The notes under the pieces: generated by a model
Told to the model about the DNA's origin: nothing
Databases searched by the model: none
What the model saw: only the letters and a program-made list of their open reading frames with translations
Translations under genes and position numbers: made by a program
NCBI GenBank assembly: GCA_043228905.1
Contig: JBHGNT010000010.1
Coordinates: 1,736,001-1,800,000 of the forward strand
Source of the DNA: Azolla caroliniana
Lineage: Eukaryota; Plantae; Polypodiophyta
DNA length: 64,000 nucleotides
Reading direction: 5' to 3'
Shown: positions 1 through 64,000 of the stretch, one piece after another
Position numbering within the stretch: position 1 is the first letter of the stretch
Layout of the letters: each line of letters starts with the position of its first letter

Positions 1-821
1 TTTAATATCTGAAAATGGACTATTATTTCTTCATATAATTTCAATTTCCTTCTCAAGAGGAAGAGACAAACATGCTTTACATGCTAGCGGTTCTAGGGAT
101 ATTCTACCAAAATAGCCTTAGTATTTTTCTTACATGGTTTGACAAAAACTAGACGTTATTGTACATAGTTGCGCTACAATCTAACACACATCTAAAATGA
201 GGACTTGCATTAAAACATGATAGCACAAACCTATTCCTTACATTAACAAACCCCCTAGAACCAACTCCCTAGGTATGTGGTTTTTAACTATAATTTATGA
301 GATGATGAGGCACAACTTAATCAATTTAGGCCCTTAAAGATGGTATGCCAATCACTCATCAACAATATATAATTAAGCTTGGAAAACATCATGAATTCAA
401 AAATTTAAACGCTATGCATAGGTTCATGTATTGATGTTTGAATATTGAATCTTTGTCTATGTCAAGACGAAAGATGTGTTCACCACAATCTTTTCGTATG
501 TACACCACCACAAAATTCTAGCAAAAGGATAAGGTAATAACATTCTATGAAGCTAGGGAGAAATTGGATAAAGAAAGTATGTGGACATTGTTTTTTTTTT
601 TTCCAAAATGAAGCTACTGTCCCATTAGTTAGGAAGGATTATTACATAGAGAGTCTATAAGGAGACTTATACACACAAAGAAATTCCAAACATATAAGGA
701 TAAGACATTGTACATATAGATACATACATAAGAAAGAAACATAATCCTCTCCATGTCTAAATTTAAGTCACATCTCATAACTAAAACATAGTTATGAATT
801 AAATATATACCCTAGTAGTAA

Positions 822-1076
822 GCCATTGTGGGCATGTAAAATGTAGAGGTTGGACAACATGATCTTTAGTCTTGCATGAAAAATGATCAAATACATACAC
901 ACATACATCATGCAATTGACATTTTTTTCACATATCAAACTTTGTGCTTCAAAGTATTAATATCCCTTCTTAGGAAGGAGATACACATCAAGGAAACTTG
1001 TCTACTTAGGTCCCATGGGTCAATATTGGCCTCTCTATGGATTCTAAAAAGATGTTTAATTTACTCTCTCTCTCTG
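822..1076 (+). mobile_element. Short non-autonomous retroposon-like repeat (copy 1) sharing the LINE 3' tail
   Basis: About 85-90% identical by eye to 2151-2372. Its 3' ~130 bp match the LINE 3' end at 1950-2070. Ends in (CT)n then (TATG)n. Confidence 0.6.
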
Positions 1077-1112
<36 letters not shown>

Positions 1113-1118
1113 TGTATA
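1077..1118. repeat. (TA)/(TATG)n microsatellite
   Basis: tatatatatgtatgtatgtatgtatg... read directly. Confidence 0.95.
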
Positions 1119-2103
1119 TAGTTAAACTAATGTTATTCAATGCCATGGTAACTCAAGTATTGCTATATGGAGTAGAAGTATGGGGTGACATCATCTCTCT
1201 TAATGCATGGATGAGATTGAGAAAATTCAAAATATGTTTTTAAGGAGGCAATTAGGAGTTAAATGCACTACCTCATACTAGGATATGCTCTTGGAAACAG
1301 GTGTTCGGCCCATATAGGTATTGGCACTCCAAAGAGTATATAGATACATTACAAAAGTCAAGAATATGTTGAATCATTGATTACCACATCTTGCTTGGAA
1401 TGTTGGATGTAAGCTAAAAAGAATCATAAGAGTAAAATTCTCTCATCCGGTTGAGTTGTTGACATAAGAAAATGGTTCCAAAGATGTGGCGTGGATAATC
1501 TTTTAGAGCTTTTGGGCGATGCTATGCATTATGTAATAATGCAAGAAAGGTTGGTGAAATCATTAAGGATGAAGTGGGAAAATGCTAACAAGACAAAGCT
1601 AGAATACTACATGGCAAATGTCAACCTTGAATGTTGGTCTCAATATAATGCGAAAATGCTTATTGATCGTATCCAACCTTATCTCATTATTAATATGAGT
1701 ATTAATGCTCATAGAGCCCTCACACTACTTCACACTCGATCTCACAAGTTAGGTATTGAAGTTGCATCATGGTATCAAAATGTAGCGAATTTGAAGGCAT
1801 GGTAGAAGATGAATGTCACTTGCTCTTCACATGCACGGTATATAGTGCAATTCGTTCAAGATATGTTGACATATTAAGAGGGAGTTATAACTTAAGTGCC
1901 ATACTTAAGACACCACCAAGAAAGTTGAGCTCATATGTGTATGCCTTATTCACACATAGAGACTTTGTGCTTCAATGTATGACTACCCCTTTTTAGGGCG
2001 GAGACACATATCAAGAACACATGTATACTTTGGTCCCATAGGTCAAACTGGCCTCTTTATGGACAATAAAAAAATTCTAAATTCTCTCACTCACTCTCTC
2101 TCC
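1119..2103 (+). mobile_element. 5'-truncated, decayed non-LTR retrotransposon (RTE/RTEX-like), post-RT region to 3' end
   Basis: Fragments read LFNAMVTQVLLYGVEVWG, RSHKLGIEVASW and VEDECHLLFTCTVYSAIR, typical of the RTE/RTEX C-terminus and cysteine motif. Stops and frameshifts present. AATAAA and a (CT)-rich tail follow. Confidence 0.75.
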
Positions 2104-2150
2104 AACCTTGCCCCCCTTTTCGTGATACACTTTTTTCCTTAGTTTATAGG

Positions 2151-2372
2151 GCCATTGTGGGCATGCAAAATGTAGGGGGTGGACACCATGTTCTTCAGTC
2201 TTGCATGAAAAATGATCAAATACATACACACATACACCATGTAGTCAACACTTTTTTTCACACATCAAGACTTTGTGCTTCAAAGTATGAATATCCCTTC
2301 TTAGGAAGGAGATACACATCAAGAAAACTTGTGTACTTAGGCCCCATGGGTCAATATTGGTCTCTCTATATG
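2151..2372 (+). mobile_element. Short non-autonomous retroposon-like repeat (copy 2)
   Basis: Direct repeat of 822-1040 (gccattgtgggcatg...cccatgggtcaatattgg). Confidence 0.6.
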
Positions 2373-3443
2373 TAAACTCTTTTCCTTTTCAAGAGACAAC
2401 ATTAAAGAACCCAAGTTCTCTCATGTTCAACCTTGTGTAGTCCCACATGAAGGAATTCACATCTTTCCTCCGTGGAAAACCATCAACTTGTCAACATCCT
2501 TCCTTGGGAGAATATCATGGTTAGTTGGCCATAATAGAACTCAAAGATTTCTATCATGTAGAGCTTCCATGCAATGTGTTGTGGTGTGAATGCATACCAT
2601 GATAGGTCTCATCGTGGTTAGTTGCCCATGATAGAACTCAAAGAGTTTTATCATGCAAAGCTTCTACACGATGTAGGAACCTATTGAAGAACACAACAAT
2701 GCAGCTTCATCAAGGAGTGTTTCTACTCAAAGTCTAGCACATTTTGATCAAGATAGTGTTGTTCTATCATTGGAGAAGGGTCAACATGGAGTTGCCTCAA
2801 CGTCACTCTTGATTTCACCGAACTTGCTACTTGACCTTAGGCTCGATGTTGGGCCTAGAGTTCACACTATTATTCACTTTTGTTTGAGCTCATTCATACA
2901 TACACAAACCTAGCAAAATATGAACTACCACCACACACACATTGTAACAAACTTTAAACCTCCCTCATTTACATTCATCTACACCTAGAACACGTATAGC
3001 CAAAAACATGAGCACACAAATAATTAAAAGAAACGATGCATTCACCCCTACATGCAACTTTGCACATATACCCACATACATTCATGGATTCAACAATAAT
3101 TGCACACATACATGCACAAAAATACACAAACACGACTTCCATAAACGAACACACATTTCCACACCTTCTTGGGCACACACACTCTCACTCGCTCTATTAT
3201 CATACAAGGACTGACTAAAACCAAAAATTTCACAGCATGCATCCATGCATAGAGATGATCTTATGCGCACCATACAAAAAGCCCTCATAGCTAATGAGTG
3301 GAAAGTTATTGGGCACATGCATACTATTACATATCATCGTAATTGTTCAACTTCTACAAACACTATAAACAACATTCTCAACCCTGACTTCCTTGGTTTA
3401 GCACCCTAGTGATTTTGCTCACATTTCATATGCACGTGCAAGT

Positions 3444-3744
3444 TTTTGGGGACAAGGCTGTCAATGCGGAAGTGCAAGCAACATTCGTGATGAAGAAGAT
3501 CTTGTGCATGCACGAGCAAGATAGACACAGAGGGAGAGAGAGAGACACACACACAATGTATCAATTATATTTCAATAGCAACAGTTACAAAAATAACAAC
3601 CAACCTTTACTAAAGGTTACAAAGTCACTTTATATAGTGACTATCCTAGGGCAACTGCCCTTTATGCTATTTATAAAAATGAACCAAACTTGGGTTGTCC
3701 AAAGGGACAATGTGAATACGGCCATTATACACTCGTATTCGACA
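3444..3744 (-). repeat. Copia-1 3' LTR
   Basis: Matches 8650-8952; terminal TG mutated to TT. Confidence 0.93.
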
Positions 3745-3947
3745 CTCCCCCGTAATGGGCGTATACATGGGTTATCTAAAGAATTACAAGTATATATATA
3801 TACAAGGTTTATCGAATAGATCGGTTTTGTCAGAGTCGGCAAGATCCGAAGACAAAGGACCGAACCGGTCGGGTCGGAAGAGTTGAAGCCGATCCTCAGA
3901 GAACCGATGTTGGTGGTCCGAAACCATCTTGTGCTGTGTGTCCGACT

Positions 3948-6900
3948 TTAATTGGACCGATTTTTCGTTACGCCCATTTGGTGCCAAAGGGACCGGAAAC
4001 GATCCGCCGAAAGACACTTGGTCATTCCATCTGCGACATTATCGATTGTGGATATCTTCTCGAGACCGATTTCCCCTGAAATGACGCAGTCCCGAACAAA
4101 GTGATATCGAACGTCGATATGCTTAGAGGCGTTGTGGTGAACCGGATTTTTTGACAAGGCAACAACACCCTGACTTTCGCTGTAGACAACTGGAGCCGAG
4201 TCGGAGTCGACCTGTCGAAACGTGTGCGCCAACCGACCGAGCCATAAAGCTTCTTTTGCTGCGTCGGACACAGCTACATATTCCGCTTCGGTCGTTTAGG
4301 TGGTTTTACACTCCTAAAGTTTTGACTTCCACGAGATTGCTCCATTGCCGAATTTGAAACAGTATTTGGTTGTTGTTTTCCAACTGTCCACACAGTCGTC
4401 GAAGTCCGAGTCGGTGTAACCGACTACGCCTGAGGTTGAGTTCGGGCCGAAAAGTATGTCGTGGTCTTTTGTGCCAGCTAGATATCTGAACACATGCTTG
4501 ATTGCGTTCCAGTGCGATCGGCCGGGGTTGTGCATGAATCTGTTGACGACTCCTACGGCGTGAGAAATATCAAGCCGTGTCGCGACCATCGCGTACATAA
4601 GGGAGCCGACTGTCAGTGCATACGGTACCGACTTCATATCTTCCCCCTCCGGACCGGATGTCGGGCAGTCTCGCTGAGATAGCCGAAGGTTGATGGGGAG
4701 CGGGGTTGAAGCAGACTTGGTCGAGTGCATGTTGAAGCGTTCCATGACACGTCCGATGTAGTCGGTTTGAGACAAGAAAAGTTTTCACGTATCGCGATGC
4801 CGACTAATCTTCATACCGAGTATGTGTCTTGCCGGACCGAGGTCCTTCATGGTAAACTTCAACCGCAGTTTCCGAACGAGTTCGGTGAGCTCTCCGGCAT
4901 GCCGACCGGAGAGTAGCATGTCGTCCACGTAGATGATGAAGAAGACGGGAGACCCATCTTGAGCTGTTTTGGTGAAGAGACAATGGTCCTCATCACTCTT
5001 TGAGAAGCCGACCGATTGGATGAAGTCGTCGAACTTCTTGTACCACTGTCGGGGTGCCTGTTTCAGGCCATAGAGACTCTTCTTGAGTCGGTAGACTAGA
5101 TGTTCCTGGCCGAATTCCACAAAGCCTTTCGGCCGCTCCATATAGATTTCCTCTTGTAGGTCACCGTGGAGGAATGTCGTTTTGACATCTAGCTGAATCA
5201 GCTCTAAGTTGTTGGCGGCCACAACGCCGAGCATGAAACGAAGGGTCGTCATTTTCACCACTAGTGAAAAGATTTCGTCGAAGTCGACGACATATTCTTG
5301 TCTAAAGCCCTTCGCAACTAATCTGGCCTTGTACTTAGGGGTGGTCGAGTCGGACGTCTCTTTTAGTCGATAAACCCACTTACATGGAAGAACACGTCGA
5401 TTCTTCGGTAATTCGACCAAGTCCCAAGTCTTGTTTGCCCGAATGGAGTGCATTTCTGACTCCATTGCCAGATGCCATGTGGCTGAATGGGCAGATGCCG
5501 ATGCTTCTTCGTAAGACGTCGGTTCGCCGGTGTCGGTAAAGAAAATTCCGGGAGAGTACCTCTCCGGAGGTTGCGACAGTCTCTCGGATCTACGAGGTAT
5601 GACTGGACTAGTTGCACCGGGTGTCGATGTCGGATGGTCGGGAGTCGAGCCATTCGGCTGTGCCGAATCGGTGGATTCGGTGCGAGAGTTGTCGGTTACC
5701 CGTGAAACTGATCTCGTGTTGTGGGCTGGGCCGGCATGAAGGGTTGGCAGTTCGGAAAATATTACTCTTCGGACTTCAATAAGCCTTTCGGTTGTTTTAT
5801 GCATAGTTGACTCGTTGAACATGACGTCTGAACTTCAGACGATTTGTCTGTGCTCGGGGTCCCGGAGTCGATATCCGATCTCGCCATCAGGTCCATATCC
5901 AAGAAAAACACATTTCCATGACCTTGGTTCGAGTTTCCGGCGGTCTTTCGGTATGAGAGCATACGCCTCGCAACCGAAGATCCTCAATTTGTCATAATTC
6001 AAGTTATTGCCGTGCCGGTCCATATTTCCTGAGGTATTTGAAGTCCTAGAGGTCTACTTGGCGACATATTTATTATGTGTACTGCCGTAAGTAGAGCCTC
6101 CGCCCAGAAGGCATCCGACAGTCCAGAGTGTTGGAGCATGGATACTACGCGTTCTTGAATCGTCTGATTCATGCGTTCAACAATTCCGTTCTGCTCCGGA
6201 CTATAGGGTGCCGTATATTCACGTCGAATGCTGCGTTCCCGGCAGAAGTTAACGAATTCTTCAGACTTGAATTCTCCTCCATTGTCGGTTCGGAGACATT
6301 TTAGTTTCCGACCGGTCTGATTTTCGACCATTGCAAGCCATTCGGAGAAGATCGAGAACACCCGATCTTTGGTTCTGATGGGATAAGCCCACACCTTCCG
6401 AGTTGAGTCGCCAATGAAATTGGCGAAGTACGAAGCACCATCGAGAGATTGATGTAGCATCGGGCCACAGACGTCCGAGTGGACTAAATTGAGGGGGCTC
6501 GATTCTCTTGGTGTTGATGTCGGGTGTGATGTGGCTACCTATTTGTCGTACTAGCAATGCTCACAGAAATGGTGATCGGAGAAAGAGAGCTTGGGGATGT
6601 AACCGGCTCTGGATAGGTGCGTTATGCCGGCCTTGCTGAGGTGTCCAAGTCGTCCGTGCCATAACGATGACACGGGGATATCAACCAAAAATAAGTCAGC
6701 CTCTTTGAGTGTGACATATAAAGGATACAAGGAATGTACCTTTGGTCCTCGAGCAAGCCAGAGGTTCCCTTTGTGGAGTGTCCACCCTCCTGATGAAAAT
6801 CTGGCACGTATGCCGGCTTCGTCAAGTTGTCCGACTGAGATCAAGGGTCTTGAAAGCTTAGGAACGTGTTGAACATTGTGTAGTACGAGTGTAGAGCCTC

Positions 6901-7984
6901 CTGGAAGATTGAGCTCTACGGTGCCGATTCTGATTATAGCAGAGTGCTGCAAGTTTCCGACTCGAACTCAGTCGGAGTGTCGATCTGAGTATTGCCGAAA
7001 CTAAGATCGGTGAGGTGTCACATGATACGATGCGCCCGAGTCCAGGAGCCATGTGCTCGATTCCTCAATCGTAAGCAGAACTTCTGATTCGACTGGGTTC
7101 TCTATGGACAGTATGTTCGGGTTGGTCGTCAAAATTTCGGCTAAAGAGCCGACGTAGTTGACCTCCTCATGCCTGCTACTCTTCTGATCCGCTCTCTGAG
7201 CTTTGTCGATTTTTGCTTTGAGTGCCCTGCAGTCGGCTTTGATGTGTCCCGGTTTCTTGCAGTAGTTGCAGATTCGGTTGTCTCGAGACTTGCTTCCGCT
7301 TCGCTGATTATTCGGTGGTCGGGAAGAACTTCTTCCCCGGTTGTTCGATCGGTCGATCAAACCTTGTACTACGTAAGCTTCATCTGCCGAGTCTTTGGTG
7401 AAAGACTTTCTCCGAGCTGCTTCAGTCAGGATTGCACTCGTGACTTCAGAGTACTTAACGGCAGTTGTTGAAGCATTGCACACGGTTGTGACGAAAGTTT
7501 CCCATGAAGAGGGGAGACTACTCATGAGTATCATTGCTTTGAGTTCATCCTCAATTGCCGTCCCCTGAGACGAGATTTGGGAGCTTATGCTTTCGTACTC
7601 ATTGAGGTGTGCCTGAACCGAATCGGATTCTTTCATCCGCAAGTTGTAGAGGAGCCGGATCAGGTACATCTTCGTTGCGGCAACCTTCTTTTCATAAGTT
7701 TCCGACAGTGTTTTCCAAAGTTCAAACGTTGTCGTGCATGATTGCACAGTGAAGTACACTGACTCCGACAAGTGCATCCGAATCGTGGCGCGGACGATTT
7801 TGTCCAGCTTTAGCCACTCGTTTGCCTTGTATGCTTCTGGAGGATTTTCATTCTCAATCGGGTCTATTTGACCCTTGACTATGAGATAGTCCTGCATTTG
7901 TTCCTTCCAGAAGTTAAAGTTCGAACCGTCTAACCTCCTTAGACTCATCTCCGATGAGCCGGATGTTGATGCTATCTGCTTCAA
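3948..7984 (-). pseudogene. Copia gag-pol, broken by stops and frameshifts
   Basis: Gag with CNYCKKPGHIKADC knuckle; protease WLLDSGAS; integrase LRTDNGGEF/PEQNG; RT YVDDML; RNase H KHIDVRYHF. Split across several ORFs. Confidence 0.93.
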
Positions 7985-8649
7985 TTTCGGTTGGTAAGAC
8001 TCGGTTCGGAGTTGACTACAAACCTTAGTGGGGTGCAGCCAGTCGGCTCACCCGATATCGTTCTAGTCGGTTTTGAACCCAAGTCGGTTTGGTTTCAGAT
8101 ACTTGTTGCTGAACTTGCTCGAAGTGACTCCGGTAACTTGAGGGACAGAACCGGCTGGTCTTCCCGAATGTTGCTTAGTCGGAGTGAGCCCGGTTAGCTT
8201 CCAATTGTATGCCGAATACCGATTACGCGAAACCGATTGTTTGGGCCGATTTTGCTTCGGATGATTGCAGCGATGACTCCAACTAATCCTCCCGAATGTC
8301 GATCAGCCGAGTGAAGCATGAAGTGGTTGTTGCCGGGAGACCAATCTGCAGCGGGTGGTTACAACAAGCGGGTGAATAGCGTCCGATGACCTATTCGGAT
8401 GTTGTTTAACTGAATGAAGCACGATTGGGTCGGTTGTTGCTCAAGGAGCTCCCCTCAAGCGGTTACAATCACAGGAATAGAGTACAACCGACTGGCTTAC
8501 TCCAATTTGTGATTTAACACAGTGAGATGCGAGCTCTTTGTCTTTTTCTTCTCCCTTCTCTGTTCTTCAAAGAAAACGAAAACAGAATGTTGTGTTGTGC
8601 GATGACGGCCGGCAGCGGGTTAAAGAACCTCCAACGCTCTGATACCAAA

Positions 8650-8952
8650 TGTTGGGGACAAGGCTGTCAATGCGGAAGTGCAAGCAACATTCGTGATGAA
8701 GAAGATCATGTGTATGCACGAGCAAGATAGACACAAAGGGAGAGAGACACACACACACACACAACGTATCAATTATATTTCAATAACAACAGTTACAAAA
8801 ATAACAACCAACCTTTACTAAAGGTTACAAAGTCACTTTATATAGTGACTATCCTAGGGCAACTGCCCTTTATGCTATTTACAGAAATGACCCAAACTTG
8901 GGCTGTCCAAAGGGACAATGTGAATACGGCCATTATACACTCGTATTCGACA
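8650..8952 (-). repeat. Copia-1 5' LTR
   Basis: TG...CA ends, adjacent to the PBS. Confidence 0.95.
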
Positions 8953-11900
8953 CAAATTTCCACAACAATGAGAATGACAACATGATCTTCTTCAAACCAT
9001 CTTACTAATTAAGCTACACTCATCTCCCCGATATCTCAATTTGTTTCTCTTCTTTAAGTTAATAAATAATAACTATTGCACCACACTCTTCATTTTTTAT
9101 TTTTTTTCCAAAAAAAAAAAAAGGAGTGAGGGAGAAGTGGCTATGAAATTAATTGAGAATAACTAGCCAAAGAGTGAGTAAGAATGAGTATGGTTGCATA
9201 GAAGTTCTACTTTTGATCATCTAATTCCCACAATGAGCATGAATATATCATTGTCAATGTGAACAACTCTTAAATTTTGCGCAAAAAACTTTACACATTG
9301 TGAGCAATTTCACCCTCCTACATGTGCACCTTTCATGTCTACATTTCATGATGCTTGTTTGTTGATATACTATGTGTGCATGTGCGCATTCATTTCCGCG
9401 TGTTTGCAACTTGAGCACCCAAATGCTTCATTGTATGTGTGGGTTTTTCTATGTATGAGCACTTCACCACGTGTGTGAGTCTCTTTGTGTTTCACCAATA
9501 ACTTGCACAAATGTAAAGGTTGCTCATTAGTGTTGCTTATGATATGGGAAATTCATTGGTACGGCCAGATAGGAAAGGCATGGCTGTAAACATGCACACA
9601 TACACACATGCTTTCTTTTTTAAGTACATTTTATCATCACAAAACAACAAGAACAACTTGATCTCAAAAGAGGGCGTATGGAGCATCATTTATTCGGTGG
9701 TACCAAATGCAAAAATCTATTTCTCCTCAATTCTTTGTATCAATGTTTCATACAACCATCTCTCTCTTATTTATGGTGCATTTGCTTTATGGAACATTGC
9801 ATGTGGAACCTCCTACTAATAGACGTAAGTTATAAATGGTCAATTCACATGTGTGTATGAGATTCAATGGGGATCAAATTATGATGAGGGATTATTTTGT
9901 GACAACCACCAAATTATAACCTTAACTAAGGATCAATTTCAAACCACATAGCTTGATATGCTAGAAGATAAGCTTTGGCCACACTTTCTTTTATCATCTA
10001 TATGGATGTTTGATATCGACAAATTGACACATTTCCCATGGCAAAGAGATGGCAACTTTAATGAACCATATTGATTATGAGAGAGAGACCATGGAAGACT
10101 ATCTAAATTACCACAAAAATGGAGAACCTTAATAAATGTCACATGCACAAGGTTAGAACAAAAAGTTTTAGTAGAGAATATATTTATACATATATATAAG
10201 GCAAGCAGTTTTGCGGACTTGAGTGGAAAGACGGCAAATTTCATATTTATTACATGCTGATGTATTACCTATAGGGGGTGAATGTGCACTTTGTGCAAAC
10301 ATAAACATATCATATAAGTAGGGAAACACACAAATGAGTGTGAATCTAGTATAGCTTGATACAATTCTTCTTTTACAAAATAATGAATACCTCCGGCTTA
10401 TAAACCACTTGTTATTAAGTTGGAAGGAAATCATGTGGTAACATGTGGATTTATATAGCTTACAAGTTGTATCAATTTATGTTTTGTTATAGAAAACATT
10501 GAACAAAAAGTTGAAAGTTGCAAAAGAATACGAATTCCAAAGGCAACCAAAGTAACGTTCAACTTAAATGAAATTTACCCCTAGTTCGAGGTAGCGTGAA
10601 TTTTCATGCACATGCATAAAGCTGAAAAACAATGCAACCAAGAACACACTCATATAAAAGGATGTGTCATGTGGACCTAAATTTCAAGACCATCTAATTT
10701 TTTTTCAGATCTACTTGACTCCCTCTGCTATAACTATCCCTAATTGAACTAATAGGACACTCTTTTTCTTTTTTGATACCTCGATGACTAAAGGAGAAAA
10801 AACAAATTTGTCATGAAACCTTCCCATTTTTTGTGTCTGGTCCTTTTCTCTCTCGAGAAATATAACTCCATTTCATTTCTTCACGAAGTTATATCTTGAA
10901 TAACCGAAGGGAAGAAGATAGGTAGGTGTGTAAATAGAATTAAAAACTTTGGCATGGTGTCAAAGATTGTGAACATGCAATATAATAATGATTGCTCTTT
11001 CCCTTTACGTCTATTGATGTCTATATGATGCAACATTGTTCAATGGGTATGGTTTCAAGTTTCCACCGTGTAAAGTTATTGATGCGCCTTGCAATACCAC
11101 CATCAAGCCCCCATCAATTGTGTGCAATTCCCGAGGGAACGGTCTTAGGTTGTTATGTTGGGTACTAAATTGGGTTCATGAGTCATGACTCATGTCTATG
11201 CATTCAAAGTCTATTTAACAATGACGTGACTATAATACCCTACTATTATTCAAGTATAAAAGATGTGGCTACCATTTTGTACTAGCTAGATTATGGTAAT
11301 TCCTCCTTTCAACAAACCTTTTATGGTGCTTGAGCAATTAATAGAGCAACAAGTATTCAAAGGCATAAGAAGCACAACTTGAAAAGGAAACCTTGAGTGA
11401 AAGTATATTTCCATGGTGACACGTGATCACTCTTGAAACTAACACAATCACAAATTTCTATTTGACTTATGTGAGGGATACCTTTTGAGTATTTAACCAA
11501 AACATGTAACTTGTAACTTGCATGATGAGGATGCATGTCATTAAGCATTTTATGCTAGAAAGCATGATTTGACAAATACCAAAGACTATATATTTGAACT
11601 CTTTGTGGCCCACCAAAGGATACATATAATATATAACTAGGGCTCATGGTCACACTTCAAATTCATTGATGCCCACCTATGTCGCATGTTGTCTTCGAAT
11701 GCATATTGAATCTAGATATACTTCATGAAGTGACATAAAGTAAACCCAAGGTGATTCCACGTGATATTTATACACCCATGCAATTATGGTTATAGCAATT
11801 GTACATTATACAAACCATGGCATACAACTTTTACCACTATATTTCTTGTCCATTGATGACATGACATGTGATAAGGTAGAGTCGGCCAAATGAGTAGAAG

Positions 11901-13066
11901 CGTGTTTTGAGAGCAACCCATACCCATAATTGGAGAACTATGCATCCCTCAGGATTGTAAAGCATCAAAAAAGGAAGGATCATGAATGAATTGTGATGGA
12001 TATTTGCAAGCGACAACATGGTGAAAGTGTCGACACAAACTTAGGGGTCATGGGGACATGTGGGCTCATGGAAATGTCAGTTTACTCACATTCTCTTAAC
12101 AAGAAAAGATAGAAAGAGGTTCTCAGGGAACCAATTCATTATTTGGGGGAGGGGGATCAATGAGATGGGTTGAGCCCATGGCAAGGATCGAACTTGGATT
12201 CTCCCATTTTTATGACTTTGATGCTTCATGGCAAAGAGACAGATAGCTAAGCGAAAACTTGTACCATCACATCTAGCTAGGCTAGGCATGCTTCATATAC
12301 ATACCTACAAAAGCTCCATCCACATAGGGGGAAGAAAGCTTTGAAACTTCTCGAATGTGCCTTTGGGGGCCATCAATAACAACGTCATTCCCAACCTCAC
12401 GTGGCTAGCTAGCTAGTTAAAACTATGATTCCAACATTCTTGTACATATGGGGCCTCAAAATGGTGGCTCATATCTAGGTCCTAATCCTCAAATACAGGA
12501 ATAATCGTGGTCTTAATCCGCAATATAGCTACCCATGACCATAACCCCCAAGAAAAGCTCCAATGACTTTGGGTAAGTAAGGTGCGAGTACTCCGATAAC
12601 CATATCCTTTTATGTCACACCAAGTCAATGACTGTGTCTCATGGTCATAAATAGGTGCTGGGTTCGAATCGCGAAATGGGAGCTCTTGGGATGAATGCTT
12701 TTGGAGGTGGGTATCGTATGGCATACATACATATAATGCTATATGTATTATAAATTTATAATATAGAGAAAGAGAAGAAAGAAAATGAAGAAGAGAACAT
12801 ATGGATGATTAGATTGATGCTTGCTTTATATGTCCTACACTCTCCCATTCTCTTCTTTTCTCTTCTTTTCTTCATCCTCCACTCAATGTGGGAAAATGTA
12901 GAAGACTTTGTTGAGACAGAAGTAGACTGAGACTGAGAGGAATCATCCATCAAGCTGCTGAGCCTCTCCTCCATAGTGTCAAATTCTCTGATCTATCTCT
13001 CTCTCTTTATCCTCCCAGAACCCTACACTTCTTCCTTACAGACAAATGTATATACACATTAACCTC

Positions 13067-13136
13067 AAACCCTAAACCCTAAGCCTAAGCCTAAGCCTTA
13101 CGCCCTAACCCTGAAATCCTATTCCCTTAAGCCCTG
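13067..13136 (+). promoter_or_regulatory. Telo-box / degenerate telomere-repeat array in the 5' region of the NRL gene
   Basis: AAACCCT x2, AAGCCT x3, then decayed units ending ~35 bp before the ATG. Confidence 0.55.
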
Positions 13137-13169
13137 AACTTTATCACCCACATAAAATTGTTTGCATCC

Positions 13170-14954
13170 ATGGCAAAGAAAGAGTGTGGAGGGGGCTTCA
13201 GTGGGTGGCTTCAGAGAGTAAGGAGAACTGGGGAATTCAGTGACATAACCATACTTGTAGAAGGTCAAGAATTCAATCTACACACACTACCGCTCCTCAA
13301 TGGAACCTTATATTTCAGGAACTTACCAAACCCTAGTTCTTCTTCTGCTTCTTCTTCTTCTTCTTCTTCTTCTTTACGAAGAATTATAGACTTAGGTTCA
13401 ATTCCTGGTGGGGTAGAAGGATTCTCTGCAGCAGTAGATTTTTGTTACCTTATCAAGCCCATTTTTACACTGCAGAATGTGGCTAAAATCAGAGCTGTGG
13501 CTCAGTATCTGGGCATGGTGGAGCTTCAAGACAGTACCAAAAAGTTCGTTTACTTGAACATATTCCGTAATTGGAGATCTTCCATAGCTTTTCTTCAGCA
13601 ACACAAAAGACTTCATGCCCCAGTAGATGAATACATGGAAACCAGATGCCTAAAGGTCATCTCTGCATCTTGTACAAAAGCTTTTCTAGAAACAAAGTAT
13701 CTATCTGCACCTATTTCTCTAAGTAATGATGGGTCATGGCAGAGCTCTCCGTGCCAAGTGCTGACTGATACCATTGTCAGAATGGCTTCCTTGCCAGATC
13801 AGTATGTGCGAGAAGTAATTGAAGATCTTGTCAATGGTGAAGTAAACCCTAATCTCAAATGCAGGCAAGGAAGGAATGTAAAAGGATGGCTAGAAAACAC
13901 AATTCTGTCTGAATGTAGCACAGATAGAGCAAGATGCTGGGTTGTGATTCTCTTAACCAAGATGTTAGAGAGAAGTGTGACCTCTGACAGGCCATGGCTT
14001 GAGCTCTCTTCGCAATATTGGTGTAGCTTGCTCCACCATGGAGAGCTGTTAATAAATAAAGCAGATCCATCCATGGCAAAAGAGCTAGCACCCAATATAG
14101 CTTTCTTAGAAGAGAGAATTGGTGGGAGTCTACATGAGCTAGATGATTATTTGCTCACATATAATTTCGAACCCAAGACACTGCTAGCTCTTGTAAAGCA
14201 TTTCAAACAGATTGAAGACGTCAAGAAAGAAGAGATTGATGAAGTAGCAACCGAGGTGGATGCGTGTCTATGGAGTTTCATAGAAACTTCTTCGATCTCT
14301 GCACAAGAGTTCATCTATTTCATCGAAGCTTTTCCAGCTTCGTGTCGAGATTCTCACGATATGCTTTATGCAGGGATAGAGAGGCTCCTTTCAAGAGTGG
14401 GTTTTCGAGCTGAAGGAGATGAAGAAGTAAAAGAAGAAGAGAAACAAAGGCTATGGGGTCTTGTAGACATAGCTAAGCTTAGCGCCCCATGTAAAGAGAG
14501 AGCTCTTAGCAACTCCTCTTTTGTAAGCCAACCCCATATATTGGAATATGTATTGAAACAGCATGCAGAGGAGCTGACAAACATGAGCATTGGGGAAGGA
14601 AAAGAAGAAGAAGGACAAGGGAAAGATGAAGGAAAAGAGAGGGAAAAGCTTAGCAAGATAATGCACAAAGTTGTCCATGCTAGCCTTAAGCTTCTCGAAG
14701 AGAATTCGAGGCGATCGAAAGAGATAATGGAGCTTAGGGGTCAATATGCTGCCCTATTGGAAGGTGGGAGCAAATCCTGTTTCCTCCAAGAGAGTTGTAC
14801 TGAGAGTAGTCCTGATATCATATTTGATAAGTCAAGAATGAATGGATGTAGTGTTCATGGTCTATTAACTCCCGATGAGGTCGAAGATGCGGCATCCGAT
14901 ACTCCTGCCCGACGATCTACATGCTCGAGTATAGAGCTCGAGCATGAGTATTGA
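13170..14954 (+). CDS. BTB/POZ + NPH3-domain protein (divergent NPH3/RPT2-like), intronless, 594 aa
   Basis: SDITILVEGQEFNLH..IPGGVEGF..DFCY..NVAKIRAVAQYLGM (BTB); FP..CRDSHDMLYAGI..EEKQRLWGLVDIAKLS (NPH3 C-terminus); C-terminal coiled coil. First ATG at 13170. Confidence 0.85.
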   Translation: MAKKECGGGFSGWLQRVRRTGEFSDITILVEGQEFNLHTLPLLNGTLYFRNLPNPSSSSASSSSSSSSLRRIIDLGSIPGGVEGFSAAVDFCYLIKPIFTLQNVAKIRAVAQYLGMVELQDSTKKFVYLNIFRNWRSSIAFLQQHKRLHAPVDEYMETRCLKVISASCTKAFLETKYLSAPISLSNDGSWQSSPCQVLTDTIVRMASLPDQYVREVIEDLVNGEVNPNLKCRQGRNVKGWLENTILSECSTDRARCWVVILLTKMLERSVTSDRPWLELSSQYWCSLLHHGELLINKADPSMAKELAPNIAFLEERIGGSLHELDDYLLTYNFEPKTLLALVKHFKQIEDVKKEEIDEVATEVDACLWSFIETSSISAQEFIYFIEAFPASCRDSHDMLYAGIERLLSRVGFRAEGDEEVKEEEKQRLWGLVDIAKLSAPCKERALSNSSFVSQPHILEYVLKQHAEELTNMSIGEGKEEEGQGKDEGKEREKLSKIMHKVVHASLKLLEENSRRSKEIMELRGQYAALLEGGSKSCFLQESCTESSPDIIFDKSRMNGCSVHGLLTPDEVEDAASDTPARRSTCSSIELEHEY

Positions 14955-16534
14955 TATGTACATTTTTCCTCTTTTTTCTGCCGGATGTTTTGAATGAAGG
15001 AAGAGAGCTCGAAAGAAAAGAAAAAGGATCGCAATGATTTTTTCTTATCAAGTGAAGAGTAAGAAAATGGACGGTTTATATGAGCTTTTTCCTTGTTTTT
15101 CAAGACAAGTCACCTTCCATCTATGTATCAATCCAAACATATTAGTAGATTTTTCTCGAAAGCTTTTTGTTTGGGGGGATTGGTTTTTTGTTGGATATGA
15201 GCAAGGTTGAAATAATGTAGTTTGTACTAATAAGGTTGAGGTTCTAAACCTTGCAAATTTCAGAAGGTTTTAATGCATCACCGTGGTGGGCAATTTGGAC
15301 CCAGTTGGTCTTTTCCTCATATAATGCAAAGCAGCACAAAAACCTTTTGGCTTTCGTCTTCACACCAAAAGAGAAACCAACAAAATAGTGGTCAAGCTGA
15401 TGAGAAAGTGTAAGATTATGGCTTATGACAACAATAGTTAGCTCAAGAACAACTTTGTCGATGAGGAGATAGAGCATCATTGACACAAATGATGTTGTTG
15501 GTAGTAATGTCTTGATGCAAATGTTTGCCTCATGCACTTACTATATAATATGTTGTTATCACATAAGACAGCAGTTAATGTAGCCTTTGTGGCCCTTTAT
15601 TAGCTCTTATATTGATATATTGATGTTGCTTCTTTGGAAGTGTACACGCCAATACTATTTTGTTGGTCAGTGAGCACATTTTCCTATTCTTAAAGTGTGG
15701 GCATGCACCAAGGTTGACATCTTTAGTCATGACTGCTCATTGTTAGCCATGAGAACTTGCTAGATACTAAAATTCTAGTGGGGCAATGAATTTTGTATTC
15801 TTATTCTTGTTTAGGAATAACATAGAGCCTATGGTTTCACTTAAAAAAGATGCAGACTTATCGTACCTTGAACATGTGTTGCCTCTGATGCAATAATGGT
15901 CATATATATCTACACACATTTCTATGCTCGACGATAAGGTGTATGCTTATCACATACCTAATTAGTGCTTCCCATAACATGCAATAGTGAAACTTCACTG
16001 CCTTCATGTCTAAGAGAACTAGACACGTTATTTGAATTAGCCACGTGAAACAAACTTTGAGGTTAGGTTGATCTTATGAATATGACCGTCGTAAGACCTC
16101 AATTCATTGTGGGACAAAGGCACCACCAAAACTGTAAATGTTAATGGATGCCAATATTATTAGTTCTTATTCCTCAAATATCTATAATATTTGTCACTAG
16201 AACACCCCCTTAAATTTTCAATACTTTACCAAACACCCATGAGACATTCTTCAGAAGCATGACTAATGAGATTGTAGAGTGTTTTGCGATGTAAACAAAA
16301 TTATACATTTCTCCATTTACCATAGTTGAACTAAACATCTTTCGTTATCCTTAGTCTTCAAGCTTTTGGGCAACACCTAAAGGAGAAAACAATTTTGAAA
16401 AAGGATTTACAAAAGTTGTGTGATGTTTCAGTTTACATCTTGTAAGAGAGTTACACTGAGCCCATGATTGTGGAGTTATCTCTTTTGTCTTCATCAAAAC
16501 ACTAATAGTGTTTTCATGTTTGATATCAGTGGCT

Positions 16535-19500
16535 TCATGTGTGTGAGGAGCCTACACAGCTCACAAAAGTAATAGACGTATCTTCATCTTTAATATCATT
16601 TGTAAGGTTAGTTTTCTTACCATATTCTGATTCTTTATCCTCTTTCTCGGTATCGATACATGATCCTCTGTTACTGTTTCCATGATGATACTCATCAATT
16701 TCATGCTGCGTGGCAGTTCTGATTAGTTTTGGGTATCGGTTCATGCTCTCCGATAGTCCAAAATTAATTCCAAGAACAACTATACTATTTGTTAGTTCAT
16801 TTAACTTAATTATATCAGGTATTATCTGCCTTGCTGGGTTTGTAGATTTATTAAGCACAATCGTCATTGGTTTATTAATAGTTGGAATTCTCTTCATTCC
16901 GATGATATTTAGAGGCCGGCCCAATCGCTCTAAAATAGATCTAATATTTCTGGATTTATGGTTCTTCAGATCAAGCCTTGTGACAGAATTTCCATCTTGG
17001 ATTTGTTTTGCAGAAATACTTAATCTGCAGATTCACATGAGAAACTTTCAACATGCATATATGGGCACGGGTGCTTGACATAATGAAAAGATTTAAAAAA
17101 TGAGTAAGAGGTTTAAAACACAATGAAATGGAAAGATTTAAAAAATGAGTAAAAGGTTTAAAACATAATGAAATGGTTTTAAATAATGTTCCCCATCGGA
17201 ACTCTCAGGCAATGCTATGAAGTATGTGATAATCGAGGATAGATTACTAGAGGCATTAAGCAGGCTCGATACAAGGTAAAAATGGCAGAATGTATCCAAC
17301 CGCATCTTATGACCCCCATGAGCCATGGGTCTCAAAGAGCTAAATCGAGTGTTCAATAAACAACTCTTCTCACATGCTTAGCAAGAAATATGGTGACTGG
17401 TTAGACAGGCCTGATAATCTAAGTGTCATAGACGAATGTCCACCACAAAGGGTGAGCACATATGTGCATACATTATTTTCGACATGTAGTGTTTTTACTC
17501 TAGAGTAGTAACCCCACTTCTTAGGAGTCACATACAAGATGGTATGTTGATTTGGTCCGATAGGTCAAAATTGGCCTTCTTGTGGACAATAAAAAAAGAA
17601 TGTCTGCATTGGTAACGAGATAAATACCTTGCTTCCCATGGCTGCATGTGACCTGGAAAGATGATGTCATCCAGATACCCAGTACTTGAAAAGGGATCCT
17701 TTATGGTATCCTGTTAATAGTCAACAACTTATTGGCAATGCAATGTTTATTTATGACAAAAAGAAAGTAGCATTATCAACTTTCACTTATCCAAGACAAC
17801 AAGTTCTGAGTAGGAAATAGCATATTTATCTAAAACAATATCCGAGCTACTGACTCAATGTGGTAAGACTGGACAATAGAAAGCACCATAGAAGTAAGTC
17901 ATATAAAGAGGCTGCATTACTGGATATCAGATCGACAGATGAGAATGGAAAAAATGGCGAGTCTCATGTGCTTAAGAAGGCCTCGCTCTTCATATGACTC
18001 TTAAGAAGCGTGTAGCTTACATTAAACAAACTATATATATTAAAAAACAAAATTCTTTGAGATTGTATAATGTTTCATTGAGAGAATATTTCTAACCTTC
18101 CAAACATGACAAAAAAACATGTGCTTCCCCACAACAACTTGAATTGCAGTTTGGAATCATTTCTGATGTTACCTGTTGTCTCTCTTCATCCCTAACCAAC
18201 TGAACTTTGCAGCCACTTTTGCTGTCAGCTGACTTGAAACTATCTGCGAAATTTGCATTCTTCACTTCACTTACAATCACACCTCACAATTGTTTTTCTG
18301 GGTATTGTAGATGCAAATTTTATTTCACTAGATGTTTTTATCATAACAATGAATATTAGCAATCAGCTTAACAATTGAGCGGTTACCTTCCAGGACTGGG
18401 TATTATAGATTCAAATTTTATTTCACAGGATGTTTTTATCTTAACAATGAATATTAGCAATCAGCTCATCAGTTGAGAGGCTACCTTCCACAACATACTG
18501 GTCCTTCATCATTTTATTGAAGCATGATGCTTCATAGTCGACCATTCTGGCCTCTAAAGCACGTATTTTTTCTTCATAAGCTAGTTTTTCAGCCTCCCAT
18601 GATTGAGTCTGTGTGATAAACCTGTGAAAATACGTTTTAGAGTAAGGACAGCCCCATACAAAAATTCTGTGATTCTTGGCAGCTAAAACATTACATATCC
18701 TAGTGTTCAGTCACTATGTGTTTAAATTGTGCCCAACCATAATAAGACACATGGAGAGTCCAACAATGCATAAGGCAATTGGACAGGATGAATTGAGGGT
18801 ATAATAAACCCGAATACAGACAAAATCTACAATGTCTTGTAAGCACTATTCTTTAACATTGAGAAGCAAATATTTGCCATGGATGGCAGTTCACATGAAA
18901 AACAAGCCAGATGTATAAAAATCCCTCCCCGTGTTTCTCCAAGCTATGGAAAACAATTATATCTAAGTAACTAAACAAATGAAATCTAATGAGACCGAGC
19001 TATGCACTGCATACTAAAAAGAACCAACCCGTTTGTAAAGAGAACTGGGTAAACAAAAAGCACGAGTGCTGCAGTGTAACTATGCTCCAAGTTATTAGTT
19101 TTAGCATCTCACAAAACCACAACATACCCAGATTTTTGTTCTTCCAATTCCTTTACCAATTTATCATTGTCATCAATAGCTAATGATAGGTTTTTCTCTG
19201 TCTGCAACAAAACGATACTTGAGAGCAAACTTCCATATGATTATTAGTACCAAACTTTACCCACAATATTATGCAGACCTTTGCTAAATTCTCAGTAAGT
19301 ATATGAATTTTTTTGCTTAATGTCTGGACTTCTTTGTCTTCCACCATAGCTTCATCTTGTTGTGCTAATGCCTTTTGGAGCTTTCCAATCATATATTCCA
19401 AGTTATTTATACGTTCAAGCAGTACCTTGGAAAGAAGATAGGATCATCTAAATATAGAACTGTCCAACTTCCAATATTTAGAAAATAATATATACCTGTC

Positions 19501-22500
19501 TATTAACAACTAAAAACATTTTGAAACTTTAAAAGCAGCTTCCGAAGTAACACAAAATGTTTATCTTCAGAAAAGAATGTTACCAGGGAAACCTACAGTT
19601 GTAGTTTCCACATAAAGGTCTATATTAATTCTTCTGCTGGTAATGCAAAGTTCTGACATCCCTCACATGACCATCTCAAAAAAAAAAATGAAGCCATCAT
19701 ATTTTGCAGAAGCATACACATCAATTGACTCTCAGGTGCAGTATCTAGTATCCCAAGGTAAGTTCATGTCATATACACCCCTTGAGTATCCATCTTCTAA
19801 TAGAGCACATAGTGATACATGGTCTCTTACCGACAATCCAATACATTCACTAGAGATGATAAAATCTCTCATTTAAGTTATCAAATAAAGCTGGCCCACC
19901 TTTGTGATCCTCACATGTTAGCTAATTTATATGAATTTGGCTATCATGAAAAACTAATTTCTTGATATATAAACGAGAATAATATATACTATTGGTACAC
20001 GAAAGGAGTGGATCCTACAGCTAACATGGTAAATAACTAAAAAAGCCTGGAAAATCCACTTCATGGATACTGCTTTAGCATAACTGTTCTAGAAAGATTA
20101 TACAGCATATCTTATGTATTGCCACACTTCATTTGTATGTTTAGCATAATTTTCGTTTCAAGCTATTTTCTGCACAAGGATTTCCATTAAATTGCATTTT
20201 GTTTGAGAGCAAACAATTGCAGACACTGCAATAGCTACATTTAAAATAGAAAAGCGACATGCACAGAATGTATCTTAAACTCAGATGGTACCTCTTTTTC
20301 CTGATTCATTTTGAAAATAAGATTGCTTTTCATTTCAAGATTCTCTCTACAGTTATATATGTTAAGGAAACCAGGTAAAGGATGTCAATAAAAACCAAGA
20401 CTTAGCAATTTATATTTCCATGAACTCGGTATGATGGCAAAGTGGCGACTATAAGATGGATATGATGGCTAGATCACTCTCAATTGCATGAGTCGATATA
20501 GCAGCAAGCTTTTCTTCCAGGGTAATAATCAATTTATTCCTTTCTGAAAGGTGTGCTGAAGAGTCTCTCATTTGCTGCTCTAATTGACTTATTTTGTCTG
20601 CAAAATTTGCCAGCTATGATATTACACATCCACAATGGCACATGCATATTCCATTATCAAAGAAGAGGAAGAAACTTGAGTATATTTCAATGTTGATTGA
20701 ATAAACAATAATTTCAAGGTAGCTTGAGAACTAACCCACATAAGCATCCTCAAATCCAAGCACTTTCGAAACTAGTCTTGTTAATCCCATCACTGTAATG
20801 CTGCATAAGCTGTTAAAAATCTATCCCACATAGCTTCAGGAACCTAAGAGGAACTTTCACCAGTTTAGATGACAGCCAATAAATGCTTGCCTTCTTCCTC
20901 TTTCTCCCTGATGCATGAATTTGTCTCATCAACAGCTTGTCTCACAAGAGATGCCTCATTTTCAACAGCTTCCAGTAGAATTGAATGTCTTTCATGTTTC
21001 TCCATGAGAATAGCCAGTTCATGTGTTCTTTCCTGAAGTTTACACTCTAAACTGTAATTTGAAAACTGCAGATTAAAAGTTGAAGAAATAAAATTAATAT
21101 CATCAAATTTTGACAAAAAATACCCTACAACAAGTTCAAAAAACAAGAACAATGCTAATTCCTGCTTGATTGTAACATTAACTCATGCGTAGCTAAGACA
21201 CAAACACAAGCGGTTGGGAATATAAATGGTCCAATTCCATTAGATATCCAGCAGTAGAAGAAATCAACACCAATTTATGTTTTAAATTCACAGTGACAAG
21301 AAAATATGGTCTATGATAAATGTGCACATGGTTTTACACTTCTGCTAATGCCACACCGTTACACCAAGGAAAGGTATTATTGGGCGTAAAGTTACTTTCT
21401 GCTGCTATCATGGTATAACTACCTAGACTTAGATGTGAAGATCCAAGTGCTGACCTATTGCCTCTATTCTACCTCTACAATAGATGTTGAATATTCCCAT
21501 AGCCTTCATAATTCATAAGCCTGGTAATGTAACTTCAGGTTGTGAGGAATTTTGTACACTTTTTCCTAACTAGTTCTACTATACGCATTAGAACTTAATC
21601 CAATTAGAGTACCTTCAAGTCTTCCGCCACTTCATTTCTTGAGTCCATCAATGCTTTGATTTCCTGCCTCAGATGTTTAATTTCTGACTCTCTTAAGGAT
21701 GCTTCACATCTTAGGTCTGAAATCTATTCAATGAACATTCCAAATTTGTATTAATTGAATATTATGATTTATGTGAGAGGCACATAAAGATCATCATAAT
21801 CATTTATAGCCATCTTACAAGCCAAAATAGGCAGCACAAACATTCCCTTCTAGCATCCCTATAAATATTAATATACTATCTTAATATTGTGCATCAATGA
21901 AACTATACTGAATAGATTACCATGTTATTTAAAACGAGATTTCTTAATCAATTGAAAATTGCTTCTAGTGGCAAGCTACCAAAATGAGATGGCAAACAAT
22001 CACAGATCGTTGAAGGTTCCTTGTTAACCATTAACTGGTATGGGTTCAAACAAGAACAGTGGAATGTAACATTGTTGCTCACCTTTCAAACTCTCCACAA
22101 TCTCACTATCTAATCCAATGAATGACAGTCCTATATCCATCCATGATGGTAGAATTGACACTAAAGAACTTCCAATTTTTATAGATAGAAATATACTTGA
22201 CATGTGCTGATTAGCAAAGTAAGGTGGAGACCAGGATAAGTCCTCGAATGCATCATCTGAACAAATGTTTGCTTCAGTGGCAATTTTGTTTTGTTTCCTA
22301 AAGAGTCTAGATCCTTCCTTGTCATCATTTCATTTTGTGTTGTATGCACCTTTGGGTTTGTGCTTTTCCATGTATATATTAATGGTCATGCAATGCAGTG
22401 CATGTTGGAATCCCAACAATGCTTGAAGGCCCACCATAAAATGCGAGAGCCTGTTGCTCAAAGGGCTACTTGAAATGTTGGTGAACCTCGAAACACTGAA

Positions 22501-24500
22501 ACTATCTATAGCATTTTTTGTGAAAATGCTTTCATTACTCTCTCCCCTCTGTTATCCTTCTCCTATAGAAGTCATGACGAATGTTTGTATTCTTATAGTA
22601 GGATTGCACAGGTCAAACATAAGATATACGTCAGTGCTTTCACTCGCGCAATCTTATTCTCTCAAACCTCTTGGAACTCTGTTGGCATGAGATACAAGTA
22701 ACACGAGGTTAATGACATGAGCTTCATGACAATGAAGTATGACCATGGCATACAAGGAGCAGTACTCTACGGAAAAGAGTATGAGCTCTAGCCTTTGATG
22801 ACAATTAATATAGGTCATCCTCGTAGTTAATATTACAACAGTAAACAGGAAATAATTTTCCAAGCTTCCAATTTTATGACATATTTGAGACTTGTTTATA
22901 TTGTTTACTAAGAGACATATTTGAGTTGCTCCACAGCCATTACTGAAGAACACTAAGAGGCCAGGAAATAATTTTACAATGTTCCAATTTTATGACATAT
23001 TTGAGAATTGTGTATATTGTTTACTAAGAGACATATTTGAGAAGGTCCACAGCCATTATTGGAGTACACTAAGAGGCATACTTTCGTTGCCAATTTACCA
23101 TTGTTGGAATCTTAGGCACAAGCATTTCTTTCATTTGACCAATTTATCCATTGTTGGATACTCCAACAGAAGGCCAATTTACCATGTTTTCAAGCTTCTG
23201 ATGGGCTTCTTTTCCTGAAGAGATCTCAGACTGCATTACAGAATAGATCTCGCTGTGTTCGGCCTCCAGTTTCTTATGTTTCTGCAAGAATTAAGTCAAC
23301 ACAATATTATTTTATAATAGGATCCTTCAATCAAGTATAGACATATGACAAAATTTCAGAACATTAAAATCCTTTAGCATTATAGGTTTTCATGACTTCA
23401 AAAACAAGCAGTTAAAATAAACAGTGAAAATTAATTCTTTATCATTGATAGGATTTGATGACTGAAAAGGTGCAATCGAAAACAGAAGAGAAAAACATAC
23501 TACAACTCGATTAAAGAGAGGAAATTTTGTAAACAAAATTCGATTTTTATCGTTGACCAGAAAAGGCAGAATATACCTCCATTAACCAGCCTAGAAGATA
23601 ATATTATTACCAATATGTACAGTTTTTATAACTAAAATCGGCAGCAAAGAACAGAAAAGTCAAATTACACCTCGATTAACAACCCAAAATCATGCTGAGA
23701 GAGATCATTCTTTATTTCATGACTTAAAAATGAGAGATAAGGCAATGTATGCCTCTATTAACAAGACAAAATCCGGCTGCAATGGTAACTATTCATCAGT
23801 ATAACCATTCGTGACTTGAAATGAGCCGTGAGGAACAGAAAAGACAAGTTATATACCTTCATTAACTAGACAGAGTCTTGTCACAGAAAATATAATTCTT
23901 CATCATTGTATCTTTTCATGACTTAAAACAATCAGTTCAGAACAGGAAAGGCAAGCTATACCTCCATTAACGAGAGAAAATCTTGTCGAGAACACAGTTC
24001 TTTATCCTATGCACCAGTAACCATCAGGCAAACCATTATGAGAACATCAAGTAACATTTTCCATAAGATTTTTGCCTACAAGTAACCGATCGGCTTTTCT
24101 TCTTCAGTTTCTCCTTCTTACCCGAAGATTCTTTACGGAAGAGAAGAGATTTTGAAGCTCGTATTTAAACTTCAGGAAGGAGATATGATCGCCGGCGACC
24201 ACTGCATTTTCTGATCTGTGGGAAGAAGCTTGGGCCTGAGAAGAAGAAGGAAGAAAAACATAGAAGAGGATTTACAAGAAGGATAAGAAGATGGCAACGG
24301 TGATGGTGATGATAAAAACCAAATACAATAAAGCTTAAGAAGAATAAGATGGTGATGGAGATGGCAATTAGGGTGAGGACGACAGTGAGAACTACAACGG
24401 TGGTGGTGATGATGATTAATGATGAAGAAATTGATTAGCTCCGAGCCCCGCCTGCAGGTTCACAGGACTTTACCTGATCATCTTCAGAGAAGCAAACCAT
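16535..24500 (-). CDS. Uncharacterised multi-exon coiled-coil protein. Exons about 24500-24474, 24235-24122, 24006-23962, 23281-23183, 21723-21613, 21065-20891, 20597-20464, 20351-20292, 19425-19279, 19201-19128, 18621-18485, 18283-18174, 17710-17628, 17024-16535
   Basis: Hand-spliced exons keep a consistent reading phase and give heptad-rich peptides (e.g. KISQLEQQMRD, LERINNLEYMIGKLQKAL). Extra exons in 21.7-23.2 kb are not excluded. Confidence 0.72.
17150..17598 (+). mobile_element. Diverged 3' fragment of the same RTE/RTEX-like LINE family, in the last intron
   Basis: Aligns by eye to 1460-2070 (aatgctatgaagtatgtgataat; tttggtccgataggtcaaaattggcct...ggacaataaaa). Confidence 0.65.
20352..20463 (-). 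other. U12-type AT-AC intron
   Basis: 5' ATATCCAT, branch point TTCCTTAAC (20369-20361), 3' AC. Splicing keeps the frame (DLAI|CRENLEMK). Confidence 0.75.
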
Positions 24501-27065
24501 GGCTGGGAATCAAAGATCAGAAAGAAAGCTAGCTTTCTCTCTCTCTCTCTCTCTCTCCGAGCAGAAACACAATTTGTACGAAGAAGAGATGGTGGGGTCG
24601 ATTCATTTCATGACAACATTTGGCTCTTCTTTCTCATCATTTTTTGTTTTTTGTCTGTGTGGAGATTCATGCAAAAAAAACAAAAAAATGATTCATGCAC
24701 CCCAATCTGAAAGATCAAAGAAGGTTTCAGCTGCAACCAGAACTGCAAAATAATGAATGAATGAATGATATGCTTCTTTTCTGCCCCCACAGAAAAACAC
24801 AAAACAAAAGATGGGCCAAATAATGAGCTTCCGTGTCCTGTCGGGACATCTGGTCGGCCGAACCTTCGTTTCGAGACAGGACACATGAAATCAACGAATA
24901 GAATGGAATATAACCTTCCTTGGGCCCAATCCGGAATGGTGCAGTGTCCGCCCGTCAACGAGTTTCGAGTGGCGCCATTATTTCAAATGTGCTCCTTGTA
25001 CCTCCGGATCGTAAATTATCCACCCCCATCACAAACGCCTTTTCGCGATTGTAAATGTTTGTGATACTTGGCACATTAGTTATAAGGCTCGCATTATTGC
25101 TCGCTAAATCGTAATGCTGAAAAAAGATTAACGAAGCATGAAAGTTTCCGAGAGAAAATCTCTCACCGTTTTCAAGAACTAGTAATGTACCTCAAGAAGC
25201 ACAAGCACCTATCATGTCATAAATCTCACTTTCTTACTTTTTTTATATCTAGAAACTAATGGCTAGCATGATGGAATCCTCTAATCCTTTCCGTTAGACA
25301 CCCTTTTGTGACTGAACGTTAAAGATTACACTTATTAGTTGTCTAAACCCATTGTCAAGTTGGTGAAGCTTTTTGCCAAACTTACCATTTGTGATGCTAA
25401 TATTTTTTTCGTATTACAATACGTTCTCGTTTTAGTTTTTTGTTGTTTGTGAAGCAATGTTAAATCAAGGTTCTTGTTTTAGTTTTTTGTTATTTGTGAA
25501 GCAATGCTAAAGCAGGACTTTGTACTAACAAGAATTGCAAATTGCAATACAAAAATGTTCAACCAACATAAGGTGCATGATACTGTTGATAGAAGGCATT
25601 TTTCTAGAAACAAAAAGACAAGATCTTGCACAAATACATGGAGATCACATTTTGCCTACCAACATATTGTACTATTGTCACAAGTGGATTTTCTTGAAAC
25701 AAATGATCAAAATAAAGCCTCATATCTCAAAGATGCCAATGCATCAACCCATGTGAACCTTTCTCGAATGCCACACTTGCAAACGCCCATTTACACCCGT
25801 CAATAAATTGTGGCTTAATCGCAACCGAATTTTATATATTAGTAGGTTCAATGACTTGGCAAAGATGCTCATTCAAACCACTTACCGGTTAGGGTTATCA
25901 ATGTAGCCTACATGTCATAAATGAAGCTTATTAGGATGACCTTCCATTCCCTCAATTCTACTGTCAAGACCATTTGCTTAGCACCCATCACCATTTCATC
26001 TCGGTCACCATGTGCTACTGCTAAAAAATATCTGTATAACTCTTGCTTGTAAGTGAAAACTGTCATAAGCATTGAGTTGGTAAGGAATGTACAAAGTTTG
26101 TGAACCATGCATTCAATCACCTTACGTGACAAGTATGCCTCAGAAAACCATCTATACTAATGTGCATCGCATAATATAGGTCAGGTCCTTATAATGAACA
26201 AATTAACAATCAAAATGACCAAGCCCACCAAATGCATGTCTTGCTCCTTCCATCTCCTCCTTCCCTGGCTTTCTATTGACTTTGCATCATCCTCCACGCC
26301 CAACACCATACTCTCAAGTAATTTATATATTTTAAAGTAAGACACTTTCTCCAACAGTCTAATCGGGTCTTTCATTGAATAAACCACTACGCAATGCAGG
26401 AAAAAAATGAGGCCTCTCATTTCATCTTTTCCAGAACTTGAAGTAAATTTCATGAAAAACACGGCTGGCCAGGTTTTAAATGTATAGGCATGAATTGTAT
26501 GGTCACTTGTTCAACACAATTTTGTAACATGGACTGCTACACGGTTGGCCTTGAGTTCCCTCGGAGATACATCTACTCTCTCCATAGGAGGAACATTTGA
26601 AATGCTGAAATTTGAGTAGGATAATTCCTTCCGAGATTATAAAAGCCATTCTTCATTATATTTCTGCTCTGCTCTATTAGCACCATATGAGAATTGGAAT
26701 CCTCACATATAGAAGTACAAATGAAGAACATTCCTCTCCATAGTAATAACCATTTCTGTCATACGCCAGACGTCAAAGAAACTCATAGAAAGCATATCGT
26801 CATCATCAATTCACAACTATCATATAGCATGAGACATTCATAGAGCAGAGCATTGCCCCGTTGAAGCCCCACCATTTTGATTAACTACAATATCCAAAGT
26901 CCAGCTTTGATATCCAGAAAATTAACCATCGAAAAGCCTGACAAAAGAGAGCTTCTTTATGAGATCTAAAACCAGTCTTCCAACATCTACTGGTGTTTAA
27001 CTACTAAAGTTGGCTTGTTTGAGAGCTAAAACCATCTTGCCAAATCTATTTTCATGAGATCTAAT

Positions 27066-30000
27066 CTAAGCACGTCTTGCAACGTCAGTCACAAAAGGGA
27101 AAAGAAGGGCTCGTCGTGCGTCACCAGAAAACCCATCAGAATAATTAAACTTCCTTTTGAAATCCAAGATACGTCTGGCCCCTTCATCATCACACTCTCT
27201 TATAAACCTCCTTCTCAGCTTTAAAGCAATGTCTTTGTTCACCGAAAAGCCAGCATCACACTGATAAAACATTTATGCATAAGAATCAAGATGTACCAGT
27301 ATTGAGATGTGAAATAAACTCACAACAGCATGCTCCATTCATAAACGTAATGCACACACATACCATTTGGTCTATTACTTCCATTGCAGATTTTGTATCC
27401 CGATTTACTATATGAGCCTTGATTAACAGATTGTAAGTCCTTTTGTCAGGTTGCAACCCAGAACCAGTCATGAATTCATATACCTTCAGAGATTCTGGAA
27501 CCTACAAAGACAAATTTGTTATCGATGAGTTAGAGAAGACGAATATGTATTGAAAGTTTCAAGAACTAGAAACTTTATTATTGATGAGTTTAGAGGAGAC
27601 CAATATGTACTGAGAGATTTCATATACTAGATATGACGAACCTTTTTCATTTTAGCAAACCCATCTATAAGAGCATTGCATGAATGCACATTAGGCATAT
27701 GGCCAAAAACACTCCTTATGGCTTCAAATGTTTGATAAGCACGATCAATATCCCATACATTCGAACAACCCAGAATGACACAATTGATGGCTGAAAGTGG
27801 GACCTGCTGTGTTGCAGCAATGCCTTCTAACTTAAAGTATGCCTGCATTCAGACCCAGAAAATGGACATCACCGTGTTAGATAAACACAAATGGAAACCT
27901 TCAAACAGGAGAAACACTCAAACAATAAAATATGAACAGAGCTATCCAGCAAACTTACAAACATAGGGGCTATATCATGCATGAGATGCACAAATATGAT
28001 AGTCCTACTCATATTATCAGTATGTATGTGTTAACGAAGAGAGTAAAAGAACTGAGTTTGCATAGCAATCAAGTGATTGGCACATAAATATGCAACAAAT
28101 AGCTCCCAAAAAACTCTCTTTTATATTCCTAGTCTGTTCAACTCAAAAGTGCAAATTTCGCTACCACATTATGTCTGGATATGAAACACATTAAATCACT
28201 AGAAACCAGGCTTCAATCACGTTAGAAATCCTACATGTCATAAAAATTAGTCTGGTAAATCAAATTTCAGCATAAATATAACTACATACTCGCATACAGC
28301 AATCTGCTGTATGTGCTGCTTAAATATATAACTAAATTTCTTAAACAAAGCAATGAACAGGAGTGCTCATTACCGCATCAAGAGTAGTGCTTCCACCTCG
28401 AGCGCAACCCAACACAAATGGCTTCAAAGAGGTGAACGGGCAAAAGACATCCGTACCAACCTCTGAGGCATAATCCTTCTCCATAGCTTGCAATGTTGCA
28501 ATTGCCAAATCAAGGTCTCCTCCGGTCACAGCTGCATGTAACCTTGCAAGGTAACAAGCCTCACTTGGAGGATTGGCTTGCTTCAATGAAAATAGAAGAA
28601 CATCCCATGCCTTGGTGGATAGCTGTAGATCGCCAGTTCTGGCGGCCATACTAAGAACTGCCAGTAGAGTACCCTCGTCTAGGGTTATACCCTTCACTAG
28701 CCTTCCTTTGCGTCTCCCAAACAACATATCTAATGCTACCAATGCACCCTCTGATGTATCCGTTTCTACACATGCCTGAAGAAGATCTCCTAAGGCTGTC
28801 ATTGATGGAAATGCATCTCGTTTCTGCAGAAAGAGAAAAATATAATGGCATCAGTCACATGCTAGCAAAATATTTTGAAACAACAGAATACGTGAGGCTT
28901 ACAAAATAAGTATTGAAGTGCATGTGCATAAGAAAGACAAAAGAGGCATACATCTACACAACATGAGAAGCCTATCAAGTTTGTCAACCACTTCATACCC
29001 TACTCTCGACATTAACACCTAAGGGTGTGTTTAGATTCATATAATAATATCCATATAAAGAAACAGTAAACACATAACAAACTACACTAAGCCTATTTTG
29101 TCTCCCAGTTTCACAAGAGATGCTGGTCATGTGTATGCACTATGTACCCAAACATTTATGGACGTTTTAATTGCATACAAATAATGTAGACAAAAATGTA
29201 AGAGGTCTTACCTGGGCCCATCTAACTAGGTCGGTTGCTTTTACAGCTTGACCAACTCTCGAGAAAGAACTCACAAGTTTACTTATAACTGCATCATCAG
29301 GGGAAAGGTCATTGGCAACCATTATACGCACATAATCCATGGCCTTCCATACATCACTATCTCCACGCAAAGCTGTAATTGCTTTGATGCACCATTCAGC
29401 TTGCATGCGTATTCCTAGCTCTTGGACACTGTGACAAATTATAGTTTTCGTAAGGATGCACAAATAACTATAAACACCATTTCTTGCTCCACATACCAAA
29501 CAGTCTTGAGCAAACACAAAGAGTTTCCTGGAGACTGAGTTATACACATAGGAAAGGACATAACTAAATATCATTTGTATAAATTTGTTTTGAATGTTGT
29601 GATTCAATGTTCCGCATAAGAACAAAGATATATCTTTATGTGAATATTCATGAGATGACTTTTTGAATAACTGCAATATTGTCATCATGTGAATAAAGGG
29701 TATTCATATGAAACATCATTTGCATTGGACGAACCTAGAAAAGATTCAAGTTGTACCATAGCGAAGGACTAACTCACAATAGGAATGAGAAAGAAATGGG
29801 GAAAATAGGAATGCAAAAAATATTCATCAAGAAATGTGTTGCACACAAGTTAACAGTATTTTCTATTTTGCATACGCTCATTATCATTTTGACGCTTTCA
29901 AAAATTCTGGACAAGCAAAATGATTCCCGTTCCCTTTAGGTCAACCACTGAAATAGAACTTCGCAATGCGACAATATGAAGTTTAAAACTTAGCGAAAGG

Positions 30001-30952
30001 TCATGACCACATTGAAAACTAATGTCTATTCTGAACTGACTCAAACAAAAGGCAGAACGGATTGACATTTCCCTTTAGCTCAGTAAAAGAAAACGAACTT
30101 ACCAATGCCACAGATAAGCAGTTTGTAAGTTCGCAAACTTCATGAAATTCTCACACATAGAGACATTCATTGCACTTACAGCGAAAATAGACGATCAAAA
30201 GCACCAAAGTCTTTACTATCTGCTGCTGCATTGAAGAGAACATAAAATGTATCCGTGTTTGGACTTAGACCAAGTCGTCTCATTTCTTCAACTCTCTTCA
30301 TTAAGATATCTACAGGTGCCCCTTTCAGACCCTCAGCTAGTAAAGCAATGTTGCAAGGGGTAACCAGAGGCTTGTTAGGCTGTCCAGTGATAGGATCGAT
30401 GCATTGCAACCACTCTCTATATATATCAATAGCCTCTTGAAACAACCTTTTCTTGATTCTTTCAGTCATTTCTTTGATTAAACCATGGATGCTTAAGGTT
30501 ACGCCAACAGGGGCAACTTGTACACCCCTACGAACTGTCGGCATTCCAGGGACGACTGGAGTTAAGGCATCTGTAGAGGAAGCAGCAGTACTCTCATCGA
30601 CATCATTAGAGGATTCAGTTGAAATTTTCTCCTCTTTAGCTTTACTTGCTGTAGAAGTTGATGATTCATTATTATTATTATTACCATTTTCTGAGGCGGA
30701 TAATTCATCAGATTCTTGCTGAGGAACCTGGGAAAGAGGAAAACTTGTGTGCAAATTTCTGTGATGTAGGAAGGCATTGCTTGATAGTAGCTCAGAAGAA
30801 GTAATGGGGTAGGAAATGATCGAATTCTCAGTGTATTTCAAGGGTACATTCTTGTGAGTGGTGCACTGTGAGGTCTGGAGAAATCTTCTTGCATCAGATC
30901 CATTGCTTCCCCTCCTGTGGAAGAGTCTGAGAAAAAGCCTCACACTTGACAT
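27066..30952 (-). CDS. Mitochondrial P-type PPR protein, At1g26460-like, ~657 aa. Exons 30952-30180, 29428-29212, 28823-28374, 27842-27642, 27501-27364, 27260-27066
   Basis: AINCVILGCSNVWDIDRAYQTFEAI, PDKRTYNLLIKAHIVNRD and LKLRRRFIRE match my recollection of At1g26460. Arg/Ser-rich N-terminal presequence. GT-AG phases are consistent. Confidence 0.85.
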
Positions 30953-31479
30953 TGCTTGAAGACCAACACTAAAACACCTGCTACAGCTACAGCTAGAGAG
31001 AGAAAGGTCGATGATCAAGTTCCTGCCATGGCCATTATCATCAGTACACATCATCGTCACATCACATTATCAATGTCAAACATCAACCACACTAAATGAC
31101 ATCAACGCCAACAACGTTACATCACACCATCGTATATCATCGCACATCAATCATCAACATCATCATTATCATCACCAGCATCCGCGCCATCTTCTTCTTC
31201 TTCTTCCTTCTACTTTCCCTCTTCTTCTTCTTCTTCTTCTTCTTCCTTCTTCACTCCCTCTCCTTCTTTCTCCTTCTTCCAAAACATCACAGAAGGAGGG
31301 GAGAACATCAGCAGAGTAAAAGGGAGGGGCATACCTGGATTTCGTTGCTATTGCTGCTCAGTTGAGCTTCCATCCGAGCGATGCTCTCAGCGATCTGTGC
31401 GAGCGCCCCAGATATGGTCGAAAGCAAAAATGGTACGAAAGAGATTAGGCCCTTCTTCTTCGCACTAGGGTTTATGGCC

Positions 31480-31483
<4 letters not shown>

Positions 31484-31521
<38 letters not shown>

Positions 31522-31608
31522 TCCACAGAACCAGTTTTTGAGCGTCATGTAAGTAAACTATTAATTTAAGGCCATTTTCTTCTAACCCTTTTATTTGAGG
31601 CTCACAAT

Positions 31609-31662
<54 letters not shown>
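31484..31662. repeat. Two (CT)n microsatellites upstream of the PPR gene, with a telo-box at ~31465
   Basis: Read directly. Confidence 0.85.
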
Positions 31663-31667
<5 letters not shown>

Positions 31668-32320
31668 AGAAAAACACACAATTGTATAAATAAATGTGTG
31701 AAAAAACTCTACATACTTATAATGGACTAGTATGGTCACCCGCTAACTACACTGGTCGTGAGACGTGTTGAATTGCCAATAGGCAAGACGAACAAAACAC
31801 ACCACAAAGTAAATAATTCCTACTTTGTTCTGTCTGTCTGTCTTTGCAGCTCCTCCACTCCCACGAGAAACCCTCCCCACTCCTGGCGTCACCCGCCTTT
31901 GCTCGTCTGATCTCTAACAACGACCCACTTCGATAATGCAATCGTGCACAATCAATCATGTGCGCAAGATTTTCCATACCTAGCTTTTCAAACTATGATA
32001 CGATGTCGTGGGAAAAGGCTTGATGATCCCTGCAACGAGGTGTGACTCCACAGTAGAGCTTCTCTCAAGTTTGGGTGTGGGTGAAGAGGTATCGCGTGTG
32101 AACCATGTTCCATAGCTTTTCTTCACATCTTAGATAATATGTTATTCTTCCATGTCATTAAGTATGCACTAGTTAGCACTAGCTTGCTTGGCATGAGATT
32201 GAAAACATTGGGTGTGAGATCAATCACGTCATCCCCAAGATTGAGCATTCCCCTATTTTCATAAAATTTGCATGATAGGATCCTAAATTTGCACATCACT
32301 TGACAAATTCATGCATCCTA

Positions 32321-32799
32321 CCCGTGATGTGTTGGTGTAATGGTAATGGGGGGACACTCCAACCACTAGGTTGGAGGTTCGAGTCTCCCCACACCAACAT
32401 ACATGTGGTACCTAAAAAGGGCGGTTTGTGCCCGTAAGTGGCGACGACGTAGATGGTGACAGTGAAGGGCACACAGTTTGTGCCCGTAAGTGATGACGAC
32501 GCAAATGGTGACGGTGAAGGGCGGTTTGTGCCTGTATGTGACGACAACAATGCCGTTTTAGACGATGAAGAAAGGTAAAATGTAGCCTACCTACAAGTTG
32601 CATGATGGAACATGGTGCGAGTCTCATCATATCTCCTAGAGGTCATCCTGTGCATGTATCTCACTCGTACCATTCGGTACAACCCTTGATGGACTATGTA
32701 CTGCTAATAAAACATGACTTCGTGTGAGTTGTAGCCTTCGGGCGAGCCAATGATTAAAAAAAATACTAAAGTAGTATCTCTAAATGAAAAAAAATAAAA
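32321..32799 (+). mobile_element. Complete tRNA-derived SINE
   Basis: A-box TGGTGTAATGG (32333-43); B-box GGTTCGAGTC (32376-85); A-rich tail; perfect 16-bp TSD AAATTCATGCATCCTA at 32305-32320 and 32800-32815. Confidence 0.85.
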
Positions 32800-33960
32800 A
32801 AATTCATGCATCCTATGCTTTGGAATAATGTGAAAGCATTCCTTTATACATCTTACAAAACAAATCTCACTTATACTTAAGATGTTGCCATACTGGTTTA
32901 ATAAAGTTTGAATACTTATGCCTGCTTGAGTAGTGTCAAATTTTGCACTTTGGAGCATTAGGATTGTGGTCTCCCAAAGATTTCTGATATTTGTGCACAA
33001 CCATTAGTTTGTACCTACTTGAGAACAACATTGTCATGCTTGTCAAAGCACAACAAATGAAAAATGATAACATTCCCCTGTTACCTAAAAAGGCAATGTT
33101 TATAAAGATATCCATGGTTGCGAGTATGATAAGGGGCAATGTTGTATAGGTGGGGTTTAGTATAGTCATGATGTTTGGTTAAATTGTAATTGAAGTCCAA
33201 ACAAAAAAGACGAGTTAGAAAGGACCAAATTAACCAAACTTACAAGAAAACTATTATTTTAAGCCAAAATTCAAAGGAGCATGCGTAGAATGAGACTTAT
33301 ATCAATTAAAAGTATTATTGTTCCCAATCTTAGAAGCACATACCTTTGGCATGCAAGAGTTGGTTAGCCATATGATAAAGAAGGCTCAATTAAACTCGTG
33401 ATTTCAGTCCAACAACTCCAAATCCAGGAGCGGAAACACATGGATTTCTTTATTAGGGAATTGAAGGAAATTGAAAAGTAATCATCCCTATCCTTGTGTT
33501 CAATGCTAGCTACAAGTTGTTCATCCATGTATAAGAGGAAATTCTAAGTTTCTATCCCTTAAAAGGGACAATGTTAATTTATCTAATCCCATGTAGCCAA
33601 GGGTTTGCATAAGTCCATAAAGAAATCGAGGTGTTTAGAGGTGTTTTATGTATATATCCTCAATTGTACTAACTATTTGTTTACATAACATACAACCACA
33701 TAGTCATATTTATTCAAGGTCGTTCTAATAAGGACTGATGCTTTAAAGGATGAAATGTAATAGATGACATGGGTTTGATTCAAACTTTCTACCCTACACC
33801 TTCAAATATCATGGTTGGCAATAGGAGAAGTTTCAATGTTTTGAAAGGGTAGACAAGCAAGAGTGACCCAACATTCGTCGAAGCAAAAGAATTACCTTTT
33901 TTGCTCATTCTAAATTTGTTGATTGTGTAAAGAATCGGGAGTGATTATGTGCAGAGGAAG

Positions 33961-33992
<32 letters not shown>

Positions 33993-35300
33993 CAAGACAG
34001 AGAGCACGATGTATACAGAAAACAAGAAAATTGTATTAACAAGGAGCAAGAATGAACCAACAATTACAAAGAGGAGAAGGTGATGTAGTCACCTTCTCTC
34101 TATGTTCTCTCACTATAACCACCATTTGCAGAAGAGGTGGAGACTTAACTATCTACTAAATATGTGTCATATAACCTTAAAGTTCTATGACACACTAATT
34201 ACTATACTAAGAGGTGGGGTGTTCACACACTTGAGTATACTAAGGTGTGTTCCCATGCTAGGGAAGTTGAGTTTCATTCTCAACACGCCCCTTCAAACAC
34301 AACTTTCGGTCGCCGAATAGTTGGTTCGGACTGGTCTTCGGGTCGGCTTTGAATCGACTCCAGCTTTGGCTTCGGATAGCCAGCTCACTCCCGTGGTTGT
34401 TCTGCTCCGTTCGTCATCGTGTTAGACAATTCCCTATCCATACTCCCCCTCGAGCTCAGCTAGTCAGTGGTCAAAAGACCGAGGTTCGTCGTGAACTGCC
34501 ACAACTTGTCGACCCCTGAGGCCTTCGTGAAAATGTCGGTCGTTTGCAGATTCATGTTGATGTGTTGAAGGTCGACATCTCCGGCCAGGACACACTCTCG
34601 AATAAAGTGATAATGCATCTCAATGTGCTTAGTTTGAGCGTGGTTTGCGGGCCAATTGGATGTTGCTCATGTTGTCGCAATAGAGGAGAATCGGATCCTT
34701 GATGGGAACGCCTAGATCATTCAAGATTCTTTTGAGCCAAACGACTTCACATGTGGCGACGACCGCGCCCCTGTATTTGGCCTCTATGCTTGACAATGCA
34801 ACTATCGGCTGCTTCTTATTTCTCCACGATATGGCTCTGTTGCCGAGGGAGAAGACGAATTTGAATGTTGATCGTCTATCGGCTTTGTAACCGGCCCAAT
34901 CAGCATCATTGTACCCTTCGAGTCGAATTGGTGTGGCTGACTTCTAGAGGATGTCGAAATCCATCGTCCCACTTACATAGCGTAACACTCTCTTAGCACA
35001 GTCCAAATGAACACGGTGTCTACATAAACTGGCTAAGAGGCCAACTGGGTAGCTAAGGTTAGGCCGAGTGATGGTGAGATAGACAATGCTTCCGACTACC
35101 TCACGATAAACAGTCGGCCCACACTCTTATGTGCCGGAATTGGCATGTAGCCTTAGATTTCGATCGAGAGGGGTAGTGACGGGCTTACACTCTATCATCC
35201 AAAACTTGTAACGAAGATTGAGTATATAATGACGTTGGGAGATCATGATGCCGTCAGGAGTCCAAATAACTTCTATTCCTAGAAAGTAATGGAGCTCCTT

Positions 35301-35671
35301 TGTTGTATGTATGGCTGGACTAGCCACAACACAGGTGTCTATCCGACACTTCTCCAAAGGGGTGGTAGGGATAGGATGTTAATACACGCGTATGATAATT
35401 ACACTTAAGCACAGACGAAGACAAGATTAATCAGCATAAGCAAAACTATATTAATTCTTCGCGCTTTCATTACAAAACATCGGATCCTTTTATAGGCATC
35501 CGGCCAGATTACAATCGGTGCTCGGCAGGCAACCGTTAACCGAAACCGAATCGGTTCGGATCCGGATCGGTTACAACTACCGGATCCGTCCCTCCTAATA
35601 ATTCTATTCCTATTTCTATATTTATCCGATCCGACCTTGCTTTCCCATTTGCCTTCTCTGACCGGCCAACA
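35301..35671 (-). repeat. Gypsy-1 3' LTR
   Basis: TG...CA, identical to 45134-45504. Confidence 0.97.
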
Positions 35672-35721
35672 CATGGCACGCCCGTGGGAAAGTGCATTGC
35701 ACTTCGAACCCACAGCCGGCT

Positions 35722-38637
35722 TCAGTCTTCCTCCAAATTATCAGGCAAACTCCGCTCCGAGGTTTCAAGTGTTGTTTTGCCTGTGCCGTCTCCGACGTCC
35801 GATTGGATTGGCTGCCTTTCCGCATCTTGCTGCTCCGACTCTGCTTCTACCGGTAGTACCGGTGTTTCTTCTGTATCCTGTCCGGGTCTGTCCTGCTCTA
35901 CCTCCGTTCCGTTCCCGGTTTCGCTCTCTCCGGTTTCCACTGGTTGTGTCCTTTCCTCCCCGGATTCGGTACTTCTCTGTCTCCACTCTGCATCACCCCC
36001 GGCATCAACCTGTTCTTGCTCCGGAAGTTCTTCCTCGGGTAATTCTTGTCGGGGTGCGTTGTCGGTTGGGTTCTCTTCAGCCGATCGCTCGCCCTCACTG
36101 ATGGAGATCGGCGTTGTGCGTCCCTCGGCTTCCTGTCGCAGTCGGTCCTTCTCGTACCCTTCCAATTCCAGTTGGGTTTCGAGCTGCCCGTCATCCAACC
36201 TCTCTACTAACCCTCGGATTTCCTTGAGATGCTCTTCTGCTAGGGCATAGAAATCCTCCGACAATTCTTCCCGGATGTTGACGATACTTTCTTCGTCCAT
36301 TTTATAGAACCCATCTCCGTTTTTCTTCCGATTTTCTGCATCAGCTCGGAGTATCTGCAGTTCAGCTGCCTGTTGTGCCCATTCCTTCCAGAGTTTCTCC
36401 GTGCTTTCATTTATGCTGGCCTGAGCTCGGGTACTCCAGCTTGACATGATGAACTTAATTCGGTCAACCCCTGCTTTAGCCTGTTCCGAGGCTGCTTGTT
36501 TTTCCTTCCTTATCCGTTTGATGATGTCGGCCATTAACTGAGCTTGAGCTTCAGAGTCGACTTTTTGCTTGTCACAGGTACTCCGCCATTTGTTGATTTC
36601 GAAAGTCGACTTCACTTTTTCCTCGTTCCAACTCTTTGTCAGCTCCCCTACTTTCTGCCGAAGTACTTCCATCTCTTTTCTTTGTTCCGACGTCAAGGTC
36701 TTCTCCACCGATACTTCTTCCCTTGCTTTGGACACTTCCAAGCGGTTTTCCTTGAGCTGCTCTTTCAGCTTTTCTATCTGTCGGTCGTACGTTGCTGCCT
36801 GATTCTTGATGTCCGACGTGGCCTGTTTATAATCCTTACATAGTCGGTCGAATTCCTCCGTCTTCTGTTTTAGGCGTCGGTTCGCCTGATCTCGCAACCG
36901 ATCATCCCGGTCCTTTTGTTGTCGGAGTTCCTCTCGCAACCGCTCAATTTCCTGCTCCATTCGTCGGCGCAGCCTATCTTTTTCCTTTTGCAGTGTCCCG
37001 TTTTCTTCTTGTAGTCGGTCATTGGTGGCTTTGCTTCGGCGAAGGCCTTCCTCCATTCGCCGTCTGTCGTCTTCTGCCAACTTCCGCTGTTCTCTTTCGT
37101 TATCTCTCAATGCCTCCTGAGCCTGTAATTCTTCTTTCAAAGTTTCTATTAACTTCTCGGTCTCAGGGCCGGTTTGCACGGCCTTCTCCGTTTCTGGTTC
37201 GGCTTGCTTTTCTGATGTCCCGACCGTCTCGGTGCCATCTTGTGCTTGTCGGCTGCCTTCTTTTGCCTGTGCTAGCTCTTCTTGCAGCTCATGTAATTGT
37301 GCCCGGAGCATGACCATATCTTTAGTCGTCGTCCTAGTTACTTGTTCTCTTTGCTCCTCCTCTTTCTCCATCTGGTCTGCTACTCCCGACAACTGCCCTG
37401 ACACCCACCTTAGCCATTGTGCCTTTGTTCTGCCTTCGTTGGTGTGAGCAGGCGTACCTAGCTCCGACTGTTTTTCCGGCTGTTTCTCCGGCCTCTTCTC
37501 CTGCTCCGGCGCTTGTTCCTTTCTTGGTTCTTCGAACTCCGCCGCCGTCGGTTCCGGTACTGCCGTCGTTGGTGCAGACGGACCCTCATCCTGTGTCGCT
37601 TCTGTTCCGGTTACTGGAGGCGGTTCTTTTGCCCGTTGCTGAGTTCCGTCCGCTGTTGGGGTCGGTCTTGTCGCTCGTTTCTCCTTCCCTTGCCTGGGTG
37701 GTAGTATTAACGTCGGTTCGGATGAGTCTTCCTCTGTTTCAGCGTCCTCCGTCGGTGCCACTATTGGTTCCTTTACTGGTACCGGTTCCGATTCGAGCGT
37801 TACTGGTTCGGTGTCGGTTTGCCTCTTGCTAGTCTTCTTTGCCAGCTTCTCTTTGCCTTTTTCCGCCTTTTTCTTCTTCATTGTCGGCTGCTGTTGCTGT
37901 TTCTGTGGCTGCCGTGATGGGCCTTCGTCCCGTTGCTGTCGGGATGAGTCTTCTTCCCGCGGTTGTCGAGCTGAGCCTTCTTTCCGCGGCTGTCGGGATG
38001 ATCCTTCTTCCCGCGGCGCTTCTTCTTCCTGTGTCCATCCTGGGGTGTGTTTCTCTAGTATTCGTCGGCGCTTCATGGTTTGCTTCGGGGTAGTCTCCTG
38101 CCGACTTCTTTGCTTGTGCTTGATGGGGGACACCGGTGGGACCAACACTGTTAACCATTGGGATATTCCGGACCATGGCTTCTTCCCTTCCACCAAGTGC
38201 TTGATCGCCTCTTTCAGTCCTTCGGTGATGAAGTGGAGCCAGTCCACCTGCAGGCCTTCGAATGTCGCGATGACGATCGCTGCTCGGTATTTGGCTATGG
38301 CTGCCGGACGAGGGTTCACGAACCCATACTCCATCAGGGCACGGGCCACCTCTCCGAACAGCAGGTCCTCTCCGCCCTGTGTGCGATACGCCTTGCTGCT
38401 GAGGGAATATTCGCCGAAATACTCGAAGAATATTTGGCTCGAGGGTAGCTCTATTGTTTGAAGTCCTCCCTCCGAAATCCCTGAAAGCGCTTGTACCGCT
38501 CCTTCAGTGACCTCTGCTAAGTCCACCGCTGTTGCCGCCTGCTCTGGTTCCTTGTGTGGTGGAGCGTCAGCGACCCGCAGCAGCCCTCCTAATCCGTTCT
38601 CCGTCAGCCATTGTCGCGCTCCGTCCGACAGTGCCAT
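35722..38637 (-). CDS. Gypsy-1 additional ORF2, ~971 aa: globular N-domain, basic disordered linker, long coiled coil, acidic tail
   Basis: Open frame of 1064 codons. The ATG at 38637 (MALSDG) is the first in-frame ATG after the TATA box. No signal peptide or transmembrane stretch seen. Confidence 0.85.
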   Translation of the reverse strand: MALSDGARQWLTENGLGGLLRVADAPPHKEPEQAATAVDLAEVTEGAVQALSGISEGGLQTIELPSSQIFFEYFGEYSLSSKAYRTQGGEDLLFGEVARALMEYGFVNPRPAAIAKYRAAIVIATFEGLQVDWLHFITEGLKEAIKHLVEGKKPWSGISQWLTVLVPPVSPIKHKQRSRQETTPKQTMKRRRILEKHTPGWTQEEEAPREEGSSRQPRKEGSARQPREEDSSRQQRDEGPSRQPQKQQQQPTMKKKKAEKGKEKLAKKTSKRQTDTEPVTLESEPVPVKEPIVAPTEDAETEEDSSEPTLILPPRQGKEKRATRPTPTADGTQQRAKEPPPVTGTEATQDEGPSAPTTAVPEPTAAEFEEPRKEQAPEQEKRPEKQPEKQSELGTPAHTNEGRTKAQWLRWVSGQLSGVADQMEKEEEQREQVTRTTTKDMVMLRAQLHELQEELAQAKEGSRQAQDGTETVGTSEKQAEPETEKAVQTGPETEKLIETLKEELQAQEALRDNEREQRKLAEDDRRRMEEGLRRSKATNDRLQEENGTLQKEKDRLRRRMEQEIERLREELRQQKDRDDRLRDQANRRLKQKTEEFDRLCKDYKQATSDIKNQAATYDRQIEKLKEQLKENRLEVSKAREEVSVEKTLTSEQRKEMEVLRQKVGELTKSWNEEKVKSTFEINKWRSTCDKQKVDSEAQAQLMADIIKRIRKEKQAASEQAKAGVDRIKFIMSSWSTRAQASINESTEKLWKEWAQQAAELQILRADAENRKKNGDGFYKMDEESIVNIREELSEDFYALAEEHLKEIRGLVERLDDGQLETQLELEGYEKDRLRQEAEGRTTPISISEGERSAEENPTDNAPRQELPEEELPEQEQVDAGGDAEWRQRSTESGEERTQPVETGESETGNGTEVEQDRPGQDTEETPVLPVEAESEQQDAERQPIQSDVGDGTGKTTLETSERSLPDNLEED

Positions 38638-38772
38638 CGCTTCTTCTTCGTTTGCTGCTGCCTGTGGTCTGAGGTCGGGGTGTAGGTGTTCTGCGCGTCG
38701 GATCTTGCTGTCTTGAGCTTGCGTTTGCTTGTGGGAAAATTCGTAAAAAGTGAACCCTTCCCCGGTTCTTCC

Positions 38773-39060
38773 TTTATATAGTGGCGTTTCCCGCGGGCCG
38801 CCTTTTCCTGTTTTTCGCGCGTCCCCTGCCATAATTAGGATGTCACTCTTTATTTTTTGACGGCTGCACGTTTCTGCCATAATTAGCATGTCACTTTTTA
38901 ATTTTGACGGCTGCACGTGTTCTGCCTAATTTTGGCGCCTGCGCATGCTGTGTCATGTATAGTATGTCTGTCCTTTGCTGCCGCGTGTCATGCTTGCGTT
39001 TCTTTGCCGCGTGTGTCGAATCTCCTACGTGTCTGTCATTATGACTCCTTGATTGCCGCA
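38773..39060 (-). promoter_or_regulatory. Putative internal promoter of ORF2: TATA box, four E2F sites and a 48-bp duplicated element
   Basis: TATATAAA (minus) 38780-38773; TTTCCCGC 38787; TTTCGCGC 38813; TTTGGCGC 38931; TTTGCCGC 39003; 48-bp tandem 38826-38930 with TGACG and CACGT. Confidence 0.7.
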
Positions 39061-39211
39061 CGTATTAAGTCCTGTACCTCGGCGCCCCCACGTTCTGTGC
39101 TTTAAATAGCTCGTGCCTCCGTGTGACGGTTGTAACTACCTCCTTCATCATTACCATGATTTTCTTGATCTTCTTGTCTTGAATTCTCTTGACCGTAACA
39201 CCACGTCATCA

Positions 39212-39222
39212 TTTTTTCTTTT

Positions 39223-39275
<53 letters not shown>
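39212..39275 (-). repeat. Poly(A) tract in element sense (A51 plus GA5GA6) directly after the gag-pol stop
   Basis: Pure T run 39225-39275 on the + strand. Confidence 0.9.
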
Positions 39276-39277
<2 letters not shown>

Positions 39278-39288
39278 CATAAGCCGCA

Positions 39289-42200
39289 TCATTGTTCGGT
39301 TTCCCCCGATGTGTTCGGGTCGGTGCGCACTGTTGTCGGTTCCTCGTCGTTGTTACGCGTTGGTGTCGGTTCCTCGCCATTCGGGTTTTCCGGGTCTTGC
39401 TTGAAGGGGTTAGCTGGCATGTGCCCCTTATACGGTTTTAGGCGAAACCCATTTGCCCATTTGCCCACAACTTCTCCTGACAACGTCCCGAGCTGGTAAG
39501 ACCCATTGTACTCCTTTGTGATCCAGAATGGTCCGGTCCACCGAAATCGCAATTTCCCTGGCATGCTCCCCATCCTTGTCTGGAACAATAATACAGGTTT
39601 CCCGACCCCGAATTCCTTTTCGTTACCGCGCCGGTGTCGGTCTACAAAGGCTTTCCTCCTCCTTTGCTCTAGTTCTAGCTGTAGTAGGCTGGCTATTCGA
39701 TTTTCTTCCAGTTCTAACAGCATCTTCAGCCGGATTCGTTCGGATTCCTTCTCGCTTAACCGCTCCTTAACCTGTATTCTTAAGCTAGGAATTTGGAATT
39801 CTACTGGCATGACTGCTTCCAAGCCGAATGCCAGTCGGAACGGGGTCGTCCGGATGCTAGTCTTGTACGCCGTTCGGTACGCCCACAGTACGCTCTGCAA
39901 CTTCGTGTCCCAGTCGGTCCGGTTCTCATTGACGATTTTTCTAAGGATGTTCTGTAGCGTTTTATTCGTTGATTCCGCTAATCCGTTGGCTTGAGGGTAG
40001 TAGGGAGTGCTTCGTTTGTGTACTACCGCATAGAATGATGTCAAACTTTCCACCACCTGCCCGAGAAAATGTCCTCCCTGGTCACTGATCAGCTCAATCG
40101 GGCATCCGTACCGACACCATATGCATTCATATAAAAATTTGGCCGTGGACGCCGCCGTGTTGTCCCGTAGTGCCTTTGCTTCTACCCATTTGGTGCAGTA
40201 GTCGGTAGCCACTATTATATACCGATTTCTGGTCCGCATTGCCGGTGGCTTAAAGGGGCCGACAAAGTCTAAGCCCCACTTTTGGAATGGTTCTAATGGC
40301 AAGACCGGGTGATGTGGCATCCGGGCCTGCTCCGTGGGTTGGCCCAGTCGTTGACACAGGTCGCATTCCCTGCTATACTTAACGGCATCTCTCATGGTAG
40401 TCGGCCACCATAGTCCGCTCTGCCATATCTTCCGGGCTGTTGTTTCGCCGGCATAATGCCCGCCTGCAATTCCACAGTGGGCTTCCCTCAGGATCAGATC
40501 CTTTTCATCGCTCCGCACTGCTCGCCTCCATACGCCATCTGCCCCCTTGTGATAGAGGGTGTCTCCTACCAAGCAAAAATGTCTGCTCCGTACTGCCATC
40601 CTCTTCCGTTCGTCTCGGTCCAGGTTTTCCGGGGGAACTCCGGTGCTCAGGAACTGATGCATTTCGGTTAACCATTTGTCTTCGTCCGCTACTGTGGTCT
40701 CCGTTGCCGGTGTCGTCGTGACCTTAAACAGCTCGGCGTCGGGAAATTCGTCCTGCACGCCGTCCCCTGATTCTCCGGATTCTAGTCTGCTCAGGTAGTC
40801 TGCTACCGCATGCTGCACCCCGGGTCGGTGGAAAATGTCGAATTCGAATTCCTGTAATAGCAGCGTCCACCGTGCGAGTTTTCCTGTCAGGGCTGCCTTT
40901 GAGACCAGGTACAGTAGTGCCGAGTGGTCAACGTGGAAGGAGAACTTTCGTCCGAGCAGATAGTGCCTGTACTTTGTGACGCTGTACACCATTCCTAATG
41001 CCTCTCGTTCCGTTGTAGAGTAGTTCCGTTCGGCTTTCGAGAGTTTCCTGCTTGCGTAGTACACCGGCCGATACCATTTCGGTTCCGTGAGTTGCATCAA
41101 AACGCTGCCGATTGCTACGTCCGACGCGTCGACGAAGACGTGAAAGCTTTTACTCCAGTCCGGCGGCTGCACCACCGGAGCTTGTGACAGCATGACCTTC
41201 AATGCTTGGTAGGCTGCCTCCTCCGTTTCTGTCCATTGGAAAGGTACTCTATGTACAGCAGCATGCAATGGTGTTGCAAAGTCGGCAAGGTGCCGTATCA
41301 TCCGACTATGCCACCTTATTTGACCAAGGAATCGGCTTAAAGCTTTTGCGCTATTCGGTGCCGGTGCGTCGAGAATTGCTTTTACCTTATCCGGATCTAC
41401 CGCGATTCCTTCTCGACTCACCACGTGGCCTAACAAATTGCCGCTTGCGACTCCAAAGACGCACTTAGCCGGGTTCAGACTTAATCGGTACTCGCGGCAC
41501 TTTTCTAAGCATAGTCGTAGGTGATCGAGATGCTCTCCGTGTCGGCTGTAGACGGCGAAATCGTCTAGGAAGACCTGCATAAAACCGGGAATAAAATCCC
41601 CGAAGATTTCCATAATTATCCTTTGAAATGTTGCAGGGGCTGTCTTTAATCCGAACATCATCACGACGGCGACGAACACTCCCCATTCCGTCACGAACGC
41701 TGTTTTCTCTTGGTCGGCCGGGTTCATTCGGATTTGGTTGTAGCCGCTGAATCCGTCCAGGAAGCTGTAAACTTCGTGGCCGGCCACCGCATCTAGCACT
41801 CCGTCCGTGAATGGTAGTGGAAAAGCGTCGGTCACTGTCGCGGCATTTAGTTTCCTGTAGTCCACACATACCCGGATTTTACCGTTCTTTTTCGGGACCA
41901 CCACTATCGGGCTTAGCCAGGTTGCCTGCTTGACTGGTCGGATAAATCCGACCCGGAGAAGCTTGTCAATTTCCTCCTTCACCTTTGCCGCATAGTTTGG
42001 ATTCATCCGGTACCGACGTTGAGTGATGGGTTTCGCGTCAGTACTTAGATGAATTTGGTGCTGGTAGAGCTGGGGGTCCAACCCTCGCATGTCTTCGTAT
42101 GACCATGCGAACACGTCCTTGAAATCCGTTAACAGTGCTACCATTGCCTGTTTTTCCTCCTTCGGCAATTCCTTCGCGACTTTTACCGATCGGGGTTGTT

Positions 42201-45081
42201 CTGTTGTGCCGAGGTCCACCTCTTCCAGCTGAGATGCTTTCACCCTTTGGGATATCGTCATTTCTCTTTCTAGGGCTTCCTGTGCTTGGCGTAGTTCCCG
42301 GATCGCCACTTTGTCCGGCTCGTCCGGCATTGTGATGTACGGTTCTACTGCTGCCGTGATATCCACCTCAAAAAGTGGGACGATCTGTGGGTGTTCCTCG
42401 AGGTACCGATCAACTTCCTCATCCGGTAAGCCCTGCAACATGTTGATGCTTTCGGCATATAAAGGGGTTGCCTCCTTGCTAGTGAGCACCCGTGGTTGCG
42501 TGGCTACCCGTACCTTTGTTTTCCCTCGTCGGAACGTGATCATATTCTTTTGCCAGTTTTGCTTGATATGCGCCGTTCGCAGCCATGGTCGTCCTAACAG
42601 TAGGGGATATGCGCCTTGTACATTCAGCTCTAGTACCACGGCCGATATTCGGAATACGTGGCCTCCTATTGTCACTTCCAAGTCCCGGATAAGACCAGTT
42701 GGTCGGACTGAGCTTGTATCCGCCATGCGTAACCAGAAGGGGCATGGTTCCCACTCCTGGATGCCTAGGTCGTCGCATGTTTGTAGACTAATGACGTTCA
42801 CCCCGGAGCCTCCGTCAATAATTGTTCCTGGGATCTCCTTTCCTTTGACGATTGTCGTGATTGCTGGGCTACTGGTATCAACCACCGCTGGGCCTTCCTC
42901 TGGGTTGGAGAAAAATGCCGGTGCCGGCATCGGCGTCGGTTTGCTCACGGCGGCTTGTAAGTCTGCTGTAAACCGCGGCACCAACTGCAGTAACCGTGCC
43001 AACGGCAGCACGATCTGACAATCTTGTAGTGCTTGCCATGTCGGGTTTTCTCCTGGCTGTACGATTTCCTCCTCCCTTGGCATCTTTTGGTTTCTTACTT
43101 CCGCCGCACCTTGTTCGTTGGCTTCTTTGATCCATTGTGCCGCTTGTTTTCTGATTGCTTCCTGGGCTTCCCATTCGGCGGCCTTCCCCTTCGACCGCGT
43201 GGTAACCTGCTGTACTTCAGCTGTCACCATGTTGACTGTTGGCTGCTTGTCGGCTGTTTTGCTTGGGCATTGATTACTGTAATGCCCTTCTTTTCGGCAG
43301 TAATAACAGTACACCCTGTGCGTGTTGCTGGATTCTCCTTTTTCCCATGTTTGGGGAAGGGGCATTCCCCGGCTGTTGTCCTCGGTTTTTCGGTTCTCCG
43401 GTGCCGCTACTGGTTTGTCATTCCTCGTTGCCTCCCGACGCTCCTCTCTACGGAAGAATCCACGCCTTTGGTTCCGTCGGAAATTCCGGTTCCCTGGCCG
43501 CCTTTCTTCTCTGCGTCGCTCGTATTCCGGGGATTCGTCTCGGTCGTACCGGTCCCGGGGGTAGCTATCCCTTCGGTTCTCCTCTCGGTCGTACCGGTCC
43601 CGGGGGTAGCTATCCCTTCGGTTCTCCTCTCGGTCGTAGCTGTCGCGTCTTCTATCGGGGTATCTGTCGCCGCGTTCTCGTCGGTAGCGGTCGTCCCTCC
43701 GGAATCGATCCTCTTCCGGGTCCCGATTGCGCGGTTCTATGTGTCGGACCGGTGCCGCTTGTCGAGTTAACAGATTATACTCGCATTGGTTCGTTGTGTG
43801 GGCGCGAGAATTGCATATCATACACTGTGCGCGCAGGGTGCAGTCAACGGTCGAGTGCCCTGAATTTAGGCATGTTGTGCATTGTAGGGCTTGTCGGAAC
43901 CGGAGGTCCTCCTCCTTCGGAAGCGCCTGGTGTAACGCCCCCATCGGCAAGAAGGGGCTCGTGGTGTCCATTTCCAGGACCCGATCAATGACTTGGTCCA
44001 TTGTGCTGGTGCTGAAATCGATGATTCCACACATCGCTCGAAGTGGGTCTTTTAATGCAGCCAAAAAGACTGCCTTGGCCTCCTCTTCGGGTGGTGCTCT
44101 TGCTAATTGACTGTGCAAGGTCTGGAAACGAATGATAAATTGTGGGACCGTCTCGTTTTCTCCCTGCCGAGTGGTGTAGAATTGTCCGACCAATTCCCTT
44201 TGTTCCACTCGTCTATGAAACAAGCGTAAAAACTGGGTTTTCAATGCCTCGAACGTGGCGAAGCTGCCTGGTAAGTGCTTGTCGTGCCACCGGGCCGCCG
44301 GTCCTTCTAATGTCATGCCGAATTCGGCGACTTTGGATCGGTCGGCCTCGGCCTCCGTCAGTCTCTGGGACACGTGGTTGGCTTCCCATGTTCGCAGGAA
44401 TGCATACACATGTGCCTCTCCGTCGGGCTCATCCCGATACTTTGGGTACGGATACGGCATCGTGTCGTCCCACTGATTCTCCTGCGCTGGTTCCTCCGAT
44501 GTCGGTCTCCGCTCGTGCGGTTCCTCCGCAGGTGGTGTTGGTATCCGCTCCTGCGGTTCCTCTGCGGGTGGTGTTGGTATCCGCTCCTGCGGTTCCTCCG
44601 CGGGTGGTGTTGATATCCGCTCCTGCGGTTCCTCCGCGGGTGGTGTTGATAACCGCTCCTCCCTCCTCGGCGATTGCCGGTCACCGAACTCCCGAGTTAG
44701 TTCTTCCTCTGGCTCCGATGTGGCTGAGTGATCCGACTCAAAGGGGTTGTTCCCGTGGCTGCTTTTAGAGCGGGATCCCACGCTTTCCCCGCTATCCGAA
44801 TCCGCCTCTAATGTTGCAAATGCCGCTGCGTCCCCGTCGCCGCCAGCGAGAGTCTGTAGTAGTGTCTCCGCTTCTTGGAGGCTGGTTATGCTACTGCCTT
44901 CGTCGGAAGCTTGTAGAACCTGGAACTGCAGTGCGTTTTCTGCGATTTGCCGAAGCGTTGTTGAGAATGACCGATCGCTCCGGATCTCGTCGACGGCTTG
45001 CTGCAGGGCTTCCCGTCGTCGCTGCCGTTCGGCGTGGCGTCTCCCTCTTTCGGTGATGTGGTCGTTATTTTGTCTAGACAT
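39289..45081 (-). CDS. Gypsy-1 gag-pol polyprotein, single frame, ~1930 aa
   Basis: Capsid; three CCHC knuckles; protease IIDGGSGVN; RT (LDGFSGYNQI, VFLDDF); RNase H (VDASD..ERNYSTTERE); integrase (HHCC, WGLDFVG, SDQG, QANG.AE, GPF). No chromodomain. Confidence 0.97.
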   Translation of the reverse strand: MSRQNNDHITERGRRHAERQRRREALQQAVDEIRSDRSFSTTLRQIAENALQFQVLQASDEGSSITSLQEAETLLQTLAGGDGDAAAFATLEADSDSGESVGSRSKSSHGNNPFESDHSATSEPEEELTREFGDRQSPRREERLSTPPAEEPQERISTPPAEEPQERIPTPPAEEPQERIPTPPAEEPHERRPTSEEPAQENQWDDTMPYPYPKYRDEPDGEAHVYAFLRTWEANHVSQRLTEAEADRSKVAEFGMTLEGPAARWHDKHLPGSFATFEALKTQFLRLFHRRVEQRELVGQFYTTRQGENETVPQFIIRFQTLHSQLARAPPEEEAKAVFLAALKDPLRAMCGIIDFSTSTMDQVIDRVLEMDTTSPFLPMGALHQALPKEEDLRFRQALQCTTCLNSGHSTVDCTLRAQCMICNSRAHTTNQCEYNLLTRQAAPVRHIEPRNRDPEEDRFRRDDRYRRERGDRYPDRRRDSYDREENRRDSYPRDRYDREENRRDSYPRDRYDRDESPEYERRREERRPGNRNFRRNQRRGFFRREERREATRNDKPVAAPENRKTEDNSRGMPLPQTWEKGESSNTHRVYCYYCRKEGHYSNQCPSKTADKQPTVNMVTAEVQQVTTRSKGKAAEWEAQEAIRKQAAQWIKEANEQGAAEVRNQKMPREEEIVQPGENPTWQALQDCQIVLPLARLLQLVPRFTADLQAAVSKPTPMPAPAFFSNPEEGPAVVDTSSPAITTIVKGKEIPGTIIDGGSGVNVISLQTCDDLGIQEWEPCPFWLRMADTSSVRPTGLIRDLEVTIGGHVFRISAVVLELNVQGAYPLLLGRPWLRTAHIKQNWQKNMITFRRGKTKVRVATQPRVLTSKEATPLYAESINMLQGLPDEEVDRYLEEHPQIVPLFEVDITAAVEPYITMPDEPDKVAIRELRQAQEALEREMTISQRVKASQLEEVDLGTTEQPRSVKVAKELPKEEKQAMVALLTDFKDVFAWSYEDMRGLDPQLYQHQIHLSTDAKPITQRRYRMNPNYAAKVKEEIDKLLRVGFIRPVKQATWLSPIVVVPKKNGKIRVCVDYRKLNAATVTDAFPLPFTDGVLDAVAGHEVYSFLDGFSGYNQIRMNPADQEKTAFVTEWGVFVAVVMMFGLKTAPATFQRIIMEIFGDFIPGFMQVFLDDFAVYSRHGEHLDHLRLCLEKCREYRLSLNPAKCVFGVASGNLLGHVVSREGIAVDPDKVKAILDAPAPNSAKALSRFLGQIRWHSRMIRHLADFATPLHAAVHRVPFQWTETEEAAYQALKVMLSQAPVVQPPDWSKSFHVFVDASDVAIGSVLMQLTEPKWYRPVYYASRKLSKAERNYSTTEREALGMVYSVTKYRHYLLGRKFSFHVDHSALLYLVSKAALTGKLARWTLLLQEFEFDIFHRPGVQHAVADYLSRLESGESGDGVQDEFPDAELFKVTTTPATETTVADEDKWLTEMHQFLSTGVPPENLDRDERKRMAVRSRHFCLVGDTLYHKGADGVWRRAVRSDEKDLILREAHCGIAGGHYAGETTARKIWQSGLWWPTTMRDAVKYSRECDLCQRLGQPTEQARMPHHPVLPLEPFQKWGLDFVGPFKPPAMRTRNRYIIVATDYCTKWVEAKALRDNTAASTAKFLYECIWCRYGCPIELISDQGGHFLGQVVESLTSFYAVVHKRSTPYYPQANGLAESTNKTLQNILRKIVNENRTDWDTKLQSVLWAYRTAYKTSIRTTPFRLAFGLEAVMPVEFQIPSLRIQVKERLSEKESERIRLKMLLELEENRIASLLQLELEQRRRKAFVDRHRRGNEKEFGVGKPVLLFQTRMGSMPGKLRFRWTGPFWITKEYNGSYQLGTLSGEVVGKWANGFRLKPYKGHMPANPFKQDPENPNGEEPTPTRNNDEEPTTVRTDPNTSGETEQ

Positions 45082-45133
45082 CCATCCCCCGGTTGTCCTC
45101 TGCACTCTGCAGGAATCGTGGTCGCCAAAATAG

Positions 45134-45504
45134 TGTTGTATGTATGGCTGGACTAGCCACAACACAGGTGTCTATCCGACACTTCTCCAAAGGGGTGGTA
45201 GGGATAGGATGTTAATACACGCGTATGATAATTACACTTAAGCACAGACGAAGACAAGATTAATCAGCATAAGCAAAACTATATTAATTCTTCGCGCTTT
45301 CATTACAAAACATCGGATCCTTTTATAGGCATCCGGCCAGATTACAATCGGTGCTCGGCAGGCAACCGTTAACCGAAACCGAATCGGTTCGGATCCGGAT
45401 CGGTTACAACTACCGGATCCGTCCCTCCTAATAATTCTATTCCTATTTCTATATTTATCCGATCCGACCTTGCTTTCCCATTTGCCTTCTCTGACCGGCC
45501 AACA
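45134..45504 (-). repeat. Gypsy-1 5' LTR
   Basis: Followed on the minus strand by a 6-nt spacer and the PBS; TATAAAAG inside. Confidence 0.97.
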
Positions 45505-48500
45505 TCCTTCATGTCTTTCGTTTCGAATTGGTCGGAGAATAGCTTTTTGATATGTTTGATATATGCTAAATGCTCTCCTCCAATGTCCAAGTCATTCACA
45601 TATATTAGGATAAATACTTGTCCTCTGGAGTCACTCTGGATGAACAAAGAATTGTCGGACTTGTACATTTTAAAGCCGATTTGGTGAAGATATTGGGCTA
45701 TCTTCAAATGCCATGCTCTAGGTGCTTGCTTGAAGCCGTAGAGGCTTTTTAATTCGGCAAACAGCAGTCGGATGCATACTCAACTTTAATCCCAAGTGGT
45801 TGTACCATGTACACCTCCTCATCTAATTTGCCTTGGAGAAAGGCGTTCTTGAAGTCCATTTGATGGAGGTGTCACCCATTTGCTACTGCAAGCACAATCA
45901 CAGTTCGAATGGTAGTCATCTTTGCCACCGGTGCAAAGGTCTCTTCATAATCAACCCCATGTGTTTGCGCATACCCTTTTGCCACGAGCTAGGTCTTATA
46001 TCGATTGACAGTGCCATCAACATTGTGCTTCACCTTGAATATCCACCGACACCCGATTGCCTTTTGGTGGGGTGAAGGGGGAACGAGATCCCATGTCTCG
46101 TTTTTGGAGGGTGCTTGCATCTCCTCATTCATCGCTTCGACCCATCATGGGTCTTTGTGGCTTCGGAAAAAGTTTTTGGCTCTCGGATTGTCGCCACCTT
46201 CATCATGATTGCATAATGATATGCCATGTGGTCGTTGTAGCCGAATCAGATGAATATGTTATTCTCTCGAGTGGACCGACGTGGTTGTTCACTTGTCTTC
46301 GTGAACACTTTCTCGACTCCTCGTATCCTCATGATAGGCACATCCAATTCACCATACTCACTGTCGAGTTGGTGAGCCGATTTGTTTCCATCGGAGGCTT
46401 TGTACTCAAGCATTTTGACCTTCCCTTTGTCCAATTTCGGACTTGGCCATGACGTGCTTTGGTCACTTGGAGGCTCTTGCGGTCCACTCAACTTGGTTGA
46501 GATTGGACTTTCTTTTGGTGTGAGCCTCAGTTGATCATCCTCCTCTGAGTCTATTTTGATTGGGTTAGATAGAGCTGAGTTGACTGTGTACCAGGATGCT
46601 AATTCATTGAATACAACATCCATACTCACTCATACCTTCTTGGTAGAGGGGTTGAAGCACTTATACCCCTTTTGTTCGAGCGAGTACCCAAAAGGATACA
46701 ATTCTCCGATTTTGGATCGACCTTTTGTCGCTTTTCATTCTTGATGTAGGTTTGGTTGCCCTCTTCGCCAAAAGGGACATTTATGACATGCTGAATAGGG
46801 TGGGTTGTGTCATCCCCTATTTCCACATAGCTGGGTCGTTCGAGTTTTTGCAATTCTCAAAACCAAACATTATGAGACGTCAGATGATTGGATGCACCCG
46901 AGTTGACAAACCATACATTTTCCGAGTTGGAGGTGTTTGTACGATATTGTCATCAAATTCACTCTATGTCACATCATGAACATTCTGCCACGATCGTTGT
47001 AGTCGGAATTTGAGGCATAGTTAGTAAGTTGTCAGCTTGTGAAGGCTGGCTGGCTCTTCTTCTTCTGACACTCTGCCCCGTAGTGGCCAAATTTGCCATA
47101 GTATCCACATTGGACGGAGTTGTTTTGTCGGTTGGGTTTGGCATTATTGCTCCTCTTTCTTCCAGACATACAACCTCGCGTGTTTGCAACGTCTTGTTAG
47201 TAGTAGAAGTTCTATTCGCAGGGTTGTTCTTGGTTGTGATGGCCTTGGCCGACTCAACCTCTTCTTCCACGACTTTGTCCCCTTCCTTCATCCAAGTTCG
47301 AATAGAGCATTTGTCCTTCTTGCACATTGCTCTTTGTTCGAACGTGATTTTCTTCGACCGGTAGCATATTATATCCCGCGGTGAGAATTTACCGTAGTAT
47401 TCTATACACGTGGATAAGTGTGAGGGTTAAATGAGAGTGTAAAGAAGGGGAGGATTACTTTTAATCCTCGGGATTGAGACAACCTGTTAGGCCAAGTGTG
47501 AACTTGCCTGGGGGTCTTGGGTATCACTATAAATATGAAGCCTAGCTACCCTCATTTCATCATATCTTGACTACGTCGAGACTCTGTTTCGTGGTGGGTC
47601 AACTCTTGTAGTGAGTCCGCCAACACCAGGTACGACTCAACGTCACGACAATGGTATGGGATGCCGATCGAGGCTCGAGTCCGTCTCGATCCCTTTGCTC
47701 GGGGGTGGTCGGGTGGATCGACACCCTTCTTTCTCTCTCTCTCTCTCTCCTTTCTATCAATCTATCTTTTATCCTTATCATATGCTTACTTTAGATCATA
47801 ACTTTAATAGTTGGTATCAGAGCTTATGTTTCTAATGTTTCCTTTGTTTGTTTTTGTCTTCTTGATGGATGGTGATCAATCGATGTGCGGTCGACCTTGA
47901 TCCAGATGGCGATCAACAAAGGAACATATTTGATCGTATATGTGTGATAAATATACATATGTCTATGTTAGTTATAACGTAATTTCTATTATTATCGAAT
48001 GTTGTCCTTTTCAGGGAAAGGATCTTGGTGACTGTCCTCACATTTTTGTGAGAATGGCATAGTCATCATCCTTTTTTCAACAATCTTTTTTATTGACATC
48101 CCCGTTGGTCACTTCAATTTTGTTACGTAATGAAACGATCATAGCCACAATGATGGTGAGAATGTAGGGCTTGACCCACTTCATGTGAGGTCGCTCCTAG
48201 GACACACATATCCAACATCCTTCCCTCACTACATGGATACAATGCCACCATGAGATCATTCTTACGAAAGGCATTCGTAATGACGTAACCATGTAATGGG
48301 CCACGTGGACCTACTATGAAAAGAGGGCTCATTTGGCTTGACCATTAGGTTACACTTTGGCATATGCCATCATAATTATGAGACTTGAGGTTAGGTAATG
48401 TACCAACATAGTTTGTGGTAAACGAGTGGGAAATAAGGACTCTTGACATATGTGTTTCTTTTTAAAAAAACATACATGAGCAAATGCCTCGCATATCTCT

Positions 48501-49130
48501 TGTACGCATAAAACATTAAACATGCAACACGAGCAACCTATTTGGTTAGCTCAAGTGTTTAATGTATTTGTTCTCGAGGTCTCGAGTTCAAATATGACCA
48601 AGACCATACAACATTATTGATACATATGACTATAATACATGTTTAGACTTTAGGTCTAAGTGCACTTCGAGGTCCTCGTAATAGGACTTAAAGAGCCAAC
48701 ATTATTGATACATATGACTATAATACATGTTTAGACTTTAGGTCTAAGTGCACTTCGGGGTCCTCGTAATAGGACTTAAAGAGCCGAAACCACATACGTG
48801 GGCACAAAAACATAGTTTATTGTTAACATTTTTTTCGTGTATAAACTATTCATGACACGAACATACATGGTTGAGCCTCGGGGAGCCGCCATGAAAAAAA
48901 TTGATATAGAGATTAGGGAAAGACATTCATTTGTCACCCCCATGGTTTTTAAAACACCTTTGTGTTACCATAGTAACCTGATCTTGAACCTCATCTCATA
49001 CGTCTAGAGGGGTATTGACGTGAGATTATGATATGGATTAATGTTGGCCCATGATATGTTTACATCACGACTTGATGTTATGACTATTTGTCTGACCTTA
49101 TCCTATTTCTTTGCCAGAAATAATCATTCA

Positions 49131-52100
49131 ATGGCTCAGAATAACGACCCGATGTCATCCGCTCAAGCGGAAGGAACTTGAGGAAATCCTCTTGGAGCAA
49201 TCTCCATTGAGTCGTATTTCTTACACATACAAAATTTCCTTAATTCAACCGCTCATCAGATGTCCGAACTTCTGCAATCTCAAAGTGCTCTCGAGGCATG
49301 TGTCATTAGTTTACAACGTGACTCTAATAGACCCGATGAGCGTCAGGGTGAACCATCATTTGTCGTAAAGCCATTTACGGGAGAAAAAAAGGAAAGAACC
49401 AAAGAAGCAATCTGCACGTGGTTGGGCTAATGGGAGTCTCATTTTGTGCTCTATCCTATGCCAGATAGTACAAAGATTGCATATGTCGGCCGAGAACTAG
49501 GGGGTAAGGCTGCCGCCTGATGGTGTGGGCTCCGAACTTTGGGGAAATTGCCTGATACCTGGACAGATTTTGTCATAGTTTTTAAGGGCCAAATTTTGCA
49601 ACCTCCCTCTCAAACCGAGGCAACACAAGCTTTAATGAACTTCTCTAGTAGGAAGTTTTCCTTGCTAGAAGACTATGTTCACCATGCTCGAACCCAAATC
49701 CAAAAATCGGGTCTAGAAGGGGACAATTGGTTGATAGCTTGTTTTGTCAATGGCATTCCCAATTCGGACTATCACTGGATAATACATGATAAGGATCCAA
49801 AATCCTTCGAACAGGTCGTTGAAATAGTTCTTCGCTATCAACGCACTTCGAAGAAGGATCATAACAAACCCAACGAAGCACACGGGACTAAGCAATCGCA
49901 ATTCGCTAGGAAACGCAAGACACCCAACGAATTCGTGGATTGTGATTGTAAGCGACAACATCCTTTTTGCGTATTCTGTAAAAAGAAGGGTCATACAAAA
50001 GAACAATGTCGAGAGCTCCAACGGAAAGAGCACGGCAACAAAGCAAAAGTTGTAGACCATAAAGGTTAGATTCCTAATGTCCTTGAGGTCTATACGCCTC
50101 ATTTAAATAATTGTGAATGTTCTTTCCCTCACTATGTATTGGGACCCAATGATTTACTACGTGCAAACGGGTATGTCAATGGATCTCTCGTACAATTTTT
50201 GTTTGATTTGGGAAGCTCACACAATTTTGTGAATGATTGTCTGGTTCATATATGGGGAATCCAACCCATCGTAAGTGATCACACCTATAGGGTGCACTTG
50301 GCTGATGGAAGAGTACAATACATCAACGGGGCGATTCATTCATTAGGAATTTCTATTGATACTTATGTAGAGGAAGTAGACTTCCATGTAATGAATCTTT
50401 GTACCACTGATGTAATACTAGGTTATCCCTGGTTTTATAATAAAAACTTTTCTTTGTCTATTGATTGGGTTCGTCATTCCATTTCCTTTGTACTAAACAA
50501 TTGTACTCATTTTATTCAAGGTGTAAATAAACAATCCCTTTCGATTGTTTCCTCTCCATCAATATTTGAGTTATCTTGTTCTTCTTTATTTTATTGTGTA
50601 CTTGATCCGAACATTCATGTTACAATATTGATAACATCTCAGGTCAATTGACATATTTTGAACAACAACAACTCAATAAAATCTTAAATGATTTTCATGA
50701 TGTTTTTCCGAGTGAACTACCACATGGGTTACCTCCTAAACATAATATAGACCATCGTATAGATATAATTTGTACCTGGCGTTGCACCAATAAGTATACC
50801 TCCTTATCGCTTAAGTCGATCCGAAGAGGATGAGGTATCTAAGCAACTCAAGGACTACTTACGAATGGGTTATATATGTTATAGTAAATCTCCATGGGGT
50901 GCACCTGTTCTCTTGGTAAAAAAAGAAAGAGGGCACATGGCGTATGTGTATTAATTATCGACGCTTGAATAAAGTGACAATCAAGAATTCATATCCATTG
51001 CCCTGGGATGACGATCTAATTGACCATCTCCAGGGAGCTCGGTATTTTACGAAACTTGATCTCCGTACAGGCTACCATCAAATTCGTATAAGTGAGGACG
51101 ATGTTCCTAAAACGACATTTCGTACGCGTTATGGCCATTATGAGTTTTTGGTTATGCCTTTTGGTTTGACCAATGCTCCGAACACATTTCAACAAGAAAT
51201 GAATGACATTTTCTGAGAACAACTTGGAAAATTTGTCATTATTTTCTTGGATGATATTCTAGTTTATAGTCATACATTAGGAGAACATGCTAAACATGTC
51301 TGTTTTGTTTTGCAAACATTGCGCGATAAGCAATTCTATGAGAAGATCTCAAAATGCGAGTTCTTCAAGAAATCAATTACTTATCTTGGACATCTCATAA
51401 CCGAACGAGGAGTTGAAATTGATCCTTCTCGCATCGAGAAAATCAAACTTTGGCCTACTCTTCGGAATATTCGAGAAATTCGATCATTCCTTGGTTTTGT
51501 CGGGTTTTTGCGAAATTCCCTTTGTAATTACTCCCAATTGACGATGCCGTTTACTGATCTTCTAAAAGGTCAAACACGTAAGTCTACAAAACCTATTGTG
51601 TGGAATGCTACACTAGGCCTCGCCTTTAAGGAACTCAAGGACCTGGTGTGCAAGGCTCCTTCGCTTCTTTTACCTGATCCTTCAAAACCTTTTGAAGTTG
51701 AAACCGATGCAAGCGATTATGCTATAGGTGTTGTCTTATATCAAGATGGTAAACCAATAACATTCGAGAGTAAGAAACTTGATTATGCTCAATCTCGGTA
51801 TACGGTTCAAGAAAAGGAATTATTTGCAGTTATACATGCGCTCAAAAGTTGACGCCTTTATCTTTATGGAAATCTTTTTGTGGTAACTATGGACCACAAG
51901 TCCTTGAAATATTTTTGTGACCAACAAAACCTAAAAGGTTGTAAGGCACGATGGGTTGAACATTGTCGAAGTTGCATCCGTGAAGTTAACATGCTTAGCT
52001 TCACTGAAATAACATCAAATCTTTATGATCACCTTCGAGGAAAGTATCTTGTGTTAGGAAATAGGTCCCTCCAGATGGGAAGTTGAGAAGAACCGTGTTG

Positions 52101-54093
52101 ATGAGCACGGCCTCGGCCGAAACCGGAAATCGTGGAGATAGCCAACCCGAAAGGCTAAACTTGTAAATAGTCGAAAGGTTACATTAGTATATAAGCACTT
52201 AGGGCAATCATGTTATGTGTGTGTGTTATTGTAAAGTTACCGTTGACGAGGTTGTTGCCTCCGTAACTGTGAGAGTGAACGAGTGTGAGTGGAAGCGTGT
52301 GAGCTCCATAGCCGCCTGTTGGCGAAGCAGAATCTCGAGGTCGTTGCCTCTGAGATCTCTGATTGTATTCCTTTCTCTCATAGTGTTCTGTTTCGGAGTT
52401 TGTGGACTCCATGTGGTTTTTCCCAATTCGGGTTTCCACGTTAAAATCTATGTCACTCTCAGTTTCTGTATTCTGTTTTTTCCTTTCCTTAGATTGACTA
52501 TTATTCCACACACGCGAAACCAATTGTGGCCGGCAACAATTTAACTTTCATCTTGATGACAATTACTTTGCAAAATATTGGGCAAGAGTTGAGTCTGGAA
52601 AAGACACCAACACCTCCTCGAAGGAATCCTTCCACATTGCTAACGGTCTTTTCTACAGTAATGGGAAGGTTTGTGTTCCAGATTTGCCTGAGGTCAAAAA
52701 GAGAATTCTTTTTTAATGCCATTATGCACCCTCTGCGGGGCACCCTGGAATACATCGTACACTCGTTCTCATCTCCACTCAATTCTATTGGCCTAAGATG
52801 CGTCATGACATACATAACTATGTGATTAAATGTCACCAATGTCAGGTTAACAAAGTTGAGCGACTTAAAGCTGCAAGACTTTTACATCCCTTGGACATTC
52901 CCAATAATAAGTGGGAAAGTATATCCATGGATTTTATTGTTAGCCTTCGTCGCACCCAAAAAGGCCATGATGCCATCTGGGTTGTGATTGATAGACTAAC
53001 TAAAATGGCCAGATTTATTGCTACTAAAACCATGGCAACAACTCCTGAATTGGCTTACCAATTTGTTGACGAGTTATTTCGTTTTTATGGGTTACCAATG
53101 GATATCGTGAGTGATCGAGATCCAAAGTTTACTAGTGACTTTTGGACGCAAGTCTTTAAGAAGTTAGAAACTACATTGAGCATGAGCTCCACGGATCATC
53201 CTCGATCTGATGGACAGACAGAGCAAGTAAATCAAATTATTGAGGACATGCTTTGAGCATACGTCGGTGCAAAACCAACAAAATGGGAATGTTATCTCCC
53301 AAATTTGGAGTTTGCTTATAACAGCTCCAAGCATACGTTGACGAGATATAGTCCGAGGACATGCTTCGAGCATACGTTGGTGCAAAACCAACAAAATGGG
53401 AACATTATCTCCCAATTTTGGAGTTTGCTTAGAACAGCTCCAAGCATACGTCGATGAGATATAGTCCTTTTACATTGATGTATGGTTTTCAGCCACGAGC
53501 CCTGATTGATGTTAATATACATCATGATGAGTTGCGAAGTACGCAAAACTTTCTTTGGGATATGCAAGATATGTTTGCATATTGCACGAGATAATATAAA
53601 AACATCTCAAGATAGAGCGCGTTTTTACGCCGATCATAATAGGCAACCTCGTGTATTCAACCCTAGACAGAAGGTATTTTTATGTGTACCTCACAATTCT
53701 AAGACATTGTCTACGGGTAAGTGCACTAAGTTAGCCCCACGGTTTTGTGAACCTTTTCAAGTCCTCAAACGCATTGGTTCATCAGCCTATCGTCTCGCTC
53801 TTCCCGATGGCATTGAAATTCATCCAGTTTTTCATGTAAGTCGTCTAAAAGAACTTTTAGGTTCTGGCGACAATATAGTTACAACTGAAACTCTGGTTAC
53901 TTTAGAAGAATTATCTTCTAAACCACGTGTACTAGAAATAATTCTCGATGTTAAAACAAAAAAATTGCGTACTAAAATAATTCGAGAATTTAAAATTAGA
54001 TGGATGGATAAATCTATCAAAGATGTTGGGAACGCGAAAATACTCTTAGAACTAACTTCCCTAACTTTCCATTGCAAGAGTGCAATGTTTTAA
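49131..54093 (+). pseudogene. Gypsy-2 gag-pol remnant with C-terminal chromodomain
   Basis: CVFCKKKGHTKEQC; FDLGSSHNF; [21 protein letters not shown]; VETDASDYAIG; SMDFIV/SDRDPKF; chromo-like EIILDVK..REFKIRW. Many stops. Confidence 0.92.
52052..52550 (+). mobile_element. Solo LTR of an unrelated family inserted in Gypsy-2 pol
   Basis: TG...CA, TSD TCTTG (52047-51 and 52551-55). Removing it restores RGKYL|DDNYFAKYW. TATATAA at ~52188 suggests + orientation. Confidence 0.9.
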
Positions 54094-56394
54094 AGAGGGG
54101 GAGTATGTTACGGGCATGACCATATTATATCCCGCGGTGAGAATTTATCGTAGTATTGTATACACGTGGATAAGTGTGAGGGTTAAATGAGAGTGTAAAG
54201 AAGGGGAGGATTACTTTTACTCCTCGAGATTGAGACAACCCATTAGGCCAAGTGTGAACTTGCCTGGGGGCCTTGGGTATCGCTATAAATATGAGGCCTA
54301 GCTACCCTCAATTCATCATATCTTGACTACATCGAGACTCTGTTTCGTGGTGGATCAACTCTTGTAACGAGCGCGCCAACACCAGGTACGACTCGACGGC
54401 ACGACGGTGGTATGGGACGTCGATCGAGGCCCGAGTCCGTCTCGATCCCTTAGCTCGGGGGTGGTCGGGTGGATCGACACCCTTCTTTCTCTCTCTCCTT
54501 TCTATCTATCTACCTTTATCATTATCATATGCTTACTTTACATCATAACTCTAATATACAACCTCCAACATGTGAAACCTACACCATTAACGTCACAACA
54601 AGGTGGGCATTAGAGATAACTCTACCATCCCCCCTATAGAAAAACTTGTTGATATTGAACTTGTATAACAAACAAGACAAAAGCAACAATTAGCCGTCAA
54701 AAATTACATTGCTTTGTCATTTTGTGAGATTAATCAATTAAACCTTCATATTTTAAAGATAAATTTTCTGAAATACACTAATAATAATAATACCTATTCA
54801 ACATGTACGAATAAAAAATGATATACTTTTAATCATATATAATGGATACAAATAAAGGCAAGAACGTCAATTAAACAATAAAAGAAAATTTATCATTGGT
54901 TGAGGGTTTCCCACGATTAGTTGCATGTTCTAAGCTCAGGACTTTCTACTTACGTCTTTGGTTTCTTAATTAGAGCCTTAGGCATAAAAGACACATGATC
55001 CATAATTTAAGGTAAAGTCAAATAGAAATTGGCTTTGGCATCTAATGTTGAACAAGAGATACGATTCACAATTATGGTTCTAACATGGTCGTGGATTGTT
55101 GCTTATATACATGTCTTGTACATTCATAATGCTTGTAATTTAATAATTATCTTTTCACCTTCATTAGTACGGTGTACCCATGTATAATTAAGTGAAAAAC
55201 ATATATTACTATGCTAATATTTCTTAAAATTTCCCTATTTACATTATATATATACAAACAATTTTTTGTGGTGATAGACATCAACATGCCATCATGTTAG
55301 CTCTTTTTATATGTAGATAAATTTGCACACTAGAGTTGATTAGTATCGCCCATTGAGAGAAGTGAATTTGACCCCCTATTTCCAAAAATGACAAGTTTTC
55401 TCATGTTCACAAAATAGAAATAAATGCTTCCACCTTCCTTTCCTTGCAATAGGTAAGTCAATAACTTTGCCCCCATTAGGTTTGGGACAAATAGGGTGGC
55501 AACATTCCCAAGCTTAATACCTTCCTTACCTTGGGTTGTCTCTAGCAAGTATCAAACGCAATCAAACTTATTTTCTTGTAATGGCTAGGTGCCCACAAAA
55601 GCTCATTATTTCACCCCCTTGGATTTGGGACAAATACGACAATGACACTTACAAACTTAATACTGTACCTTGAGAACCCGATCTTAAGGTGTCCTTGGCA
55701 AGCATTGAGCTCGAGACCTTGTGGCATTGAATTAGTCTTTAAACCAACTCAAAAACTTTACAAGGCTAACTCTTCCATTAACAATGATGGATGCTCACTA
55801 AAAGACAAGCAAATATTATTTTTCATATGGCAGTAAAGAGAGGAGAGCCTCTTCAAATTAGAGGCTCTAATTTCTAATTCGATTTGATCGTCTTGAAACC
55901 CTTCAAGGTTCCATCCATGTCCGCACCTCGAGTTCCTCAAGCCTCGTGTCAAACATAAACACAAACTTTAAATTTCCACAAGGTGAGAGGATGTGTTGGA
56001 ATAAATTTTTGATTTGCTACAAGTTTACTCACCTTACTCAATAACTTTGCTAATCAATGAGATCTGGCCAAGCCAACCATACTTCGGTGCTTGTCCATAA
56101 AGTCATCAATGATGTCACGCTCACACTTCAAATCGTGGAGGGCTCCTTTGCTTGAGCAACGTATTTGATATCAACCCACTTCAAATCGTGGCGCGAGAAT
56201 TTGCGCACACAAAGTTGATCCACAATCATTCATAACTCGAAGCAGATTGCAAAAAATCAATGCATAAATGGGAGAGAAGTTCAATTGGGCACATACAATT
56301 AATTGGGACGAGGCCGGGCTTGAGCCAATGGATGGGATGTGGATTAAAAGGCCGGGTGGACAAATGAACAGTTAAAGGTGGAAGAAGAGGAGGG

Positions 56395-57658
56395 TCCAAC
56401 GGTTAGGTGTCCAAAAGGGAGATTGGTCATGGGGAATCGGTGACCACTCGAGCAACAAATTGTTACTATCGAAAAGCTCCAGAAAATAGAGAAGGAAAAG
56501 AGCAGCATTATTTATTAATTTAATAAATGAGACCTCGAAAACCCGGAAAAGAAAAAACGCTTCCCAGAGCCGTGCGCCGACGTGGCAGACAGTGCAATGC
56601 TGACAAGGCCCAGACTTCTCACGAGTGTCTTTATAAATTGACACGTTCGCGCGCTGGCGTGGCAAGACCACATTTGTAGGGAAAAGAAGACGTTCAGAAT
56701 TAATAATAATTAGAACAATAAATTCGAAGAGCTTTTTACGTGAAGACACTTTGCTATATGTACATACATATAGCAAGCAAGGAAGGAGGGGGTATTTTGG
56801 TAATATTTGAAAACCTCCTTTGCTTTTCTCGTTACGATCGGGTGTGAGCATATATGTATATGATGGCCCCCATGGTTTCATAGTGTCAAGACTCGAGAGT
56901 CGAGACTAAAGCTGTTCTCAAACAAGACCAACATGGCCACTTCTTCGTCTTTGCCCTTCGTCCACCACATAGTTTTCTCATCAAAGATTGTGTTGCTACA
57001 TGACAACGGTTTGTTGTGATCGATCCTTCCATGTCCTTTTAGCCCTAAAGTACGCTTACTTTTGTCTTAAGGCATGGTTGGTAGTGCAACCTCGATGAAA
57101 ATGGGGGAGTATGTATGTGACATACACTCGTTGAAGGACGGAAACTTCAGGCGGACAGAAGTCGTGTTTGGGCTCTATTAGGTAGTCCAAAAGGAAAAAA
57201 TAATCATTCGATACATCGCACCACCATGCTAGAATAGCAATTACGTGCTTTTGTCGGGATGCTCGGTTCACGGGGCGAAAAACCGAGCGGGAAAGGAAAT
57301 CCCCCCGTTTATTATGACGGAAAACCGGCCTCTCGATCGTGTCGTGCGCCGGCATGCCGACGTGGCAAGAAGGAAAACCGGCTTGCTGACGTGGCAAGGG
57401 GCTGCCGCGTCGGCTCGGGATCTGCACTTTTTGGCGCTTTTTCGGCGACAAAGTGAATAAAGACAAAACAAAAACCCCGCCAAAATAGAGGAGGAGGGCG
57501 GGCTCTTTAAATAAATAAATAAAAATATAAATAGAACTTTTTTATTTATTTTCGTGCAAAAGAGCGAAGAAAATAACAATAAATGTGTGTGGGGGCGGGG
57601 ATTTTACTGTTTTTTTTTTCTCTTTTTTTTTTTTCAAGATCGTCGATTTCCCGCCAAA
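56395..57658 (+). promoter_or_regulatory. FBL17 promoter/5' leader with E2F sites and an MSA-like element
   Basis: GCGGGAAA 57287; TTTGGCGC 57430; CCGCCAAA 57477; TTTCCCGCCAAA 57647; TCCAACGGTT 56395. Confidence 0.65.
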
Positions 57659-57782
57659 ATAGGGGTTGTCGTAATTCTGCTAAAATTCGAAGAAAAGACA
57701 GAAAGAAAAAGAGAGCAGGATTTGTTCTTGAAGCTTCTTCTTCTTCTTCTTCTTCTTCTTTCCTTTGGAGGCTCGGCTGTCT

Positions 57783-60700
57783 ATGGCGTCTCAAGAATTC
57801 TTTGGCTGCTTCGCCAAATCCTCAGAAGCCATGGCTCCTTCTCCTTCTCCTCCTTCCCTGCAGCCGCTCGACTTCGGCCTCGATCTCGACTCCTTCCTGC
57901 TCAATGATCATCCCTCCCCCGATGATGGCGACCATCTGATCGTCCCCCCATTTCCTTCTTCTTCTTCTCCTCCTCCACCTCCTGCTCCGAATCTTGGTAG
58001 AGCTCACCCACCTCCTCGCCATCGCCGATGTCTCTTTGGAAACTCCTCCTCCGCTCCCCGCACTCGGATTTCTGCAGCTGATTCAGCTCATCCGGGTAGA
58101 GATAATGGACCGGCAGAAAGAACCATACCAGCTCAGCGACTCGATGCCAATGATCCATGGAAGAGAACGTTGCAGAACGACAGCAAATCCAAGAAGCGGG
58201 GGATGTACAATTGTGGTAAATGCGGACAACCTAAGCGAGGTCATGTCTGTGTAGGCGATAGTCCTTCTAACTCTTCCATTAAACCTGCAATTGCGGTATC
58301 TACAAGTCCACAAAAACAAATGGCTAAAAGATTTCACCAGTACTCTGAAGATACATCTGAAGACCACATTTTATCGACTGAATTCGTTCATAATTCCAGT
58401 CCTTCTGCGCCAGTTGCTATTGCTGACGTTCCGTCGGAATTTATGGGTCGTCACCATGGATCAGGTCGAAGCTTACTGAAGAAACGAAGTATAAACTTGT
58501 CTTCATCTCTGTCCTTCAACTCATTTATGGCTCCAGCTGCTTCTAGCTCTGCTACGTCTTCTTGCTCTTCAAACGAGAGATTCAAGCGCACAAATTCAGA
58601 AATCGTACAAGCTTCCCCCATAACATCTGTTATCAGCTTATCTACAGATAGGTAGAATACACTGTCTCCTTGCAATTATTAAATTTCCTATCACATGATT
58701 CCTCAGTTACTGTTTCTTCTTCTGGATCCTGTTTACGTTCTGCATATACCTTCTTTACTATGGAAATGAAATTTGCGGTCATTCCGGAAACTCAACCAGA
58801 TAGATAGATACTCGCGACTAACTTCTTCAATAAGTACATTTGCGAATCTATGATCATATACACACACTCACACGCTCAATTACTCTGCTATTTCTAAACG
58901 ATGACATTTAACAGGAGATCTGTTAATAAACGAATTCTCTGTTTAATTGGCTGAAATTTCATAGCAGTTATGTCCCAGAAGTATGCAAACCTCAGAAGGA
59001 TGAAGAAGAATCAATGCCACTGTCATGTATGGTTCAGATCCTTTCTCGGTTACATCCAATCGATCTCAGTGCTGCAGGTAGTGTATGTAGAAGATGGAGA
59101 CAGTGTGCTGAGTATGCGTGGGTCGCAATTCGCCAGATTCAGCTCAACATTTCTTTATTTTCTACTGGAAACGATAATTTGGATTCTGGAGGTTTTCTTT
59201 CTACCGTTTTGAGGAAATGTCCAAACCTTGATGAACTCACTCTGATCGTATCAAGGTGAAAATTAACTTCAAACTATTTTGAATTTCTTTTTTGTTCAAT
59301 CTATACTATGCGCACTCTTCCTGATTCTCCCATGAGTGTTTAATACTGCGAAGTCCTTACACATTATCTGATTCCATCATGAGAATTTGGTGCAATGAAT
59401 TTACTCTTTATTTCGTCAACCTATACTGTACTCGTGCTGATTCCAATATGTAAATTTCGTAATGTGAAATTTTCGTTTTGTTCTATCATTTCTATACTTT
59501 TCTGATTTTACTATGGAAGTTTTGCCCTGTGAATATCCTACGTCTGATTAACAGTGCCCTTTTCTTATTCTCCTAGGAATGTTTAGCTCCATAAATTTCA
59601 TTTTTGTTTCGTCCTTATTATACTCTTTCTCATATTACTATGAAAGTGTGCTTCCGTGAATCTCTTTTAGTTCGATCTATTGTTTTTTTGCCTGTACTAT
59701 CAAAGCTTTGTGCTAAGAAAAATAAACTGTTGCTCTTTGCAGCGATGTACGAGATTCTTTGCTCAAATGCATCATTGCTTTAAGTTCTCGGCTTTCGTCT
59801 TTAGAAATATGTTTAGCTCCTGAAGGTGTCAACTCTATAACGGGGTAAAAATCTAGTTGAATTTTCTCACGGTTTCGTAATAGATTGCTAATTATATGTC
59901 AATTGACCTGATGCAATGTATTTTTTTTCTAATTGATTTACAAACAGAGAAGGAATAAGGAACCTTCTTCGCCATTGTAAATCTTTGACGTCTCTAAAAT
60001 TAGAAGGATGTGGAAATATGTTTGAAGTTGAGCTTAACAGTGCATGCCTAGAAACACTTTGGCTCACTGGATGCTCCGAGATCAAGTACATGGTAAGAAA
60101 TAATCCGTTCTGGTAGCATATAATATGAGCATTTTAATGAAAAATTAAGACATCTGGAATAACGAGGAGAATCATCTTAGCGTGTGATTCTGAAATAAGT
60201 GTTGAGGGAATAAGATTATATGATCTCGCAACGTTTTCACAAGATTACTAATTTAATGCAGTTCTTGAATGACATTAAAGTACAGCACTTTTAGAAGATT
60301 AACTCGGCCGTTACTGACTGACATTAACGTACAGTGCTCTTAGAAAATTAACCCCACACTTGTTTACAGTAGTCAACTACATAATGCGCTTAAAAATATT
60401 TCAATTGGGACCCTGAAACTGATCCTGGCATGCTATGGCTTTCAGTTTTTGAATTGTTCAAGGCTTTCGGAACTGAGCTTGGATTTTTTGCCATACGGAA
60501 ATCAAACGAGTGACACAAAGACAGATACATTGGCAGCTATAATGAAGAACGTAGGGAATACAGCAAAAGGATTGAAACGTCTTCACGTGGCATCTCATTT
60601 GCTAGATGATCGTGTGGTTCATGCTCTCTTGAGTTCAGGGCTAAGGTCAGTCAGTGTCTTTAAGATTCTAATTATACTTTTTTACTTACATCCACATAAA

Positions 60701-62644
60701 TAGTTAAATGTTTTATTGGCTTAACTGAAATATCTTTTTATTACTTACTGCCTTGAATTTAATTCAGAATTTATCAATACATTGATAAATAAGAGAAACT
60801 TTTTGTATGCATGTCACATCCAACCATTGATTGATGTTTTGTGGAACAGGTCATTATCCATGCTATCACTTACCTTTGGAGGTGGAATAACAGATAACTC
60901 TGTTGCAGCAATTGTTGCAAACTGCCAGAGGCTAGAACTCCTGGATTTGAGTGGGTATGCATGCCTTGCCATTCAAAATTTTGTACCCAATAGTTTGAGA
61001 AATCTTGCTCCGTTTTAGGTTCTGTCAAGAACTACAAAAATCGATACCTTTTGAACCTTCAACATCTTTCTCTAGTTTTAATGCTTTAATGGACTACAAA
61101 GGAGCTCCTTCCAAAGAGCTATGGATGCCATTATTAGTGGTCCATTGAGATGCAACAACATTCACTTTTCTGTTGTGCATTGGTGGAGAGATGGAATAGA
61201 ATTTCTTCCATTTTCCCCAAGAAGCCTGCATTGACATATTTCTTCCTATTTGTCCATGATTCTCAAATGTCTAAATATTTCTGGCTTCAGACTCCAGGGT
61301 GCTTATTTAAATACATTATACATATGAAACCATTTTGCTAAATCAAACTCAGTAATGTATTCCTAATTTGTTTATTATTTTGTCTTTTCATCTATCTTTT
61401 GGTTATTTGTAAGGTCAAGTTTTCTTTCTACTAAACCTAACACTTCATTGTCCATTGCAGATCAAGTATTAGTGATAAGGCTCTCCAGATGATCAGTAAT
61501 TCGTTCTCTTCAACATTGACAAAGCTTTTGTTGGCTCTTTGTCCAAATATCTCCCATCGTAAGATAAACAGTCGAGCTGTTACTCTTCTATAGGATTTCT
61601 GTACTTACTGTCATTGTTTGACAGATGTATATTAATGGCATTGCAGTTGGATTGGAGATGGTGGTTTCCCAGTTGCCTCGATTGCAGCTCCTTGATTGTG
61701 GAAAGGTGATAGTTGACAATTGGAATGGAATGAATCAACCGTTGGTCGAAGTAAATGATGACAACGACGCCAATATCGACTTGCACAATATACACAGGAA
61801 AACTGGAGTTTGTGTATTGCAGCTCTATCATCTAGAACTTGAGAAACTAAGCTTATGGGGATGCTCTGGACTTCAGGTTTGGTTTAGTGTCAACTATCTC
61901 AATGGCGAATAATGGTGTTTTTTGGCCCTTCATTTAGTTATGTATTAAGTTGAGTTCTGAATTGGCAGGAGCTAATTTTGGACTGCCCAAAGCTTGTGGA
62001 CCTTAATTTGACAAGCTGCTCAAAGTTAAAACCTGGTGCGTGTTCCCTGCTTTCTGTATGTGTATTCTGAAATGCAGACTACATTTACATCCTAAAAAAT
62101 TTTAGGACAAAACTTATCATCCAAACTTTGGGATTGATATGACCGAGATTTAAGTCTGAATGTGCTTATATATATTTACTTCGATTACTTATGTCTTTTT
62201 TGCAAGCTTGATTATTTTATTGAGCATCATTTTTGCAAGCTTTAAAAGAAACTTAAGAGCATTATTTATGGTGTACAACAGATGGGTTCCAACTGCATTG
62301 CCCATCATTGAAAGAAGTACACGTTGGTAAGTGTGGAAAAGAGTGCGTGGACAAGATTCAGTATCAGGTAATGTGCTTGCTAGATTTCTATGTCATTTTC
62401 ACGTAGCGAATTACTTATTTTACATACATTGTTTGACTGTAACACTAGTTTCTTAAACACATTTATCATATGTATATATATGTATAGAGTTCTAAAATAT
62501 ATATCACATATAATGTATAAATATATGCAGATGGATCATGGTCTTTTAGATCCGAGGGTCATCTGGCGGCGCCAAGCAGATGGGTCAAAACGAGTGCAAG
62601 CACCTTGCATAGCTGAGGAGCCATCAATTTGTTCAACACCCTGA
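57783..62644 (+). CDS. FBL17: F-box/LRR-repeat protein 17. Exons 57783-58651, 58965-59255, 59743-59844, 59948-60092, 60446-60645, 60850-60954, 61461-61558, 61647-61876, 61969-62035, 62282-62367, 62531-62644
   Basis: Diagnostic KKRGMYNCGKCGQPKRGHVC motif, F-box (MPLSCMVQILSRL..VCRRW), LRRs, LEKLSLWGCSGL, C-terminal ADGSKR. GT-AG introns. Confidence 0.9.
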
Positions 62645-64000
62645 AAAACTCGTTATCCTTCTGGTCTATCACACACCGAATAAACCAGAAATCCTTCTTT
62701 GAAAAGCCAATATATTTCTTCCATTTACAAGAGCTAGCATTATTTTTTGACGTCATAAAATAAGGAAAACAATTGGTGCTGCTGCAAGTGATGAAGTCTC
62801 GATTAGACTGTATAGAGGGTGACCCTTAAATATGTATATATACATATACAGATACATATATATATATATATATTTATTGAGGGTTTTGAATAGAATTCTC
62901 AATTAGAATAAGGAAGAGCACACTTCAAACAGTGAATCTCTGATTACTTTTGTAAGAGTTAGTTGATCATTTAATGATCTCTAACGAAGTAAAAGCCTTA
63001 GTTCCTATTGCATTGACTTCTCTGTTAATGCAGGTTGAACAAAATCAAGGCAAGAGAAATAAATTCTAGTCTTGTTAGGTAAGAGTGTAATTTTTGCTCC
63101 TTGCTCTTGCTCCTTCTATGAAGAAAACGAGTACTGTATTCCCATTAAATTCATCAAGAGAAAATGAATACTTAAACATTTCAATCCCTTTTGTGTCTTC
63201 AGAAACGATTCATAGCAAATGGAACTCCCGAGGCTACATAACTGTTAATGTCTTAATTATAAATTTGTATACGCATTTCCAAGTGTCATATTATTGAGGG
63301 TATGCTTAAGCATGGTGCTCTAAAATACGGTAGAATGTGACTTTTTTGCTTTGAACCCGAAAAGATAAGACTTATTGTGAAATGAGTATGTTTTTCTTCA
63401 AAGTATCAACCTCATCTATTTGTACACTTGGCTTATTGGAAGGAAAGCAAATGTTCCATTTCACCAAATTCCACAGCCTAGTATTTTAGTTAATTTATAA
63501 AATTTGTTCTTTTTGAAAATACACTATTGTTTTTGCCTCCTTAATCCAATTTTGCTTCCTCTTCTGTGTACACATGCTATACTCAAGTTTACCAGGGAAT
63601 ATATAACAGTGATCCAATCTGGAACCAATTTTTATGTGTTAGCTTAATTAAATATAAAAGAACTATGGCTATACGTATTTTCCACAACATTGATATTTAC
63701 CTTCAATCACTCTTTGAAACTTACAGATTGAAAAAATTTCCAGTATGTAATCAGCAGGTTTTGCATAGTTGTCAAAAACTGGATTGTTGATACTGGTACA
63801 CCAAGAATCATGCTCATAAGAGGATAGAAAAAATTCGGCTCAATTAATCATTGCTTCAATATGTGGTCCCTGTTAAAGTTATAAACTATGATAACTCCCT
63901 ATATGAAAGTTACCATGTTCCTCAGTGTCTCAAAATTCACAATTGCCGACATCCAGCATAGACAGTCTCAAACATCGTTGAAGGACTGTATACAATGGTG

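Follow-up and report, generated by a model that had tools for sequence, protein, structure and literature searches.

A tRNA-Arg 3'-end-like module occupies the polypurine tract position of a two-ORF Gypsy element in Azolla caroliniana

Introduction

LTR retrotransposons and retroviruses are generally taken to prime their second DNA strand from a polypurine tract (PPT), an assumption on which annotation tools rely. A 10,204-bp Ty3/gypsy element in Azolla caroliniana raises the question of what takes the place of this signal when no such tract stands before the 3' LTR. The element occupies positions 35301-45504 on the minus strand of the window, the 64,000-nucleotide stretch of contig JBHGNT010000010.1 (GCA_043228905.1) that was analysed. 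The original prediction saw in it a retrotransposon with a separately promoted, cell-cycle-controlled accessory gene and unusual plus-strand priming. A two-ORF layout by itself is ordinary, and additional sense ORFs downstream of pol, before the 3' LTR, are a familiar feature (PMC6317226, PMC7264820); the real finding is that the hairpin at the 3' end is a copy of a tRNA-Arg 3' end.

Results

Structure and insertion site of the element

The element is young and intact, a Gypsy outside the chromoviruses with two ORFs and no extra RNase H. Its 3' LTR (35301-35671, minus strand) and 5' LTR (45134-45504, minus strand) are each 371 bp long with TG...CA ends and are identical at 371/371 positions, which bounds their divergence only to below 0.8% and leaves the predicted continuing activity a mere possibility; perfect TCCTT target site duplications (TSDs) flank them at 35296-35300 and 45505-45509. 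Identical LTRs, a perfect duplication and two stop-free ORFs had all been predicted and were all found. The element has inserted into a decayed Copia element, splitting the RT region of the latter. An empty site with a single TCCTT copy is present in one run (X9), and positions 45506-45560 are covered by no contig in three organism-A runs, a gap that is no proof either way.

The gag-pol ORF (39289-45081, minus strand; 1930 aa, GAG-PR-RT-RH-INT) keeps the PR-RT-RH-INT order, a full set of catalytic motifs and three zinc knuckles, and its native RNase H retains all four acidic residues. Six nucleotides past the 5' LTR lies the primer binding site (PBS) TGGCGACCACG (45117-45127, minus strand), complementary at 11/11 positions to the tRNA-Arg(CCG) 3' end given in Table 1 of PMC3221849 and the same in the related loci L002, L013, L040 and L049. 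After the pol stop comes a run of 51 adenines (39225-39275, minus strand). An A-rich tract of A7-A22 occupies this place in 27 of 37 relatives, so that A51 is a local expansion; we rejected it as a special signal because the tract length varies, with the caveat that short-read assemblies may shorten such runs. The second ORF (ORF2) follows in the same sense at 35722-38832 (minus strand), encoding 1036 aa from a conserved MAGD start. Of the proposed order LTR-PBS-gag/pol-A51-[E2F x4, TATA]-ORF2-hairpin-LTR, the LTRs, PBS, ORFs, A51 and hairpin stand, but ORF2 itself takes in the TATA word and the nearer two of the E2F matches.

Classification

LTRs, TSD, PR-RT-RH-INT order and a tRNA PBS mark the element as Ty3/gypsy. 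As had been stated for it, neither a chromodomain nor a Tat-type extra RNase H was detected: Pfam gave no chromodomain after the integrase up to E=1, with a tree position apart from the chromodomain-bearing rows, and no match to an extra (archaeal-type, RVT_3-type) RNase H, the RH-INT linker being short and the native RNase H intact. In a quick RT tree of 83 rows, built after setting aside 40 rows that were animal, algal or redundant, the element groups with liverwort and fern elements, its nearest named relatives coming from Riccia, Marchantia and Adiantum. It falls outside a 100-supported angiosperm clade, whose rows carry an RT loop insertion that is absent from the element. This clade is probably Athila, judged from its features and the RT insertion.

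The suggested placement on an Athila/Phygy/Selgy-like branch is not borne out, since each of these lineages departs from the element in a defining feature. Athila and other OTA elements do share a 5-bp TSD, a single gag-pol ORF and, after pol and ahead of the 3' LTR, a large extra ORF; some OTA extra ORFs are known to carry PMD, Transposase_28 or Athila ORF-1 domains (PMC6317226, PMC7264820). However, the Athila PBS described in REXdb is for tRNA-Asp/Asn/Ala rather than tRNA-Arg(CCG), and, in contrast to Athila/OTA, the ORF2 found here has no transmembrane segment and the element has no PPT. Phygy has a 4-bp NCGN TSD, a tRNA-Trp PBS and no extra ORF, and Selgy a 4-bp TSD, a tRNA-Ala PBS, a length of ~5 kb and no extra ORF; the element shows none of these. 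The Tat lineages of REXdb (TatI-III, Ogre, Retand) carry an additional archaeal-type RNase H (PMC6317226), which the element lacks. A better fit, made on features alone, is with Tat Z1/Z2 (PMC10508981), the lineages of non-flowering land plants that lack the additional RNase H (aRH) and keep an intact native one (PMC10508981, PMC13468544). The likeness lies in being non-chromovirus Ty3/gypsy with no extra RNase H and an intact native RNase H; these two papers classify by protein domains, and PBS, PPT and polypurine are absent from their main texts.

A tRNA-like module at the position of the polypurine tract

A PPT was sought before the 3' LTR, where only 8 of 20 positions are purines with a longest run of 3, and the relatives are alike; seven other LTR elements from the window and fetched loci have 11-17 purines in 20 and runs of 5-17. 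The PPT position is occupied instead by a non-coding module (35672-35714, minus strand) that begins at the ORF2 stop and resembles the 3' end of tRNA-Arg(UCU). It consists of the T-stem and part of the T-loop (35704-35714), an inserted 14-nt hairpin (35690-35703), and the 3' strand of the T-stem with the acceptor end and CCA (35674-35689), followed by a 2-nt spacer to the LTR. On the plus strand, the module has the form of a second, inward-facing PBS. The prediction of a hairpin before the 3' LTR was right as to structure (z -3.58, 0/200 shuffles) but missed its identity as a split copy of a tRNA-Arg 3' end, and the predicted unusual plus-strand priming is supported in a form more unusual than had been proposed.

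The tRNA identity was recognised from virus-borne tRNAs, not from the host's own. When a hairpin-free pattern of the module was compared with 2.9 million viral contigs, the single match was the 3' end of a tRNA-Arg(TCT) called by ARAGORN, and this end forms 27 bp with the minus strand when the hairpin is looped out. A motif-based literature search found no plant tRNA-Arg(UCU) end, Rfam and ARAGORN gave no match on the element and window, and the module-LTR junction had no match among the viral contigs. The module is one base short of the tRNA and the T-arm part of L040 is one base longer, each giving a bulge. Among relatives whose ORF2 identity ranges from 37 to 96% and whose LTRs fall to 58%, the last 18 nt of the module are identical at 11 of 12 sites.

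We also examined a sister family, L063, which has 66% RT-RH identity and lies in the same 100-supported clade, with a different LTR and PBS. The 3' end of its one copy again has no PPT, and carries a hairpin, a CCA tail and 2 nt, without a clear T-loop part. A pattern joining the T-loop to the L063 tail gave 33 viral hits; 12 fall at the 3' ends of tRNAs, and Arg(TCT) accounts for 11 of these. In both families the CCA stands exactly 2 nt from the LTR.

Models of plus-strand priming

In the RNA the module reads in the sense of a tRNA, so that pairing with a tRNA is open to it only on minus-strand DNA. This geometry suggests that the plus strand, too, may be primed by a host tRNA, with tRNA-Arg(UCU) acting at the 3' module, a proposal that we regard as evenly poised. 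After minus-strand transfer, RNase H would strip the RNA from the minus-strand DNA; tRNA-Arg(UCU) would then pair with the new strand in three segments (10+6+11 bp), leaving the 14-nt hairpin looped out, and plus-strand synthesis would begin from the CCA end of the tRNA. This second tRNA primer would be removed by RNase H, as the first is, and the 2-nt spacer lost through trimming by integrase. Our literature searches found no tRNA-primed plus strand of this kind. Ty3 and Ty1 share the tRNA-primed minus strand (PMC5371799), and the Ty3 tRNA likewise anneals in several separate stretches, one of them in the T arm; in that account, however, it is the first-strand primer, on the RNA, to which the extra Ty3 segments pair, and the plus strand starts from a PPT. 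Helenus TRIMs (PMC10886601) are likewise LTR elements with tRNA-derived sequence but, as described there, are non-autonomous, with the tRNA-like part inside the LTR as a promoter and a normal PPT.

Could the module instead act in cis, the tRNA-like hairpin of the genomic RNA resisting RNase H and being cut after the CCA to leave a plus-strand primer resembling a tRNA end, with no second tRNA needed? The RNA hairpin is stable in the window element, L016 and L040 (cis folding z -3.6, -3.2 and -2.1), the cis T-stem of L040 is longer by one pair with its inner hairpin kept through a compensated change, and the resulting end geometry would be the same as that of a PPT. Covariation is thin, with one compensated pair in one sequence, a level reached in 57/500 shuffles. 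What makes cis priming unlikely is that the lower cis stem is not maintained among relatives though the tail is fixed: the partner strand of the acceptor-like tail varies without compensation, as would be expected if the tail were constrained by an outside tRNA. Moreover, the L063 module folds no better than shuffles (z 0.19) yet retains a tRNA-Arg-type tail, and a match to one isoacceptor in two families exceeds the need of a fold mimic.

An improbable reading is that the module is not a plus-strand primer at all and serves RNA packaging, stability or processing, or priming on an antisense transcript, with the A-rich tract downstream of pol, or some unrecognised site, as the start of the plus strand. 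Such a purine tract is present in the 27 of 37 relatives noted above, and retroviruses and Ty1 have central PPTs (PMC5371799), but the length of the tract varies freely, and a central start cannot set the exact U3 end of an element with precise TG...CA ends and a perfect TSD; nor would this reading explain a CCA placed at a constant distance from the LTR in two families.

The region upstream of ORF2

The original prediction placed a separate promoter with cell-cycle control here, made up of four E2F sites and a TATA box. The four strict E2F matches (TTTSSCGS; 38787-39010, plus strand) are at 38787, 38813, 38931 and 39003, the first two inside ORF2, and the TATATAA (38774-38780, minus strand) lies in the conserved ORF2 frame, in codons L-Y-K. 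From the upstream MAGD ATG to the ATG at 38637, the spacing ranges from 180 to 210 nt and is divisible by 3 in 38 of 40 rows, as against 3 of 27 in the control, so TATATAA and two of the E2F matches are coding. The start of ORF2 at 38637, where distant homologs begin, was revised to the upstream MAGD by this frame conservation; both starts are possible, and further in-frame ATGs lie at 38889, 38880 and 38637. A 48-bp tandem repeat at the ORF2 start (38826-38931) differs in copy number among relatives.

In this copy, the four strict matches exceed the 0.49 expected from resampled sequence (P=0.001 in a test made post hoc), the looser WTTSSCSS motif occurs in 30 of 41 relatives at a mean of 1.6 against 0.6 expected, and transposable elements are known to carry E2F motifs (PMC7329337). 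However, at least one strict site is found in just 11 of 41 relatives and four in none, TATATAA is kept in 9 of 44, and the looser motif rides on the tandem repeats and CCAAT-like words. E2F binding is thus weakened as a reading, given the poor conservation of strict sites beside an enriched looser motif, and it is very improbable that an E2F-controlled, separately promoted accessory gene is the distinctive feature of the element. A conserved CTATTTAA-type box (39100-39110, minus strand), kept across the aligned upstream regions, even in L040, the most distant relative, appears a better candidate for an internal ORF2 promoter than the TATATAA site, and ORF2 is likely expressed from such a promoter near 39100-39110.

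The ORF2 protein

ORF2 would encode a disordered N-tail, a globular domain of about 170 aa (38128-38637, minus strand), a proline-rich linker with basic NLS-like runs, a long coiled-coil-like region and an acidic tail. The dN/dS values of its two ordered parts, 0.09 (the globular domain) and 0.18, support the ORF2 cassette as a family trait under purifying selection. The 61 ORF2 loci behind the family come from few assemblies, are related by descent and, having been found through ORF2, are unable to reveal copies lacking it. A candidate ORF2 on another lineage, raised by the upstream pol of L040 (26% identity), was rejected, that pol being part of a nested element, which has an LTR and a purine-rich end of its own.

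No transmembrane segment was found in ORF2, the top 19-residue hydropathy being 1.3 and within the globular domain. The model of this domain (pLDDT 92.7) gave VANC21 in complex with DNA (9lnk) as the best of 48,161 chains (Z 6.1, rmsd 3.6, 163 aligned), against a next Z of 2.6 and a usual safe level of 8 for the tool. Purifying selection, the lack of a transmembrane segment and the VANC21 match together argue that ORF2 is not env-like. Other searches were negative: Foldseek of the domain against PDB and BFVD and an ORF2 profile search of PDB found no match, the Pfam profiles DUF1985, PMD, Transposase_32 and ATHILA matched 0 of 51 family members, and viral-contig scans with the ORF2 and pol alignments returned nothing. 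A search for longer ORF2 relatives gave 9 matches, all close; Atlas links to PF20167 and PF03078 (0.81-0.85) are leads only, and a fold predicted for the L063 accessory domain from one sequence was too poor to use (pLDDT 38.8).

From the structural model, the globular domain probably has a PMD/VANC-like fold, accompanied by a coiled coil, and ORF2 is likely a nuclear DNA-binding protein. The likeness to VANC21/DUF1985 and PMD proteins extends over the predicted fold (163 residues), the pairing of a globular domain with a coiled coil, the encoding by transposable elements and short tandem repeats adjoining the gene (PMC5735166, PMC13547354, bioRxiv 10.1101/2024.09.27.615353). Against this, VANC21 shares just 9% identity with the ORF2 domain at a Z of only 6.1, and VANC is described from angiosperm Mutator DNA transposons, whereas ORF2, known here from sequence and a model, belongs to a Gypsy element. 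By analogy, an anti-silencing activity of ORF2 is conceivable, though doubtful.

Discussion

Taken as a whole, these features may describe a clade of Tat-type elements of seed-free plants that has given up the PPT and uses host tRNA-Arg isoacceptors to prime each of the two strands, the site for the second being in three parts on the minus-strand DNA. Such a clade would also have a VANC-like anti-silencing gene of its own, which stands apart in this element but is joined to pol in a sister family. We put this combined model forward tentatively, as falling a little short of an even case. If it is true, polypurine priming would have a clear exception in a high-copy, recently mobile lineage whose PPT has been replaced by a tRNA site, with a signal of 43 nt, and the case would illustrate the rewiring of RNase H primer selection. 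A VANC-like fold would give a testable function to the extra ORFs that have long gone unexplained in plant non-chromovirus elements, and suggests that such ORFs may encode chromatin factors, not envelope proteins.

Structure, age and classification of the element

The element occupies positions 35301-45504 on the minus strand and is bounded by LTRs that begin with TG, end with CA and are identical at 371/371 positions, with a TCCTT target-site duplication (TSD), bearing out the identical LTRs and perfect duplication of the original prediction. Its 1930-aa gag-pol frame (45081-39289, minus strand) has the order GAG-PR-RT-RH-INT with all catalytic motifs present, and, as had also been claimed, neither a chromodomain nor the Tat-type extra RNase H (aRH) was found in it. 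Gag carries three CCHC knuckles, and tandem repeats with units of 45, 36 and 27 nt, all in frame, occur in gag and ORF2; knuckles and repeats together lie at 43267-43881, 43538-43638, 44500-44660 and 37907-38017. The insertion splits a decayed Copia element in its RT region (approximately 34700-35295 and 45510-47330). A contig from sequencing run X9 (organism B) matches the right flank from 45505 at 133/134 positions and continues with the ten letters preceding the left TSD; this is the empty site, with a far side of ten letters, fewer than the 31 that the tool requires, matching at the predicted place. The identical 371-bp pair bounds LTR divergence at <0.8%, or about 0.3 million years at an assumed substitution rate. 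The studied element is young and intact. Elsewhere in the window lie a BTB/NPH3-family host gene in a single frame of 607 codons (13131-14954), a multi-exon PPR-like host gene with a weak PPR_2 match (28341-31066, minus strand) and a frame of 307 codons (57732-58655) that encodes a CxxC...HxC motif and matched nothing in Pfam.

The Athila/Phygy/Selgy-like branch proposed originally did not hold against the features tabulated in REXdb (PMC6317226). Phygy and Selgy have a 4-bp TSD, a Trp or Ala primer-binding site (PBS) and no extra ORF, from all of which the element departs; the Athila PBS is of Asp/Asn type whereas that of the element is of tRNA-Arg type; and aRH-bearing Tat differs by its aRH. 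RT-RH trees built by a quick method place the element inside a clade of unnamed rows with support of 100, within a wider group (support 90-93) whose named members come from Riccia, Marchantia and Adiantum, with a separate angiosperm clade alongside. Biryukov and Ustyantsev (PMC10508981) describe Tat Z1 and Z2 from non-flowering land plants as lacking aRH with native RNase H intact, and the element shares both features, a likeness based on features; its host is likely seed-free. Lineages of Tat without aRH and sense extra ORFs are both already published (PMC10508981, PMC6317226, PMC7264820).

ORF2 and its proposed promoter

Conservation of the ORF2 cassette, a check put forward with the original prediction, was assessed in 61 relative loci, all located via ORF2 and hence blind to copies without it; the 3' end of pol lies upstream of ORF2 in 22 of the 61. 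There are nine close homologs, full-length or long, and 180 clusters (50% identity) of N-domain homologs, and contigs from four runs and four organisms cover 30/30 bins of the ORF2 region. Pooled dN/dS for 15 sequences (pairs non-independent) is 0.09 in the globular domain, 0.18 in the coiled-coil-like region and 0.37 in the linker. ORF2 is a family trait under selection.

The four E2F matches that, with a TATA box, were thought to place ORF2 under cell-cycle control do exist, in a number above chance in the studied copy, but conservation is lacking: at least one strict site is present in 11/41 relatives, two or more in 3/41 and four in 0/41, and TATATAA is found in 9/44. Upstream of the ATG at 38637, the ORF2 reading frame is open for at least 60 codons in 34/40 rows (2 and 19 for the other frames), the distance to it from a conserved MAGD ATG (38832) is 180-210 nt and a multiple of 3 in 38/40 rows (3/27 in a neighbouring non-coding control interval), and dN/dS is 0.54 in the ORF2 frame vs 0.89 and 1.02 in the others. 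Because of this open frame, spacing and ratio, the TATA word and two of the E2F matches most probably belong to coding sequence. Two observations run counter to this: distant ORF2 homologs start at the 38637 position, and a relaxed E2F-like word is enriched and present in 30/41 relatives. The better promoter candidate is a CTATTTAA-type box at 39100-39110, kept as far as the most distant relative. The run of 51 A is an expanded A-rich tract present in 27/37 relatives. E2F motifs inside transposable elements have been published before (passages of PMC7329337).

No transmembrane segment was found in ORF2, so the protein is not env-like. Its N-domain is predicted with a pLDDT of 92.7; Foldseek returned no match for this model. 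An exhaustive VIA structure search placed DNA-bound VANC21 (PDB 9lnk) first (Z 6.1, rmsd 3.6, 163 residues; runner-up 2.6), which at Z <8 is not decisive, yet is the sole standout and spans the domain. Atlas searches gave Transposase_32 and ATHILA families, taken as leads. The VANC literature (PMC5735166, PMC13547354, bioRxiv 10.1101/2024.09.27.615353) ties VANC to the PMD fold, describes both VANC and Athila proteins as containing coiled coils, and gives tandem repeats within the non-coding parts of the VANC-bearing element as VANC targets. In the studied family a 48-bp unit is repeated at the start of ORF2, in varying copy number. We infer that ORF2 may be a DNA-binding protein, possibly with an anti-silencing role.

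A tRNA-like module in place of the polypurine tract

The last 20 nt before the 3' LTR contain 8 purines with a longest run of 3; the same 20 nt in seven control elements contain 11-17, in runs of 5-17. One control is a second, decayed Gypsy (47365-54556, plus strand), whose LTRs share 91% identity, whose polypurine tract (PPT) is normal and whose PBS is of TGGTATCAGAGC type, and a decayed Copia (3446-8953, minus strand; LTRs 96% identical) has a normal PBS and a purine-rich end. From the ORF2 stop to the LTR, the studied element reads TGTGGGTTCGA, a 14-nt hairpin, TCCCACGGGCGTGCCA and a 2-nt spacer. The hairpin noted originally is therefore present, but as part of a module resembling the 3' end of tRNA-Arg(UCU) (35672-35714), with no PPT. 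Twelve complete module sites were found in eleven loci, and the final 18 nt are identical in 11/12, while LTR identity falls to 58%; locus L006 is truncated within the module and matches up to its end. Against a viral collection, a hairpin-free module pattern matched once, at a tRNA-Arg(TCT) 3' end; pairing of this end with the minus strand is split into segments of 10, 6 and 11 bp (RNA energy parameters). An Arabidopsis tRNA-Arg(CCG) fragment (PMC3221849) is complementary to the 5' PBS at 11/11 positions and shares UGUGGGUUCG with the module. The 5' PBS is separated from the LTR by 6 nt (45128-45133), and by 6, 6 and 7 nt in relatives L002, L049 and L040; the search behind REXdb covered distances of 0-5 nt, and standard pipelines may therefore overlook this PBS.

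A complete sister-family element (L063:7813-21573), on a contig recorded as part of a bacterial MAG, is organised alike: it lacks a PPT and has a hairpin, a CCA tail and 2 nt ahead of the 3' LTR. Its LTR, PBS and module sequences are different, with 1.65-kb LTRs 93% identical and PBS TGGCGACTCCGCTGGGGA. Its tail gave 33 pattern matches, 12 of them in tRNAs and 11 of those 12 in Arg(TCT), using a pattern whose T-loop motif biases toward tRNAs and not toward isotype. A domain related to that of ORF2 (hhalign 85%, E 6e-6) is fused to its pol end, and an additional 325-codon frame extends into its 3' LTR. Sixty eukaryotic retroelement pol matches (L063-L122) lie in prokaryotic genome records, probably as contamination. 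Among the relatives, L040:3-3745 is an unrelated Gypsy (pol 26% identical, repeat-rich LTR) nested within a studied-family member, and L049:2852-5555 has a tandem, internally deleted order, ORF2-module-LTR-PBS-partial gag-ORF2 end-module-LTR; coverage there is low, and the arrangement may be genuine or produced by assembly.

Since the module has tRNA sense on the genomic RNA, a tRNA cannot anneal to it on that template. In minus-strand DNA the module would form a PBS aimed into the 3' LTR, where plus-strand synthesis must start, and priming of the plus strand in trans by tRNA-Arg(UCU) is the most likely reading, held with about even confidence. A module whose RNA acts in cis as a tRNA mimic ranks second and is rather doubtful: the RNA folds well and the T-stem is longer in L040, the most distant relative, but the tail stays fixed while its cis partner varies freely, which favours trans priming; covariation in the module is too thin to separate the two. 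A role outside priming is the least likely of the three, and improbable. Passages of reviews treat the PPT as standard, and a literature search on elements that prime the plus strand with a tRNA, carry a further or inverted PBS or lack a PPT, covering titles, abstract openings and few subscription papers, gave no description of such a system. The element is a real two-ORF Gypsy of ordinary appearance, and what is surprising in it is the plus-strand signal, not the promoter.

Follow-up and report, generated by a model that had tools for sequence, protein, structure and literature searches.

ORF2, an open reading frame in the window (the whole stretch of 64,000 nucleotides of Azolla caroliniana DNA that was analysed), is an accessory gene carried by an intact plant Ty3/gypsy LTR retrotransposon; it is conserved, is linked to pol and encodes a protein without a hydrophobic segment. 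The globular N-terminal domain of this protein (N-domain) probably adopts a fold of the type seen in VANC21 and in the plant mobile domain (PMD), a judgement drawn from individually weak, concordant lines of comparison and from a structural match that spans the whole domain.

Host Element and Its Lineage

The element and its main parts are as follows.

35301..45504, minus strand: intact Ty3/gypsy LTR retrotransposon, 10,204 bp, with a 5-bp target-site duplication (TCCTT) on either side
45134..45504, minus strand: 5' LTR, 371 bp, TG...CA, identical to the 3' LTR
45115..45127, minus strand: primer binding site, 13 nt complementary to the 3' end, including CCA, of tRNA-Arg(TCG), a host tRNA
39289..45081, minus strand: gag-pol, a single 1930-aa frame with Gag, zinc knuckle, protease, RT, RNase H and integrase
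35722..38637, minus strand: ORF2, 971 aa from the conserved start
35301..35671, minus strand: 3' LTR

A preliminary description of this DNA had put ORF2 in the env position, and it is indeed a sense frame, lying after pol and before the 3' LTR. Pfam's listing of gag-pol contained no chromodomain after the integrase and, as RNase H, the RT-linked domain only, with no second (archaeal-type) RNase H in pol. In an RT-RNase H tree of 55 rows (1 dropped as too short), the element grouped with fern and liverwort rows (95/94), and chromodomain-bearing rows fell outside its clade. The sister group consisted of angiosperm rows, which are taken to be Athila-like in this tree made without a labelled reference set. 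The nearest named relatives of the RT-RNase H region were from Riccia (49-51% identity), Adiantum (48-49%) and Marchantia (48%), as compared with about 33-43% for angiosperm proteins.

The absence of a chromodomain, together with the tree position, speaks against a chromovirus. The Tat clade (TatI-III, Ogre, Retand) is described as defined by a second RNase H in pol (PMC6317226), and this domain is absent from the Pfam listing of the present element. The same source defines Phygy and Selgy as short elements with a polyprotein filling nearly all of the internal region, a definition that does not accommodate the 3-kb extra ORF found here.

ORF2 Copies, Linkage to pol and Selection

A search of the plant's own genome with ORF2 gave 150 scored matches, the best of 4,569 candidates; among these, 85 showed 92-100% identity (subfamily A) and 65 showed 71-75% (subfamily B). 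A hand count found an open frame of at least 1000 aa, with no stop in the match, in 46 of the 85 subfamily A matches. Three further subfamilies (C-E) were found by searching with distant relatives. In subfamilies A-D, 39 of 40 loci had ORF2 in sense orientation behind pol, the exception (L085) having no pol match; so did all 12 loci of subfamily E, the ORF2 of which is about 25% identical to that of the window. Subfamily A is young, since the LTR pairs of 20 copies are 97.6-100% identical. Beyond this genome, a profile-free search of 1.84 billion proteins at E up to 0.001 gave 182 N-domain relatives, none of them named. When longer homologues were sought with a profile, 11 unnamed proteins came up, and no annotated genome was among their sources.

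The preliminary description had made its reading depend on dN/dS among copies. The ratio between subfamilies A and B (mean of 137-140 pairs) was far below 1, at 0.11 in the N-domain core, 0.09 in the rod and 0.07 in the C-module of ORF2, and about 0.5 in its linker and tail; for comparison, it was 0.11 in the Gag capsid and 0.03 in RT. These values refer to copies that have a single frame and were chosen for it (ORF2, 34 of 40; gag-pol, 18), the 40 subfamily A loci having themselves been chosen by frame length, and pairs with saturated dS were dropped. Single pairs gave pN/pS of 0.12-0.26 in the structured parts, with 95% bootstrap intervals below 0.4 in three comparisons. Among the older subfamily B copies, a full ORF2 frame was kept in 3 of 52 and a full gag-pol frame in 1 of 52, and stops in old copies hit gag-pol as well as ORF2. 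Judged from these substitution patterns, ORF2 is under purifying selection in its structured parts, as is Gag.

Architecture of the ORF2 Protein

The following features were recognised within ORF2.

38122..38640, minus strand: globular N-domain, aa 84-256 counted from the first ATG, with a predicted VANC21-like fold (residues 304/306-533 of the DNA-bound chain)
38062..38121, minus strand: bipartite basic patch, predicted to be NLS-like
37907..38017, minus strand: four 9-aa repeats in a disordered linker, with a copy number that differs among relatives
37255..37434, minus strand: conserved 60-aa helical segment (QWLRW...)
36112..37164, minus strand: proline-free charged rod, predicted coiled coil
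36115..36489, minus strand: strongly conserved C-module ending the rod (QAAEL...RAD.ENR...FYK)
35725..36114, minus strand: acidic tail with a terminal short motif

The frame remains open for 84 codons beyond 38637, to 38889. Since this upstream extension (aa 20-83) showed no clear selection (pN/pS 0.68-0.85, with intervals that include 1) and distant relatives begin at a Met equivalent to 38637, a start at 38637 is likelier than one at 38889.

The layout that had been read from the letters alone was borne out, with every feature at its given place on the minus strand: a globular domain of about 170 aa occupies 38122-38640 and includes the conserved residues H112, K166, K200 and K236 (counted from the first ATG), the four 9-aa repeats correspond to 4.1 copies of a 27-nt tandem unit, and the tail is strongly acidic, with a net charge of -30. 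Two NLS-like stretches had been pointed out, KRRR (38062-38073) and KKKKAEKGKEK (its KKKK at 37867-37878). Both are present, but the latter is not conserved among relatives, and the basic signal that relatives do conserve is bipartite, KKRGR/KQRSR...KR, directly after the N-domain. The estimate of about 400 aa of heptads was somewhat generous; a charged stretch of 351 aa without proline (aa 576-926) and the separate 60-aa helix are there, but a crude heptad score flagged only the windows starting at aa 518 and 666-698. The tail ends in most relatives with the motif LDIL(E/D)E(E/D), which is degenerate in the window copy. This type of motif is kept even where the identity of the N-domain drops to about 38%, and it is a candidate host-binding site.

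An envelope or cell-to-cell movement protein would agree with the position and orientation of ORF2, which match those of env, and coiled coils are reported to occur in Env (PMC4408406). However, the highest 19-residue hydropathy window of the protein (Kyte-Doolittle mean 1.31) lies within the globular domain and is too low for a membrane helix, the whole protein has only three cysteines, and a search with the N-domain in a library of viral structures gave no match up to E 0.001. The earlier proposal that ORF2 is not an envelope is supported by its lack of a hydrophobic segment, and we consider an envelope or movement function extremely improbable. The earlier statement that transmembrane segments and signal peptides are lacking agrees with this hydropathy scan, the one method by which they were assessed.

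Fold of the N-Domain

The preliminary description had seen in the N-domain a likeness to PMD and Transposase_32 domains. By sequence profiles this likeness failed: a Pfam search of ORF2 at E up to 1 gave no PMD (PF10536), Transposase_32 (PF20167), ATHILA (PF03078) or DUF1985 (PF09331), and the same four families were absent among 25 of the 37 families listed for the 125 alignment members at E up to 0.5. No other Pfam family matched the N-domain or these members meaningfully either. Comparison of a profile with the sequences of solved structures likewise gave no match for the N-domain. Searches of the plant's own genome with PF20167 and PF10536 found nothing, a result of little weight as the controls were equally silent.

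Structural comparison was more favourable to the earlier suggestion. The AlphaFold model of the N-domain was mainly helical, with a mean pLDDT of 83.7 and with 85-97 in most 10-residue blocks of the core. When this model was compared with 48,161 chains by VIA-align, DNA-bound VANC21 came first (Z 5.8-5.9, rmsd 3.7, 164 residues), followed by a runner-up at Z 2.8 over 72 residues. A second AlphaFold model, of a relative that is 35% identical (P0021) and shares most of its alignment rows with the window model, also had VANC21 at the top (Z 6.5, rmsd 3.6, 171 residues), with a runner-up at Z 4.1 over 69 residues. VANC21 was the sole match at Z of at least 5 for both models and spanned nearly the whole domain, its scores being middling ones within the range (Z below 8) that the alignment tool calls common; sequence identity over the structural alignment was 8-10%. 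Foldseek placed VANC21 first of 350,542 chains for the window model (TM 0.38, others at most 0.18) at a non-significant E of 3.4, and did not list it for the P0021 model. The nearest language-model neighbours were Transposase_32, ATHILA, PMD and DUF1985 at 0.80-0.82, all below the trust level of 0.9 and thus leads only. The DUF1985 domain of VANC is reported to resemble the PMD of MAIN/MAIL1 (PMC13547354; bioRxiv 2024.09.27.615353).

The structural result also bears on whether ORF2 might be a Rev/Vpr-like helper in the export of unspliced RNA or the import of the cDNA complex, or else a scaffold for particles. The basic patches and the long rod would suit such a protein, roles of this kind have been proposed for plant extra ORFs (PMC7264820), and CERV may be a nematode precedent. 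The sole structural match, however, is a DNA-bound anti-silencing protein, and no RNA-binding fold was found. We therefore regard a trafficking or particle function as quite unlikely.

Intergenic Region and Methylation

Between pol and the conserved ORF2 start, three features were noted.

39212..39275, minus strand: A-rich tract directly behind the pol stop, variable in length but A-rich in every subfamily shown
39101..39108, minus strand: TATA-like box CTATT[TA]A[AT]A, a candidate internal promoter of ORF2
38826..38970, minus strand: degenerate 45-48-bp tandem array, speculatively a target of the ORF2 protein

The TATA-like box was present in 16 of 17 loci examined in subfamilies A-D and in 10 of 12 in subfamily E, and is common to all five subfamilies. 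Its retention together with the A-tract in the five subfamilies thus suggests an internal promoter, as has been reported for the antisense gene of Grande (PMC7264820). Read in antisense, the box suits subfamily C but neither D nor E, and the sense reading is preferred.

VANC21 is reported to bind motifs in the non-coding parts of its own element and to remove methylation there, the targets of VANC proteins being short motifs that sit in non-coding tandem repeats and vary from family to family (PMC5735166). The array upstream of ORF2 had 3-4 units in 40 of 40 subfamily A loci, 1-2 units in 50 of 52 subfamily B loci and none in 20 loci of subfamilies C-E; its absence outside A is partly expected, because the motif was defined from A after the fact. 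No dispersed over-represented 7-9-mer was found in 8 elements of the five subfamilies, and the non-coding DNA of the element is short, unlike that of VANDAL. As for methylation, C-to-T changes in the 52 subfamily B copies (pol, ORF2 and LTR) amounted to 0.035-0.041 at CG, 0.029-0.033 at CHG and about 0.007 at CHH, an approximately 5-fold excess of CG and CHG over CHH. The host apparently methylates the family, so that there would be silencing to counter. In 41 A and 52 B copies, CG and CHG sites had decayed evenly over the length of the element, and neither the intergenic region nor the LTR showed a dip; this is a weak test, because silenced copies would not express the factor.

These observations touch on a further possibility, that the ORF2 protein is self-limiting or a general chromatin factor, which either compacts and represses in the manner of the host proteins MAIN/MAIL1 or acts on host genes without specificity for its family. 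MAIN/MAIL1 are reported to share the fold of VANC (PMC13547354) and to promote silencing of transposable elements (PMC5418596), and therefore a shared fold does not fix function. The absence of family-specific motif saturation would suit such a factor, as would a CACGYGGCA-type motif in the intergenic region, which is common to the subfamilies rather than divergent. On the other hand, the recent amplification of subfamily A with ORF2 intact (20 copies) fits a benefit to the element, and the acidic tail would seem to be activating. A repressive or unspecific function of this kind is, in our estimation, improbable.

Integration Sites

As pol is without a chromodomain, the ORF2 protein could replace it as an integration tether, with the N-domain as reader of host chromatin while the pre-integration complex is held by the rod or by the acidic tail. 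The long rod is suited to tethering, and many of 37 subfamily A 3' flanks, judged by eye, resemble the coding DNA of other transposons; the GC content of those flanks is mostly 0.42-0.60, as compared with about 0.35-0.40 in the non-element parts of the window. However, selection against insertions near genes would also lead to nesting of this sort, and the element of the window itself has a host gene at a distance of about 4 kb. The target duplications of subfamily A showed no sequence preference (36 different 5-mers among 37), and no fold link to a known tether was found. We consider tethering unlikely.

Proposed Function of ORF2

We tentatively prefer the hypothesis that the ORF2 product is a nuclear, oligomeric chromatin factor of PMD/VANC type that maintains the expression of its own family in the face of host silencing, or trans-activates it; this may be correct, and we hold it with reserve. 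ORF2 would be transcribed from the internal promoter behind the A-tract, the basic patch would carry the protein into the nucleus, and the rod would oligomerise it. The N-domain and basic tail might then bind short sites in the non-coding DNA of the element, either in the U3 of the LTR or in the array upstream of ORF2, while the acidic tail with its terminal LDIL motif would recruit host activating or demethylating factors and act in trans on sister copies. Precedents for parts of this scheme have been reported, in that VANC and the Athila domain were modelled as coiled-coil oligomers (PMC13547354) and PMD-C proteins of hosts counteract Polycomb silencing at DNA motifs (bioRxiv 2024.09.27.615353). 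Of the three functions named in the preliminary description, anti-silencing thus fits best, and integration tethering and chromosome attachment fit less well. Nevertheless, the acidic core of the N-domain (net charge -8) is unusual for a DNA-binding domain and counts against the anti-silencing reading, as do, at the level of the element DNA, the absent motif saturation and the absent hypomethylation footprint, and so does the reported silencing role of MAIN/MAIL1. The more specific version, a sequence-directed anti-silencing protein of VANC/PMD fold in a gypsy lineage of non-seed plants that binds the variable array before its own gene, is a doubtful proposition.

The ORF2 protein may work like VANC, yet it is not VANC by membership, as its carrier is an LTR retrotransposon and not a VANDAL (Mutator-like) DNA transposon. 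It resembles VANC21 of the Arabidopsis element VANDAL21 (PDB 9LNJ/9LNK) in being the product of a transposon accessory gene, in the predicted fold shared over 164-171 residues, and in the disordered variable regions with repeats and the coiled coil beside a conserved domain that are described for VANC21 (PMC5735166, PMC10398659). It differs in belonging to a retrotransposon of what is apparently a non-seed plant, VANC being described as dicot-specific (PMC13547354), in its low sequence identity, and in the compact non-coding DNA of its element. The link to the host PMD-C proteins MAIN/MAIL1/MAIL2 is indirect, as these are angiosperm host genes whose likeness to the ORF2 domain is known only via their reported structural likeness to VANC.

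Among retrotransposons, PMD, Transposase_28 and ATHILA domains are reported to mark the extra ORFs of Ogre, Retand and Athila (PMC6317226), those of Retand lying in antisense, with DNA binding predicted for them (PMC11963269). Tat lineages IV and V (Ogre-type) are comparable to the present element as non-chromovirus gypsy elements with an extra ORF in which a PMD-type domain is followed by a coiled coil (PMC4408406; PMD-A clades, PMC5418596). Their extra ORFs are described as lying 5' in sense or 3' in antisense and as matching PF10536, in elements with a second RNase H (PMC4408406), whereas ORF2 lies 3' in sense, has no Pfam match and accompanies a pol for which no second RNase H is listed. 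Section 6 of the same review reports the earliest Tat lineages and moss Tat-like elements to be without extra ORFs. The 3' extra ORF of Athila (ATHILA PF03078/Transposase_32 PF20167) has the same position and sense orientation as ORF2 (PMC11728184, PMC6317226), a sunflower example is reported with a Transposase_32 match and a predicted NLS (PMC11728184), and its families are among the weak language-model neighbours of ORF2. Unlike the Athila ORF, ORF2 has no HMM match, is about twice as long and contains a 350-aa rod, and the RT-RNase H of its element groups apart from the angiosperm rows. Extra ORFs with PMD plus coiled coil are already known from seed-plant Tat elements (PMC4408406); what is new here is the non-seed lineage and the link to VANC. 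Literature searches brought up no VANC-fold extra ORF from a gypsy element of non-seed plants, although lists of extra ORFs in supplements may bear on this.

What 'env-like' and other extra ORFs of plants do has long been an open question (PMC7264820), and the origin of the plant mobile domain, in hosts or in gypsy elements, has been stated to be fully open (PMC5418596). Here, selection has kept a gene with a probable VANC-type fold in five subfamilies of a lineage whose allies are elements of ferns and liverworts. This favours an ancient origin in transposons and suggests a role in the nucleus rather than as an envelope. If the sequence-directed version of the anti-silencing reading is true, the fold would have served retrotransposon counter-defence long before flowering plants, and the host MAIN/MAIL genes, Athila 'env' and VANC would all descend from such a retrotransposon fold. 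Another class of anti-silencing proteins directed by sequence would be of use in targeted epigenome editing as well. As the family is young and has intact copies, localisation, binding and effects on methylation are directly testable.

A tRNA-Like Stretch Before the 3' LTR

The element has no polypurine tract. At the place expected for it, the following feature was found.

35674..35714, minus strand: copy of the 3' part of the host tRNA-Arg(TCT) with CCA, split by a hairpin

We found no description of a tRNA-type signal for plus-strand priming in the literature. The copy lies in sense orientation between the ORF2 stop and the 3' LTR, and its CCA ends two bases before the LTR, which suggests tRNA-type priming of the plus strand. 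The 18 bases preceding the LTR were identical in 77 of the 87 loci in which the junction was found (100 examined), and a close variant was present in subfamily E.

Divergence of ORF2 between Subfamilies

Synonymous distance varied along the element when subfamilies A and B, two of the five groups of related elements in the genome, were compared. It reached ~1.9 in the rod of ORF2, the extra gene 3' of gag-pol (window 36490-37164), and 1.0-1.1 in the ORF2 core and C-module, as compared with 0.5-0.7 in pol. Since all three ORF2 parts are more distant between A and B than pol, these sequence comparisons hint that ORF2 modules may have been swapped between lineages. The terminal motif of ORF2 (window 35725-35760, reverse strand) has drifted within subfamily A, where LDIL, LDNL and PDNL forms were found, PDNL being that of the window copy; LDIL is retained in most non-A copies and relatives.

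Noncoding Segments of the Element

No polypurine tract was found before the 3' LTR, in the junction region at window 35674-35714 (reverse strand). The same interval and strand carry a hairpin-split copy of the 3' part of tRNA-Arg(TCT), with CCA, that ends 2 bases before the LTR, and such a copy occupies this position in all five subfamilies. It is possible that plus-strand priming of the element is of a tRNA type.

In the LTR U3, a cluster of palindromic GATCCGGATC (window 35530-35580 and 45363-45413) is conserved across subfamilies A-D, while subfamily E has another inverted repeat at the corresponding place instead. The spacer between pol and ORF2 (window 38960-39060, reverse strand) contains a CACGYGGCA-type motif, detected at 28 of 29 loci representing five subfamilies. 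This motif, which we take to be G-box-like, is a possible candidate for a host transcription-factor site.

Surroundings of the Element

The element lies ~4 kb upstream of the fragments of one host gene, spread across several frames (window 28341-31054, reverse strand), which presumably resemble a pentatricopeptide-repeat protein that carries an organelle leader. Two direct-repeat pairs in the window are probably older LTR elements:

Direct-repeat pairs
3446-8953, repeats of ~300 bp, 96% identical
47365-54556, repeats of ~440 bp, 91% identical

Elsewhere, the 3' flank of the subfamily A copy at locus L155 indicated an insertion apparently inside or beside a tRNA-like sequence.

What the first reader, a model, noticed from the sequence alone, without database searches (positions are those of the whole stretch)
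38773..39060. Internal E2F-site cluster: an S-phase promoter inside a retrotransposon
Seen: all four TTTSSCGC variants once each, in the same orientation, within 224 bp (38787-39010), plus ATTGCCGC at 39052. Chance expectation is ~0.03 sites. The nearest site is 6 bp from a TATATAAA lying ~135 bp before the ORF2 ATG. A 48-bp duplication adds TGACG and CACGT motifs. The same words mark the host FBL17 promoter in this window. Known: E2F/DP-RBR controls G1/S genes through this motif. Inference: ORF2 is expressed in dividing (meristem or germline-founder) cells, when methylation is being copied.
Basis: partly seen in the sequence, partly recalled or inferred. Interest (0 to 1): 0.8.

Follow-up and report, generated by a model that had tools for sequence, protein, structure and literature searches.

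The report
Tandem-repeat internal promoter in fern retrotransposon
In a young jumping gene, likely of a fern, the cell-cycle (E2F) words are real but are copies of one short tandem repeat in front of the element's second gene, a stretch that likely acts as an internal promoter for a protein predicted to fold like a known transposon anti-silencing factor; control by the cell cycle is untested.

The parts
45134..45504 (-). 5' LTR, 371 bp, TG...CA, own TATA-like TATAAAA at LTR base 178; no strict E2F word; seven CGGATC/GATCCG words
   Evidence: 100% identical to the 3' LTR; target-site duplication TCCTT at 45505-45509 and 35296-35300
45118..45127 (-). primer-binding site TGGCGACCAC; the tRNA-Arg assignment is recalled and from earlier notes, not tested
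39289..45081 (-). gag-pol single ORF: gag, zinc knuckle, RT, RNase H, integrase; no second RNase H or chromodomain hit
39212..39275 (-). A-rich tract directly after the pol stop, of variable length, seen in the displayed copies of every subfamily
38800..39110 (-). degenerate tandem array of 43-65-bp units (CTAWT start, ACGT/GCATGC middle, GCGSSAAW slot); about 6-7 units in subfamily A, 2-4 in B and C, 2 in D/E
39100..39109 (-). CTATTTAAAG, first unit start; alternative TATA or CArG-like word (labels recalled); a match to the pattern in 57/58 A, 30/32 B, 6/7 C, 52/60 D/E
39052..39059 (+). ATTGCCGC, broad E2F-type word; kept in 20 of 58 A copies
39003..39010 (+). TTTGCCGC; strict word in 47 of 53 A copies parsed
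38931..38938 (+). TTTGGCGC in the 43-bp unit; strict in 68 of 77 units
38826..38931 (.). recent 48-bp unit duplication (2 of 58 A copies); here the slot reads as a non-E2F word containing TGACG
38830..38832 (-). upstream in-frame ATG, 65 codons before 38637; present and in frame in 97 of 97 A/B/C copies
38813..38820 (+). TTTCGCGC in the last unit; strict in 55/58 A and 23/32 B (as TTTCCCGC); broad ATTCCCGC in 4/7 C, 8/20 D1, 7/12 D2; 0/13 E1, 1/15 E2
38787..38794 (+). TTTCCCGC next to the TATA; private to this copy (1 of 57)
38773..38780 (-). TATATAAA, candidate TATA box; 89 of 90 A/B copies, 0 of 67 C/D/E; reads Leu-Tyr-Lys in the long frame; predicted start near 38751
35722..38637 (-). ORF2 from the ATG that distant relatives share (971 aa; 1036 aa from 38832): globular N-domain, low-complexity linker, long charged likely coiled-coil tail, no hydrophobic membrane segment
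38119..38637 (-). [not shown]
35301..35671 (-). 3' LTR

Best explanation
The stretch is a tandem-repeat array between pol and ORF2 of a young Ty3/gypsy element and likely works as an internal promoter that would make a separate ORF2 mRNA, with the E2F words being amplified copies of one repeat slot rather than a proven cell-cycle switch. Shown: element anatomy, repeat structure, which words are kept in which subfamilies, purifying selection on the ORF2 domain. Inferred: gag-pol is read from the LTR; in subfamilies A and B a TATA that arose in the ancestral coding N-terminus starts a second RNA near 38751, translated from ATG 38637; unit expansion in A multiplied host-factor-type words (E2F-type and ACGT-core alike). 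Predicted: ORF2 is a nuclear PMD/VANC-fold protein with a coiled-coil tail that likely helps the family against silencing (about 0.35). E2F may bind these words when they are unmethylated, but that E2F sets the timing is a further, weaker step.
For: Units and slot. TATA kept in 89/90 A+B copies, with no variant in its 9 columns among 57 A copies; the same CTATATAAAGG word is the LTR TATA of subfamily E2. From this TATA 0 upstream AUGs in 57/58 A copies, against 4-10 from the upstream CTATTTAAAG word. Sense spacer is 14% T with no pyrimidine-tract acceptor. The last 30 codons before ATG 38637 evolve about neutrally in A/B (omega 1.23 A-B; B 1 synonymous vs 16 non-synonymous shared variants over the last 38 codons) but at 0.34-0.52 in comparisons with C and 0.43 within D/E. 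Distant relatives put a Met at the 38637 position. ACGTG is enriched 3-8-fold in all seven subfamilies, strict TTTSSCGC only in A and B. Precedent: Athila6A 'ENV ORF promoter' (PMC4977677, passages); Grande gene23 (PMC7264820). Fold match.
Confidence: 0.55

Rival explanations
1. One reading: E2F/DP binds the cluster and switches ORF2 on at G1/S in meristem or germline-founder cells, and unit expansion in subfamily A was selected to add sites.
For: Three different strict variants are kept together in 47 of 58 A copies; their 24 columns show no shared variant, against 47 of 321 other upstream columns (my estimate p about 0.02, but 0.31 when the labile fourth unit is included); the last-unit word stays E2F-compatible in A, B, C and D although its letters change; the host has E2F/DP genes (9 matches) and the same words upstream of PCNA and the FBL17-like gene; E2F binds transposon-borne sites in Arabidopsis (PMC4110626, PMC5950925, passages citing Henaff 2014).
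Against: TATA-proximal site private; cluster missing from six of seven subfamilies; 48-bp slot strict in 12 of 62 units; 39052 word in 20 of 58; the A/B change at 38813 is also one synonymous plus one conservative codon change; no strict site in the LTR; the words contain CG and would usually be methylated (recalled).
Confidence: 0.22
2. ORF2 is translated from the upstream ATG (38832) on a longer RNA, started further upstream or spliced from the LTR transcript; the TATA and the two proximal words are codons.
For: Open, in-frame extension in all copies; omega lowest in frame 0 for A-C and B-C (0.39, 0.50) and for 4 of 6 D/E pairs; in D/E the start codon lies where A/B have the TATA; D/E keep a YAG after a T-rich run at the last unit start.
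Against: 4-10 upstream AUGs in A and no acceptor; neutral-looking last 30 codons in A/B; the one deleted copy checked (L161/L191) carries an unrelated insert at its junction, not a splice joint.
Confidence: 0.2
3. The array is the binding site of ORF2 itself, as VANC proteins bind tandem motifs in their own transposon; the E2F likeness is incidental.
For: [quoted passage not shown]
Against: No 8-mer is repeated in both LTR and spacer; the LTR has its own repeated word; PMD-type host proteins are not yet shown to bind DNA directly (10.1101/2024.09.27.615353, passages); no sequence-level match to any PDB chain.
Confidence: 0.12
4. The words recruit repressive E2F-RBR complexes and damp ORF2 outside S phase, or serve host silencing.
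For: A review reports RBR at transposons with E2F motifs (PMC7956360, passages).
Against: Its primary source is listed as retracted (PMC6268010, search listing); no data here; the subfamily with most sites has the least diverged copies among those sampled.
Confidence: 0.07

Closest known systems
Arabidopsis Athila6A (Ty3/gypsy, OTA) with its ENV-ORF internal promoter (PMC4977677 passages; spliced form in PMC7197481 passages)
   Same: gag-pol followed by a sense second ORF with its own upstream region; weak feature likeness to Transposase_32/ATHILA clusters (scores 0.85-0.89, leads only)
   Different: 371-bp LTRs, tRNA-like end in place of a polypurine tract, no membrane segment in ORF2, no Pfam ATHILA hit; no E2F array described for Athila in what I read
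Maize Grande gene23 (PMC7264820, parts 1-2 of 3)
   Same: accessory gene between pol and 3' LTR transcribed from its own promoter, nuclear protein
   Different: gene23 is antisense and ubiquitously expressed
E2F sites amplified by MITEs in Brassicaceae (Henaff 2014, seen only as cited in PMC5950925, PMC4110626, PMC11656987)
   Same: E2F consensus words multiplied inside a transposon
   Different: here a retrotransposon's internal spacer in front of an element gene; binding not shown
VANC21 of VANDAL21 and PMD proteins (PDB 9LNJ/9LNK; PMC5735166, PMC13547354, 10.1101/2024.09.27.615353, passages)
   Same: predicted fold of the ORF2 N-domain; coiled-coil region; tandem array in non-coding DNA of the element
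   Different: 9-10% identity, moderate Z; DNA transposon versus retrotransposon; binding and demethylation untested

Membership tests
E2F/DP target promoter | TTTSSCGC or WTTSSCSS words within a few hundred bases of the start (consensus recalled; Vandepoele 2005 not held) | tested here: met
E2F/DP target promoter | sites conserved among homologues | tested here: inconclusive
   three kept in A, one slot in A-D, proximal site private, cluster absent elsewhere
E2F/DP target promoter | E2F binding and G1/S-peaking expression | not testable with these tools
   no raw RNA reads or binding data
Internal Pol II promoter of an extra ORF | conserved core promoter words | tested here: inconclusive
   TATA in 89/90 A+B, 0/67 others; overlaps an open frame
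Internal Pol II promoter of an extra ORF | capped 5' ends inside the spacer | not testable with these tools
   only assembled contigs were offered
Ty3/gypsy LTR retrotransposon | LTRs, TSD, PBS, gag-PR-RT-RH-INT order | tested here: met
   (the protease had no Pfam hit and is read from its DGGSG motif, recalled)
Athila clade (OTA) | no aRH, no chromodomain, sense extra ORF, 5-bp TSD | tested here: met
   criteria from PMC6317226 passages
Athila clade (OTA) | placement in the Athila branch of an RT/RH/INT tree | not tested
   no reference set was at hand
env-like ORF | transmembrane segment | tested here: not met
   highest 19-residue hydropathy mean 1.31
VANC/PMD proteins | DUF1985/PMD fold | tested here: inconclusive
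   [not shown]
VANC/PMD proteins | binds own tandem motif and lowers methylation | not testable with these tools
   needs binding and methylome data

The most novel reading that the evidence does not exclude
A fern retrotransposon lineage has built, by tandem amplification, an E2F-driven internal promoter that makes a VANC-fold anti-silencing protein in S phase, so the element would counter silencing just when methylation is copied, separately from LTR-driven gag-pol.
Probability: 0.12. Interest if true: 0.8.

Novelty: new variant of a known kind. Interest (0 to 1): 0.42.

Why it matters
Extra ORFs of plant gypsy elements are common and mostly without known function or expression route. This family is young (identical LTRs, dozens of copies with ORF2 frames open over 1000 codons) and holds a natural series of promoter states: 3-4, 0-2 and no strict E2F words, with and without the TATA. 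That makes both questions directly testable: whether a retrotransposon times an accessory gene to the cell cycle, and whether such genes are VANC-like counter-defence. As it stands, internal promoters, E2F words in transposons and PMD-type extra ORFs are each known; only the combination would be new.

Tried and rejected
RNA: no RNA holder listed for the ORF2 stretch. Contigs of three runs were laid on 35672-39205 and two on the host gene: X2 is RNA (four GT-AG joints in the F-box gene) and gave only three short pieces on the element stretch; X1 is of unknown kind; contigs cannot show starts or levels, so neither counts. Bacterial promoter scan: irrelevant, at chance. First fold on 17 sequences failed (pLDDT 50). 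Foldseek viral library and PDB sequence search gave nothing; Pfam gave no hit over cut-off for ORF2. Search for spliced retrocopies: 18 of 157 copies lacked a pol-end hit upstream; those with hits join at different places, and the one checked was not a splice joint. The 43-bp unit is complementary to the LTR/PBS junction over about 10 bases; noted, not tested. Literature: no paper on E2F control of a plant retrotransposon's internal promoter in searches; PMC12786077 has no E2F passage; PMC3817159 and PMC12859917 passages added nothing; the VANC21 structure paper and Vandepoele 2005 were not held. No supplements were read. One script failed and was rerun; its D/E-free comparison used 37 of 58 A copies of equal length.

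Full report
Setting. The finding lies in a complete Ty3/gypsy element on the minus strand: LTRs 45134-45504 and 35301-35671, 371 bp and 100% identical, target-site duplication TCCTT, one gag-pol frame and a second sense frame, ORF2. The host is likely a fern: a neighbouring F-box/LRR gene has its named relatives in Ceratopteris and Adiantum. After the pol stop comes an A tract (39212-39275), then about 570 bp to the ATG at 38637.

Observation. All words are where stated. Shuffles of the 224 bp give a mean of 0.20 (dinucleotide) or 0.13 (trinucleotide), none of 5000 reaching 4; for the whole spacer 1 of 5000 did. Look-elsewhere matters: 12 eight-letter patterns with two two-fold positions reach four hits in this spacer, and 30 shuffles gave 0-48 such patterns. 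The cluster is special only because TTTSSCGC has a prior meaning.

Copies. Four searches of the own genome had 340 to 6449 candidates, of which 40-150 were scored. I held 180 loci with ORF2, 157 after removing repeats; a few on small contigs may be assembly duplicates. A tree of the ORF2 core sorted them into A (58, with the window copy), B (32, about 80% amino-acid identity), C (7, about 74%), D1 (20), D2 (12), E1 (13) and E2 (15) (about 48%). This is a sample biased to best hits; D/E copies are older and more decayed.

The spacer is a tandem array. Cut at a CTAWT word, spacers fall into 43-65-bp units with an ACGT or GCATGC middle and a GCGSSAAW slot; A has about 6-7 units, B and C 2-4, D/E 2 (20 copies shown). 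Three of the four strict words and the 39052 word fill this slot. In A the slot is strict in 47/53 copies at 39003, 68/77 43-bp units, 12/62 48-bp units (51 spurious regex hits dropped) and 55/58 last units; the 39052 word is kept in 20/58. The TATA-proximal word is in 1 of 57; 48 others read GAGGGAAA. Two 48-bp units occur in 2 of 58 copies. Strict sites between -520 and -140: at least three in 50/58 A, one or two in 24/32 B, none in 7 C, one in 1/60 D/E. The last slot stays compatible with the broader W consensus in 4/7 C, 8/20 D1, 7/12 D2, but 0/13 E1 and 1/15 E2. A relaxed 7-mer (TTSSCGC, chosen by me after seeing the data) is enriched 3-10-fold in all seven groups, as is ACGTG (3-8-fold) (141 of 157 copies with a detectable A tract). 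Within A the three stable words show no shared variant in 24 columns, but with the fourth unit the test gives p 0.31.

The TATA. CTATATAA is in 57/58 A and 32/32 B copies, in no C (CTACAAAA) and no D/E copy, where the ORF2 start codon occupies that place. The 195 bp from 38832 to 38637 are an open frame: an upstream ATG is in frame in 97/97 A-C copies and all eight length classes among 148 anchored copies are multiples of three. Omega over this extension is 0.43-0.67 between subfamilies against 0.10-0.15 in the core, and frame 0 is the lowest in most but not all comparisons (pairs are not independent). So the stretch was coding in the ancestor. In A/B its last 30 codons look neutral (omega 1.23; B 1 synonymous vs 16 non-synonymous shared variants over 38 codons), while A's upstream part keeps a weak coding signal (p 0.045). 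The sense spacer is 14% T and lacks a pyrimidine-tract acceptor; D/E have a candidate YAG. Several distant proteins from other samples have a Met at the 38637 position with unrelated sequence before it. I read this as a derived TATA promoter in A/B (about 0.55), an internal promoter of some kind at about 0.75.

Host control. E2F/DP domains are present (9 matches). PCNA has one TTTCCCGC 215 bp upstream; the F-box gene has three strict words and two TTTGGCGG. Arabidopsis FBL17 carries E2F sites and rises 15-fold in E2Fa-DPa plants (PMC2651519, passages). The element's LTR has no strict word.

Known systems. Athila6A has an ENV-ORF internal promoter (PMC4977677) and a spliced ORF2 RNA is also reported (PMC7197481); Grande gene23 has its own promoter (PMC7264820); MITEs amplify E2F sites that bind E2Fa (cited in PMC5950925, PMC4110626); E2F motifs were among features of plant LTRs (PMC11656987). 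I found no report of E2F control of an internal retrotransposon promoter (searches; open-access library only; no supplements read).

Verdict. Real words, overstated statistics, an internal promoter likely, E2F or S-phase control open at about 0.2. New variant of a known kind; interest 0.42.

Noticed in passing
window 35672-35720 (-): No polypurine tract before the 3' LTR; instead a tRNA-like 3' end (T-loop word, ends in CCA). Many earlier notes in this genome describe this for the lineage.
   Followed up: partly
window 39212-39275: A-rich tract right after the pol stop in the displayed copies of all subfamilies, from a dozen to about 100 bases; could end gag-pol transcripts or exclude nucleosomes ahead of the spacer.
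   Followed up: partly
window 38925-38942 vs 45123-45133: The 43-bp unit word in subfamily A is complementary over about 10 bases to the LTR/PBS junction; possible long-range RNA pairing or chance.
   Followed up: no
window 45300-45430: Repeated CGGATC/GATCCG words in the LTR (7 in 371 bp, 4 in 5.8 kb of gag-pol), also in B, C, D2 and E2 LTRs; alternative candidate target for ORF2.
   Followed up: partly
L147, L149-L152 spacers: First unit starts read CTATTTATAG or CTATTAATAG in E1/E2, the MEF2-type CArG word (recalled), next to a G-box in E1; a MADS/bZIP reading of the array is open.
   Followed up: no
window 57783-62640 (+): FBL17-like F-box/LRR gene; four introns seen as GT-AG joints in RNA contigs; its upstream region also has two GACGTGGCA words.
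   Followed up: partly
window 45505-45900, 34900-35300; 47365-54556; 3446-8953: The element sits inside older copia-like RT sequence (read by eye, not tested); a decayed gypsy element (LTRs 91% alike) and a copia element (LTRs 96% alike) lie nearby.
   Followed up: no
window 38752-38768: Five-pair hairpin between the TATA and the predicted start; at chance level.
   Followed up: no
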